Assembly (NCBI RefSeq): GCF_000315625.1
Contig: NW_005434669.1
Coordinates: 155,486 to 219,485, forward strand
Direction: 5' to 3'
Source: Guillardia theta CCMP2712
Taxonomy: Eukaryota > Protista > Cryptophyta
Length of the DNA: 64,000 nt
Shown here in pieces: positions 1 through 64,000 of the stretch. The position numbers and the translations under genes were made by a program. The stretch's first letter is position 1; every line of letters begins with the position of its first letter. The notes under the pieces were generated by a model. That model was not told where the DNA came from, did no database searches, and was given only the letters and a program-made list of their open reading frames with translations.

Positions 1-1334
1 GTACAAATCATGAATGTGAAGTTGCTGCTCCTCCTCAGGTTGGAAGACTTGGCGCTAACTGCGACACAACATGCAACAGTATCGGCAAGATTTGTCACGC
101 AGGTAAGAGGAGTGCAGGAAGACCAGGAAGTGCCAAAGGCGATAAGATTGAGAGGGGCTGGGATAGTACTGCGGGAAGAGGAGGAGGAGGAGGAGGAGGA
201 GAGAGGAAAAGAACAAGGAGGAGGAGGAGAGACGAAGACTAAAATCTGTCACTTCAGAGTACAGCAACCGGATCAACTTGTGTAGAGAGCTAGAGAAGAA
301 CTTTCAGTGTCTGCATGTCCGTTTGCTTTCCTCCCGGGTAGTGCCGACTGCTGATTTGTTCTCCTCAGGGATGCAACAGAGAATTCTTTGGCGCGGACCT
401 CCCGGCCTTCAACACGTCCTGATTGTGTCACTCCGACCCGCGTTTGACTTTTTCTTTCGTGTTTACAGGCAGAGGATGCAATGTCTCATCAACAATGCTC
501 CTCTCGGTAAGTTTGCTTGTCAAAATCTCCTTCCTCCTCTTCTGCTGTCTCTGCTCGTAGTCTCCTTCCTCCTCTTCTGCTGTCTCTGCTTGTAGTCTCC
601 TTCCTCCTCTTCTGCTGTCTCTGCTTGTAGTCTCCATCCTCCTCTTCTGCTGTCTCTGCTTGTAGTCTCCATCCTCCTCTTCTGCTGTCTCTGCTTGTAG
701 TCTCCATCCTCCTCTTCTGCTGTCTCTGCTTGTAGTCTCCATCCTCCTCTTCTGCTGTCTCTGCTTGTAGTCTCCATCCTCCTCTTCTGCTGTCTCTGCT
801 TGTAGTCTCCATCCTCCTCTTCTGCTGTCTCTGCTTGTAGTCTCCATCCTCCTCTTCTGCTGTCTCTGCTCGTAGTCTCCTTCCTCCTCTTCTGCTGTCT
901 CTGCTTGTAGTCTCCATCCTCCTCTTCTGCTGTCTCTGCTCGTAGTCTCCTTCCTCCTCTTCTGCTGTCTCTGCTTGTAGTCTCCATCCTCCTCTTCTGC
1001 TGTCTCTGCTTGTAGTCTCCATCCTCCTCTTCTGCTGTCTCTGCTTGTAGTCTCCATCCTCCACTTCTGCTGTCTCTGCTTGTAGTCTCCTTCCTCCTCT
1101 TCTGCTGTCTCTGCTTGTAGTCTCCATCCTCCTCTTCTGCTGTCTCTGCTTGTAGTCTCCATCCTCCTCTTCTGCTGTCTCTGCTCGTAGTCTCCTTCCT
1201 CCTCTTCTGCTGTCTCTGCTTGTAGTCTCCATCCTCCTCTTCTGCTGTCTAATTCTCTATTCTTCTCAGGTGCTCCCTTCACTTGCGACTCAGTCTATGA
1301 GTTTTCCCGGAGACTTTGTCCTTGTGGGAATTGA
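1..1334 (+). CDS. 3' exons of a gene ending in a MGAT5/GT18-type C-terminal Cys-rich module; 5' part lies outside the window
   Basis: Manual splicing gives VGRLGANCDTTCNSIGKICHA/EYSNRINLCRELEKNFQCLH/GCNREFFGADLPAFN/TQRMQCLINNAPL/GAPFTCDSVYEFSRRLCPCGN*, with stop at 1332-1334. This fits the GxxCxxxC...C...FxC...RxCPC pattern. The last intron is 507-1269. Confidence 0.65.
526..1250. repeat. Intronic minisatellite, 35-bp unit (TCCTCCTCTTCTGCTGTCTCTGCTYGTAGTCTCCW), about 20-21 copies
   Basis: Directly visible tandem array filling intron 507-1269. Confidence 0.95.
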
Positions 1335-1569
1335 GAGAGGACAGCCGAAGGAAGAGGAAAGGAGAAAGAGGGGGAAGTTGGTTGTCGAAGTGGGGGGATT
1401 GAGGATCAGGAGCGGGAAGACTGATTGTGAACGATGGGGGCGCAGGAGGAGGAGGAGGAGGAGGAGGAGTGAAGAAGGAGCGGAGAGGAGAAGATAGAGG
1501 GTAAAGGCCAAGGGTGAGGGGAGGAATATTTATCAAGAGGTCGATGGCAGCTTGCCTCGTGGGCTTCTT

Positions 1570-2998
1570 TCATTGTCTATCCAACACGTGAATGAATTCC
1601 GTGAGAAACTCTTCTGCTTGGTCCTGCGGGAGATGCTCAACAAAAGTTCACTCGGTGTCGAGGGCTGTTACCTTGACCAGTCTGCTTACTCTTGAGGATT
1701 CCAACAAGTTGTTCATCGTCAATGATATATCTTTACACGTCATCCTGTCAGTTTGTATCAGACTCGCAACACGGGCAATGATTCCCCTTGCACGCACTGG
1801 TTCCCTTGTATTGTCTCCATGGACATCAAGTCAAACAGGATCTTGTCATGCACTATCAAGACGTCGATGACAACATTTCAATCTCCCACCTTCATCAAGA
1901 GAGTCTGTTGCGACTCATCGTCCTCCTCAGACAACAGGCGCAAAGCTACTGTGAGAAGGATGGGAAGGTCGCTGTCAAAGAAAATGATTCTCCGAACAGA
2001 TCCTTGATGGTTCTCTTTCTTGTCTTCTTGTAAAAGAAGGACATGCACAGCCACAAGCATCCTGCCGCAGCATGTTCACAACGGCTCTCTATGTCAGGTT
2101 GGGTTCAAAACACCTCTCCGCCTCGTTTTTCTCTCCTTCGTGCGAGTTGAGGATTTGGAGCAAAGTCTCGCCGAAGAATGATCCGTTGCGATGGTTGAGC
2201 AGCTGGTCTTTAAAGTCCGTCATGCTCATGGAAGCTTCCTTCCCCTCCTGCTGCGTGTACAAGATGTATAGGACGTTCACTGTAAGGGCGACCACTCCTC
2301 GCACAATCTGCTCACTCTCCGAGTCAAGCATGTCGAGGATGCTTGTGAAGGCTCCTATCACATTGGAGCAGAAACAAACCGCAAGATCGTATGATGGAGG
2401 GTTTGCTGTTTCACTGCTCCCAACAAACATCGCAATGTCCACAAGGAGGAAGAGGAGGAGCTTAATCCTTTCATTTTGATATCCCGCCTTGTTGTTGTCC
2501 GAGGTCAACTCGTGCAAGAAACGATTCAAGTCTTCATCGTTGATGAGAAACTTCGTGGCGTTCCGTATTAGTGAGCACAAGGCAACGATACATTGAAGTG
2601 AGAGTGCTTTCTCGCTGTGGATACATGTCAAGCCAGTGAAAAACAAAGATACAATTCTGAACGCATGCAGGAGTAAGTATGTACAAAATCACCTGTCGGA
2701 TGAAAGATGCTTGTACACAGAAATGAGCCCCTTAATCTCCACGACATCGTGAGATCTTCGAGGCTGAGTTTGAAACTTACCAAGAATTCTTCATCATCTT
2801 GCACAACCTTAGCTGGTTCTTCGTTGTTGGTGCATGTTAGATGTTTCAGACTGAGTCAACTTGTACCTTGCTCGTTTATCTCCTCCAAGAACTTCACAAG
2901 AAGTACACGATAGTTCATCTCATCTTCACCGTCTCCTCCTCCTCCCTCCTCCCCCACTCTACCAATCCGCGCAACCCTGTTCATTGCACCAGCGCCAT
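1570..2998 (-). CDS. Multi-exon helical protein, probable SPIN90/Ldb17 (WISH/DIP) leucine-rich domain
   Basis: ORF 2089-2646 plus flanking exons. FFGETLLQILN and FFDSDLPILLTVALRLLSE resemble the FxExLLxLLN and FYTNDxxVLxDIxxRxL motifs. The last exon ends DQAEEFLTEFIHVLDRQ* at 1570. Confidence 0.5.
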
Positions 2999-3120
2999 GG
3001 CGGGAAATTTTTTATCTGGGCCCGCACAGGTGAAATAAAGGCAACTTGCAGTGGACAGGAGATGAGGACTAATAAAGGAAATACCGGAGCCCCGGAGTCC
3101 GATCCGCGGCCGCAGGATGT

Positions 3121-3444
3121 TCAACAGGGTGATGATCGGATCCCGGAGGGGTTGATGTGGGTCGAGACGATGATGCCTTCACCGTAAGCCTGCGTCCCGT
3201 ACAGTGTGTGGAGGTTCGGGAAGCCGTGTGTGTGGGGGGGGGTCTTCCCGATCTCGTGGCTTGCGCTCTTCACGTGATGAAGGTAGAAAATAAGGATGAT
3301 CGCGGAGAGGATGGCGGTCATGGTGTAGTTGTAGTTGGTCACTACATCCTGCTTATTCACTGCTTCTGGTTCGGAGATCATGCCGCTGGATTCGTCCGTC
3401 TCGTAGTCGGCCATCCCTTTCGTCGCTGGACAGCGCTGCGTCAT
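3121..3444 (-). CDS. Possible terminal transmembrane exon of the LRR gene
   Basis: ORF with hydrophobic TMTAILSAIILIFYL, downstream of and co-oriented with the LRR array. Splice linkage is not established. Confidence 0.3.
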   Translation of the reverse strand: MTQRCPATKGMADYETDESSGMISEPEAVNKQDVVTNYNYTMTAILSAIILIFYLHHVKSASHEIGKTPPHTHGFPNLHTLYGTQAYGEGIIVSTHINPSGIRSSPC

Positions 3445-3720
3445 TCATGTGAATCCCTAGCGGGGAAAATCCGATCCGGTGGACCCTGCACGACACTGCA
3501 GCAGATTCGAGTGCACATCTTCACACCCACACACAGAGAACTCGTCAACTTGGCTGGGAGGTAAACGAAACCACCACGGAGAAGTGGGTGGCGCTCTTGG
3601 AGTTGTAGCTGCACACGATATTGCTGTCAGGCTCTCCTCACCGAAAGGCTTGATCGCCGCATGAAGGGACACCGCAAGGGTGGGATCCCCATATTGTACA
3701 GTAGTAAGTAGCGCACTACC

Positions 3721-3765
3721 GGAGGGTGATAAGAGAGAGAGGCTCGCCTCATCAAGTGGGGTATA
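3721..3765. repeat. 45-bp direct repeat, copy 1 (partner at 7064-7108)
   Basis: GGAGGGTGATAAGAGAGAGAGGCTCGCCTCATCAAG(T/C)GGGGTATA; one mismatch between copies. Confidence 0.9.
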
Positions 3766-4479
3766 AATGTTCGATAGTCAGAGACAGGGGCTCCGAGGGG
3801 CCAAGTAACCGCCGCCGCCGCCCGGAATGCAAGCCTAGCAGCTTTGCGAATCTGAAACTTGCATACTTGTGTCACAAACGTTGCGACCGTCACGGATGAC
3901 TCATTCACTACGTGTGCATATAACTTCAACTCACACTCAGCTACGAAACTTGACAAGCCTCAACTTCGCGAGACTCCCTCCTTCACAGCAGCCCCAGCTC
4001 TGATGCCAGGCCCCACTCTCGAAACGCTTCCCCGGTCTCGTTGTAGATGAAACAGTAAGCGTCTGTCTCGTTCCCTCCTTTCTCCTGCACACAACAAGCC
4101 GTCAGCACGGCTCCCGTCTTTCTGGGCTCTTCGAGTCTCTCAGTGCCAGTCACCTACCACTGCGCAGTGATGCCCAAACTGACACACCCACACCTCCTCT
4201 TCGTCCATCGTCATCAGCTCGCCCAATCCTCCTGTCGAGAACGTGAGGGTGCGCGAGGGCAGCATGCCCGTGTACCTGAGATGAACTTCGACGTGTCGCC
4301 CGAGCCTGCCAATGAATCCGCTGGAGCCCAGCTATGTTCGACAATCTCTTCCCAGGTGGCGTTGAGAAAGCAGCCGGCGGTGTCGGGGTGCGACTGGTCC
4401 GAGGTGCTTGTCGTGATGGCACAGGCAGGGAGCTTCGAGTCCAACCCGACGGAAGAGGGCCACGAAGAGAACACGCATT

Positions 4480-6900
4480 CGAGAGGGTTGGACGACAAGG
4501 TGAAATACTTGAGAGGGGGAAGGCTTGCAAAAGCATCTGAGGGGATGAATGTCAACCTGTTGTTAGAAAGCCTGAGGGATTGCAAGCTTGACAGGCCGTC
4601 GAACGACCCCCGCTCTAGACTCGACAGTTGATTATAATCAAGGTCTATACTTCCCAAGCTTGTTAAGCCTTGGAACGCTCCCGCCGGAAGCGAGCTCAGC
4701 TGGTTGCTGGAAAGAATCAAAGTGTACAAGGTTGACAGGCCGTCGAACGACCCCCGCTCTAGACTCGACAGCTGGTTGGAGTCAAGCCTGAGCTCGTACA
4801 AGCTTGCCAAGCCTTGGAACGCCCCCGCCGGAAGCGAGCTCAGCTGGTTGTAGGAAAGAACCAAAGTGTGCAAGCTTGACAGGCCGTCGAACGACCCCCG
4901 CTCTAGACCCGACAGCTGGTTGTAATACAGCCACAGCTCGTACAAGCTTGCCAAGCCTTGGAACGCCCCCGCCGGAAGCGAGCTCAGCTGATGCTTGGCA
5001 AGATCAAGGGTTTACAAGCTTGACAGGCCGTCGAACGACCCCCGCTCTAGACTCGACAGCTGGTTGGAGTAAAGGTACAGGGAATTCAAGCCTGTCAGGT
5101 TCTGGAACGCCCCGGCCGGAAGCGAGCTCAGCAAGTTGCTGGATAGATCCAGGTGATATATGCTGGGCATGCCGTCGAACGACCCCCGCTCTAGACCCGA
5201 CAGCTGGTTGTAACCAAGGTACAGCTCGTACAAGCTTGCCAAGCCTTGAAACGCCCCCGCCGGAAGCGAGCTCAGCTGGTTGTAGGAAAGAAACAAAGAG
5301 TACAAGCTTGACAGGCCGTCGAACGACCCCCGCTCTAGACTCGACAGCTGGTTGTAACCAAGGTACAGGGTTTGCAAGCTTGCCAAGCCTTGGAACGCTC
5401 CCGCCGGAAGCGAGCTCAGCTGTTGGGATGTAAGGCCAAGGAACTGCAAGCTTGACAGGCCGTCGAACGACCCCCGCTCTAGACTCGACAGCTGATTGGG
5501 GTGAAGGTACAGGTATTGCAAGTTTGCCAAGCCTTGGAACGCCCCCGCCGGAAGCGAGCTCAGCTGGTTGTCGGAAAGAATCAAAGTGTGCAAGCTTGAC
5601 AGGCCGTCGAACGACCCCAGCTCTAGACTCGACAGCTGGTTGTAATACAGCAACAGCTCGTACAAGCTTGCCAAGCCTTGGAACGCCCCCGCCGGAAGCG
5701 AGCTCAGCTGATGCTTGGCAAGATCAAGGATGTACAAGCTTGACAGGCCGTCGAACGACCCCCGCTCTAGACTCGACAGCTGGTTGTTATACAGCCACAG
5801 CTCGTACAAGCTTGCCAAGCCTTGGAACGCCCCCGCCGGAAGCGAGCTCAGCTGGTTTTTGTAGAGATAAAGGGTGTGCAAGCCTGTCAGGCCGTCGAAC
5901 GACCCCCGCTCTAGACTCGACAGCTGGTTGTTATCCAACTTCAGTTGGTATAAGCCTGACAGGTTCTGGAACGCCCCCGCCGGAAGCGAGCTCAGCTGGT
6001 TGTAGGATAGATCCAAAGTGTGCAAGCTTGACAGGCCGTCGAACGACCCCCGCTCTAGACTCGATGTCATGCCTCGGCGAAGGCTTAGATATGACAATCT
6101 TGTCAGGTTCTGGAACGCCCCCGCCGGAAGCAAGCTCAGCTGGTTGTAGGAAAGAAACAAAGTGTACAAGCTTGACAGGCCGTCGAACGACCCCCGCTCT
6201 AGAATCGACAGCTGGTTGGAGTCAAGCCTGAGCTCGTACAAGCTTGCCAAGCCTTGGAACGCCCCCGCCGGAAGCGAGCTCAGCAAGTTGCTGGATAGCT
6301 CCAAAGTGTGCAAGCTTGAAAGGCCGTCGAACGACCCCCGCTCTAGACTCGACAGCTGGTTGTTATACAGCCACAGCTCGTACAAGCTTGCCAAGCCTTG
6401 GAACGCCCCCGCCGGAAGCGAGCTCAGCTGGTTGTAGGAAAGATCCAAAGTGTGCAAGCTTGACAGGCCGTCGAACGACCCCCGCTCTAGACCCGACAGC
6501 TGGTTGTAACACAGCCACAGCTCGTACAAGCTTGCCAAGCCTTGGAACGCCCCCGCCGGAAGCAAGCTCAGCTGGTTGTAGGAAAGAACCAAAGTGTACA
6601 AGCCTGACAGGCCGTCGAACGACCCCCGCTCTAGACCCGACAGCTGGTTGTAGTCAAGCCTGAGCTCGTACAAGCTTGCCAAGCCTTGAAACGCCCCCGC
6701 CGGAAGCGAGCTCAGCTGGTTGTCGGAAAGAACCAAAGTGTGCAAGCTTGACAGGCCGTCGAACGACCCCCGCTCTAGACTCGACAGCTGGTTGTAATCC
6801 AACTTCAATTGGTATAAGCCTGTCAGGTTCTGGAACGCCCCCGCCGGAAGCGAGCTCAGCTGGTTGTGGGATAGATCCAAAGTGTACAAGCTTGACAGGC
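4480..6900 (-). repeat. 72-bp coding tandem repeat with a 144-bp A/B higher-order period
   Basis: GGAACGCCCCCGCCGGAAGCGAGCTCAGCTGG and GGCCGTCGAACGACCCCCGCTCTAGACTCGACAGCTGG alternate every 72 bp. Confidence 0.97.
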
Positions 6901-7063
6901 CGTTGAAAGTTCCTTGGGATATGTTGCTGATCCCTCGATAGGTCAGCCGCAGTGTCTGACACGTCGCTTGCTCGCAGTTGCCCGCCCTTGACAGCAATCC
7001 TTCATCGGAGATACTGAAGGTACACGACCCGCACGAGACCTGCTGCTCAGTGCGTGTTCCCGT

Positions 7064-7108
7064 GGAGGGTGATAAGAGAGAGAGGCTCGCCTCATCAAGC
7101 GGGGTATA
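7064..7108. repeat. 45-bp direct repeat, copy 2 (partner at 3721-3765)
   Basis: Near-identical to 3721-3765. Confidence 0.9.
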
Positions 7109-7942
7109 GAGAAGAAAAGGCAGCACTCAGCGTCTAGCCAAACTTGTCGGAACACGGAACAAGTTGAAACTTGAAATCTAACAAGGGGGTTCAAAGGGAG
7201 GTAGGGTACACTGACAATACTTGACAGGATCGGATGGTCGGTACCGGTGTGATCGCTAGTCATATCATGCCAGCCGGGGGGTTAGGGTCAAGCAAGGTGA
7301 CAGGCTCCAAACATATAGGGTCAGTGGTGGGTAAGTTGGTAGGGTGAGGGCCGGGGGGGCCCGGGGCGGCGGCGAGGCCCGAGGTGGATGTGGGGGGGGG
7401 TACTCCAGCCGCTGTAGCTTTGACCCGGGCCTATAGTCAAATATGGTCAAACATACTAGTCAAACCGTGACCATCAACTTGGTGACCGCTGGCCGTGACT
7501 GTCGGTCACTTTGGTCACTACGGTACGGCAGCGGTAAACAGGCTGAAAAAAAAAATACTCGGGGCATTTAAAAAAAAAATTCCATAACTTTAACCGGCGC
7601 AATGCCGGGGCAACCGCCGGCGCCGGCAAAGTGTTTTGAATAATTCTACCTAGTCTCTTAATTATGGTCAGTGTGAGGGGTCACGTATAGATAATTCTTG
7701 GGTATTGAAGGGGTGGTGGGTACCCTATCAATTTTAATCGTTCCATTAGATGAATTTATCCGGCAACATCACCCCTTAATATTCCTGGCTATTATCCGAA
7801 AAGATTGGGGTGGGTACATGTTCAATCAGGGGCGCCGGCCTTTTTGAGAAACACTACTATAATCAGCAATATTACTGGGGGGGACCCCACCCTCCTCCGG
7901 GATACCCTGACAAGCCGCCAGCCGCATCGCATCCTTCCTGGC

Positions 7943-10109
7943 ATGTCATCGTCGAGCCATGTTTGCTTGTTTGGAACAGAATGCAAGATACCTCCGGCAG
8001 AATTAGGAGATAGTACTCTCATCCAGTGCACGGCTTGCTCGAAATACTTTCATCACCTTTGCGCTAACCAAATCAATGGTTGTGAAGATTGGAGTTGGTG
8101 TGGATGCGAACTGCCACTCGCGTCTGGAAGAGAGAAGGAGCTTGAAGAAAGACACAATGCAGATGCTGGTGCTGTTCCAGCAGTTCCTATCGGAGAGAGT
8201 CCAGCACTCTCCGATGCTGGGAGTGATAGATCTGATTCTGCAAGTTTGAACGAGGCCCCTGCAAGCAGTCAAAATTGGAGGAAGGTAATTGCGGATGTAA
8301 AGAACAGGATTTTATCCCAAGGTTCCAAGACCAGGTTGGTGATAACGACAAGCTATTTCCTGGTATTTTGAAATGGTTCATTCAATGGGGATCAGTCTCA
8401 CATATGCACAGGTACGAATCAGTATGATAGATTTCTGATGTCTTTCCACCGAACTATGTCGGTACCAGCACAAGGCGACGGTGAAGAGTCGGAGGCAGCC
8501 AGGAGCTCAACGGATTTGTTATCGTGCCGGAGGAGAGTGTGTATAGAAATGGAAAGGCTGGGGATCAAAGCTGATGAGATAGGAACACATTCTGTAAGGA
8601 AGGTGAATAAGCCAAGTTTGTGGTGAATAGTGACTCGAGCTTACTTCCGGTATAGGGCGCTGCCACCTTCTGTGCAAGTGGAAGTACCCAATGCCCACCT
8701 GTAGTGGCACTTACAGGAAGAGCTGGGTGGGCAAATGGAGGGGTTTATGATCGATACTTCAAGTTCGAGGCAGCAGGTAGAATTTTGCTAAGTTAGTGAC
8801 ATTTGAAATGAGTTATATGCTCGCAGGGGATGCTTTTGTTGGAAGGACAGCGGCAGGATTGCGCATCGATTCTGAAGAATTTGCTATCCTTCCACCTCAC
8901 TTTGGTCCTCAGCAAGACAGTTATGTCAGCGACGCAGTTCAATCGTGCTTCCCACACATCAGGCAGGAATTTCGAGGTGTAGCAGAACATGCTCTCGCGA
9001 GCTTGGTTTATCATTGGGACTATTTGAAGACTCGATTAGACGAGCATCACCTGATGTGGAGCTGTGCATTGGTTCGAACAGAAGGGATGCTGGATGAATT
9101 GAAGCGTCGAGTGAAGTGTGGGTTGCCTGGTGACCCGGGCATCGAAATGAGAAGTACTGGTTGCCCCCCTCATGTCATGCAGAACTTGCATTACAAGATG
9201 ATTGCACAGGAGGTCAGACGACTCAAGGAGGAAATAAGCAAAATGAAGAAACGCCTCAGGAAGATTGACGGAAATGTTCGTGCTACCAAACGTCGCCGTC
9301 AAACTCACAGCGATATAGAAGAGGAAAGTGAGTTGCAAGGAATTGACAGTGGCGACAGTGACAGTGGCAGTGGCAGTGGCAGTGGCAGCGACAGTGACAG
9401 TGGCAGTGGCAGTGGCAGTGGCAGTGGCAGTGGCAGTGAGCGAGCTGCCGCGATGATGGGGGACGATGTTCGCCATCGCCAGATAATGAAGGCCTTCGAT
9501 AGGATGGATAAAAAGATCGACAACATGATGGGGCGGGGTATGACAAATAATTTTACCAGATCTCCTGAGCATCAACAGGCAAATGAAGATACGATGACGG
9601 GGCGGGATGGCTCCGCAAGTGAGGATGAACATTCTGCACATGACATGGGAATTTCAACTTGGAAAGATGCAAACGTGTCAGGTTTCAACGGCACCAAACA
9701 TTTTGGAACGTGGGAGAACGCATGGATTGCATGGCATTTTGGTGACACTGTGAAGAAACATCCTGCTTTGAAGGAATTGAGCAGAGCGCATATGGAAACC
9801 AAAGAAGAAGGAAGGAGATTTAGCGACTTGACCGTTCTTGTCGAAATTTTTGAAAGGTTCGTGAGGAGGGAAATCATGGAATCAGAGAACAGAGATGCAG
9901 AACTTGAACGGTGGAGAAGTTTTGTAGCAAGGCCAACACTGGCTGAAGCTCAACATTGGTTCAAAACATATGACAAAGGCTTTTTCAAATTGGTGAGTTC
10001 TAAGTCGAAGGCACGTACGAGGAGACAAGGACAATTGAAATGGACAACTTATGTTTGAAAAATGCGACAATGGAAGAAAAGTGATGTCAATGCATTTTTA
10101 AATCGTTGA
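7943..10109 (+). mobile_element. Crypton-type (CryptonS-like) tyrosine-recombinase transposon, internally deleted and defective; termini not defined
   Basis: Removing introns 8603-8655 and 8777-8826 gives ADEIGTHSVRKGAATFCASGSTQCPPVVALTGRAGWANGGVYDRYFKFEAAGDAFVGRTAAGL...FAILPPHF, with HSxR, GW and the catalytic Y. There is an N-terminal Cys/His finger and a C-terminal AWIAWHFGD...PALKEL GCR1_C-like region. Stops occur at 8369-8371 and 10056-10058, and the first half of the catalytic domain is not recognisable. Confidence 0.85.
9348..9438 (+). repeat. (AGTGGC/AGTGAC)n coding microsatellite (SG/SD linker)
   Basis: Directly visible inside ORF 8796-10058. Confidence 0.9.
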
Positions 10110-10496
10110 TCATCCATGTAATAAAGAAAAAGATTCATAGCACTGCAATATAATCTTGTTGAAGAAGATGAGAGTTGAAGGATGCAGCAAGACTCTCAAA
10201 CGAAATTGTTCAAGTGTTTTTCACTCCGAGGCGGACTTGTGAGGTTGAAAGGTCATCGAACCCCCCTTCGCCCCCGGGGGTGGTCCAATTATGTGGTGAA
10301 CAATAAAAATGACAGAAAACCTTCAGAGTTTAAAGAAAGTATATAGTGTGCCGGCCAAAGTCTTGGAAAGAAAAACAACTGAGGGTCGGAACCAGGCCCC
10401 CGGTGACCGGCCGCCGCGGGAGGCGTGCCGCGCTCGCGGCGCGGATCGGACGCGGCCGGGGGCCCCCCGGGACCGAGTCCGGGCCCGAAGATGCCC

Positions 10497-10775
10497 GATT
10501 GTCCTCGTACTGATTTTTGACTAACTTTGAGTAAAGGCGGCCCGGCGGTCCGCGCCGGATTCAACTACTAGTGTCCGGACTCCGGACGTGTTTTAAATTT
10601 CAAAAGGACTGGTCCACATCCGAATTTAGGCCCGCCCAGCCTGTTGTCGTACACTCGTGGTTTACTCAAAGTTAAGTTAAAAATCAGTACGAGGACAATC
10701 AGGAGAGTCGAGGAGGCTTGACCCTGACACTGTCGCACAGGCCACTGAACCGTTGAACGGCGAGAAGAAAAAGGA
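10497..10775. repeat. Two inverted copies of a 40-bp dispersed repeat (10497-10535 and 10661-10700); the second extends to about 110 bp
   Basis: GATTGTCCTCGTACTGATTTTTGACTAACTTTGAGTAAA versus TTTACTCAAAGTTAAGTTAAAAATCAGTACGAGGACAATC; the extension matches 20101-20210 in reverse. Confidence 0.9.
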
Positions 10776-11048
10776 CACTCCAGAGGACACTAGTCGGACT
10801 GACTCGGACCTTTAAAACCTGTGGTCGGTATGAGGGGCCAGTGAGTCAAACATCAATGCCTGGGCCGGCTGTGCCATCCATGACCGATGGCGGCGACCGG
10901 AGCTGGGACGGCTGCAAGATGGCGAGGTTTAGCAAGTTGCGACAGACCTGGACAATGAAGAATTGTGTAAGAAGCAGCTCGAAGTAGCCTGGCTTGACGG
11001 GAAAAGCAGCAGGTCCGTCGGAGTAGACGCAGGTTCTTACTATAATTC

Positions 11049-14000
11049 ATGGGTGCAGCCCAGTCCATCGCGCACGTGCGCAATCGAGAGGCTCGGATAC
11101 GAGAGTTGGAGTCGACGGTGCAGGAGCTGGAGCTCCAGCGAGAAGAGTACAGGAAGCTGAAGATCGTAGCCGATGCAGAGAAGAAGAATCTTGCAAGGCA
11201 AGGACTTCTTGTGCGGGAGAATGCTGCGAGAGATCGAGAGTCCAAGGCCATCGCAGGTGAGCAAGTCTTCAGAGTGGCGTTCTCTTGTCCCTCATAGCAG
11301 ACTCTGACGTGTTTGCTCAGAGGGTCAAAGTCAGGTAGATCGATCGTTCATGGAAGCGCAGTATGCTCGTTCTAGGGCTTCAGAACAACGAGCACTGGCA
11401 GAGCTTGCAGACCTGAAGTCAAGATATGACATCCTCCTGCTGGAACATCAAGCCCTTGATATGAGGCGGCAGGCTGAGCATGATCAAGCTGTTTCAAACA
11501 TGCGACAAGCGGCAAACACAAGGCTGTTCTCCGTGCTTTCTCTCCTTGAGAATTTTAACAAGTCTCTGGATGTCTTATATGAAGAGATCATGCAACTTCG
11601 ACAAGACCGAACAGACTTTGCAAAAAAGTGCGTGAATCTGTGCGAGAAGATGAATTTCAAGCAGGTGAAGGTGGACTCGACACTGGAGTTCTTTGAATGT
11701 GAGAATGCGTTGGAGGAGGAGAAAAAGCGAGATCGAAGCATCTTGTCTATGCAGGCCATCGAGTTTCTGCTCTCAGACGACACGATAGCAAAGCCATTGC
11801 AAGCTTACCTCAAAGCCTCGGAAGACGCCAAAACACAACTGCTCCAATCATGCTCAAACCTCCCGGATGGGGCTGGTGAGCTTGTCCCGGAGTCGTCTGG
11901 ACTGCAGGACGACAAGACGAGGGAGAAGATCGAGTTCGTAGACGCGAAGTTGAAGCTGAACCGAAGGTTCGAAGACTTGCAGACTGACACTGATCGCATC
12001 GCGTTGGAGAAGTCGGTGGTGACGGAGCTGTCGATGAGTCTGGGGATCAGCCAGGAAAGGTTCGAGGTTGAAAGATTCAGCAGAGGCAGCATCATTATCC
12101 ACTTCTCTATCCTCCCGCAGAAAAAGGAAGACGCTCCCTTCGGCAGGCCTCTCGAGCGGAGGTCAAGCCAGCTGGAACGGAAGTCCAGCATGTTGGAGAG
12201 GAGGTCGAGTCAGCTCGAGCGCAGGACGAGCATGCTGGTAAAGGAAGAGCTCGACTCCGGTTTCATTGCGATGATCCTCAAGGACATGGTAAACGACCCT
12301 TCCTCAAGGCTGCGAAGAGGTCTTGTCCTCTCCTCCTGCACCGAGTTCTCCTGGATGGCTGCCCCTGAGATCCCGGCGAGGGAGGCGAAGCGAGAGATCA
12401 AACGGCTGGAGGTGGAGATCGAGGAGGTAAGCAAGTACCTGCGGGCGATCAAACAGCAAAAGGAGGATCAGGCAGAGGTCCTGCGACGAGCCGTGCACGC
12501 GAGCATCGAGATCCAGCGGGTCTACCGGGGGATGCAGGGGAGGGTGAAGGTCCGAAGGATTCACATGGCGATAGAGGCAGCGGACACGTTGCAGAGGGTG
12601 TGGCGGGGACACGTGGCAAGGGTGCAGTTCATGAAGATGAAGGAAGCGATGGACATGAAGAACGAGAGGGAGAGAGAAGCTCTGCTGCGAGAAGCCGCTT
12701 CCCTTGAGAAGATGCAGGCTGTAGCGCTCAGAGAGCTGGCGGAGGCAAAGCAGAGGTACAACGAGAGGAGGAACATCAAGTATGGCTACAGCTCGTCGGT
12801 GGCAGAGACATCGATGAAACCAAAGAAGAGGACCAGGGTCAGCATGGAGGAGAAGACGAGATGGTGGGAGGCGTACCAGAATGAAAAACTTCGGGACGCG
12901 CAAGAGATCTTATCGCAGGACATGAAGAACAACGATCATTCTATGTGCTTCGTCCCAGAGGAAGGGTTCAGCCTCAACTACCACGTCCGCCCCCTGATCT
13001 TCACCACCTACCAGGACTTCCGGGAGGAAAGGATGCTTCTTCTCAACGAGAGCTTCCCTTCCTTGCACCAGATGTGCTGCGACAGAGGCGTCGCCTTCTG
13101 CCCCGTTGACCCTTTCCTCCAGATCTATGACCAGACTACTCAGGGGAGGGGGCCGCAGGCATGGCAGTGGGTCGGCTTCGGAGAGGAGGCGATGCTTGAC
13201 GACGAGCTAGTGCAGAGCAAGAGCATGCTGATGTGCTCGATGGAGGACGTGAAGGAGACAAACGTCTGGCTCTTCTTCGTAGGAGGGCGGTACGGGTGGG
13301 TCCCTCCTGCTCCCCTCCTCCGTCAGGCGAAGCAGAAAATCGAGTGGGCAAGAGAGTTCTACGAGGAGTCGGGGATGGAGAACTCTTCGCTGGGAGAAGT
13401 GATGTATACGGCGATCGTTGTGAACAGGATGGACGAGATTAGCACGAAGCTCAAGGGCAGGACCTTCTTCTTCCTCCGTGACGACACGTACGGCGATGCG
13501 TTCGCGCAGGAGATGGCGAAACGATTCGTCGAGGACGATCAGCAGGTTGTCAAGCAGCTCGAGAAGTTCAAGGAGAGTATCAGGATCCTGCCCAAGGGCA
13601 TCTTGACGTTTGACAACTACAGGGACCCGATCTTTGCGGTGCGGCAGGCGACAGAATGGCTGCAGAAAAGCATCAAGTTGACCTTCCCCGTGCTCGCCAA
13701 CAACTACGAGAGTCATCGTGACCGGCTCTGCCACAGCAGCCTCGCCCTGAGCAAGCGCTCTCCCTTCATCCAGCAGGAGGAGCTCTTCGACGTCCTTGAC
13801 GCCCACATCGACCCGAGGCAGAACATGTTGGAGCCCATCGTGCTCGTCGGAGAGGGAGGGAGCGGCAAGACGACTCTCCTCTCCAAGTACCTGGAGCTGT
13901 CGAGAGGAAAGCTGCCTCAAGCCATGTGGTTTGCGCACTTCATAGGATGCAGCAGCGGCAGCAGCGACTACCAGCGACTCTGCGTCAACCTCCAACAAGC

Positions 14001-17000
14001 GCTGAAAGATCGCTTCTCGCTCCAGATTGAAGTGAACAAGAAGCTGCTGGGTACGATGCTCTTCTTTTGCTCCTACTTCTACTTCTACTTCTACTTCTAC
14101 TTCTACTTCTTCTTCTATTTCTACGACTCACCACCACCACCACCTCTATCCTCTATCCTCTATCCTATATCCTCATACTTCCCCTCTGCCTTCCAGTCTC
14201 CTCCCTCCGTTCTCTCTCCCCTCTCTTGACACCCTTGCTGCTGCAGCGGAGAAGATGAGCAAGGAGCTATCGCAATGGCTCTCAGCAGCTGCTTCCAAGG
14301 GGATAGTCATCCTATTCATCGACGCCCTCGACGCCATCGACGACACCTACGATGGTTCTCCTCCTCTCACCTGGCTCCCCAAGAAGTTCCCAGCTCGCAC
14401 GAGAGTCATCTTGACGTGCCGGGAAGGAGCTGCGGCCGAGGAGATCCGAGCGAGGGGCTGGAAAGTCCACCAGATGCCCAGCTGGACCAAGGAAGCAGCT
14501 CTCCTCCTAGCCGAGCAGCACCTCCAGCAGAGGAGTCAGTGGACGGACGTCGCTGACATCTCACTTGGCCCGCAACGCCTGGACAGGATCGTAGCGCACC
14601 CTCCTTGCTCCAACCCTCTGCACCTGCGGTACATGGTCGATGAACTCTGCCGGGAGCACCAGGCCACCAAGATCAACCCCAAGGACCTTCAGGTGGGGTG
14701 CGAGCTGGAGTGGCAGCTCCTGTTCCGTGCCAACGACGTCTGGGCGCTGCTTGACTACGTGCTGCATCGGTGGGAGCGACAGTTTGACACGGCCCGGTGC
14801 CCTCAGCTGGTCCGGAGAGTCTGCAGCCTGTTGTGGGGCAGCTGCTGGGGGCTGTCAGAGTACGAGCTCTTGTGTATGATGCCGGATGTACCAAGAGTTG
14901 TTCTTATGACGTTCTTGGAGAGCACAAAGTTTACCTGGATCAGATACAGTGGATACATCCTTATAGGCCACAGCTCCATGAGAGATGCGATCCAAAGGAG
15001 GTTTGAAGATTATCCGCTTCCTTGCTCCTCCTCCTCTTTGAAACCTCCTCTTCTTCTCACTCCTTCCTCATCCCCCCTCCTTTCCTTCCCTCTCTTGCCG
15101 CCTCCCTCTTCCTTCCTCCTTCCTCCTTCCTCTTGCCTCTTGCCTACGTCTTCCTCCTCTTCCAACTCCACCTGATTCTCGTTGAAAAGATTCGTGCCTG
15201 GACCACAAGAGCAGCGGGAAGTACATCGGTGAGCGAGGGAGAGGAGGTTGTACCCTCTGCTCACTTTCCTTCAGGCGTCTAGGTGAAACTACCCTCGTCT
15301 TGCAGCTCCTCAAACACCTTCAAGGCGGTTTCTGGAGATCTCTACCGCCGTCGAGGAGGAAGCTTGAGGAGGAGATCTATCACTGGAGGAGATCGGAGCA
15401 GGTCTTGCAAGGATGTTGACGTCCTTACTCACTTGACTTTCTGCCAGTGGGCAAATCTTATGGGCGTCTGCTCCGACATGTCGAAATTTCCGCTGGTAAG
15501 GCAGCAGAGGAGAAACAGAGTGAGGGGGAGGGGGTTGAACCAACGTATGCAGTTGTTTGAAGAGGACGACGCCGGGACCCTGTGACGCTGCTACGTCTGT
15601 CCTCTCCTCCGAGCTGAAGCTCCTGCTCGTACAGGCACTGCGACCTCCGAAGATGCGTCAGGGAGGCCGACAAGCACATCGATGCATACAAGGCAGGGGA
15701 GGGCGCGAGAGAGCGCAAAGTGACCAGCAGGACAGGGGCTGCTGGATGGGTTGAAGCGGTATGAGCGCCGCAAGGAGAGCGAGGGGAACGTAAGAGGAGC
15801 GGTATCTGCAGCTGGGATCTGACTGAGGAGCAGCTGGAGAGGATAGGAGTGCTGCTGGCGAAGTTCTTGGGGGAGATGGGAAGGAACAAGGAGGCGACAG
15901 AAATGTACGAGACGATTCTGAACCAGCCGGCACAAGGCCTACAAGGCTCCACAGAGACGCAACATCAAGTGGCTGAGCTCAGGTACGTCGACCGCTCTCC
16001 CATCAGCCTGGTGAGATCGACAAAGGATTCTCTATGGAGAGATCTTGCTGCGCACCTGGAAGGATGCCACGGCAGGGACGGCAGAGAGGTCGTTCGTGCT
16101 GGTCAACAAGGCGCAGGTCTGTAGAGGCGGATCGGTGGGAGGCGCTGAGACCGGGAACAGGATCAGTTCAAGTATGCGTTCGAAGCTCTGAAAGAGTTGT
16201 TGGTGCATGGTAGGCCGGCAAAACTCCCTCCCTCTCTCCCTCCCTCCCTCCCTCCCTCCCTCCCTCCCTCCCTCCCTCCCCTCCCCTCCCTCCCTCCTTT
16301 ACGTTCGGTGCAGATGAGCGAGAGGTGGAAGGGATCACGAAAGATCAAACAATCTCGCAAGAAGAGAAGGACGTCGCACTATCGCAAGCTGAGCTGACGC
16401 TGACAAAAGCTAGAACTTCATTCACAGCTGTCCTGTGTAAACTCGGTCATTCAATCGGTCATGGATGATTCTGAAAAGCCCTGATAGCACAGCAGGAAGA
16501 TTGGAATACTTGGCGGGAGACTTTGAGTCAAGTCAGTTGCACTTCGAGCAGGTGGCGTGTCTTGTTGTGACTTCATCCCCTCGCTCCCTTCCTTCACTTC
16601 CTTCCTTCACTTCCTTCGCCTCTTACTCAACTGAATGCCAGGCAGCCTCCTTTGCGGATCAACACCTCAACCCGACTCATCCGCTCATAGCTGAGGCTCT
16701 GCTGGGCTTGGGTAGTCAGACTTGGAGTCATCCTGCACTGAAGGCGTCGCAGGCGACTTGCTGTTTCAGAGGGGGAGGTACGAGGACGCAGAGAGAGCGA
16801 CGAGAAGGTCCATGTCAATCCGTCAGGTGAAGTCACAACCGCGCTTGACAAGCATGACACGCTCGCAGATCAACCTCGGAGGAGGTCATCCGCTCTTTGC
16901 CGAATCGATCGACAGCCTAGCAAAGATCATGGAGGCGACAGGTGCTGCCCGGTTGCTCCTGCAGGCGCTCAAGCCATTGCTGCAGGCAGGAAGTTTGAGT

Positions 17001-17236
17001 TCGATCAGCTGACAGCAAGAAGCGCCAAGATCATGTCCGAGCACGGTGACTCGATGCCATGTCGTGTGACAGTCTGACGCACGTGCTGCAGCCGTGGAAA
17101 CCGCGTCCTTGACCCGCCAGGTGATGTGAGAATTCTGCTCGGAGTGTTGCTGAACCTTGAGCAGAGCACAAGAGTTGTGCAGGAGGATCTGGAGGGATCG
17201 TCGATGTTTGGCTCAATCCGCAAAGATGTTTACTAG
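11049..17236 (+). CDS. Nephrocystin-3-like STAND NTPase: coiled coil, 2 IQ motifs, DUF4062-like domain, NACHT, TPR
   Basis: IQ motifs IQRVYRG and LQRVWRGHVAR; DUF4062-like VRPLIFTTYQDFREER and FFVGGRYGWVP; Walker A GEGGSGKTT; Walker B ILFIDALD; TPR-like HPLIAEALLGLG and HPLFAESIDSLAKI. The start codon is uncertain. Confidence 0.8.
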
Positions 17237-17284
17237 CATTGTTGATCTATATACATGTTTCTCGTGTTCTTCTTCTCTTCTCGC

Positions 17285-18231
17285 TCAGAAAAGAACCTTG
17301 GTGATGTCACTCTTCAGTCCATGCTGGGCCACTCCTGCAAAGACGATCAAAGCATGAAACCAGGGGTATCTCCTCGCACCGAACATCTCCAACGTGTTCC
17401 TGGAGCCATAGATGCTGCTCGTAGTTCGAAACATTGAAGTTTTGTTCTGCGATGTCAGCGCTGGCACCTTCTGGTCGACCGAGTGTTCTCGATCATCGTC
17501 CGGCACTGCAATTCTCTTCTCCTTCACAGACGCAACTCCGTGATCGAAATACTTGACCAGGCGCGTCTCGAAGCCTCTCGGCTGCTCTACAAGTGTAAGA
17601 GAAATGGCGCAGACTCCTTGCAGTGACCTTGCAGTCCTCGGGGCGAGCTTTCAGGTAGCCCCAATTCTCTTCGAAGGCTGATGCTACCTGTTGCTCCTTC
17701 ACAACAGCCGCCTGCAGTTGCATGTGTCAGTGATAGCTGCGAATGGAGAGGAAGACTAAAGCATAAATACAATGAGCTCCTTTCTCTCAACTTCCATTCA
17801 TCTCGATTTCTGATGTTTCTGTCTTGTTGTATCACATTGGTCTATTTCTATTGTGTTGCTGTGACTGCTTATTTCTGCAGTCTGATGTAAACTGGTGGAT
17901 GAATGGACATGCTTTCAAGAAATTCATCTGCTTCTCCCTCATTTCTCAGATCATGCTGTATGTTTTTCCTCTCAATGTTTTCCGCCCGACATATCCAGAT
18001 CGATCGGGCAATTTTCACCAATACCTTCCTGCCTGCATACATTCGCTAGCGCTGAATTCTCATCACGTCATAACTGTCGATCTTCCTCCTCCCCTTCCCT
18101 CCTCTCCTCCCCTCCTCTCCTCCTCTCCTCTCTTCTCTTCTCCTCTCTTCCTCTCCTCTCTTCCTCTCCTCATGACTTGTCCTCACCTTCCAGTTCTCCA
18201 TCTCCGCCACCGCGCTTCTCTCCTTAGGCAT
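17285..18231 (-). CDS. Small protein resembling the C20orf85/LLC1 (CIMIP1) ciliary microtubule inner protein family
   Basis: Exon 1 MPKERSAVAEMENWK splices (intron 18186-17712) to AAVVKEQQVASAFEENWGYLK, matching WKxxVxxE...NWGF/YL. FRTTSSIYG follows later. Confidence 0.55.
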
Positions 18232-18335
18232 TTCCGTTGCTACCGGCTGGAGACCACCCCTCCCGACCTCGTTTTAGTACTACAGGAATTAGGGGGTCCT
18301 GAATGGGGGGTCAAAAACTTTCGGGTAGGGAAAAA

Positions 18336-19500
18336 ATGGCAGTGCGGAGCGGAGGAGGAGGCGGGAGAGAAGGAGGTGCCGAAGAGGTCATAAATGTAGC
18401 AAAGAACAACAAGACGAGGACAAGAAGAATCTCATGGAAGAGTTATGTGATTATGATGTTTTTATTCTTCGCCGGAGGTATGTAAAACTGCAAACCTGCT
18501 GATTCGTTGATTCGTTTTTTTGAATTTCTGCTTTTCCAGGATTTGTATATACGTTGGTTAGAAGGTCAATCTCTCCAGAATCGTTTCGGACATTCTTATC
18601 TACAATACTAGAACTCTCTCCCTTGCTCTCACAGCGCCCACCACAAACAGAGTTGTCAACATCAATTGAATTCAAATTGGGGGATGAAATCCTGGATTTC
18701 AACATGCCAAGATGTGCAAATGGAACGAGCAATTCTACATCAACCATATCGAATACTGACAATCTGTCGGAAGAATTCACGGTGGACGATGAATCCTGTA
18801 TGTTTGTTGCTAACTCCTCAAACATCTTTTTGGTGGTGAACGAACCCGTAAATCAACAGATCTTTAATTGTTCCTCCACCGATGAGGTGCGGATTTTTCC
18901 AGGCAAGACTCTGCCACAAGGGATTCTTATCAGTGAAGATGGAAAGTTGGTGGGTTCAACAGAAAACCCCATGGATCCTGCAGTCTTCAAACTCTGCTGG
19001 GCAGACTCTACCCGCGAAGTGTGTATTGATTCAACGCTGCAAGTCCTTTCTTCCTTGCGGCAGGTGGAGTATCCAAGAGATGTCTTGAAGCTCGACAAGG
19101 TTGTTCATGTTTCAGTGCAGTTATCTGCACCTTCTCACTGCCATCCGCTGACTCTTGGATCTGTTCCTTCAGCATGTTTCAACTCGCCTGTGTCCAAGAT
19201 TGCATGACAACATGGGCCCGTTGAGCTTCAAAGTGTACCCTCCCCTTCCATCAAACCTGTCTTTGAACGAAGCGGATGGTTGCTTGACTGGCAGTCCGAG
19301 TAATCAAAAAATGCCTGGGAACGATTGCAAAGGTCTGAACGTTCTTTCCAGGCTCAAGAAGCGACATGCAGCTGTACACTGTTACCGTAAAGAACATGCT
19401 TGGGCATACCAAGGATATTTCGCTGCGCATTCAAGTTCACCACAGCGTGAGGAGCTCTCTTCGGGTAAGCCTTGATCGACCAGGAATGATAGGATGCTGA
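18336..19500 (+). CDS. Membrane-anchored protein with putative Ig (He_PIG-like) domains
   Basis: TM YVIMMFLFFAGGFVY across an intron; LPQGILISEDGKLVGS and PPLPSNLSLNEADGCLTGSP motifs. Confidence 0.6.
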
Positions 19501-20100
19501 AGCTTCCCTGTCATACAGAACACGATTGGAGGACTTAGCTCTATCTTGTTGATGGTTTAATTGACGAGGCGATTGAAAGTACCCACTGCACTGTCATGCC
19601 ATGTGACTAAGCCAGCCAGTACCTCTAGCGATGTCCTGAACCGGCCGATGAGCGGCCTGCCAGCGATTCAATGCCACTCCGATCATCGGATATCCGATGA
19701 TCGCCGTGACGACCATAGTAGTACCTCGGACTGGACTCGCCGGTCGCCGCCGCCGCTTCCGAGACCGCCTCACTGTCCGATCGCGGCCCAGAGTCTGATC
19801 GAGTCGGCCCGGATCAGCCCATGACTCGGAGACACCTGGCCACAGTGGTCACACGGTCCGATGGCGCAAGCCGTCTCTCAGGCTCGGACTCCGAGGGCCC
19901 GGACCGTACTCAGAGCTTCCTGGCCAGCTGTTCCTGGCACCGTGGCAGGATAATCACTGAAGCAGGCTCCCGGCAGTGCTAGTGATCCTCGGGACATCGC
20001 TGGCATGGCCGTGCGGGGGACTTGTCCTTGGCGCCGTTAAGTGAAGGTATCAGTTAAGTTTGGGGGACAGCAGTCGGCAGGATTGGGTTTGGTTCTTGCT

Positions 20101-20248
20101 GTCTTTTCTCTTCTCGCCGTTTGGCCTGTGCGACAGTGTCAGGGTCAAGCCCGGCCTCCTCGACTCTCCTGATTGTCCTCGTACTGATTTTTAACTTAAC
20201 TTTGAGTAAAAGATCCTCGTACTGATTTTTAACTTCACTTGGAGTAAA
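20101..20248. repeat. Dispersed repeat: reverse complement of 10661-10775 plus a tandem degenerate copy of the 40-mer
   Basis: 20171-20210 is the exact reverse complement of 10661-10700; the second copy is at 20214-20248. Confidence 0.92.
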
Positions 20249-20961
20249 GAGGAGCCGCCGGGGTACAGCACCGTCGGTAGTATCCGGTGATTTGATAAAA
20301 CTTTTTATACCAGCCTGGAAGATTCATACACTTATGAATCATGGTACACCTCAATAATAAAAAACAAGCTTAGAAACTGTACCTAAGAATTTCGTTTACA
20401 AATAAATCTATACAAAAGTTAATATTTAACGTACAATTATAATATTATTTTGTTGAAAAATACGGTACAACAGGGCAGAAACAGACTTGTTCACCATTTT
20501 AAAACAAGGACCCCTCATCCCCACTCGTGCTTGCCCTCAAAATAGCAAGAGGGAGACTGGGAAGGGTTTCATTGGTAGGGGTGGGGGGTGTTTCTGCAGT
20601 CGAAATGTGAGGGTAGTTCTGTTCTATCACCCCTTTAATTCACCATTCTCCCAGGGGATAAGCGGGTGGTATTTTGAGAAATGTAAGGTTGGGGGTCTAT
20701 TGTATGGGGTAGGGGTAATAGTTTTCCAGAAATAGAACAGAAGCTTATAAGAAGAAGGCGGCGCGAAAGCAGCCAGCAAGTGCAAGTAAGATAACGCATG
20801 CGGAACATGACAATGTGCATGCAGTATGAATGTGTTATGTCCTCCCAGACCTGCTCTCTGTTGATGATTCAGACACTTGCATGACTTGCTACACTCTAAA
20901 TCGCTATCTTATTTGTTGGGACTTATATCCGGCATGAACCTGTTCTAATCACTCATTACAG

Positions 20962-21247
20962 TGTTCTCCATCCTCGAGTCCGTAGCTTTCGACACCGGCT
21001 ATGCTGGTTCCAGCGGCATCCAGCCCCAGTCCTGGGTTAACGGCAATGGCACCTCCTACATCTACTTCGGCTCTGGCGAGTTCGATGGACAGGGATCTGG
21101 CCACGACTTCTACGGAACTGTGAGTTCTGACTTGTGCGTTTAAGATTGTTTCTGACAAGAATGCAGCTCTACATGCCCTCCACCGGCTACGTCAACAACT
21201 GCGATGGTGGACGCTCCCACACCTACTGCGATTACCGCCAGCAGTAA
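20962..21247 (+). CDS. About 79-aa Gly/Ser/Tyr-rich small protein of unknown function
   Basis: Intron 21120-21166 (GTGAGT...ATGCAG) joins FSILESVAFDTGYAGSSGIQPQSWVNGNGTSYIYFGSGEFDGQGSGHDFYGT to LYMPSTGYVNNCDGGRSHTYCDYRQQ*. Codons are strongly C-ending. Confidence 0.7.
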
Positions 21248-22004
21248 ATCTGTTCCATACAATAAACGAAATTTATTCTTCCCATCTTGTTGGTTTGTTA
21301 CTTGGCGCCCCACATTGCTTCCAAGCATGAGCATGTCGATTGGTCTTTGGCACACCTGCGATCTACCACTCTGGCATTTTCAGTGTTGAAAAGGTTTGGC
21401 GTAGTCAAGTGTGAATAGACCAGACTATAATCGCAGATGACTCTCGTTCAAAGTCAAGCATGCGACGTGATAAGAAAATGGCAGCTCATGGCCATCATAA
21501 CGATTCAGGCTCGAATCATCCTCAAGGGCTCAAGTTCAACAGACTTGCGAGAATCAGCATTTCAATACGACTACTTTGACTTGAATGAGGTTAATTTCAA
21601 GGAAAGAGCTCAGTCCTCTTGACGAATGTGAAAGCATTGTATGTACATGTCGGATTGTCATTAATACACATGTGATCTAAATGGCAACTTGGCAGTGTCT
21701 CAGATCGAAACCATTGGCTGAGGGCTGCGATGGTAACATTTCAACAACCCAGTCGAGAAACCAAGTGTGCACATACCTCTGTGTAGGTCTCGTGGCGGGG
21801 ATGAGATGATGGCCTTCCTCTCGGTCAAGAGGTTCGTAGGGTCGACCATTGCGCGAAGAGTAACTGTGAGAACTCAAGTCCGAATCCCACGGAAAATGTC
21901 GATGCATGTCGGCAGCATAATCTGGTAACCGAGCAGTGATCTGAACGGGGAATCAGTCAGACATGCTGTGTGCAACGGAAAGAACATGAGAAAAAGATTG
22001 TTGC

Positions 22005-23606
22005 TCATACCTGTTGGGTGAAATCCTCTGGGAATAATCTGGGACCTCCGTGAGGTCGAATACCAAGTCTTGCTAGGTATTTGTTGCGGTGATGTACATG
22101 GTGGGTATACACGGCAGGTGTTGAGTAGCCAGTCACATGTGCCTCTCGTGCTTCTTCACGAGCTTTCTTTAGCTCGCGATCCTGTAGTGCAGCAGCCGAA
22201 GCATTCAACCAGCCTCCTTCCTTGATATCAGCCAACAGAAGCAATATTGTCAGTCCTGCTGAAGCTGTTGCAACCTTGCCGAACATCAACATGACGTCTC
22301 TGTACATTTCCGCGAATTCTGCAGGAGTTGTGTTCGGGCGGTTAGCATCTGGAAGCAACGGTGCAATGATCAGAGGAAAAACTGCAAGACCAAGATTCTG
22401 AAAAGCAGTCATCAGGCCATAGGCCATCCCCATTTTGTTCATGTCCACAACAATAGCTATGCAAGGCCACAAAGCCGAAGCACAAATCGAGTAACACAAA
22501 CCCATACCGACCACTCCAATGATAGGAGAGAAATTGTCCATAAACGAGAAGCAAAGGAAAATGGTTGCCACACTCGAAGTTGATATCAGAATCCAAATGA
22601 TTGCACGACCTGTCTTGTCCACTAGATATCCAAACAAGGGACAAGCTAGGGCTGATACAGTATACGGCATGCTCATCACAAATGCAGCTTGCTTCTCTGT
22701 CGTTGAATACCTTTGCTGCAGAAATTGAACGCCATTTTGTAAGAAAACAAATACGGAGGCGTAAAAGGTGATCGTCACGCCAAAAACAATCCAAACTGAG
22801 AGCGGAAACGACGAAATATCAGATAGGTGCACTTCGTCTGCTTCAACGAATATATCATCTTCGCAGCTCTGAACAGACATAGCACGATCTTCGCTCGCTT
22901 TCGATTTCTCGGCATGGTGGTCCATCCAGTTCAAAAGCATGCAACAAATATGAGAAACAACGCAGGTGAAGAGGCCCGCATACATTGCCCATGTAAACCC
23001 ACCAATATCAGAGTTGGTGAACATGTCCATGACTGCAGGGGATATGTCAAAATTCACTGCACTACCTAGACGTGAGAACGACAACACAATTCCGAACGCT
23101 GTAGCCAATTCTGTGCCTTTGAACCACTTCGCCGTATATGCACTTTGCGCTACTGTCAAGGTCTCCCCCCCCAGCCCGAAGACGAATCTTCCTATCAAGA
23201 CGATGCCGAGGCTGTGAATCTGAGTGCCATAAGACACCATCCCTTGCCCTACAACAAGGATGAAACAACAAATGAAACAGCCCCATCGGACACCTAGGTA
23301 CTTGTCAATGATATAGCCCCCAAGGAACACTTGTACGGTATTGGGCCAACTATAAAGAGAGTAGAGCAAATTATATTGAAGCTGAGTCAACCCTTGAAAG
23401 TGATCAAAGAATTTTCCTTTTAGAGCACCTGGGATATCGTAACAATAGTATGATCCAAAAGTAAGAAAACAAATGAGCAATAAAACAACCGATCGATAAG
23501 GCAATCGTGAGTGATGCCAGAATCCCTTTTTAGTTTCATGGAATGCCGAGTACGGTTGATCGATCATCATGCTTTTCTTCAAAACGTTCCAGCAAGAAGA
23601 GATCAA
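22005..23606 (-). CDS. MFS transporter, MFSD1-like
   Basis: 533-aa ORF with about 12 TM segments; FGSYYCYDIPGAL, LYSLYSWPN, GRFVFGLGGE, WFKGTELATAFG. A possible upstream exon starts at ATG 23821. Confidence 0.9.
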   Translation of the reverse strand: MISSCWNVLKKSMMIDQPYSAFHETKKGFWHHSRLPYRSVVLLLICFLTFGSYYCYDIPGALKGKFFDHFQGLTQLQYNLLYSLYSWPNTVQVFLGGYIIDKYLGVRWGCFICCFILVVGQGMVSYGTQIHSLGIVLIGRFVFGLGGETLTVAQSAYTAKWFKGTELATAFGIVLSFSRLGSAVNFDISPAVMDMFTNSDIGGFTWAMYAGLFTCVVSHICCMLLNWMDHHAEKSKASEDRAMSVQSCEDDIFVEADEVHLSDISSFPLSVWIVFGVTITFYASVFVFLQNGVQFLQQRYSTTEKQAAFVMSMPYTVSALACPLFGYLVDKTGRAIIWILISTSSVATIFLCFSFMDNFSPIIGVVGMGLCYSICASALWPCIAIVVDMNKMGMAYGLMTAFQNLGLAVFPLIIAPLLPDANRPNTTPAEFAEMYRDVMLMFGKVATASAGLTILLLLADIKEGGWLNASAAALQDRELKKAREEAREAHVTGYSTPAVYTHHVHHRNKYLARLGIRPHGGPRLFPEDFTQQV

Positions 23607-24583
23607 CGAGCTTCAAACTTTGTTCCGAAAACCTTTCCGAATTATTTGGTTGCGTCCATTTCCAGATTACTCAGCAGCATACATCCGAGGAGCAGGAGGG
23701 AGACAGTGAGCTCGCAGGAAGGACAGGAGATGAACAGCAGGATCTAACCCGTATAAGTTTGCTGGGATCCAATCACATCCTTCTCGGCATCAGGTTCAAC
23801 GCGCTTCTCTCCATCTAGCATGACCACAGGAAATCCCATACATCCCTAGGAAACCCCACCCCACCCGAAAACCTCTTCGACACCCTCTACCCATGGAAAA
23901 AATATTTCACCCGTACTAAACCACATGTACCCGTCCTTTTGACTCATCACCCCCTCGAAACTTGATCAGTACCCCTACTAATTTCCTTTATCAACCTGAA
24001 GATGTCTCAAAGTACCCACACATTCACACAAGTACCCATGAAAATACCAGTACCCTACCCACCTTTCTAAATGACCATCCCTCAGAACCTACTAAAACAC
24101 TTAAAACATTTGTTATGTTAGAACTGTACTGATAAAATAAAGTAATGAATAAAATTGTAGTACTAAGATTTCTAAAATCTTGTTGCATCAAAGTTGCATT
24201 ATTTATCAACACAAATTTTAGTCAAATATCTTCAAACGAATAAGTACACACACTACACATTTTGTACGTGAATCAGAACTGCTGGAAGCAAATTATCCTT
24301 TTAGTGCATCTCAAGGGTACAAATAAAATAATTTATAAAATAATTTATAACCACTTTTTGGTTGTCCCACGACTTCATTGAAGCTGAGGCGGGTCGGGGG
24401 ATCCGTGCAAGTAAAGCGAACAATGCAGGACAGAGGCAAAGGCGGAGAGGAGGGAGGAGGGAGGAGAGAGGAGGGAGGAGGGAGGAGGGAGGAGGGAGGA
24501 GGGAGGAGAGGAGGAGGAGATGACGTTGGATCTTGATGGACTCTGTTATGATCTTAGCGAGAATGACCCACGTTGGAGGTATC

Positions 24584-24683
24584 NNNNNNNNNNNNNNNNN
24601 NNNNNNNNNNNNNNNNNNNNNNNNNNNNNNNNNNNNNNNNNNNNNNNNNNNNNNNNNNNNNNNNNNNNNNNNNNNNNNNNNNN
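24584..24683. other. Assembly gap (100 N) next to a GGGA/GGCA simple-repeat tract
   Basis: N run. Confidence 0.99.
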
Positions 24684-25169
24684 GGGAGGGAGGGTGGGTG
24701 GGTGGGTGGAAGGGAGGGAGCGAGGGAGCGAGGGAGCGAGGGAGCGAGGGAGCGAGGGAGCGAGGGAGGGAGAGTGGGGGGATGAGGGAGGGAGGGTGGA
24801 AGGGAGGGAGGAGGCAGGGAGGCAGGGAGGCAGGGAGGCAGGGAGGCAGGGAGGCAGGGAGGCAGGGAGTGTGTGTACGTGTGCTTGTTTGCAAGGTTGA
24901 TTCTGACGTATTGGCTTACTTGAAGTGCCAGCCGAAGCAGCAACGATCAATCTTACCAGAGTGCTGAGTGCGGCACTGGGAGTATTTCCATACGTGCTTT
25001 CTTCGGTTCCAGTTGGAAACGCATTGCAAGTCTCGCCAGGTGCTTGACAGTTTGATCGAGGTGATCACACTGACACCCAATAGTTTTGAATATCTTCCGT
25101 CGACCCTTTCACTTGTGCTCTTCGAATCTTCTTGTACCCCCTCATCGGCTTGACAGCGTTTTACCTCGG

Positions 25170-26812
25170 ATGCCTCCTCGACGAAAAGCCTCGGCCGGGC
25201 TGAAGGCGAAAAAAAGTGCCGAGGATGGGTTGAAAGGTCAGGAGAACCCTGAAGAAGCTGCTGCGGATGAGGAGACCAAGGTCCCTCAAAAGAGAGGGAG
25301 AGGAAGGGCTGCGAAAGAAAAAGTGGGAAAAGACCAGATTGCAGACAACAAAGGTGATACTCAGGATGAAAAAAAGCAGGCTGAACCCGAGAAAGTTACC
25401 AAGAAACGAGGGAAGAAGGAAACGGATACAGCGGAATCGGACAAACCCAAGAAGAAGGCAAAAGACGAGCAGGAGACGAATAAGAAGGAGAAAGTTGTTC
25501 AAGAGAAAGTCGCGATTGAAAAGAGCGACATCAAACATGCAGAACTCCCCAGCAAGCGTTACAAAATTGTTTCTTGGAATGTCACAACCATAAGAAGTCT
25601 AATGAAGAAAAATCCTGAGCTTCTCAAAAAGCTCATGGAGCAAGAACAGCCAGATCTCATCTGTTTTCAGGTGTTTTTGATGCTATCGAATCGATCATGA
25701 ATGATGTTTTCTTCCCTCCTGTTCACAGGAAACCAAACTCAAACAAGAAGAGCATGACGAATACGAGGAGATGTTGAAATCGCAGTTTCCAGGTGACGTT
25801 ACCCTTCTCTTAGACCCCATGCCAGCTGACTCGTGAGCAAGGGTATGAAGCTCACTTCAGCTCCAGTTTGTCCAATAAATCGTATGCTGGAACTCTTGTC
25901 TTGGTCAGATCCTCCAAGGACAAGGCAACTGCGCAGAAGCAAACCAAGATGGATTCGTTCTTCAAAGGGAAAGACTCCAAGAGCGCCAAGAAAGACGAAG
26001 AGACGGCCTGTCCTCCTCTGAAAGTCACCTTTGGGCTCTCGACTCTGTCGAAGGACGATGGGGAGATTGCAGCGGAAGTGATTCAGGAGGGAAGAACTAT
26101 TACAGTCGAGTTCGAGTCATTCTTTGTCGTTGCTACATATGTGCCCAACAGTGGAGAGAAGCTACAGCGACTGGGTATGTTGTTGTGCTCGTCTCTCTTG
26201 TTGTGTGGTTGTCTTGTGTCGTCTGGTGAGATGAATCAATCAGAATTCAGGACCAAGTTGTGGGATCGGAAAGTTGTGGAATATCTGAAGAAGCTGGAAG
26301 CATCGGGCAAGCCTGTAATGAGACAGTTATATATTGCAGCAATTGATGTATCCGTCCAGGTGATTTGGTGTGGGGACCTTAACGTCGCTCATCTGGACAA
26401 TGACATCTGGAACGTTGGCGCAAAGGTTGGAGACCAACTCTCTTCTTTCATGCTCGGTAACTCCACCACAGCATCTGGTCAAGTCCGCGGGCACGACACC
26501 CGAGGAGCGTGATTCCTTCAGCAAGATTCTAGAGGAAGGCTATGTGGATTGCTTCCGGCATTTGCACGGAGAGGTTCACTCTCGACACAGGTTCTTTTTG
26601 CTGACTAGCTGCAGGATGCCAAGGGATGGTTCAGCTACTGGAGCGTGCGAGCTGGGAATCGTCCTTGGAACCGAGGTCTTCGACTCGATTACTTCGTCGC
26701 ATCCAAGTCCCTCTGCTCTCAGGACTCTCTGCCCAGGGTGGTCGATGCTGATATCCACGATGAATTTGTCGCTATCGACCATGCAGCGATTAGTCTCACC
26801 CTCGCCGTGTAG
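25170..26812 (+). CDS. AP endonuclease, ExoIII/APE1 family, with Lys-rich N-terminal tail
   Basis: KIVSWNV, DLICFQ/ETK, YAGT, EGRTITVEF, YVPNSG, IWCGDLNVAH, AGTTPEER, FSYWS, GLRLDYF, and DH near the end. Confidence 0.93.
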
Positions 26813-26830
26813 TTCGTCATGTACCTCAAT

Positions 26831-28851
26831 GTCAGGATGTGCTCTGCCATGCCAGAGAAATACAAGAGGTTAGCCAAGTAGAAGTGGGATTAAGAAACTC
26901 TTTAAAAATCGACGGAATCTGCCTCAGATCATCGCTTTCGCGCCCTAGAGTGACTGTGATTATGTCTACTTTTCTTCATGTTGAACTCCTTGAGTTTTTC
27001 GCCACCTTCCTTCCTTATCCCCTTGATTCTTTTGCTAACGGCTCTGCGATTGATGTCAAGGAATTTCTTCTTGGTCAAGAGCATTCTTGCAAAAATCTGC
27101 AAAGTTTTCGGTTCAGCTCATATCATGATTCAATATCGCTCTTGTGATACCTTCAGTTCTTTGTTGTCCTCATCGCTCATATCTTTCGACAAACCGCACT
27201 GCGTCAACTCAGGGACAGTGATCGGATCTTGCATCAGCATTTCAAATTGGTCTGCTGACGAAGTGAAGTATTTGTCGATAATCATCCCCCCTGAACCAAA
27301 CCAAGTCAGCTCAACTTGCATCATCAAGCGTTTTGCAACCAAAATCTCCAAACTTTTGATGCCGACGAAAGACATCCAAGCTACAACTTGAGAAATAAGC
27401 AGCTGGACTTTGAATTCGAGCCAAGGCAATTCGAACATCAGAAGGAAACTTCATCAAAACCTTGTCGAATCCGACCATCTGAGCCATGGGAGGCAACCTA
27501 GTGCGCTTCCCCCGGTTGCTAATCTCTTCATTCGAGTAGACATGTAGACTTAGACGAGGAGTGATTGGAAGGCTTGTTGTGTCTCCTTGACGCAATTTTT
27601 CCATTCTCTGCTTATGATCTGTTGAGTTAATGCGATGACCTCCCAAGGCTTGCGAGCTGGTGAAATATATGTTACAAACTTCACATCGCCACGGCGTAGA
27701 TATATCTTTCATGCTTAAATCATCATTGGTGTTTTCATTGTTGGAATTCGGCTCATTTTCAACTGTTCCTTTGCTTGGAGGTGAGCTTCCAAGCGGTTGC
27801 TCTTGCGACATTTCGTACCATGTTCTTCGGTTCGTATTCGCAGGGCTGCTCTTTGGTCCTTTTCCAGCGATCCAGCTCGTTTGCTTTGCATTTGCTGGCA
27901 GATGCAAATTCTCGTTTGTTTTTGCATTCTGCAAAAGTTTCTGCAAAGACTTTGCAGATTCTTGACCTGATGGTTCTTTGGCAGGAATCAGTCTTATGCC
28001 TGAGTACATGGAATTGATGCGGGCCAGCATCTCATGTTCAGCTTTGATCTGCAAGTAAAATCAACCATCAAGTCGAAGCTGTTGTGCTGAACTCTTACCT
28101 TCAAAATTTGCAGATCATTCAATCCCTGCTCACATGGCATGCGGTGAATGTCCACTCGAATCCAGCCATGGGGAGCGAACTTCATTGGCTGAAAAGCAGT
28201 CTTGGGAATGGAAAAAATACTTTCACGATGATTTGTATTCTGAACATTGACTGTGTCAGTACTGATTGTTTTGATTACTGGACATTCTCTTGCACAACAG
28301 TTTCCATCGGGCAAAATGTTTGTGTTTACTTCGTAGAGCTTGTATTCTTTTCCATGATGATGTTCTTCGACAACCATCGCAAACCATGGCACCACCGCGG
28401 ATAAAGGTGGGAGGATTGCTGTTTGAGCGAACAACATCACTGGGTTTTGCAAATCCTGTGGAGAATCACAAACTTCTGCAACCTTCATTCCAAAGGCTTT
28501 CTCAAACGAAGAACCAAGACCACTCTGAATTGTTTTGCTGCTTTCACATTCTTGCTCTCCTTGTTTGTCGGATTCACGAAATTTCTCACAGTCGAAGGAC
28601 TTGGAAATGGTCGAAAGCAAGATTGAAGTTCTTTTGTTTGGACTTCCATCCGCCTTGTCCCTGGAAGACCACAAAACATCAGCTATGAGGAGCAAGGAGT
28701 ATGCAAGGATGTTGCTTTACCTCACAAATGGCAAAAACGCTGAGCCTTCGCTTTCTATTCTTGGTGTTTGGTTCTTTGAAGAGCTCAAGTTAAGGAGCGC
28801 AGTTGCAGCCTCGTGGTGCTGACCATTGCAGTCAGATCTGGCGGCAAGCAT
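26831..28851 (-). CDS. C2H2 zinc-finger protein with QALGGH motif
   Basis: CEVCNIYFTSSQALGGHRINSTDH. ORFs 27994-28695 and 27311-28054 are joined by a short intron near 28050-28098. Ends are approximate. Confidence 0.7.
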
Positions 28852-29397
28852 TCTGTCCTGACAGTTTCAAAACTAAGAGTTGTCCAGAAGCCGTCCCCTT
28901 CAGATCAACATTGCATGAATCGTAGCAATTGTTCGTATCGTTTGTAAGAGCTGCCTCTTCAATACGTTTCAGTCTTCATCTCCTTGTGTTTCACTCGTTA
29001 TCTTGTTCCTTATCTTTTTTCTTCTTCTCTTCGCCACATTCTGCTCATCTCACCATCTTCTGCCAGCTGCTCCGTTGCTACCAGGCGGCTAAAACAACGA
29101 GAAGAGTTTTTTAAAAAAGAGATTGTGGTACTGAAGTTTCTTCCATTTAAAACACTAATTGTTCATCTCCTTACTAATCCGATTTTAAAATTAATTTATT
29201 TGCTATGAGGGGCTTCTCTTCATTTGGTACAAATAATTATATCATAAAAACATAAAACGAATCAACAATTCCATTTTATTCCTTGATATTTCTCCGACAA
29301 GTCGCGCATGTCGGATCAAGGCCCTCATACCGCCCCCTCCCCCCTCCTCCCCCCCCCTAAACCCTCCCTCAGGGCGGCGTTCCAACTTCGGCGGAAG

Positions 29398-30477
29398 TTA
29401 CGAGGCCCGGCTCGTCTGTCGCTCAATGATGGTTCTAATGGGCCCAAAGTGCCTTGAAGTAGCGAACGAGCCTTTCTTGGCGTATCTACAAACTTGAAGA
29501 ATAGACTTGAATGAATAACACGAGTGACAAGTAACGCTAGTAAGTCAGCCAGCCTGTCCGGTCATGGCTGTCCCTCAGGCATCGAGCTCGTCGTAGATGG
29601 CAGTGATGGCAGCGATGGCTTCTTGCTCTGCTATGACATCCTGCCTTGACAAGTTTCTCTCCTGCAGTTCAGCCTGTTAGGACAACGCGCCCTCTCCCCT
29701 GCCCCCCTCAACTCACCGTGAACATCTGCTCCACAACCTCCATGATCTTCAGCACTGAGATCTTGCCGGGACGTGCCACGGTATCAGCGGAAGGAGAACA
29801 TGTTGCAAGGGACTTACCTTGTCGAACATCTTCATGATGAGCAGAGTAACTTCCCCGTGGGTAAGACTGTCGTTGAAAGAAGTCGGTCTCAGTTCCTCCA
29901 AGGACCTCGCGATGTTCTGATCGCAAGTCAGAGCTTCACAGACAATCTCACAACAAGACATACTGCTACGTGATCGATGTTGTCGACGTTGCCGTCCGCT
30001 GCCTCCTCTTTGAGATCGTCTTCGACACCCGCGCTCGGCTGATGTGAACTCTGTTGTTCCTCCATGTTCACTTCCCCTCTGATATCAATGTCTTGCTCCC
30101 TCCACACTGTCAGTGGGAGTCTAGATCCCAGAAAGTCGGGAGGAGGAGGAGGAGGGTCGGGGGAGTTTTCATCGGCAAGGAGCTTCACACCAAAGTCGTC
30201 CATTCTGTCTCGAACCGCAAGCTGACGGAGCTGTCGAATAAGAGAATTGAGAAGGGACGGAGAGGTTGCTCAACGATACCTTGAAAGCTATCGACACGCT
30301 TTCGTCGAGTTTTGATTTGAGCTCTGACGTACACGATAAACAAATTTTCTTATCATGAAGCAACATGCCCTACCTTCATTCTCACGCCTCCACATTTCAA
30401 TCTCCCTCAGGAGTGTTTCATTTTGGACGTTCAAGTGCTCTATCGAGGAGCAAGAGAGGTCAGTTCATTGAGAAACT

Positions 30478-30551
<74 letters not shown>

Positions 30552-33500
30552 GTAATGGTGATATTCAAGGAAGACAATCAGTACCAAACTCTTGAAGCCT
30601 GTCAAGACAGGCATCTCTTTCTGCCTCGATCGCTGCAGTCCGCTGATCTCCCAACACGTCACCACACATCAAACACCCTCACACGAGCATGCCTCTAGCA
30701 GCCACAACCGCTGACGCTCTCGGGCAGCTGCTTGCTCCTGCAGCAACCTGGAGGCAGACCTGCTATTCTTGATATTCTGTCGTTGGATCACTATCATGCA
30801 TCGCTACCTGCCCTCACCTTCAGCTCAATCAGCAGCAGCCGTTCTCGCTCGCTGATCAGAGACATCTTGCTGCAAGCCGACCCCGAGTAAGAACAGAGGT
30901 TGAAGTGACCTTGTCGTCCTCACCTCCTCTCGTCCTCCATGAGCATCAGAGCATCCTTGTACTTCTTCTCCAGTTGTCGCTTGTCTTCCAGCCACTTCAA
31001 AACATCATGAGCAGTTGCTTCAATCAGGGCCTGCTGACCTCCTCGCATTCCAAGTTGTGTTGAGATTTCAGCGCCTCCATCAGCTGGCGGTGTGCTTGTA
31101 GCTCGAGAACAAGATTCTGCCGTCACAGTGAGAGCAAACAAGAGCAGGACGGCAAAGGAAGAGGGGAGGGAGGGAGGGAGGGAGGGAGGGAGAGAGGGAG
31201 GGAGGGAGGGAGGGAGGGAGGGAGGGAGGGAGGGAGGGAGGGAGGGAGGGAGGGAGGGAGGGAGGGAGGGAGGGAGGGAGGGAGGGAGGGAGGGAGGGAG
31301 GCAAAGGGACAGAAAGGATAAACAAGAACTGGGGAGGTCACAAGACAAGGAGATGGAACGACCTCCTTGTCTTTCTTGAGTTCTTCGGATTGCTGACTCA
31401 GGAGTTCTGCGGCATCCCGTCATGCCAGCGAAGGGGAAGAGCGATGAAGAGACCTTTTTGATCTGTCAGACGAGCCATGTCTTGTTTCGCAGCGTCGAGC
31501 AGCTGGAGAGTTTCATAATCTTTCGAGTCTTGATGATGGAAGTATTTCTCCTTCTCCTCAAACTTCTCACTCTGGCAATCGTCGTTTTACCGACGGACAC
31601 GAAAAACAATCACAAGACTCACACTTCTGTCTTTCTCTATAATCTCTCTTGTCAAACTGCGAAGCGTCAAAGAATGTCGTCAAAGTCAGGTCATTTCAAT
31701 CTCAACACATCACTTTCTCGTCGCCTCCTGGGCCTTTTCCACCTGACTTTCCAAGAACGCAATCTACCATCTCACATTCAATTCATGTCCACTTGTTCTC
31801 TTCCTCTCCCCTTACCCTGTGCTCTGCTTCTTCGAACTTCATTCTCCATTGCCGCAGGTCCACCTCAATCTCTGCCCTTGTCATCCTCCTCCCATCAATC
31901 GCAATCAGCTCAAGATCAGATCTTGTCCGTCCTGGCGAAGCCTCCGCATCTCCTGCTCCTTCCACATCGCTCTATGATATCCTCAGCAAGAGCGTCAGGC
32001 ACACTTGCTCCTGATACCTCGTCGTTGACATCGTTGTCCCCATCCGAATCTTCGAACACATCAGATGCGCATCTCTGATTTTCTTCTCTCACCTTTTAAG
32101 AATTCCCCTGCTTTACTCATAACTGCCTCCTCCTGCCACTACCGGACGCTGAGCAACATTTCAGGAACAAACATCTCACCTTGTATCCCATCGCTTGCTT
32201 GGCCTGCATGGACAGCAGTCAGAGGGAGGTAAGATATACAAACCTCCTCGTCAACTTTCCTTCTTCCACGCTTCAGCCAGTCGTTCGTATCCTCCTCCAA
32301 TCCTGACGCTGAAGTGACCGATAGATTCAGTCGCATGCAGCTGTCAAGACGAGTGAGCAACGACGAGCTTGACATGTCAGTATCCACCAGTTTCTCCATC
32401 TGATCCCTCAAACTTCGATTGTCTTTCTCTAGTCCATCAACGATTGCTCCAAGACGGCCCCTCTGTCCGTCGTGGTGAAAACACAAGTAGACAAACAAAG
32501 TAGCACTCACTTGATATTCAAACTTCCTCTTTGCCGTGATCACCTTCAACTTGAGTTGCTTGATACAAGCTTCTCGTCTCACGAGCTCCGATCTCAAATG
32601 CTCGATCTGAGCATCAGGTCAACAAATTTTCGTGATTCCTCCTCATCCCACCTCTGCAAGAAACTTCCTATCCACATTCTCCAGCCCATCCTTTGCTGCC
32701 CTCGCCAGGATGTCTCTTTGCACCTTGACGTCTCTTACACCAACAATTCCTACAGCAACACTGATACAAACATTGAATTCTTCGATTGTCCGAGCGAGGG
32801 CTGCAGCCGTTGCCTCATGCTGAGGAGGAGGAGAGGTCAACGAGGACCAGGGCGTCTTGAACTGTCTCACCATAGCTCGCCAACGATCGCACTGACTTGA
32901 GAGATCGCTGATCTGTATCTGCACAAGTTTCAGGTCAACCGTGTGCGCGTCCGCTAGACGTCCAACCTGCTGATCTCGCACTCTTGTCCTCAGCTCTGAG
33001 ATCACAAGCACGATCTCCGCGTCTGTGGTACTCGACGTGTTGAGGAGGAGCAACGATACATGAGAGGATCTTACTCATTTGCTGAGCAGCGTCTCGCATG
33101 TCTGTTACTTGGTTGAGCTGTGCGGGGGGCGATCAGAATGGAAGCTCGCAGCAAGAGCACGCGCCTTGGCTGTAAGAGCAGAGATGTTCTTCTCAAGGTT
33201 CTTGACATCTTCACTCTTGCCGTCTTGCTCCTGGAGGGACCTGCAGTACCTTCCCTGAAGATCCTCGACCTCCTGTTGTCAACGTCAGACAGGCCACGGG
33301 ATGGTGAGGAGTGAGTTGAACTTTGGTCTTGTTTTGGAGGTGATCGCGAAGAGCCTCGTGGGCAACTTTGAGTTCTTTGATGGCTCTTTCCTTGTCCAGC
33401 ACAACTTGCTGTATTGCTGCAAGCAGATCGTCATTACTGACAGCGATGTGCAACAACAAGTTCACCAGCCAGCTCTGTCCTCAAAGGTCGTTCGATCGTC

Positions 33501-33903
33501 AACTTGACCTCTTCCTGTCGCTGCATCGTCCAGGCGGTGATGGCGTTGGCCGCTGAGTTGCGTCAGAGACTGTCAGAGTCTGTCCTTGTACCTTTGGTGA
33601 TCCAGGTGACGTTGGACCATACTTCAGACGAGGGAAACGCCTATCACAGGGTTCAGGAGGATGGGAAAATGGACAACAAGAGCAGGAGCAGGGTCTGCAG
33701 GTGTGAAGGAACACCTTGATTGCTTTCTCTTCAATGATACTTTGGCAATACACCCTGAGGGAATCAGCAGAGAACGCTTCCTCCGAGTCTGAAACAGGAG
33801 GAGCGAGGTCTTGCGAGTGCTGGGAGAGTAGATGTGAAGGTGCCATGCTTCTTGTGCTCCTTCTCCTCCTCTTCATCATCCCGACCTCACCCGCCGTCGG
33901 CAT
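29398..33903 (-). CDS. Multi-exon coiled-coil protein of unknown function
   Basis: Chain of minus-strand heptad-rich exon ORFs (VVLDKERAIKELKVAHEAL, MRSELVRREACIKQLKLK, WLEDKRQLEKKYKDAL). Boundaries are approximate. Confidence 0.55.
30479..30550. repeat. (GAT)n microsatellite, about 24 units
   Basis: Directly visible. Confidence 0.97.
31163..31301. repeat. (GGGA)n microsatellite, probably intronic
   Basis: Directly visible; similar tracts at 16224-16297 and 24684-24868. Confidence 0.95.
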
Positions 33904-34255
33904 CGTAACAATGTCGCTATGGCAGGCGCGGCATGGAGAGACGGAGCTAGGCGTGTAAGAAGGATCTTTGAAGAGGTTTGACTTCTTTTTTGAGCGTTTA
34001 ATTTTTCAAACGCCTAGTAAGCTTTGTTACTTACATATAAACAGCTACTAGCAACAAACATGCCGGGATCTGGATACACATGTTCTCCTCAGCGAACAAC
34101 AACCAAGTTCAGCTTGCAAACAGCTTTTATTGTAACAGACGATGTCTAAAAGGTGAAAGTATCTATATTTCTTAAAAAAGTGGACGCAGTCCCAAAATGC
34201 TCCAACGACAAGGCGAAGACCCGAGATCTGTCTCGGATGTCGAGCATGTCTACTA

Positions 34256-37200
34256 TCAAGCTTGCATCTGCATGGTCACGTATGTCAGCAGCGCCCGCAG
34301 AGCGTCATGCTCTCCGTTCCACCTGATGCGCAATCAACTTGGAATAAGGCCCAGCAGGATTCTTGATGAGCTCCGAATGTCGTCCCTGAAGAGCCAGTCA
34401 CTCCCTCCCGACTCCCTCCACTCCCTCCCACCTGCTCCATCACACTCCCCTTGCTGAACACCACGATGTTGTCCGCGTTCTGTCAAGACGCGTCAGGTCC
34501 AGGTCTCTACTCCCGAGTGCCGTCTCTGCTCTACCTGGATGGTGGAAAGGCGATGCGCTACGACGACGACCGTTCTCCCAACCTGGACATCTGTTACATG
34601 AGGCTCCCTCCTCCCTCGCGAGAACCATGAGGTTTTCCAGCGCCTTCTGCACGATCTTCTCGCTCTGAGAGTCAAGCGCGGAAGTAGCCTGAGGCCTATC
34701 GTCAGCACCCACCAGCAGCCCAGCGGCAATCACCTCATCCAGCAGCAGGATGTTCGGGTTCGAGACCATGGCCCTTGCAATCGCGATCCTCTGCGAGACC
34801 TGTCAGACTCCCACGTCTCCCCCATCGCCTCCCTGACCTGCTTCTGTCCGCCGCTGAGCTGAGTTCCTCGCTCTCCGCACTCCGTCTCGAAGTTGCCGGG
34901 CAGGTTCATGATGAAGTCGTACGCGTTGGCGCGCTTGGCGGCTTCATAAACTTCTTCCTTGCGAGCATCCTCCCTGGCAGCGCTAGAGTGAGATCGCATG
35001 AAACCGAGCACAGGCAGCAAGACCTTCCATAGAGGATGTTCTCGTAGATGGAGGTAGCGAACAGCACCTGCGTCCCTCACACGTCACCGAGCTCGCCGAC
35101 ATGGGCAGCCAGGCATACCGGCTCTTGGCTGACAAGCCCCAGGTGAGAGCGCAGCCAACTCAAGTTGAGCGTCTTGATGTCCTTGCCATCCAGCAGCACC
35201 TGACCTGACGTCACCATCGCTGCATCGTCAACACCACCGGGTACCTGCCCCTGGTCTGGTTCGTAGAAACGCTCGATCAGGGAGATAATCGTGCTCTTGC
35301 CACTGCCCGAGCTGCCGACAAGTGCCACTGTCTGACCGGCGTTGATGGCTGTCCAGAGTCACCGGTCGCCGGAACAAGAGGAGCGCGACTCACTCAAGTT
35401 GAGGCCGCTGAAGATTTGAGCTTCGGGTCGAGCAGGGTACGCGAAATGAACGTTCCTCAGCTCAATGTCGCCCTTCACAGAGGCAGGCCTCTCTCCGCCC
35501 TCGTCTTGAATGTCAATCTTGGGTACCTGCCGACGCATTCAGCACCCTTCACACGTGCATGGTTCGGTAGGAGTGGCGCGCGTACCCGATCAATCAGCTT
35601 GAAGATAGCAATGAGCGCTGGCTTGCCTTTGGCAATGTCCGGAGCGAGGGACCCTGCCATGCCAGCCGCCATGCCCATGAAGGTGACGGAGAAGAACACC
35701 TGATCACGCGCCAGTCAGAGAAAGCAAGGAGACCCGCGCATGCACACGTACCTGCAGCACATCCTTGAAGGTGTAATCATAATGATTCATGAGGTAAGCC
35801 CCTCCCGCAAAACCGCAGTAATATAGGAAGAACATTGTGAACAGCGAGAACCCTTGACCTACTCCTGCAGCCAAGGCAGTCTTGCGTTGACCGCCCGTAT
35901 CGGAGCTAGCCAGAGTCAGCAAACCCGCTAGTTGCAACAGCAAGTCTCACTCTAGCGCGGAATGGTAGAGGTCCTCCACCTTCTCCTCTGCTGAGAACGC
36001 GGCGACAGTTCGCAACCCAGCAACTGCCTCGCTAGCCACAGCGGTAGCCCGCTATTTACAAAGACATAATCAGCCTCCTTCCAACTCAAATCTTTGGCAG
36101 CGTTACCTGATAGGCTTTCGACAAGTCTCCGCCAGATCCCGCGATAAACTGCATTTGCAGCATATTCGCAATCACCATCAGCGGGAACGTCGAGAAGCAG
36201 ATCAGCGTCAGCATCCAGCCTCGAATGAACGCGATCGTCAAAGAGATCGCCATGATCACAATGTTCTGGATCATGAGGCCGATAGTGGTTCCGACCGCGT
36301 TCTCTACCAAGGAAGCGTCCTTGGCAAGCTTGGTCGTCAGGCTTCCGCTCGCGTTCTCCGTGTAGTCGAAGAAGCCAACGTCCTGCCGCAGCACGGAGGC
36401 AAAGCTCAGCTTCCTCAGCCGCTGCGTGAGATGCTCGCCCATGATCCCGAAGGAGAAGAGCTGCAGGAAGTTGGCAACGAAAGCAGCAACGGCCAACCCG
36501 ACGAAGCCATAGCAGTACTTGACGATCTTAGTCTCCATCAGGTTGAAGCACACGCTCGGCTCGCTGTAGAACCGATAGTAGAAGACTGGATCCACGTTAG
36601 GTACTTGGTAGCACCACATCCTGGTGTTGTTGAGAGCGGTACAGGCGCCTATCCACTGGCCGTTGCGATAGACGCAGGAGGTGTCGCAGCTCGTCTCGTC
36701 CATGAATATTGAGAACACAACCTTCTTGCCGGGGTTGAAAGGGTCCACGTTTTCTTTTTCAAGGCACATGCTGTACCCAGCGAGCATCTCCGTGAGCAGC
36801 AGCGCAAGCACAGGAAACAAAGCTCCGTTCAAGCAAGCCCCGATCGACCCTGTCAAGGCCCAAGGGAAGAACTCCGGGCTGTTCAGCTTGAACGCTCGGC
36901 TCAGGTAGCCTTTCTCGGCTTTCTTCTCCTCCTCGCTTACCTCCTTGAGCACCACATCTGTCGTAGACTTGGTCGCTGACACTGTGTCCTGCACAGGCTG
37001 ACTTGCCTGGGTTGGCTTCTCCTCTGTTGTGGCTGGAGTCCCTCCTACCGCCGCCTCTCCCGCCATCATCTGCTTCGAGACAAGCTCCCGGTAGAAGCCG
37101 TCCTGCTTCGCGTACAGCTCCTCATGCGTCCCCTCCTCGACGATGGTGCCCGTCTGGAAGACACAGATCTTGTCTGCGTTGCGGATGGTCGACAGGCGGT

Positions 37201-39043
37201 GAGCGACCACCACGACGGTCCTCCCGTCCATGAGGTTGTCCAGCGCTCCCTGTACGAGCTTCTCGCTCTCCGAGTCCAGGGCCGACGTGGCCTCGTCCAG
37301 CAGGAGCACCTTGGGGTTGGAGATGATGGCGCGCGCAATCGCGATCCTCTGCTTCTGACCGCCGCTCAGCTGCGTCCCTCTCTCCCCGCACAGCGTGTCG
37401 TACTTGCCCGGAAGCCCGGAGATAAACATGTGAGCGTTGGACGCCACCGACGCCTTCTCGATCTCGTCCATGGAGGCGTCGGGCTTGCCGTACTTGATGT
37501 TCTCAGCGATCGACACCGCAAACAAGATCGGCTCCTGTGACACGATGCTCAGGTGCTCGCGCAGCCACTTGACGTTGAGCGTTCGCAGGTCTCTGCCGTC
37601 CAGCATGACCTGCCCCGCGTCCGGGTCGTAGAAGCGAAGCAGCAGCTGGATCACCGTGCTCTTGCCGCTCCCCGAGGCCCCGACCAGCGCCGCCGTCTGA
37701 CCCGCTGCGATGTTGAGGTCGAGGTTGGTGAAGATGGGAGCGTCCTGGCGGGCTGGGTAGGTGAAGGCGATGCCCTTGAGGCAGATGTCACCCTTGACAC
37801 TTGCTGGCTTCTCGCCTGACGGATCTTCGATGTCGATGGGGGGCTTGCGGTCGATGATGTCGAAGATTCTCTTAGCTGACGCCTGGCCCTTCATGAACGC
37901 CTGCACACAAGGCCCGACCTGACCGAGACTGAAGCCTCCCATCACGATGGAAAAGAAAACCAACATGATGTCCCCTGCTGAGTAGAGAAAACCAGTGCGG
38001 CTGTTGGTAACACCGTGCGCGATCAGCCAGCTGCCAAACCACAGTCCCAGGGCGTACGGAAATATTGTTGTGCTCATGACGATGCCCATTCCCAACGCAT
38101 TGGTACGAGCCTTCTTGATTCCCATGTCCAGCGCCTCGTCCAGGTTCGAGCAGTACCTCTGGTTCTCTCGTTGCTCTCCTCGCAGCGACGCTACAGTTCT
38201 GATCCCGGTGATGGCCTGCTCCGCAACAGCTCCTGCTCATACCGGCCAAGCCCGTCAGCACATCCCAACACTTTCCTCCTTCTCCTCCTCGTCATACCTG
38301 CAGAGCGATACGCCCGCTCTCCCTTAGTAGCAAGGTCTGCCAGGTTCTTTGCCATCCAAGCTCCAGCCCCGGCCAGCAGCGGCAAGCACGCGCATATAAC
38401 CTATCAAAAGCTCAGAGCACCGCCCAGACTGTCCCACCCCTCCCCTCCCCTCTTCTCCCAAGCTCACCAAAGCCATCTCCCACCCTTGCCAGAACCCAAG
38501 TGCGATTCCAATGACGAAAGTGGACAGGTTATGAACGAAGAGTACGGCCTTCTCGCCTATGGCCCCCTGCACGTTGGAGCAGTCGCGCTCGATCGACGTG
38601 GTGATCTCTCCAGTCTTCTGGGTGTCAAACCAAGCGATGTTCTGTCTCAAGATGGCCTTCACGTACTGCCTCCGCAGCCTTGATCCCTGGTTGGCTGCGG
38701 CCAAGAGCATGGCGCCGTTGGAGATGGAGCCGCATACGAGCAAGCCCAGGCTGATCCAAAGGAAAAACAGAGCAGTCTTGTTGACCTCACTAGCAGAGAG
38801 CGAGCTTGCTCCAAACCCTCCGTTGATGAGGTCCTTGAAGAACAGCGTGAAGGCAGGGAGAGCTGCGCCAGTTGCTACTGAGCCAATAAGGGAGATGAAT
38901 ATGAGGAAATCATCCAAAGCATCAGCATAGCGAAAGAGAGCAAAGAATGATGTTTTCTCCTGTTTGGCGAGATCTACCTCGTTGGAAGGAGATCGTCCAT
39001 TCTGGTCCTCAGAAGATGCAGGTTTGACCTTGTTTGACTGCAT
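34256..39043 (-). CDS. Full-length ABCB (MDR/P-glycoprotein) transporter, copy 1
   Basis: TMD-NBD-TMD-NBD layout; [42 protein letters not shown]; second NBD with GSSGSGKST split over short introns. Confidence 0.95.
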
Positions 39044-39599
39044 GTTGTTCAAAGATGAATTAGGATTTCCATTCAAATTGTCTCAAATTTTTTGAAATCT
39101 TAAATTAGAAGAGAGCGTGATATTCAGACGGCTGTGTCGCCGCGCAAGAACTTTTTCAACAAGATTGTGGCGTCGATCGCGTTCAAGAGCCTTTCTGGAC
39201 TTGTCTGAATGGTAATGGCGGAACACAAGGCAGGTTCTCACCCTGACGATGCCCTTGTCTGCAGCTTGTCTGTTCCAGATCAAACTGCGTCTTGTGATCT
39301 TTTCTTGACCCCTCATTCTTACAGACTTCTTGATGCCTAAACGATGGTAGGGGTGGTCATGGTGGGGGTAGGGGGGCGCATTTATTGAGTGTTAGTCGGT
39401 AGTACTAGAGACCACCTCCCGGAGTCAGGCCCGCCCCGCCAAGTTACGCCCGTGCATTCAGCAGTGCCCGCCGTCGCGGTCACCGTCAGTGCCGGCGGGC
39501 CCGGGGGCCCGGGGCCGTGTCAGTTAAGTAGCGCCGAGTTGACAGTTGACCAAACTCTCTTGTAAAGCAAAAGATGACTCTTACGTGTTGCAGACAGCG

Positions 39600-40200
39600 G
39601 CCATCATGTAGCGGCAGAGACGAAAGGGAAGGCCTCCCTAGCTGTCTGAATGAGGCTCCTCTCATGTCTGGACGCTTCTATCTCTCATGTGCTGCTCAAC
39701 CCTTGTTTCGTGTGCATTAAACACGGTCTTGAGCAAAAACTGTCTCAATCGTTGCCAGCTGAGGTCGACTGGTGTCTGCATCACTTTGGCATAGTACAAG
39801 TCTAACAAACTCGTACTCCGGCAGGCCTCCGGACCGACGACTTCTATCAGATTTACTAAGACATTCTTGAGAAGTTTCCTCGCAGCCCTAGCCCAGCTGG
39901 CCTCAGTCTAGTTTGCCACACTCTCCATCCTTTTCTCATGCGAGTTGCGGATAAACACACGCGCTGCACCTTCCTGCTCTACGCTGACAATGTCACTGTT
40001 GTGGAGCGACTCTCTGATGCCAGCGCTGCGATCAAAGACCTTATTGACACCATCCGTGATGACCTGGGATTAGACATTCAGCCTCGGGACCCTGCTTGAT
40101 CGTGGAGTGCCGCAATATATGGACCTCAGTGACCTCAATGACGCACGCTTGCACAATTCGATCTAACTCCAGCGCTCTTTCAACTCGCGGTGGACCTCCT
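39600..40200 (+). mobile_element. Degenerate non-LTR retrotransposon reverse-transcriptase fragment
   Basis: Frame from 39899 reads GLSLVCHTLHPFLMRVADKHTRCTFLLYADNVTVV...DDLGLDIQP, with a YADD-like motif and a GLxxxP motif. Upstream sequence is frameshifted (LLNPCFVCI, KNCLN). Confidence 0.65.
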
Positions 40201-40583
40201 TTTCTCCCCCCCCCCCCCGGGGTTCAGTCACAGAACGTTTGATGCAGACTTTTCCCCCTCATCTTGAGCGGCGGGCGCACTTATCCCAGGTTCAGGCAGC
40301 TCTTCTCCGGGCTCATGGCAGCTACATTCTTTTCGCCAACCCACGTCCCTCAGCATGGCAGCCCCGTCGGCCTTTCTGCGCTCTCCAGCCCCGCCCAACA
40401 GAAGATTTCGGATCATCGCGCCAGTTTTTCGGCGGTTGATGCCACCCATCAGCCGCCGAAAGCCTTTCTTCCCTTCACCGCAGGTACGGATGGTCCTCTT
40501 CATGCTGACGCTTTGCGGTCGAGCTCGCATTGGTCTTGCCGTCCTCCTCGCAGGAGCCTTGCGCTAGTGCTCTTTGTCCTGAT

Positions 40584-40729
40584 CCTTGTTCCCGTGCTTG
40601 TTCCCGTGCTTGTTCCTCTGCTTGTTCCCCTGCTTGTTCCCGTGCTTGTTCCCGTGCTTGTTCCTCTGCTTGTTCCCCTGCTTGTTCCCGTGCTTGTTCC
40701 CCTGCTTGTTCCCGTGCTTGTTCCCCTGC
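40584..40729. repeat. 12-bp tandem repeat CTTGTTCC(CG/CC/TC)TG, about 12 copies
   Basis: Directly visible. Confidence 0.95.
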
Positions 40730-41167
40730 TTTGGTCGCTTGCATGGTTGGAGCGGGGCGGTTTTCGCTGCCCTCTCCTTTTCCTAATTGTCTCATGAGGC
40801 GGGTTTGTTGGTGTTCTTCCAATTTTAACTCAATCTTCCGTCAAAAAAAGCTCCTGGTACGACCTATGTGAAAGTCACGTCCCCCCTGCAGTGTCCCTGA
40901 AAAACTCTTGTTCTCCAAGGCACGGCACAGCATCAGCTGCGATGCCATGCCAAGGCATGCCTTGCAACAAGTGCATCCATCTGCCAATGGTGTCGATGTA
41001 CCCATGGTTGTAGACCACAGTTTGTGGTAGCTCAATCCTTTGAGTAGCAGTGTCCTCATGTAGATTCCAAAGACGTTGAATTCCTAAAGTGTGTTTTGTT
41101 GTACTCGCCCTCATCTTGTGCCTGGCAGGTACCGGTGCTGACTCTGGGTCTCTCGACACTAGACACA

Positions 41168-44100
41168 ATGTCTGCACTGCCGGTTCAGGTATCAAACGAG
41201 GCCTCAGAGGGCACTGCAATGTCTTTGCCAGAAGTAGACAAATGCCCAGTTGTCCTCGCAGGGAGTGATCGCCCGCAACCCGATGAGGCGAAGAAAGACG
41301 ACGATCTCGGCGAGAAAGCTTCCTTCTTTGCTCTCTTTCGCTATGCTGATGCGTTTGACTGCATCCTCATCCTCATTTCGTTCGTCTGCTCCCTCGCAAC
41401 CGGCGCAGCTCTCCCTGCCTTCACGCTGTTCTTCAAGGACCTCATCAACGGAGGGTTTGAATCCGGCTCGCTCTCTGCCAGTAAGGTCAACGAGAAGGCA
41501 CTTTTGTTTCTCTGGATCAGCCTGGGCTTGCTCGTATGCGGCTCCATCTCCAACGGCGCCATGCTCTTGGCCGCAGCCAACCAGGGATCAAGGCTGCGGA
41601 GGCAGTACGTGAAGGCCATCTTGAGACAGAACGTCGCTTGGTTTGACACCCAGAAGACTGGAGAGATCACCACGTCGATCGAGCGCGACTGCTCCAACGT
41701 GCAGGGGGCCATAGGCGAGAAGGCCGTACTCTTCGTTCATAACCTGTCCACTTTCGTGTTCGGCATCGCGCTTGGGTTCTGGCAAGGGTGGGAGATGGCT
41801 TTGGTGAGCTTGGGAAGAAGAGGGGAGGGGAGGGGCAGGGCTCTGACATAGCATGCACAGGTGCTCTGTGCGTGCTTGCCGCTGCTGGCCGGGGCTGGAG
41901 CTTGGATGGCAAAGAGCCTGGCAGACCTTGCTACTAAGGGAGAGCAGGCGTATCGCTCTGCAGGTATGACGAGGAGGAGAAGGAGGAAAGTGTTGGGATG
42001 TGCTGACGGGCTTGGCCGGTATGAGCAGGAGCTGTTGCGGAGCAGGCCATCACCGGGATCAGAACTGTAGCGTCGCTGCGAGGAGAGCAACGAGAGAACC
42101 AGAGGTACTGCTCGAACCTGGACGAGGCGCTGGACATGGGAATCAAGAAGGCTCGTACCAATGCGTTGGGAATGGGATCTGTGATGGGTAGCTTCATGGG
42201 CACTTATGCGCTTGGACTGTGGTTTGGCAGCTGGCTGATCGTGCATGGCGTTACCAACAGCCGCACTGGTGTTCTCTACTCAGCAGGAGACGTGATTCTA
42301 GTCTTCTTCTCTGTGGTGATGGGAGGCTTTAGTCTCGGTCAGGTCGGGCCTTGTGTGCAGGCGTTCATGAAGGGCCAGGCGTCAGCTAAGAGAATCTTCG
42401 ACATCATCGACCGCAAGCCCCCCATCGACATCGAAGATCCGTCAGGCGAGAAGCCAGCAAGTGTCAAGGGTGACATCTGCCTCAAGGGCATCGCCTTCAC
42501 CTACCCAGCCCGCCAGGACGCTCCCATCTTCACCAACCTCGACCTCAACATCGCAGCGGGTCAGACGGCGGCGCTGGTCGGGGCCTCGGGGAGCGGCAAG
42601 AGCACGGTGATCCAGCTGCTGCTTCGCTTCTACGACCCGGACGCGGGGCAGGTCATGCTGGACGGCAGAGACCTGCGAACGCTCAACGTCAAGTGGCTGC
42701 GCGAGCACCTGAGCATCGTGTCACAGGAGCCGATCTTGTTTGCGGTGTCGATCGCTGAGAACATCAAGTACGGCAAGCCCGACGCCTCCATGGACGAGAT
42801 CGAGAAGGCGTCGGTGGCGTCCAACGCTCACATGTTTATCTCCGGGCTTCCGGGCAAGTACGACACGCTGTGCGGGGAGAGAGGGACGCAGCTGAGCGGC
42901 GGTCAGAAGCAGAGGATCGCGATTGCGCGCGCCATCATCTCCAACCCCAAGGTGCTCCTGCTGGACGAGGCCACGTCGGCCCTGGACTCGGAGAGCGAGA
43001 AGCTCGTACAGGGAGCGCTGGACAACCTCATGGACGGGAGGACCGTCGTGGTGGTCGCTCACCGCCTGTCGACCATCCGCAACGCAGACAAGATCTGTGT
43101 CTTCCAGACGGGCACCATCGTCGAGGAGGGGACGCATGAGGAGCTGTACGCGAAGCAGGACGGCTTCTACCGGGAGCTTGTCTCGAAGCAGATGATGGCG
43201 GGAGAGGCGGCGGTAGGAGGGACTCCAGCCACAACAGAGGAGAAGCCAACCCAGGCAAGTCAGCCTGTGCAGGACACAGTGTCAGCGACCAAGTCTACGA
43301 CAGATGTGGTGCTCAAGGAGGTAAGCGAGGAGGAGAAGAAAGCCGAGAAAGGCTACCTGAGCCGAGCGTTCAAGCTGAACAGCCCGGAGTTCTTCCCTTG
43401 GGCCTTGACAGGGTCGATCGGGGCTTGCTTGAACGGAGCTTTGTTTCCTGTGCTTGCGCTGCTGCTCACGGAGATGCTCGCTGGGTACAGCATGTGCCTT
43501 GAAAAAGAAAACGTGGACCCTTTCAACCCCGGCAAGAAGGTTGTGTTCTCAATTTTCATGGACGATACGAGCTGCGACACCTCCTGCGTCTATCGCAACG
43601 GCCAGTGGATAGGCACCTGTACCGCTCTCAACAACACCAGGATGTGGTGCTACCAAGTACCTAACGTGGATCCAGTCTTCTTCTATCGGTTCTACAGCGA
43701 GCCGAGCGTGTGCTTCAACCTGATGGAGACTAAGATCGTCAAGTACTGCTATGGCTTCGTCGGGTTGGCCGTTGCTGCTTTCGTTGCCAACTTCCTGCAG
43801 CTCTTCTCCTTCGGGATCATGGGCGAGCATCTCACGCAGCGGCTGAGGAAGCTGTGTTTCGCCTCCGTGCTGCGGCAGGACGTTGGCTTCTTCGACTACA
43901 CGGAGAACGCGAGCGGAAGCCTGACGACCAAGCTTGCCAAGGACGCTTCCTTGGTAGAGAACGCGGTCGGAACCACTATCGGCCTCATGATCCAGAACAT
44001 CGTTGTCATGGCGATCTCTTTGACGATCGCGTTCATTCGAGGCTGGATGCTGACGCTGATCTGCTTCTCGACGTTCCCGCTGATGGTGATTGCGGATATG

Positions 44101-46054
44101 CTGCAAATGCAATTTATCGCGGGATCTGGCGGAGACTTGTCGAAAGCTTATGAGGTGCCTGTTGTCATTTGTGTTGCTCTTCGATCATGTCATGGATTGA
44201 TCAGCACTCGTGTCAGCTATGTACAGATGTTTTCACTGATGTTGCTGTTGTTCTTCCAGAAAGCCACAGCTATTGCCAGCGAGGCAGTTGCTGGGTTGCG
44301 AACTGTCGCCGCGTTCTCAGCAGAGGAGAAGGTGGAGGACCTCTACCATTCCGCGCTAGAGTAAGACTTGCTGTTGCATCTAGCGGGTTGATGACTCTGG
44401 CTAGCTCCGATACGGGCGGTCAACGCAAGACTGCCTTGGCTGCAGGAGTAGGTCAAGGGTTCTCGCTGTTCACAATGTTCTTCCTATATTACTGCGGTTT
44501 TGCGGGAGGGGCTTACCTCATGGATCATCATGGTTACACCTTCAAGGATGTGCTGCAGGTACGTGTGCATGCGCGGGTCTCCTTGCTTTCTCTGACTGGC
44601 GCGTGATCAGGTGTTCTTCTCCGTCACCTTCATGGGCATGGCGGCTGGCATGGCAGGGTCCCTCGCTCCGGACATTGCCAAAGGCAAGCCAGCGCTCATT
44701 GCTATCTTCAAGCTGATTGATCGGGTACGCGCGCCACTCCTACCGAACCATGCACGTGTGAAGGGTGCTGAATGCGTCGGCAGGTACCCAAGATTGACAT
44801 TCAAGACGAGGGCGGAGAGAGGCCTGCCTCTGTGAAGGGCGACATTGAGCTGAGGAACGTTCATTTCGCGTACCCTGCTCGACCCGAAGCTCAAATCTTC
44901 AGCGGCCTCAACTTGAGTGAGTCGTGCTCCTCTTGTTCCGGCGACCGGTGACTCTGGACAGCCATCAACGCCGGTCAGACAGTGGCACTTGTCGGCAGCT
45001 CGGGCAGTGGCAAGAGCACGATTATCTCCCTGATCGAGCGTTTCTACGAACCAGACCAGGGGCAGGTACCCGGTGGTGTTGACGATGCAGCGATGGTGAC
45101 GTCAGGTCAGGTGCTGCTGGATGGCAAGGACATCAAGACGCTCAACTTGAGTTGGCTGCGCTCTCACCTGGGGCTTGTCAGCCAAGAGCCGGTATGCCTG
45201 GCTGCCCATGTCGGCGAGCTCGGTGACGTGTGAGGGACGCAGGTGCTGTTCGCTACCTCCATCTACGAGAACATCCTCTATGGAAGGTCTTGCTGCCTGT
45301 GCTCGGTGTCATGCGATCTCACTCTAGCGCTGCCAGGGAGGATGCTCGCAAGGAAGAAGTTTATGAAGCCGCCAAGCGCGCCAACGCGTACGACTTCATC
45401 ATGAACCTGCCCGGCAACTTCGAGACGGAGAGCGGAGAGCGAGGAACTCAGCTCAGCGGCGGACAGAAGCAGGTCAGGGAGGCGATGGGGGAGACGTGGG
45501 AGTCTGACTGGTCTCGCAGAGGATCGCGATTGCAAGGGCCATGGTCTCGAACCCGAACATCCTGCTGCTGGATGAGGTGATTGCCGCTGGGCTGCTGGTG
45601 GGTGCTGACGATAGGCCTCAGGCTACTTCCGCGCTTGACTCTCAGAGCGAGAAGATCGTTCAGAAGGCGCTGGAAAACCTCATGGTACTCGCGAGGGAGG
45701 AGGGAGCCTCATGTAACAGATGTCCAGGTTGGGAGAACGGTCGTCGTCGTAGCGCATCGCCTTTCCACCATCCAGGTAGAGCAGAGACGGCACTCGGGAG
45801 TAGAGACCTGGACCTGACGCGTCTTGACAGAACGCGGACAACATCATGGTGTTCAGCAAGGGGAGTGTGATGGAGCAGGTGGGAGGGAGTGGAGGGACAC
45901 GGGAGGGAGTGACTGGCTCTTCAGGGACGACATTCGGAGCTCATCAAGAATCCTGCTGGGCCTTATTCCAAGTTGATTGCGCATCAGGTGGAACGGAGAG
46001 CATGACGCTCTGCGGGCGCTGCTGACATACGTGACCATGCAGATGCAAGCTTGA
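41168..46054 (+). CDS. Full-length ABCB transporter, copy 2 (chimera of copy-3-like 5' part and copy-1-like 3' part)
   Basis: Same motifs as copy 1; ORF 42136-44364; terminal exon ATGCAAGCTTGA at 46043-46054. Confidence 0.93.
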
Positions 46055-46234
46055 TAGTAGACATGCTCGACATCCGAGACAGATCTCGGGTCTTCGCCTT
46101 GTCGTTGGAGCTTTTGGGACTGCGTCCACTTTTTTAAGAAATATAGATACTTTCACCTTTGAGACATCGTCTGTTACAATAAAAGCTGTTTGCAAGCACA
46201 ATCAATTTTGAATAGACTGAGAGAGTCTTACCAT

Positions 46235-46662
46235 GCGTTTGAAAAAGTAAACGCTTTTAAAAAAGAAGTCAAACCTCTTCAAAGATCCTTCTTACACGCC
46301 TACCTCCGTCTCTCCATGCCGCGTCTGCCATAGCGACATTGTTACGATGCCGACGGCGGGTGAGGTCGGGATGATGTTCACATCTACTCTCCCAGCACTC
46401 GCAAGACCTCGCCCCTCCAGTTTCAGACTCGAATGATCAGACAACAGAACAGCTGAAAACTTATCACACGGTAACTGGAAGAGTGCTGGTGAACACAGCG
46501 CCAGCCCGACGCTTTCAATAGCAGCCTTTGTTACAAGATGGGCTATCTCCTCCACCTCCTCTTCCTCCTCCACAGATCAGATGGAGAACCTGGTGGCGAA
46601 ACTGGTATTGACATGTCAAGCTCTTCGTTGCCCACTCGTCTTGACAGCTGCATGCGGCTGAA
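46235..46662 (+). pseudogene. Deleted remnant of a duplicate of the 29.4-33.9 kb coiled-coil gene and its upstream flank
   Basis: 46235-46431 is approximately the reverse complement of 33784-34013 (with a gap); 46574-46662 is approximately the reverse complement of 32325-32404. Confidence 0.8.
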
Positions 46663-47951
46663 GCGCGTTCGGTGGGCCCCCTCCTCCTGAAGATGTTCTT
46701 GAGGCGGGTTGCTTTCATGAAGCAGGGGGGACGTGAACACAAAGTAATCGTCCGGCACAGTCACGTCCCCACAGACAGAGTGTAAAATCATGACCACCCC
46801 TCCTTCAGACGGACTTTTATGGGCCTGAAACTACCTTTAGTCAACTCATCTTTTAAGGGGGGTACTTTAGGCAGGAAAGGGGGGTTACTGTTCGGAATGT
46901 AACGTGACATCTGGTCATGACTTGTAGAATGTTCGTAGTCTACCATAGTACAGTGCAGGTACCTTTCTGGTAAAAAGTACCGGTACTTCAGTGGTCTTTC
47001 CGGTTCTCCGGTTAGATATAAAGATACATCACCCACCCAACCCTTCGTAGAAAATCTTTCTACCCCTACCCCCTGTTTCCCAACACCCGAGTTTTCTATA
47101 CCCCCTTGAAGTTTGAACTTGAATGCCCTTCAAGGGAGCTGAACTAGGCTCTCTCATTTACTATATTTTGTGATATGAAATAATGTGATACTTCGATGCC
47201 CTTGAATTCAACACCACACACCCACATCAAGACTACCCCCGGGTCTCCATACACTCCCACCCACAGTTGTTCGTCCTACTAATGACCTTGGCGGTCGGGA
47301 CCACCTCTGATTCAACCATTTTACATGGTTTTGGCTGCTCCAATTGGCAAATTTGGTCAATATTTCTAAACTATTCCGGTTTATCTCTAAATTTTTGAGA
47401 TCAATTTTCACTGTTGTAAGACAACATTTCAAATTACTGCTAAGGCTCAACCCGCCAACTAGCATTAGGCACGATCTTCACATGCATAGCGCGGCATTGT
47501 TGTACGCTGCGATGCCATTTGAAGGCGCTGTTTGCCTCATTGCATATTGAATCGGCACTCATAGAACCTTACTTACTCGCATTGACTTGAATGCGTCCTT
47601 TTTGCTAACTCACCTTCAGTTTGGCGTGATGCTATATGGATTGTGTAGAATTTTTCTTATGGCTCGTTTACAAGAGTATCTATTTCTTCCAGACATGTAT
47701 CTATTTCTTCCAGACATGCGCATTTGCACAATGTGTGCTCTGTTCCTTCATACACGTGCATCTATCTGCCAATGGTGTCGATGTACCCATGGTTGTAGAC
47801 CATAGTTTGTGGTAGCTCAATCCTTTCAGAACATTCTTTCTATTTCATTGCCAAACAAATTCATTTCGTCAAGTGTGTGTTGTTGTACTCGCCCTCATCT
47901 TGTGCCTGGCAGGTACTGGTGCTCACTCTAGGTCTCTTGAGACTAGACACA

Positions 47952-50900
47952 ATGTCTGCACTGCCTGAGCAGATATCAAACGAGGCCTCAGAGATCAAAG
48001 GGGACGTTGTCCTCAAGAACTTGGCATCGGGCAGTGCTGTGACATTGCCAGACGAAGACAAATGCCCAGTTGTCCTCGCAGGGAGTGATCGCCCGCAACC
48101 CGATGAGGCGAAGAAAGACGACGATCTCGGCGAGAAAGCTTCCTTCTTTGCTCTCTTTCGCTATGCTGATGCGTTTGACTGCATCCTCATCCTCATTTCG
48201 TTCGTCTGCTCCCTCGCAACCGGTGCAGCTCTCCCTGCCTTCACGCTGTTCTTCAAGGACCTCATCAACGGAGGGTTTGAATCCGGCTCGCTCTCTGCCA
48301 GTAAGGTCAACGAGAAGGCACTTTTGTTTCTCTGGATCAGCCTGGGCTTGCTCGTATGCGGCTCCATCTCCAACGGTGCCATGCTCTTGGCCGCAGCTAA
48401 CCAGGGATCAAGGCTGCGGAGGCAGTACGTGAAGGCCATCTTGAGACAGAATATCGCTTGGTTTGACACCCAGAAGACTGGAGAGATCACCACGTCGATT
48501 GAGCGCGACTGCTCCAACGTGCAGGGGGCCATAGGCGAGAAGGCCGTACTCTTCGTTCATAACCTGTCCACTTTCGTGTTCGGCATAGCGCTTGGGTTCT
48601 GGCAAGGGTGGCAGATGGCTTTGGTGAGCTTGGGAGGAGAGGGGAGGGGAGGGGCAGGGCTCTGACATAGCTTGCACAGGTGCTTTGTGCGTGCTTGCCG
48701 CTGCTGGCCGGGGCTGGAGCTTGGATGGCAAAGAACCTGGCAGACCTTGCTACTAAGGGAGAGCGGGCGTATCGCTCTGCAGGTATGACGAGGAGGAGAA
48801 GGAGGAAAGTGTTGGGATGCGCTGACGGGCTTGGCCGGTATGACCAGGAGCTGTTGCGGAGCAGGCCATCACTGGGATCAGAACTGTAGCGTCGCTGCGA
48901 GGAGAGCAACGAGAGAACCAGAGGTACTGCTCGAACCTGGACGAGGCGCTGGAAATGGGAATCAAGAAGGCTCGTACCAACGGACTGGGAATGGGATCTG
49001 TGATGGGTAGCTTCATGGGCACTTATGCGCTTGGACTGTGGTTTGGCAGCTGGCTGATCGTGCATGGCGTTACCAACAGCCGCACTGGTGTTCTCTACTC
49101 AGCAGGAGACGTGATTCTAGTCTTCTTCTCTGTGGTGATGGGAGGCTTTAGTCTCGGTCAGGTCGGGCCTTGTGTGCAGGCGTTCATGAAGGGCCAGGCG
49201 TCAGCTAAGAGAATCTTCGACATCATCGACCGCAAGCCCCCCATCGACATCGAAGATCCGTCAGGCGAGAAGCCAGCAAGTGTCAAGGGTGACATCTGCC
49301 TCAAGGGCATCGCCTTCACCTACCCAGCCCGCCAGGACGCTCCCATCTTCACCAACCTCGACCTCAACATCGCAGCGGGTCAGACGGCGGCGCTGGTCGG
49401 GGCCTCGGGGAGCGGCAAGAGCACGGTGATCCAGCTGCTGCTTCGCTTCTACGACCCGGACGCGGGGCAGGTCATGCTGGACGGCAGAGACCTGCGAACG
49501 CTCAACGTCAAGTGGCTGCGCGAGCACCTGAGCATCGTGTCACAGGAGCCGATCTTGTTTGCGGTGTCGATCGCTGAGAACATCAAGTACGGCAAGCCCG
49601 ACGCCTCCATGGACGAGATCGAGAAGGCGTCGGTGGCGTCCAACGCTCACATGTTTATCTCCGGGCTTCCGGGCAAGTACGACACGCTGTGCGGGGAGAG
49701 AGGGACGCAGCTGAGCGGCGGTCAGAAGCAGAGGATCGCGATTGCGCGCGCCATCATCTCCAACCCCAAGGTGCTCCTGCTGGACGAGGCCACGTCGGCC
49801 CTGGACTCGGAGAGCGAGAAGCTCGTACAGGGAGCGCTGGACAACCTCATGGACGGGAGGACCGTCGTGGTGGTCGCTCACCGCCTGTCGACCATCCGCA
49901 ACGCAGACAAGATCTGTGTCTTCCAGACGGGCACCATCGTCGAGGAGGGGACGCATGAGGAGCTGTACGCGAAGCAGGACGGCTTCTACCGGGAGCTTGT
50001 CTCGAAGCAGATGATGGCGGGAGAGGCGGCGGTAGGAGGGACTCCAGCCACAACAGAGGAGAAGCCAACCCAGGCAAGTCAGCCTGTGCAGGACACAGTG
50101 TCAGCGACCAAGTCTACGACAGATGTGGTGCTCAAGGAGGTAAGCGAGGAGGAGAAGAAAGCCGAGAAAGGCTACCTGAGCCGAGCGTTCAAGCTGAACA
50201 GCCCGGAGTTCTTCCCTTGGGCCTTGACAGGGTCGATCGGGGCTTGCTTGAACGGAGCTTTGTTTCCTGTGCTTGCGCTGCTGCTCACGGAGATGCTCGC
50301 TGGGTACAGCATGTGCCTTGAAAAAGAAAACGTGGACCCTTTCAACCCCGGCAAGAAGGTTGTGTTCTCAATATTCATGGACGAGACGAGCTGCGACACC
50401 TCCTGCGTCTATCGCAACGGCCAGTGGATAGGCGCCTGTACCGCTCTCAACAACACCAGGATGTGGTGCTATGAAGTGAGCTACCCTCTCCCCTCTTCTA
50501 CTATCGGTTCTACAGCGAGCCGAGCGTGTGCTTCAACCTGATGGAGACTAAGATCGTCAAGTACTGCTATGGCTTCGTCGGGTTGGCCGTTGCTGCTTTC
50601 GTTGCCAACTTCCTGCAGCTCTTCTCCTTCGGGATCATGGGCGAGCATCTCACGCAGCGGCTGAGGAAGCTGAGCTTTGCCTCCGTGCTGCGGCAGGACG
50701 TTGGCTTCTTCGACTACACGGAGAACGCGAGCGGAAGCCTGACGACCAAGCTTGCCAAGGACGCTTCCTTGGTAGAGAACGCGGTCGGAACCACTATCGG
50801 CCTCATGATCCAGAACATCGTTGTCATGGCGATCTCTTTGACGATCGCGTTCATTCGAGGCTGGATGCTGACGCTGATCTGCTTCTCGACGTTCCCGCTG

Positions 50901-53047
50901 ATGGTGATTGCGAATATGCTGCAAATGCAGTTTATCGCGGGATCTGGCGGAGACTTGTCGAAAGCCTATGAGGTGCCTGTTGTCATTTGTGTTGCTCTTC
51001 GATCATGTCATGGATTGATCAGCATTCATGTCAGCTATGTACAGATGTTTTCACTGATGTTGCTGTTGTTCTTCCAGAAAGCCACAGCTATTGCCAGCGA
51101 GGCAGTTGCTGGGTTGCGAACTGTCGCCGCGTTCTCTGCCGAAGGTCAAGTTGAGAATGTTTACGAGGAGACGCTCAAGTGAGTGAAAGATCAAGAACAA
51201 GGCAAGGCTGCAAGTCAAGTGACTGATGTTTCCTCTCCAGGTCAGACACTGGCGCACAGCACAAGACGGCTGTAGCTGCGGGACTCGGACAAGGGTTCTC
51301 GCTCTTCACCGTCTTCTTCCTCTACTACTGTGGGTTCGCGGGAGGGGCGTACCTTATGACCCACGAGGGATACTCCTTCAAGGATGTGCTGCAGGTGATA
51401 GTGGAGGATGGAGGCTGTACATGCCGACTATGACTTTCATCTCAAGGTTTTCTTCACCGTGACTTTCATGGGAATGGCTGCCGGCATGGCGGGAGCGATT
51501 GCGCCGGACATCGCAAAGGGAAAACCTGCACTTATCGCCATCTTCAAGCTTATTGACAAGGTGACTTGATGTCTTGAAGGAATGCTCGCGCTCACGACTG
51601 AGCCAGGCTCCCAAGATCGATGCCAATGACCCGTCGGGAGAGAAGCTGCAGCAAGTGCGAGGGGAGATCGAGCTGAGAAACGTCTCCTTCACCTATCCAG
51701 CTCGTCTGGACGTGAAGATCTTCGACAACCTCAACCTCAGTCCGTCTCTCTTGCTCTGACTCGCTCCTCCTCACGCTGCCTGCCACCAGTGATCCCGGCC
51801 GGAAAGACAGCAGCGCTGGTCGGAGGGTCGGGGAGCGGGAAAAGCACCATCATCTCCCTTATCGAGCGCTTCTATGACCCCGACGATGGTCAGGTGATGC
51901 TGAAGGTGGAAGGGAAGACGAAAGAAGCTGAGAAAGCGGCAGATCCTGCTGGACGGTGTTAACATCAAGACGCTGAACTTGTCATGGTTGCGGTCGCATT
52001 TGGGGCTTGTCAGCCAGGAGCCGGTGAGAGGAGAGAGGAGAGAGGAGAGGAGAAGAGAGGACGAGAGGAGAGGAGAGGAGAGGAGAGGAGAGGAGATGAC
52101 AGGAGAGGAGAACGGAATAGAAGAGAGGGAGAGACAGAAAAAGATCGAAAGGTGACGTTCGGCTTCTCAGATCTTGTTTGCCACGACGATCTTCGAGAAC
52201 ATCCGCTATGGAAGGTGGAGCAAACGCCATTTCTGACATGCGGTGACGAGCCAGCAGGGAGGACGCGAGGGAGGAAGAAGTTATCGAGGCGTCCAAGAAA
52301 GCGAACGCTCATGCCTTCATCATGGAATTTCCTGACAAGTTTGAAACGCAATGCGGAGAGAAAGGAACTCAGATGAGCGGCGGGCAGAAACAGGTCCTCC
52401 ACTTCCTCCTCTTCCTTCTTGTCCTCGCTCCCTCGCTCCCTCCTTCCTCTCTCCTTCCGCTCTCCCTCCCTCCGTCTTCATTTCAGCGCATGTCTTGATG
52501 CTCTTGTGGTCGGCAGAGGATCGCAATCGCACGTGCGATGGTCGCCAACCCGACTGTCCTTCTCCTAGATGAAGTCCGATGCGACGCTTCCACCCTCCAG
52601 CTGACCTCCAGCTGACAGGCGACGTCAGCGCTGGACTCACAGAGTGAGAGGCTGGTGCAAGAGGCTCTAGAGCATCTCATGGTGAAAAAACGTGATCGAA
52701 GTGGCTGCAGTGTGACGAGGATGCGGCAGATGGGAAGGACAGTGGTAGTCGTCGCTCATCGCCTGTCAACCATCAAGGTGATCGACAGTTCCTTTGTTAT
52801 GCTTGCAGTCCTGATCGTGTGCCAGCATGCAGACAAGATCGTTGTGCTGTCGGGCGGAGTGATCGTAGAGGAGGTATGGGAAGCTCTTCTGATGAAGATG
52901 GTGGAGGTTGAATCTCTTGTTCGCAGGGCAAGCATTCAGATCTTATCGCCAACACCACAGGAGCTTACTCCAAGCTCATCGCACATCAGGCAAGCTTGAT
53001 CGCTCCTGTGACATGTCTTGATTGCATACCGGCAGATGCAAACGTGA
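47952..53047 (+). CDS. Full-length ABCB transporter, copy 3 (divergent 3' half)
   Basis: ORFs 47877-48665, 48955-50541 and 50526-51182, then NBD2 exons ([16 protein letters not shown]). The last intron 52990-53035 is GC-AG, giving ...HQ/MQT*. Confidence 0.9.
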
Positions 53048-53463
53048 GCCGACAGATGAGACGAGGAACAAGGGAGGGGAAGGAGGAGAAGGAGAAGGCC
53101 AGAGAGTGCGTGACTGAAAAAGCCATGGAGCCTGTGTTTGTATTTGTTTGTATTTGTTTGTATTTGTTGGTGTTTGTACACTTCGATAGTCTAAGACTGC
53201 AGAGAAAGTGTGTGAGTGTTTGAAGGGAGACGGACGACTGATAAACATTGAGAGAGGGCGCGGGTGAGAGTTGAGAAATTCGTTGGTTGCTCGCGGAGCT
53301 TCACCTCGATTCCAGCGTTCGGATCTGTTCCTGTTTACGATTAAAATAGTCAATCCCCACTCCCTTCCTCGCCCCCCCCCCCCTCCTCCTCCTCCTTCTC
53401 CTTCTCCTTCTCCTGCTTCTCCTTCTCCTGCTTCTCCTTCTCCTGCTCCTTCTCCTGCTCCTT

Positions 53464-53506
<43 letters not shown>

Positions 53507-53523
53507 TGCTCCTACTCCCGTTC

Positions 53524-55838
53524 TCAACTCACCACGAAGATTTGCTCGGCAGTGACAGCTGCAGATTCCTGCGCAGCCTCACTACCTATGTCACACACGG
53601 GAGCTTTACCTGAGCTCGCTGTACGGACTCGCGGCTGGGGGGGCGACTTGAAAACCTGCGTCATGATGTGAGGGAGGAGGAAGGGAAAGTCGGAAGAGGG
53701 AGAGGGAGGAGAGGAGGAGAGAGAAGGAGCAAGGGAGGAGAGGAAGGTTGAAGAGGGGAAGGAGCCAGGGAAGGGAGGAGCGGAGCAGATATCACCTGCT
53801 GCTGCTCGTCCTCGGGCGATTCTTTGGCACTTCCTGCAGGTCAACGACGGCAGTCGAGGAGGACACGAAGCGCGTCTCTGCAGTCTCGTCCATCTGCTGC
53901 ATCCCTAGGCCTGGTGCCGCACTGCTGGAGCTGAGGAGGGAGGATCGGGTTGCCTCCTGCACAGGATCAACAATCCCTTCCTTGAGAGACTCTGCAGCTG
54001 CCAGCTTGAGGAGACGGTCAGTCTCCGTCCCTGTGGAGGTGGAGGTGAGCTGGGTCCGAGCTGAGCCGTGCTCGTCCTCGTCCTCATCCCCGTCCCCTGA
54101 GAGCACATGGATGTCTGCATGCGAGTCTTCGTCGGGTCTGCTCTCAGCATCGAGCGAAAGCACGTTTACAGCTCGCTCTCCCTCCTCCCTCGCCCTCCCC
54201 CCGCCTGATCATCGCAGCTCAGAACGCGGGAACGTAGCAGAACGCTGACCCACGTACCACTCCGCTCCTTGAACTTCACCGTGCTGGTCTCTGGAGTGTC
54301 TCGCCCCTTGTGCTGCAGGTGAGCATGCTTCCTCGGGGGCATCGCACCGAACATGAACGATCGCATGGACAGACTTCCAAAGTTCCAGCTCATGTGGAGC
54401 TGAGAGCTGCAGCAACAGTAAGAGCAGACACTCTGACTTCTCAACTCGACCTGGGCCCTCCGGATCCCGAGGCAACCAGGAGTGGGAGGAAGTGCTCGCG
54501 GGTAGGATGAGAGGAGGAAGCAGCGATGCGGATGTTGTCGTCCTTGTGCTTGTTCCAGGAGCACAGCTTCGAGCTTCTCGCATCCCAGGCCTCATCTGCC
54601 GACTGCCATGCTGGCTTGTTCTCCTCCCTTGCCAGCACCTCACTCACCCACTGATCGAAGATTCCAGCATGAACATTCGGATCGCTCTCCCCGAAGGAGA
54701 GGTCGAGCAGCGAATGTGTCACCCCTCCAGTGCACACCAGGAGGAAGCCGCAGTCGCGGAGTTCGCCGAGCGCCTTGCCCAGCCTGACATGAAACGCCTC
54801 GTCCAAGTTGCCGGAGAGCGAGACCTGAAGGATGGGAACGTCTGCTGCGGGGAAGATGAGGGAGAGGGGCGACCAGCAGCCCAGGTCGTACCCCCTCGTG
54901 CCATCGAACTTCCAGGGTATTTCCCACCTCTCCAGGGCCTCCCCCACCTGAGCTGCAAACTCCGCATCTCCTCTTGCCAGGTACTGGACCTGGTAGAGGC
55001 TCTCGGCGAACCCGAAGAAGTCGTGGACGGTCTTGGGGGAGGGGCTACTCATGACTTTGACCTCCTCTGTCTCGGAGATCCATCGAGCGGACACACAAAC
55101 GATGCAGGTCGGTCTTCGCTCAGGGTAGTGCATTTGTATACCCAGCTCCCGCAGGAAGTCGCTGTACTCGCTCCGCTCCATCAGCAGCGTCGGGGATCCG
55201 ATGGGGAGGAAGAGAGCTGGTTGCTCAGGTAGCTGCTCTTCGACCTTCTGCTGTTGGTGCGTTTGCTCCTGCTCTGCGGCTGCCTGCGCCGGTTGCTGAT
55301 CCTGTTCCTTCTTGACCCCCTGCTCCTCCTGCTCCTCCTGCTCCCTCCGATCCCGCTGATCTTTTCCATCCTTCCTTTCCTCTTGATGCGGTGGCTCCTC
55401 CTCCCCTTCCTCCACCTTCTTCTCCTGCTCTTCCACTGCCTCCTCCACCCTCTCTTCCTCCCGAGCGCTCCTCTGCAAGGATCCCTCTGACATGCTGAGC
55501 CTGACCAACGATCGAGCTGACGAGCTCTCTTCAGCTCTCGTCCCTTGCCATGCCTGTGGTTCAGCACCAGTCATCAGCAAGTCAACAAGGAGTCTATCTC
55601 CCCCCCTCCTCCTCCCCGCCACCTTCATCAATCCTTCCTCCCCTCTCTCCTCTCCTCTCCTCTCCTCTCCTCTCCTCTCCTCTCCCTCCTCTCCCTCCTC
55701 TCCCTCCTCTCCCTCCCTCCTCCTCCCGCTCCTCGTTGTGCTCCCTGCTCCCACCGCACCGTTCGCTGTTATCCAAGTTTCACAGCCATCGTTTGCCTTT
55801 GGTGAAACCTCAGGGGTCACACCCTGGCTGTTTTGCAT
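53524..55838 (-). CDS. LigB/DODA/YgiD-family extradiol dioxygenase homolog with long low-complexity extensions
   Basis: PKTVHDFFGF, PAADVPILQVSL, HVRLGKALGELRD, GGVTHSL, HPTREHFLPL. The 3' end is approximate. Confidence 0.8.
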
Positions 55839-55900
55839 TAGAGGAGAACTAAGAAATCTCAATTCATCTGAGGTAGGGGGAAAGACAAGGAATAGTCGCA

Positions 55901-57394
55901 ATGGCAAGGAAATTCCTGCTGTTGCTTGTGGCCATGGCGGGAGGAGGATGCGACGGATTCGTTACTCCTCCTCACTCCTTCCCGCCTTTTCATGCTCTTC
56001 CTCCTCTCCTCTCCTCCTCTGTCACTTCTCCCTTCCTTCCCTCTCCTCTTCCTCTCCTCACATCTCCCACTGCTCTCCTCCCCTCTCGCCCACCTTCCCC
56101 TCCTCGCCATTCACCACGAGCGCCATGGCGCTTGTGCGAGATGAATGGAGCACAGGTCTTCAGGTGACGATCCGAAAACTGTGAGCACATGGAGAAGTAA
56201 CGGGGGTGAAGAGCAGGACCGAGATCCATGTGAAGGAATTTCCCGTAAAAGTCAAACCGGATGACTCGATTGTACTGATGGGATCATGCTTTTCAGGCAA
56301 ACTCCTCTCGTCTCCTCTCGCACCATCTTCACTGACTCTCAACGGCAGAGAACATGGGCAGCAAGTTCCAGCTAGCCAAGTTCCAAGTCTGTGTCAACCC
56401 CTTCGGAACCACCTATAACCCTCTGTCCTTGGCCTGGCAGCTTGAGAGGCTGGGACAGGAGCGGAGTTTTGACGAGCAAGACGTTCGATCGCACGGGAGG
56501 AAATGTTTCAGCTTCCAGCATCACACCAAATTCACCAGCACCAGCACACAGGAGACTCTGCAGCTCATGAACAAAGAGTTCATGCTCGCAAGACAGTCCT
56601 TGCTCTCAGCTGACTTTCTATTCCTCACTCTGGGATCAGCATGGGCCTTCACCCTGAGAGAAACAGGAGAAGTTGTTTCAAACTGTCACAAGCTGCCTCA
56701 GTTGTTGTTTTCTCGCAAGATTGTCAGCGCGAGCGAGGCGAGCGAGGCGCTGAAAGATTCGTTGACGACCTGGATGTCTCTCAACCCGAAACTGAGAATC
56801 ATCATCACTGTCTCTCCTGTTCGACATTGGAAGGACGGAGCTGTTGAGAACAGCAGGAGCAAGGCAAACCTGATTGTGACAGCGCATGAGCTGATGGCTC
56901 AGCTGCCAAACAAAGTTTTCTACTTCCCTTCGTATGAGATAGTCATGGATGACCTGCGGGATTATCGATACTACCAAGATGACTTGCTACATCCTACAAA
57001 CTTTGTGATGATGGAGTGGTGAAGGTAGCAAGACTGATTGTTGATCAGGCCATTGACTACATATGGAACAAGCTCGTTGACAGTCTCTTCACCAAGTCGT
57101 CATCAACCTTGTTGAGGCGACTGGATGCGATTCATCGGGCTGTTCAACACAGGTGCAAGATGATGACGATGGTGATGGTGAGATTGAGAGATTGACAGAC
57201 CCTTCGATGAAGTGGATCCTGCGTATCAAGTGTTTGCAAGGAAGCAGTTGAGCGAAATGGAAAGTTTAGAAAAAGAATTTCCGCATGTGAGGGTTTGCTT
57301 CTTTCCCCTCGAAGTGTTTTCTTCTGAGGGCCCCTGTCGCCAACAGATGAGTTTCAAGTCCGAGAAGGAAATTTTTCTGTCAAGATTGATATGA
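55901..57394 (+). CDS. GSCFA-family (SGNH-like) protein with signal peptide and transit-like leader
   Basis: MGSCFS, NPFGTTYNP, LTLGSAW, NCHK, TVSPVRH, YFPSYEIVMDDLRDYRYY, LLHP; N-terminus MARKFLLLLVAMAGGGCDGF. Confidence 0.88.
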
Positions 57395-57413
57395 ACGAAC
57401 AACACAATTGCAC

Positions 57414-59280
57414 TTAAGGTTTTGTATCATACAAAGAGGAAATTCGCTTAAACTCTTTCTGACAGGCATATTCTGCTTTCGAAGCTTTCTGCCATGATCC
57501 GTACCTGCAGCCCACAATTCAGCTACAGCTTTCACCGTTAAGACCGTCTCACTTCTCAGGGAACGAGGCGTAAAGTAACTCGGGCGCCGCCTGCATCATG
57601 AACTCCAAGGCGACTTGAATGTCGCACAGGATGCGGGCGAGGTCACAATGGTCGGAGCCCAGGGCCTTCCCGAGCGAGTCCTGTAGCTCAGAGCTGCACG
57701 TCAAGTCAGAAGCTGCTGAAGACGGTACAAGCGCTATCGACCTGCAGCGAAGGATCAACGCGATCAGTGCTGGGTTGGGATTCTTCTGGGAACTTGCGAT
57801 CTCATGCGCACTCCTGACAATCATGTTGTTGATGCGACACCTGAAAGAAGTTGAGCGTTTGTTGGGACGTTGGAGCCTTTTGATGAGCAGACCAGCCGAC
57901 TCACATTACAAGATGGTGGGGATGAAGAATCTGTTCGGCCTCAACCTTCTCGCTCTTGAGCTGAGAGGTTTGCTATCAGCGCTGTTTACCAACACAGCGT
58001 GTTCATACCTGCTTCAACGCAAACTTGTGGCTGACTTGGTTGCCCTCAAGCATCTCGTCAAGTTTTTCACAAGACTGGATCAACTTCAGTCTGCTTGCAA
58101 AGGTGCAGTTTTTTCAACGACAACCTGTTCGATGTATCCCATGTCTTCTACTACTGCCTCTCTATCGAACCCCTCCTTAACATTCCCCAAGTCAACAGAT
58201 ACTTGACGATGGATGCAAGGCTCACCTGATCCTCGAAGAGGAAACTCTCCATCTCCACAGGCCATGGCGATTCATTCAGATTGCAGAAATGTTGCGCTTC
58301 AAATTTCTGCAGGAGGGTGAGCGAAATGAGTCTGACAAGCTTGGAGGCCTCCCACCTTAGAACGCGCAGCAAACGATTGCTCCAGTGGGTAAAGGTACGA
58401 GATGAAGATTTCCTCCCCCTGTTTGATTGCCCTCGTCGCAACCACCTCGGACATCTTGGAATAGGTTTTCTGTCCCGTCTGACCGTTCACTCTCTCCCCC
58501 GGGCTGAAAGTCATGCAATTCGGCAAGCACCGGTGATTGAACATAGACTTCTTGATACAGATTCCTCCCTCAAAGGCGTTGAAGCAGATCTTCAACAGCA
58601 GACAAAACACGTCCTTCTCCTCCAACTTCGGCTCGTTCTGATAGTCCACGAGGGTATCAACTGAGTCCGCGTGAACTTTCTTTGCCCTCTTGTACACGGA
58701 TTCCTCCAGGTCGTCCATAGACTGAGGATACAATGGTTTCATTTGCTCTAGCACCGAGTCACGGTCCTGATGCCTGAGGACTTCCTTTGCCAGAAAGATG
58801 TGAACGTGGTCCTCTGTCTCGGACTTTCCTGAAAGGTAAGGCACGAGAGGGGCCTCGGCTACCACAACCTGTGAGGCTGAGTCAACAACACACCTGTGAA
58901 CTAGACTGCAGGGCAAGGACGAGAGGGAGACAGGCATGAGTGGGAGAGAGCGGGAGGAGAGGGGGAGCGAGGGCGAGGGCGAGGGCGAGGGCGAGGGCGA
59001 GAGCGAGGGCGAGAGGGGGAGGGGGAGCGAGAGCGAGAGCGACAGGGACAGGGACAGGGTGAGCGAGAGCGAGAAGGGAAGGGAGAGCGGGAGGAAGAGG
59101 GAGGGGGGAGGAAGGAGGAAGAGCTGGAGCAAGAGGAAAGAGGAAAGAATCATCTTCAACCTCTCCAGGCGAGATGTCACGAGTCGCAAACACTCCTCGT
59201 CGTCCTCCGACATCTGTCCTTTCACGGACCTCGCAGCTCTCATCCATCTCAACAAACATGACGCTCGAAGACGCGCTCAT
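57414..59280 (-). CDS. SET-domain (SMYD-like) lysine methyltransferase
   Basis: GRRGVFATRDISPGE/VVVAEAP, SMFNHRCLPN, ATRAIKQGEEIFISY. Confidence 0.85.
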
Positions 59281-59361
59281 GGTGAACTTGACGAGGACAA
59301 TGAAAACCAATACGAACAGGGTGAATCGAGGCGTTTCTTTCCTAGATGTTATGGCGAAAGA

Positions 59362-62300
59362 ATGAATGGCAAATTGTGGGGGTTCGAATCCTTCCTTGTC
59401 GCATTCGCCTTACCCACTTTGCCTTTCGAGGTTTGTATCAGTTTATCCTCTCCTGCCTGAACTCCTCGAACCCTCTTCCTCTTCCTCCTCTCTCTCCCTC
59501 GCTCCTCACCGTCTGCTCTTGTTTCTTCCCTGCCCGCCGTTCAACCCAGTTTCGCCTCCATCGCACGTGCCCTAGCTCACCGTGTCCGCCTCAGCCATTG
59601 TCATAGGAGTGCAAAACGATTTTAAAAGTCTCTATAGGCTCAATGCGCTTCTGTATGGGAACGGGCGGATCGAGGATCGGATCATGGCCTAGGAGGAGGA
59701 GGAGGAGGAGGAGGAGGAGGAGGAGGAGGAGGAGGAGAGCCGGGAGGGAATGGGATACAGGAGAATCCAGATATGATGGAAAGAGATGGGATGACTTGGA
59801 TATGATAGAGATTACCTCAGCTTTACACTTCACAATGCTGATGTGAGAAATTGTCAGGAGGTAAACATTAAGACAATAGTTTGTTCCCATTTGAAGCTCT
59901 CCAAGAATACACAAGAAACTTCAACATTACTGGTAACTTGAGAGTTTCAAGGGTATCGAAACGACTGATCTACGTGCAAGGCCTTTTCTTCCTCCTCTTG
60001 TTCTGGTCCCTCACCATGTCCAACACGCACAGCCTCCTGCAAAGTGCCGCCAACTATGGTGACAAAGTTACATGAGTTGAAGAGACTGACACACTCTTGT
60101 CATGTCCTCAGTGACGATACTCGGATGTGGTGATGATTCAGATGTTGAGTCTTGACATGACACCTTCGGGCACAGGACCTGAATCTCCTCCGTCCATTTG
60201 CATCACAACTGCCAAGGTACTGCCTTGCTTGACTACTCTGACTCCCCTCCCTCCCTCCCTCCCTCTCTCCCTCCTCCCTTCCTCCCTTTCACTTCTGATT
60301 GTCTTCTGCAGGACAGGATTTTGATCAACTGCCCTGAGGGCACGCAGGTAGAGGAAGATTTCATGTCATTCGAAGGGTGACGTTTCGCAGCGATTGATGA
60401 CTGAGAACAAGTTGAAACTAACAAACAAGGTGCGTCGTTTCTTTACCTTCACGACTAAGATAGGAACCATTTGAGATGAGGAGGAGGAGGAGGAGGAGGA
60501 GGAGGAGGAGGAGGAGGAGGAGGAGGAGGAGGACGAAAGGTGGGGGGCGGGGGGAGAGATTGGTGGGAGAGGTTATGACGATAACGATGACGAACCGTTG
60601 TTTGAGTTTGCGCTAATAATGGTTCGCAGGCGAGCTCTTTTTTCTTCACACAGAACAACTGGGAGTACATCACGGGGATCACAGATTGTCTCCTCAAGAT
60701 GTCAGAGGAGGGGCAGGTGAACATGGAACTATGATTTGCTTCATTCACAATGTCTGCAGACACAGCTCAACCTCACGGGGGTGAGAATGAAAGAATATAT
60801 GATGTCAACTTCATATTTCTTGGGAAATCGTCCAAACATGTCACTGAATTTGGGTGAGAGATTGTTTGTTTGTGCTATTGTATAGGCCGTCCTTTACATC
60901 GTGTTGAACCAGTCACGTTACCTGAGGTTGGAGATGTTCATCCAAGATTCAGCAGCTTTCAAACAGAGGATGGAACGAAGATATCACCGTATGTGCTGAA
61001 TCCCGACGCTGAGAAGGAGGTTGAGAAGGATCGAAACCACCTGAAGAGAAGTTTTGAAGAGATGGAGCAAGGAGAGAAAGCAGCCGACAACGAAATCATC
61101 GATATGCTGCTACCCGACCACAAACACGGAAGTATTCACACGCTGTTACTCTCTTACAGTCCGTATCATCGAAGACATCACAGCAAATTCAATTCAAGAC
61201 GATCAAGATGGTTGGATGATGGAACATCAAGCAAGACATCTCGGTTGTCTGTTTGTTATGTAGTTCAATTCCCCGATCTGCCTGGAAAGTTCGATGTCAA
61301 GAAAGCAGAAGAGCTGAAAGTCCCCAAGGGTCCGATGAGAGGAAAACTAGTCAAAGGAGAAACGATTGTGCTTGAAGATGGAAGAAAAATTTCACCGAGG
61401 TGAGTGAAAAAGATGGTGATGAGGACAGATGAGACATTTCTAATTGGTAATGGATGTACATGCTCTGTGTGATATGATATGTTGACATGCGTTTGACTTC
61501 GCTACATGTCTGATGACACTTCCTGCTCCAGCGACTGTGTTGGTCCAGGTGCACCAGGCGGTTTAGTGTGCGTGATTGACTGTCCATCCAGTCTTCATGT
61601 CAAGAGTTTGCAAGGTGAGCGGACGAGGAGGAAGGAGAAATGGGTAGAGAAGAGGGGAAACAACTATCATCCTTACGTTGACTTTTGCATCGTCATCCTA
61701 TGATATATCGTTTCTCTTCAGATTCGAAGCTTCTCTCTGTTTTTTCAGAAGAAAACGTTCTCAACAGAATGATCTACTTCGTTCACATGTCGCCCGATGA
61801 AGTTCTTGAATCAGAGGAGTATGCTCAGGTCTTCAGATTATTCTGCTTCCTTTCATGACTTGTCGTCTCAGTTTACCTCCAAGATTCCATCATGCCTCAA
61901 CATTACTCATGTGTAAGAATGAAGATGATGATGATCAGGATTCACGATAACAATAACGAGGAGGTGGTGGTAGTGATGGTGGAGGTGGCGAGAGGAGAGA
62001 GGATATTTGGGTAGGACGACCATCAGAAATGTAACAAACTTGTGACAGGGTCGTCAACTCAGACGTTCAAACTCAAAGACCTATCTACGTTGCGTCCGAA
62101 AGATATCTCAAGCTGCTATCTTGGGTAATTTCCATCACGTCGACAAACTTGGTCTCACTCTGTTGAAGGTGGATGAGAAGTTCTTTGCTCCTTCAGCCTG
62201 CCAGTACCCGAGCTTGTTGTCGTTCGGGCCCGAGAAGAGTGGGAACATACCAAGGAGAGAGTATGATAGAATGAAGAATATTCGTGCAACTTGCGGTTTG

Positions 62301-64000
62301 TCTTGTTTCCTCTCTCGTCCTTGTTGTCGATGACACGTTGCAGGATGGCCAATGCAAGTTTTCATCCTTCCACCACACAAAGTGGGATATTCTTGAGATT
62401 GAAAGCAGAACACTTTAACCTGATTGTGTTGACAGCAAACAGGGTTGAAAGATAGCATACCGGAGACGTCAATGATGCATTATTATTGCCTTAAGGTGCA
62501 ATCCGGAACGATGGGATGATGCATCTGAACATCTGCATAGGGTTGTATTTGTAATGAGGAGGAGAGGGGAAAACTTTACAAACCATTCGAGGAGAGGAAG
62601 GCACAGATGATGGAGAACGAAAAGACATCAGAAACATCTCCAAACATCAAGATATTGTTCTTGGGCACAGGAGCATCAGCTCCTTTCAAGTACAGGTGAC
62701 AATGAGAATTCGTGTGCTGCAATGTGTCTATCTAACGTGTAACATCTAACATCAAACATCAAACATCTAACATCTACATGAGATCTTCAATGGCCTTATC
62801 TTGACTTTGAAGCATTTAGGACTGTCAGCAGCATTCTCGTCGAATTGGAAGATGGGAGCGGTGTGCTTCTGGATGCAGGGGATGGGACATACAGCGCTAT
62901 GGTAAGGAAGATGGGGCAGCAGAAAGCAGAGGACATCTTGAAGAAGCTGAAGATGATTTGTGTCTCGCACAAACATGCAGATCACATCTCCGGGGTTGCA
63001 AGGTTGGTGCGTGCAGAAGGGTAGGACGGCAGTTTTGAGTTGTGGACACAGGATCTTGTTGAAGAGGCAAGGGCTGATGCAAGTGAAAGCAGAAGAAAGC
63101 AGACTGAGTTCTGATTGCACGTGGGAATGTTCCGTCTGCGGAAAGAGATTCACCTCTCGATCGTCCATAGAGCTGCATCAGAAAGCTGTTCATCCAAGGT
63201 GACGCATTCTTCTCCCCTGTTGTCAGAGCATTCTTCTTCCTTACATTCAGAAGTTTATTACAATCTCACAAACGTATGGTTCTCCACAGGAATATCCGTG
63301 AGCCGAAGAAGGTAGAGCAAGACAACGAGCGATATTCTTCTCCTCAAGGTACTTAGAGGTTCTTCACATCATCATCATCATCTCTTGCTCTTTTTCTGTG
63401 AAACTTGTATACACTCTTGAACTTTTTCACATAATCAAAACTATCTTTTTCTCTCTCTTCTTCGCCACGTTTGCCCCCATTTAACATCACTATCGTTGAA
63501 CAGATCTTCTTGTCATTGGGCCGATGTGGCTAGAGGCCTGGTTACAGGATCTCAGCCGGCTCGAGAACATACCTTTCACGTACATTGCTCTGACTTCGAT
63601 TCTCTCACACTAAAATCAACAAACAAACAGTTTTGTTGACTGCGCTGACTTGCAATATGACAACCCGTCGAGGTCAAGAAAACAACTCGATGTGAGTTCA
63701 TGAAACATTTGACTTGTGGTGTTGACTGCAGACAACCTTTTATAACTTGTGATTCTTACCTCAGGTTGACATGGTGGAAGTGAGAACTGCTCTTGTGCAA
63801 CATTCATTCCCTGCATATGGTACGAAACCAAGACAGCTATCTCCTTTCCCCTCTTCTTGAATGCTGCAGTCGCTCACTGGCCCTCTCGCTAGGTTTCTCC
63901 TTCATCTTCAGAGGGCGCGAGGACTTCAAACTTGTCTACAGCGGTGATACTCGACCCTGTGAAGCTCTGATAGAGGTTTCCTCCTCCTCCTCCTCCTCCT
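59362..64000 (+). CDS. Long-form tRNase Z (ELAC2/Trz1 family); runs off the window, start uncertain
   Basis: INCPEGTQ; flexible arm GKFDVKKAEELKVPKGPMRGKLVKGETI; LFLGTGASAPFKYR; LDAGDGT; SHKHADHISG; YSGDTRPC. Confidence 0.92.

Follow-up and report, generated by a model that had tools for sequence, protein, structure and literature searches.

How can one gene hold most of every repeat nearly constant while the rest of the repeat differs from unit to unit? The question is raised by a minus-strand gene of Guillardia theta CCMP2712, located in the 64,000-nucleotide stretch of DNA that was analyzed here (the window) and consisting largely of a long array of LRR units. The first-pass annotation read this array as a VLR-like diversifying recognition system in a unicellular eukaryote, built by cassette shuffling or gene conversion through identical frameworks. 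The host is indeed unicellular, a cryptophyte. The locus fits germline concerted evolution, within a large family of receptor-like genes, better than it fits lamprey-style assembly. The reading that we favor, at a probability of roughly 0.6, is that the gene is a germline-encoded representative of an LRR protein family, secreted or membrane-anchored, that is specific to cryptophytes, and that its array has been under concerted evolution from which short patches encoding the β-strands have escaped.

Layout of the gene

The gene contains 32 regular units of 24 amino acids, unit k starting at position 6901-72(k-1) of the minus strand, and on the 3' side of these lie unit 33 (4597-4526), which is divergent, and then a C-terminal cap (Table 1). 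The earlier count of about 33 repeats with a strict A/B alternation was thus accurate: throughout the 32 units, odd ones end in LSSLPAGAFQ and even ones in LSSLERGSFD, and TRF returned a period of 144 nt with 16.1 copies. Pfam LRR_8 matches the array with an E value of 6.7e-178, and the "typical" 24-residue LRR consensus LxxLxLxxNxLxxLPxxxFxxL fits it. An AF2 model (pLDDT 83) has a 24-residue strand periodicity, with predicted β-strands on codons 7-12 of each unit. The N-terminal cap, all 33 LRRs, and the C-terminal cap are contiguous in a single exon of a germline gene, and the 2.3-kb reading frame of the array is interrupted by one TAA alone.

Downstream of the regular units, the segment 4276..4597 aligns with GUITHDRAFT_90447, the product of a paralog, and with a Hanusia phi protein. 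Removal of the predicted 44-nt intron would join ..KFIS in frame to GGLGELM, which compares with the family motif SGGLGKLM, and once both predicted introns are taken out, the 3' end of the gene aligns throughout with GUITHDRAFT_90447 and Hanusia phi P0112. The two copies of a 45-nt direct repeat, found upstream and downstream of the gene, are 97.8% identical to each other by BLASTN and are the only two in the genome.

Table 1. Features of the LRR gene and its surroundings (window coordinates)
Feature	Position	Strand	Basis and remarks
Cys-rich N-terminal cap, family-specific (VSCGSCTF...GNC...C)	6902..7039	-	Translation; directly upstream of LRR unit 1
32 LRR units of 72 nt each, forming 16 A/B pairs	4598..6901	-	TRF, unit table, Pfam LRR_8
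Make-up of each unit: 48-nt homogenized framework and 24-nt variable patch (codons 6-13)	within 4598..6901	-	Per-codon diversity
In-frame TAA at codon 6 of unit 27	5012..5014	-	Translation; Tyr (TAC) stands here in related units
Unit 33, C-terminal cap (NPLECV..SWP..C), and start of the C-terminal domain, to the GT splice donor	4276..4597	-	Translation
Predicted intron, 44 nt, GT..AG, phase 1	4232..4275	-	Reading frame and family motif
Exon with core of the C-terminal Cys domain (GGLGELM...EVWVC...C)	4158..4231	-	Family alignment
Predicted second short intron, GT..AG	4085..4157	-	Inferred; donor possibly 3 nt more upstream
Last exon (..YCFIYNE..F.EWGL..L), with TGA stop at 3985-3983	3983..4084	-	Family alignment
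45-nt direct repeat, upstream copy	7064..7108	+	BLASTN; occupies the expected signal-peptide position
45-nt direct repeat, downstream copy	3721..3765	+	BLASTN; ~220 nt past the stop codon

Diversity, order, and re-use of the patches

Nucleotides 16-39 of the unit hold 71% of the within-type nucleotide diversity, the largest share among all 24-nt windows and one that was reached in 0 of 20,000 column shuffles. The first-pass annotation had placed the variation in this patch, and the even spread along the unit that would have spoken against it was not seen. Within unit types, nucleotide identity is 92-94% in the framework versus 61-69% in the patch. At the amino acid level the framework is 86-92% identical and whole units only 75-80%, because 5 to 7 of the 24 residues are hypervariable. 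The variable codons (6, 7, 9, 11, and 12) coincide with the predicted β-strand of each repeat in the AF2 model, in keeping with the concave-face location proposed for them. Tyr makes up 28% of the exposed positions, where Ser, Asp, Thr, and His are also abundant.

Synonymous sites follow the same division. Third-position diversity is 0.40 in the patch versus 0.066 in the framework (about six times), synonymous diversity is 0.39-0.56 versus 0.08-0.12, and Leu codons within patches differ by multiple steps (TTG, CTT, CTG, CTC, and CTA). Coalescence is thus far more recent for the frameworks than for the patches. The contrast is not one of a frozen framework beside an ordinary patch, since the patch is far more diverged at synonymous and third positions as well.

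A per-codon selection check had been proposed, and its outcome is divided. Among closely related patches, the five exposed codons carry 26 nonsynonymous changes and 1 synonymous change (27 events in all), and in odd units the corresponding count is 16:0 (P = 0.024). Over all patches, piN/piS at exposed codons is 0.8-1.35, which does not establish positive selection for the deep differences, saturated as they are.

All of the patches that the first-pass annotation quoted are present in the translated array, and the recurrence of some of them at nonadjacent positions was confirmed. Thirty of the 32 patches are distinct at the nucleotide level. YELWLYNN (units 8 and 16) and YELRLDSN (units 10 and 30) recur as nucleotide-identical copies, HTLDLSYN recurs in units 7 and 13 with one synonymous base of difference, and LDLAKH is present in units 17 and 27. 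Half-and-half mosaics had also been suspected, and units 22 and 24 provide at least one convincing case: 6 of the first 8 bases of their patches differ but none of the last 16 do, and the first 9 bases of unit 24 are those of the YELW patch group.

The order of the patches is nearly random, and adjacent patches are almost unlinked. There are 7 adjacent pairs of similar patches versus 3.5 expected (P = 0.057), and an overall correlation is absent. The longest exact in-register match within the array is 113 nt, and some pairs of neighboring units recur jointly, among them 1-2 with 13-14, 3-4 with 29-30, and 17-18 with 27-28. Block duplication was considered as a source of patch re-use; by the count of adjacent pairs, it made a minor contribution at most.

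These observations bear on the strongest alternative, recent amplification alone, in which a two-unit A/B seed was tandemly duplicated and the patches were then point-mutated under strong positive selection, with no continuing conversion of the frameworks. The 144-nt period, the strict alternation, and the jointly recurring neighbor pairs are what such a history would leave, as is the nearly complete excess of nonsynonymous changes among recent ones. We nevertheless consider it unlikely. Patch diversity at synonymous and third positions is ~5-6 times that of the framework and extends to the multi-step Leu codon differences, and selection on amino acids against a young background is therefore insufficient as a cause. 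Exact in-register duplicates also reach 113 nt at most, and neighboring patches are linked scarcely more than by chance.

A cryptophyte receptor-like family and the state of the window copy

At least 55 loci make up the lineage-specific family of Guillardia theta that includes this gene, and the Cys-rich N-cap, the C-cap, and the C-terminal domain are the family's own. The N-cap in the window matches that of one paralog with an E value of 3.4e-12 (locus L065; the genome has 59 such matches) and carries the motif (V/I)SCG.C.F.(V/I)S..G.L.R.G.C; the same cap is found in P0112 of Hanusia phi. The window gene also has both the C-cap motif N.L.C...SWP and, following it, the C-terminal Cys domain GGLG..M...EVWVC...C....C(Y/F).(Y/F).E...F..W. 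Pfam LRRNT and LRRCT did not match the caps, a protein language-model atlas search with the C-terminal domain was blank, and a Foldseek comparison of its model with the PDB, combined with an atlas search, returned no credible relatives. A homology search with the whole protein returned generic animal and bacterial LRR proteins and no ortholog with the same framework. The literature searched yielded nothing on a family of LRR proteins in Guillardia, and as far as that search extends the family is undescribed.

In intact members, a signal peptide leads directly into the Cys-rich N-cap; "typical" 24-residue LRRs come next, then a Cys C-cap and a Thr/Pro stalk. The C terminus is of one of two kinds, a small Cys domain or a transmembrane helix followed by a conserved tail. 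The family likely serves in extracellular binding or recognition of variable ligands. Intact paralogs on contigs C29, C104, C226, and C19 are likewise hypervariable at positions 6/7, 9, 11, and 12, on homogenized frameworks that are specific to each locus; most other paralogs are saturated throughout. The first three of these regions span 485-487 kb of C29, 175-184 kb of C104, and 19.5-25 kb of C226, and the window gene lies within C5:159,500-162,700. At the exposed codons of intact paralogs, piN exceeds piS (0.40/0.28, 0.34/0.18, and 0.35/0.23). The window framework is 58-67% identical in nucleotide sequence to those of the other homogenized paralogs, and the genes on C19, C29, and C104 have a framework in common at 85-94%.

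The window copy is probably a recently inactivated pseudogene, because it has an in-frame TAA, lacks an ATG and signal peptide, and has essentially no RNA reads. No in-frame ATG or signal peptide was found upstream of the N-cap, where the 45-nt repeat occupies the sequence, and a signal peptide scan of the minus strand over 7037-7600 and 10371-11400 gave nothing convincing. Only 3 ambiguous RNA reads were found among the 19.8 million read (6% of one run), a result compatible with expression at other times, and the contigs of no RNA run contain the gene. In 4 of the 32 units the structural Asn is missing. The frame is otherwise intact over ~2.9 kb with a single stop, and the C-terminal exons are conserved; the gene was therefore inactivated recently, after the pattern had formed in a live copy.

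That same evidence separates our preferred reading from one in which the locus is a neutral relic, a dead gene where mismatch-limited conversion keeps the frameworks identical, the diverged patches drift, and the variability has no present function. The signs of inactivation and the lost Asn residues would suit a relic, as would a piN/piS of ~1 at exposed codons, and a neutral barrier, with heterology alone blocking conversion and without selection, could produce the same picture. We regard the relic as slightly less probable again than recent amplification, since a long frame with one stop and conserved C-terminal exons point to recent inactivation, and intact paralogs vary at the same positions with an excess of piN over piS.

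Origin of the pattern and comparison with known systems

No source for the framework or for the recurrent patches was found elsewhere in the assembly. Framework 29- to 30-mers, allowing up to 3 mismatches, gave 16 + 16 matches in the 87-Mb assembly, none of them outside the array. Two of the recurrent patches, searched as 24-mers with up to 2 mismatches, likewise had no match outside it, and a DNA search with one 144-nt unit matched the array alone. Paralogs with the same framework, for which the first-pass annotation had proposed to look, are thus absent from the assembly, and so is the expected sharing of cassettes: when the 32 patches were compared with 28 paralog loci, the mean best Hamming distance was 5.9 versus 5.95 for shuffled patches, with no excess similarity.

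Reads from an independent DNA library (38 nt, ~10x) revealed no alternative bases at 10% or more of reads anywhere in the array, the TAA site included, and no rearrangement joints, rare rearranged molecules being below the reach of such data. The array and its flanks have the same read depth, and the assembly is therefore neither collapsed nor inflated there; these reads are too short for checking unit order. A Crypton-like tyrosine-recombinase element next to the gene (7577-10370) was considered as part of the system and rejected. It is an ordinary multi-copy transposon that does not travel with LRR genes, with copies on C60 and C46 that are 98.5% identical and ~77 matches in the genome, none beside LRR paralogs.

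The VLR-like aspect of the original proposal is consequently not supported, the array being contiguous in the germline, with no donor bank in the assembly and no joints or variants at 10% or more in the reads. Programmed diversification of the VLR or antigenic-variation type, in which patches would be written somatically or mitotically from donors or by a targeted mutator, is suggested by the look of the array itself, by nonadjacent patch recurrence and the one intra-patch mosaic, and by a variable surface rich in Tyr, Ser, and Asp. It is nonetheless highly improbable given the lack of framework and patch donors in the assembly and paralogs, the homogeneity of the reads at the 10% level, the transposon nature of the neighboring recombinase, and a locus without RNA support. 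Least probable of all is an assembly artefact, whether reads of several LRR genes were merged into a mosaic or the repeat was collapsed or expanded: this is a tandem array of 2.3 kb, short-read unitigs break inside it, and the reads used do not span it, but depth is even and every position is supported with no alternative base at 10% or more, the framework occurs at no other locus with which it could be confused, and the 30 distinct patches anchor the unit order.

Under the favored reading of germline concerted evolution, in-register exchange within the array, by gene conversion or unequal crossing-over, would initiate in the 48-nt frameworks and hold them 92-94% identical. The 24-nt patches may escape because selection favors a varied concave surface, or because their own heterology halts conversion tracts. 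They would then stay old and diverged, synonymous sites included, and would be reshuffled among themselves, with occasional copying to another position or internal recombination. If so, the re-used cassettes and mosaics need no external donor bank. Shuffling or conversion through the identical frameworks, as first proposed, agrees with almost unlinked patches and a mosaic; conversion itself we infer from this pattern. It is conceivable, at long odds, that mitotic intra-array recombination in the intact paralogs on C29, C104, and C226, and formerly in the window gene, makes clonal cultures mosaic for LRR binding surfaces. Such mosaicism lies below the reach of ~10x coverage by 38-nt reads; if true, frequent mitotic recombination of frameworks would constitute a unicellular, donor-free analogue of VLR and antigenic-variation systems.

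To our knowledge, no recognition or immune receptors have been described in cryptophyte algae. In Guillardia theta and at least Hanusia phi, secreted and membrane-anchored LRR proteins form a large family specific to the lineage, and several of its arrays bear the signature known from fungal NLR and brown-algal ROCO genes, namely, homogenized scaffolds with Tyr/Ser/Asp-rich hypervariable binding positions. In a model alga that grows readily in culture, the family is therefore a concrete candidate for recognizing bacteria, viruses, or mates. The array would also be an unusually clean natural case of a repeat protein shaped by framework conversion that short heterologous patches bring to a halt. 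The family finding is independent of the window copy, itself probably a recent pseudogene, and the intact paralogs matter more for follow-up.

By sequence and fold, the best matches to the array among solved proteins are LRRC15, LRIG1, LGR4/5, chondroadherin, and TLR3 (phmmer E = 1e-97 to 1e-49; Foldseek probability 1.0). This is general similarity of the LRR class at ~30% identity, and the repeats of these animal ectodomains are individually diverged, without internal homogenization. The array also resembles engineered repebody libraries. VLRs of lampreys and hagfish rank far below LRRC15, LRIG1, LGR4/5, and TLR3. They share with the Guillardia gene the "typical" 24-residue consensus (..NQL..LP.G.F..L..L..L.L..N), variation on the concave β-strands, and a layout of cap, LRRs, cap, and Thr/Pro stalk. 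A VLR, however, starts as an incomplete germline gene that is completed somatically from donor cassettes, whereas the Guillardia gene has no incomplete germline form, no donor bank in the assembly, and no sign of somatic assembly, and its caps are not Pfam LRRNT/LRRCT. The plant extracellular LRR resistance proteins Cf-9 and Cf-4, reportedly treated by Parniske and colleagues in 1997, are also germline families with hypervariable solvent-exposed xxLxLxx residues, diversified by unequal crossing-over, gene conversion, and birth and death in clusters. They differ in having a plant-specific consensus and repeats that are not near-identical at synonymous sites, and the Guillardia caps and C-terminal domain are unrelated to theirs.

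Among known systems, fungal NLR repeats under concerted evolution and the LRR shuffling of Ectocarpus come closest. In fungal NLRs, WD, ANK, and TPR repeats show high internal conservation (nwd/hnwd genes; Paoletti 2007; Chevanne 2010; reviewed in Dyrka et al. 2014, PMC4986451), defined there as at least 85% amino acid identity over at least 100 residues; LRRs were not found among them (PMC4986451). The likeness lies in near-identical tandem repeats within one gene, hypervariable positions on the binding surface, reshuffling of repeats by concerted evolution (probable in Guillardia), and an expanded, fast-evolving family of recognition type. The Guillardia repeat is instead an LRR in an extracellular protein with no NOD/STAND domain, and its whole units, at 75-80% identity, fall under 85%, with the framework alone at 86-92%. 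Exchange between paralogs is not seen for the window gene because its framework is unique. In the brown alga Ectocarpus, LRR-ROCO and NB-ARC-TPR genes undergo exon shuffling in which 24-residue LRR modules are exchanged and concave-face residues are positively selected, and the question of an adaptive-like immunity was raised (Zambounis et al. 2012, PMC3341825). Both systems belong to algae outside plants and animals and combine 24-residue LRR modules with a variable concave face. The Ectocarpus proteins are intracellular, with GTPase or kinase domains, whereas those of Guillardia are secreted or at the surface. Ectocarpus has one LRR per 72-bp exon and shuffles through introns; the Guillardia array lies in one exon, and exchange must therefore use the coding frameworks themselves.

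Repeat layout and the distribution of variation

Translation of the minus strand gave a Cys-rich N-cap followed by 32 regular 24-residue LRRs, a divergent unit 33, and a Cys-containing C-cap. Unit k starts at 6901 - 72(k - 1), and without exception odd (type A) units end in LSSLPAGAFQ and even (type B) units in LSSLERGSFD. Pfam matched the gene to LRR families only (LRR_8, E = 6.7e-178), and an AlphaFold model of the N-cap and ten units (pLDDT 83) placed one strand per 24 residues, at codons 7 to 12 of every unit. By fold and sequence, the nearest solved proteins were ordinary "typical" LRR ectodomains (LRIG1, chondroadherin, LRRC15, LGR4/5, and TLR3), with VLR-A ranked far below them. Three antisense ORFs also traverse the array; these are a side effect of the stop-free opposite strand of the repeat and do not point to genes.

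The first-pass annotation had described a near-identical framework carrying a variable xxLxLxxN patch, and the alignment of units bore this out. Within a unit type, identity was 92-94% over the 48-nt framework versus 61-69% over the 24-nt patch (codons 6 to 13). Nucleotides 16-39 of the unit held 71% of within-type diversity, the most of any 24-nt window and a share that none of 20,000 column shuffles matched. The framework was indeed conserved even at synonymous sites (diversity, 0.08-0.12); what had been missed is that the patch varies at silent sites too (0.39-0.56). Third-position diversity was likewise 0.40 in the patch versus 0.066 in the framework, and the structural residues Leu8 and Leu10 are encoded by up to five different codons. 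Because the patch is far more variable than the framework at silent sites, the frameworks are young and the patches old. Such a silent-site excess cannot arise by amino acid selection alone in an array that was amplified recently.

All of the patches quoted earlier, with their recurrences, are present in the array, and two recurrent patches are nucleotide identical (units 8/16 and 10/30). The half-and-half mosaics have a clear case in units 22 and 24, whose patches differ at 6 of the first 8 bases and at none of the last 16. Among closely related patches, exposed codons showed 26 nonsynonymous changes versus 1 synonymous change. Tyr makes up 28% of the residues at exposed positions, where Ser, Asp, Thr, and His are also abundant. 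The structural Asn is missing in 4 of the 32 units (12, 17, 21, and 27).

An assembly mosaic, the alternative raised at the outset, found no support in independent 38-nt DNA reads: depth over the array equaled that of the flanks, and the array contained neither alternative bases at ≥10% nor rearrangement joints. Thus, the array sequence is neither collapsed nor chimeric, although reads of 38 nt are too short to bear on unit order.

State of the window copy and its neighbors

The window copy is probably a recently inactivated pseudogene. It carries an in-frame TAA, uncontradicted by the DNA reads, at a codon that is TAC in the related unit 17, and neither an in-frame ATG nor a signal peptide was found 5' of the N-cap. 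One RNA-seq run yielded 3 ambiguous reads for the gene among 19.8 million read, and the gene was absent from the contigs of all RNA runs. The remainder is intact; with two predicted short introns removed, the 3' end aligns at full length to a paralog product (GUITHDRAFT_90447) and to a Hanusia phi protein. A 45-nt direct repeat (97.8% identity) that occurs nowhere else in the 87-Mb genome flanks exactly the signal-peptide-less LRR gene and ~220 nt of 3' flank; a rearrangement junction and insertion of the gene body are both possible origins.

Coordinates of features in the window
Feature	Position	Strand	Details
35-nt tandem repeat	526-1250		Inside minus-strand ORFs; 20.7 copies, 97% identity
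45-nt repeat, downstream copy	3721-3765		~220 nt past stop codon
Predicted GT..AG intron	4157-4085	minus	Removal restores 3' alignment to family
Predicted GT..AG intron	4275-4232	minus	Removal restores 3' alignment to family
LRR tandem repeat	4583-6907	minus	TRF: period 144 nt, 16.1 copies
Antisense ORFs	4804-6663	plus	209, 259, and 139 aa
In-frame TAA	5014-5012	minus	Unit 27, codon 6
45-nt repeat, upstream copy	7064-7108		Occupies expected signal-peptide site
Translated region containing N-cap, LRRs, and C-cap	7126-4214	minus	
Crypton-like element	7577-10370		Includes GS/DS-rich hexamer repeat
Tyrosine-recombinase ORF	8796-10058		Within Crypton-like element
959-aa and 306-aa ORFs	11350-15175	plus	
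ABC-transporter ORF	36086-38125	minus	ABC_tran domain
ABC-transporter ORF	42136-44364	plus	ABC_tran domain
ABC-transporter ORF	48955-50541	plus	ABC_tran domain

The neighboring Crypton-like element looks recently active: copies on contigs C60 and C46 are 98.5% identical, and ~77 protein-level matches occur genome-wide. Public-run contigs part exactly at its edge (7577/7578). We considered its tyrosine-recombinase gene as part of the LRR system and rejected this, as it belongs to an ordinary multicopy element with no association with LRR genes. Farther along, a 959-aa ORF has weak IQ, AAA_16, and NACHT matches near residues 810-886, and the 306-aa ORF after it weakly matches an NPHP3 helical domain; together they may form one STAND/NLR-like gene ~4 kb from the LRR gene. 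ABC_tran spans residues 133-281 with near-identical scores in each of three ORFs, which suggests a recent local triplication with one copy inverted.

The gene family in Guillardia and Hanusia

The window gene is part of a large family in Guillardia theta CCMP2712: of 265 candidates, at least 87 matched at the protein level, and the family-specific N-cap has 59 genomic matches. No published account of the family was found in the literature searched. In intact members, a signal peptide and the N-cap precede 6 to >40 LRRs, a C-cap, and a Thr/Pro stalk, and the protein ends in either a Cys domain or a transmembrane helix followed by a conserved tail; the architecture in Hanusia phi is the same. 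The Cys domain (~75 residues, four Cys, GGLG...EVWVC...C...FCYVFDE...F.PW) terminates many members and has 62 matches genome-wide (e.g., paralog locus L065:1111-1332, minus strand), some capping ORFs of 2,000-3,600 aa. Neither it nor the caps matched Pfam, and its moderate-confidence model (pLDDT 65-83 within the domain) had no structural relatives. Two membrane-anchored paralogs, L050 (C13:983-987 kb) and L051 (C82:259-264 kb), have a common cytoplasmic tail, ..(W/Y)P(R/K)LKPS.....FSK(I/V)L..W(L/M).REHK.P..RR, which may be a signaling or sorting motif.

In most paralogs, the repeats are saturated and diverged one by one. Genes on contigs C29, C104, C226, and C19 have locus-specific homogenized frameworks, with hypervariable positions as in the window gene and exposed piN > piS. 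Frameworks of C19, C29, and C104 are 85-94% identical in nucleotides; that of the window gene is unique (58-67% to other homogenized paralogs).

Origin of the pattern and comparison with known systems

The array, likened to VLRs in the first-pass annotation, fails the tests that define a VLR system. Searches of 87 Mb with both frameworks (≤3 mismatches) and with two of the recurrent patches (≤2 mismatches) matched this array alone, and shuffled controls came as close to the paralogs as the patches did, contrary to the expectation of shared cassettes; a donor bank is absent. Concerted evolution is the best reading of the array. Short-tract conversion or unequal exchange would begin in the identical frameworks and homogenize them, and the patches might persist if heterology halts conversion tracts or if selection favors a varied concave face. 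Recurrent and mosaic patches would be explained by occasional transfers or internal crossovers. Similar patches seldom had similar neighbors (7 pairs versus 3.5 expected, P = 0.057), and the longest exact in-register match (113 nt) equals one patch plus its two frameworks. Collectively, the original observation is confirmed and its interpretation partly supported: the array is a fast-evolving repeat receptor of an already known kind, here in a probably pseudogenized copy, and the intact paralogs are a better target.

Recently expanded LRR arrays show the frozen-framework look more than rarely, since at the protein level three unrelated, metagenome-derived, bacterial-like LRR proteins (P0003, P0006, and P0010) combine a near-identical framework, NQL(T/A)(A/E)LP(E/A)G(I/V)FDGL(T/N)SL, with variable xxLxLxx. 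[quoted passage not shown] The window gene differs in its repeat type, extracellular architecture, single-exon array, and host lineage.
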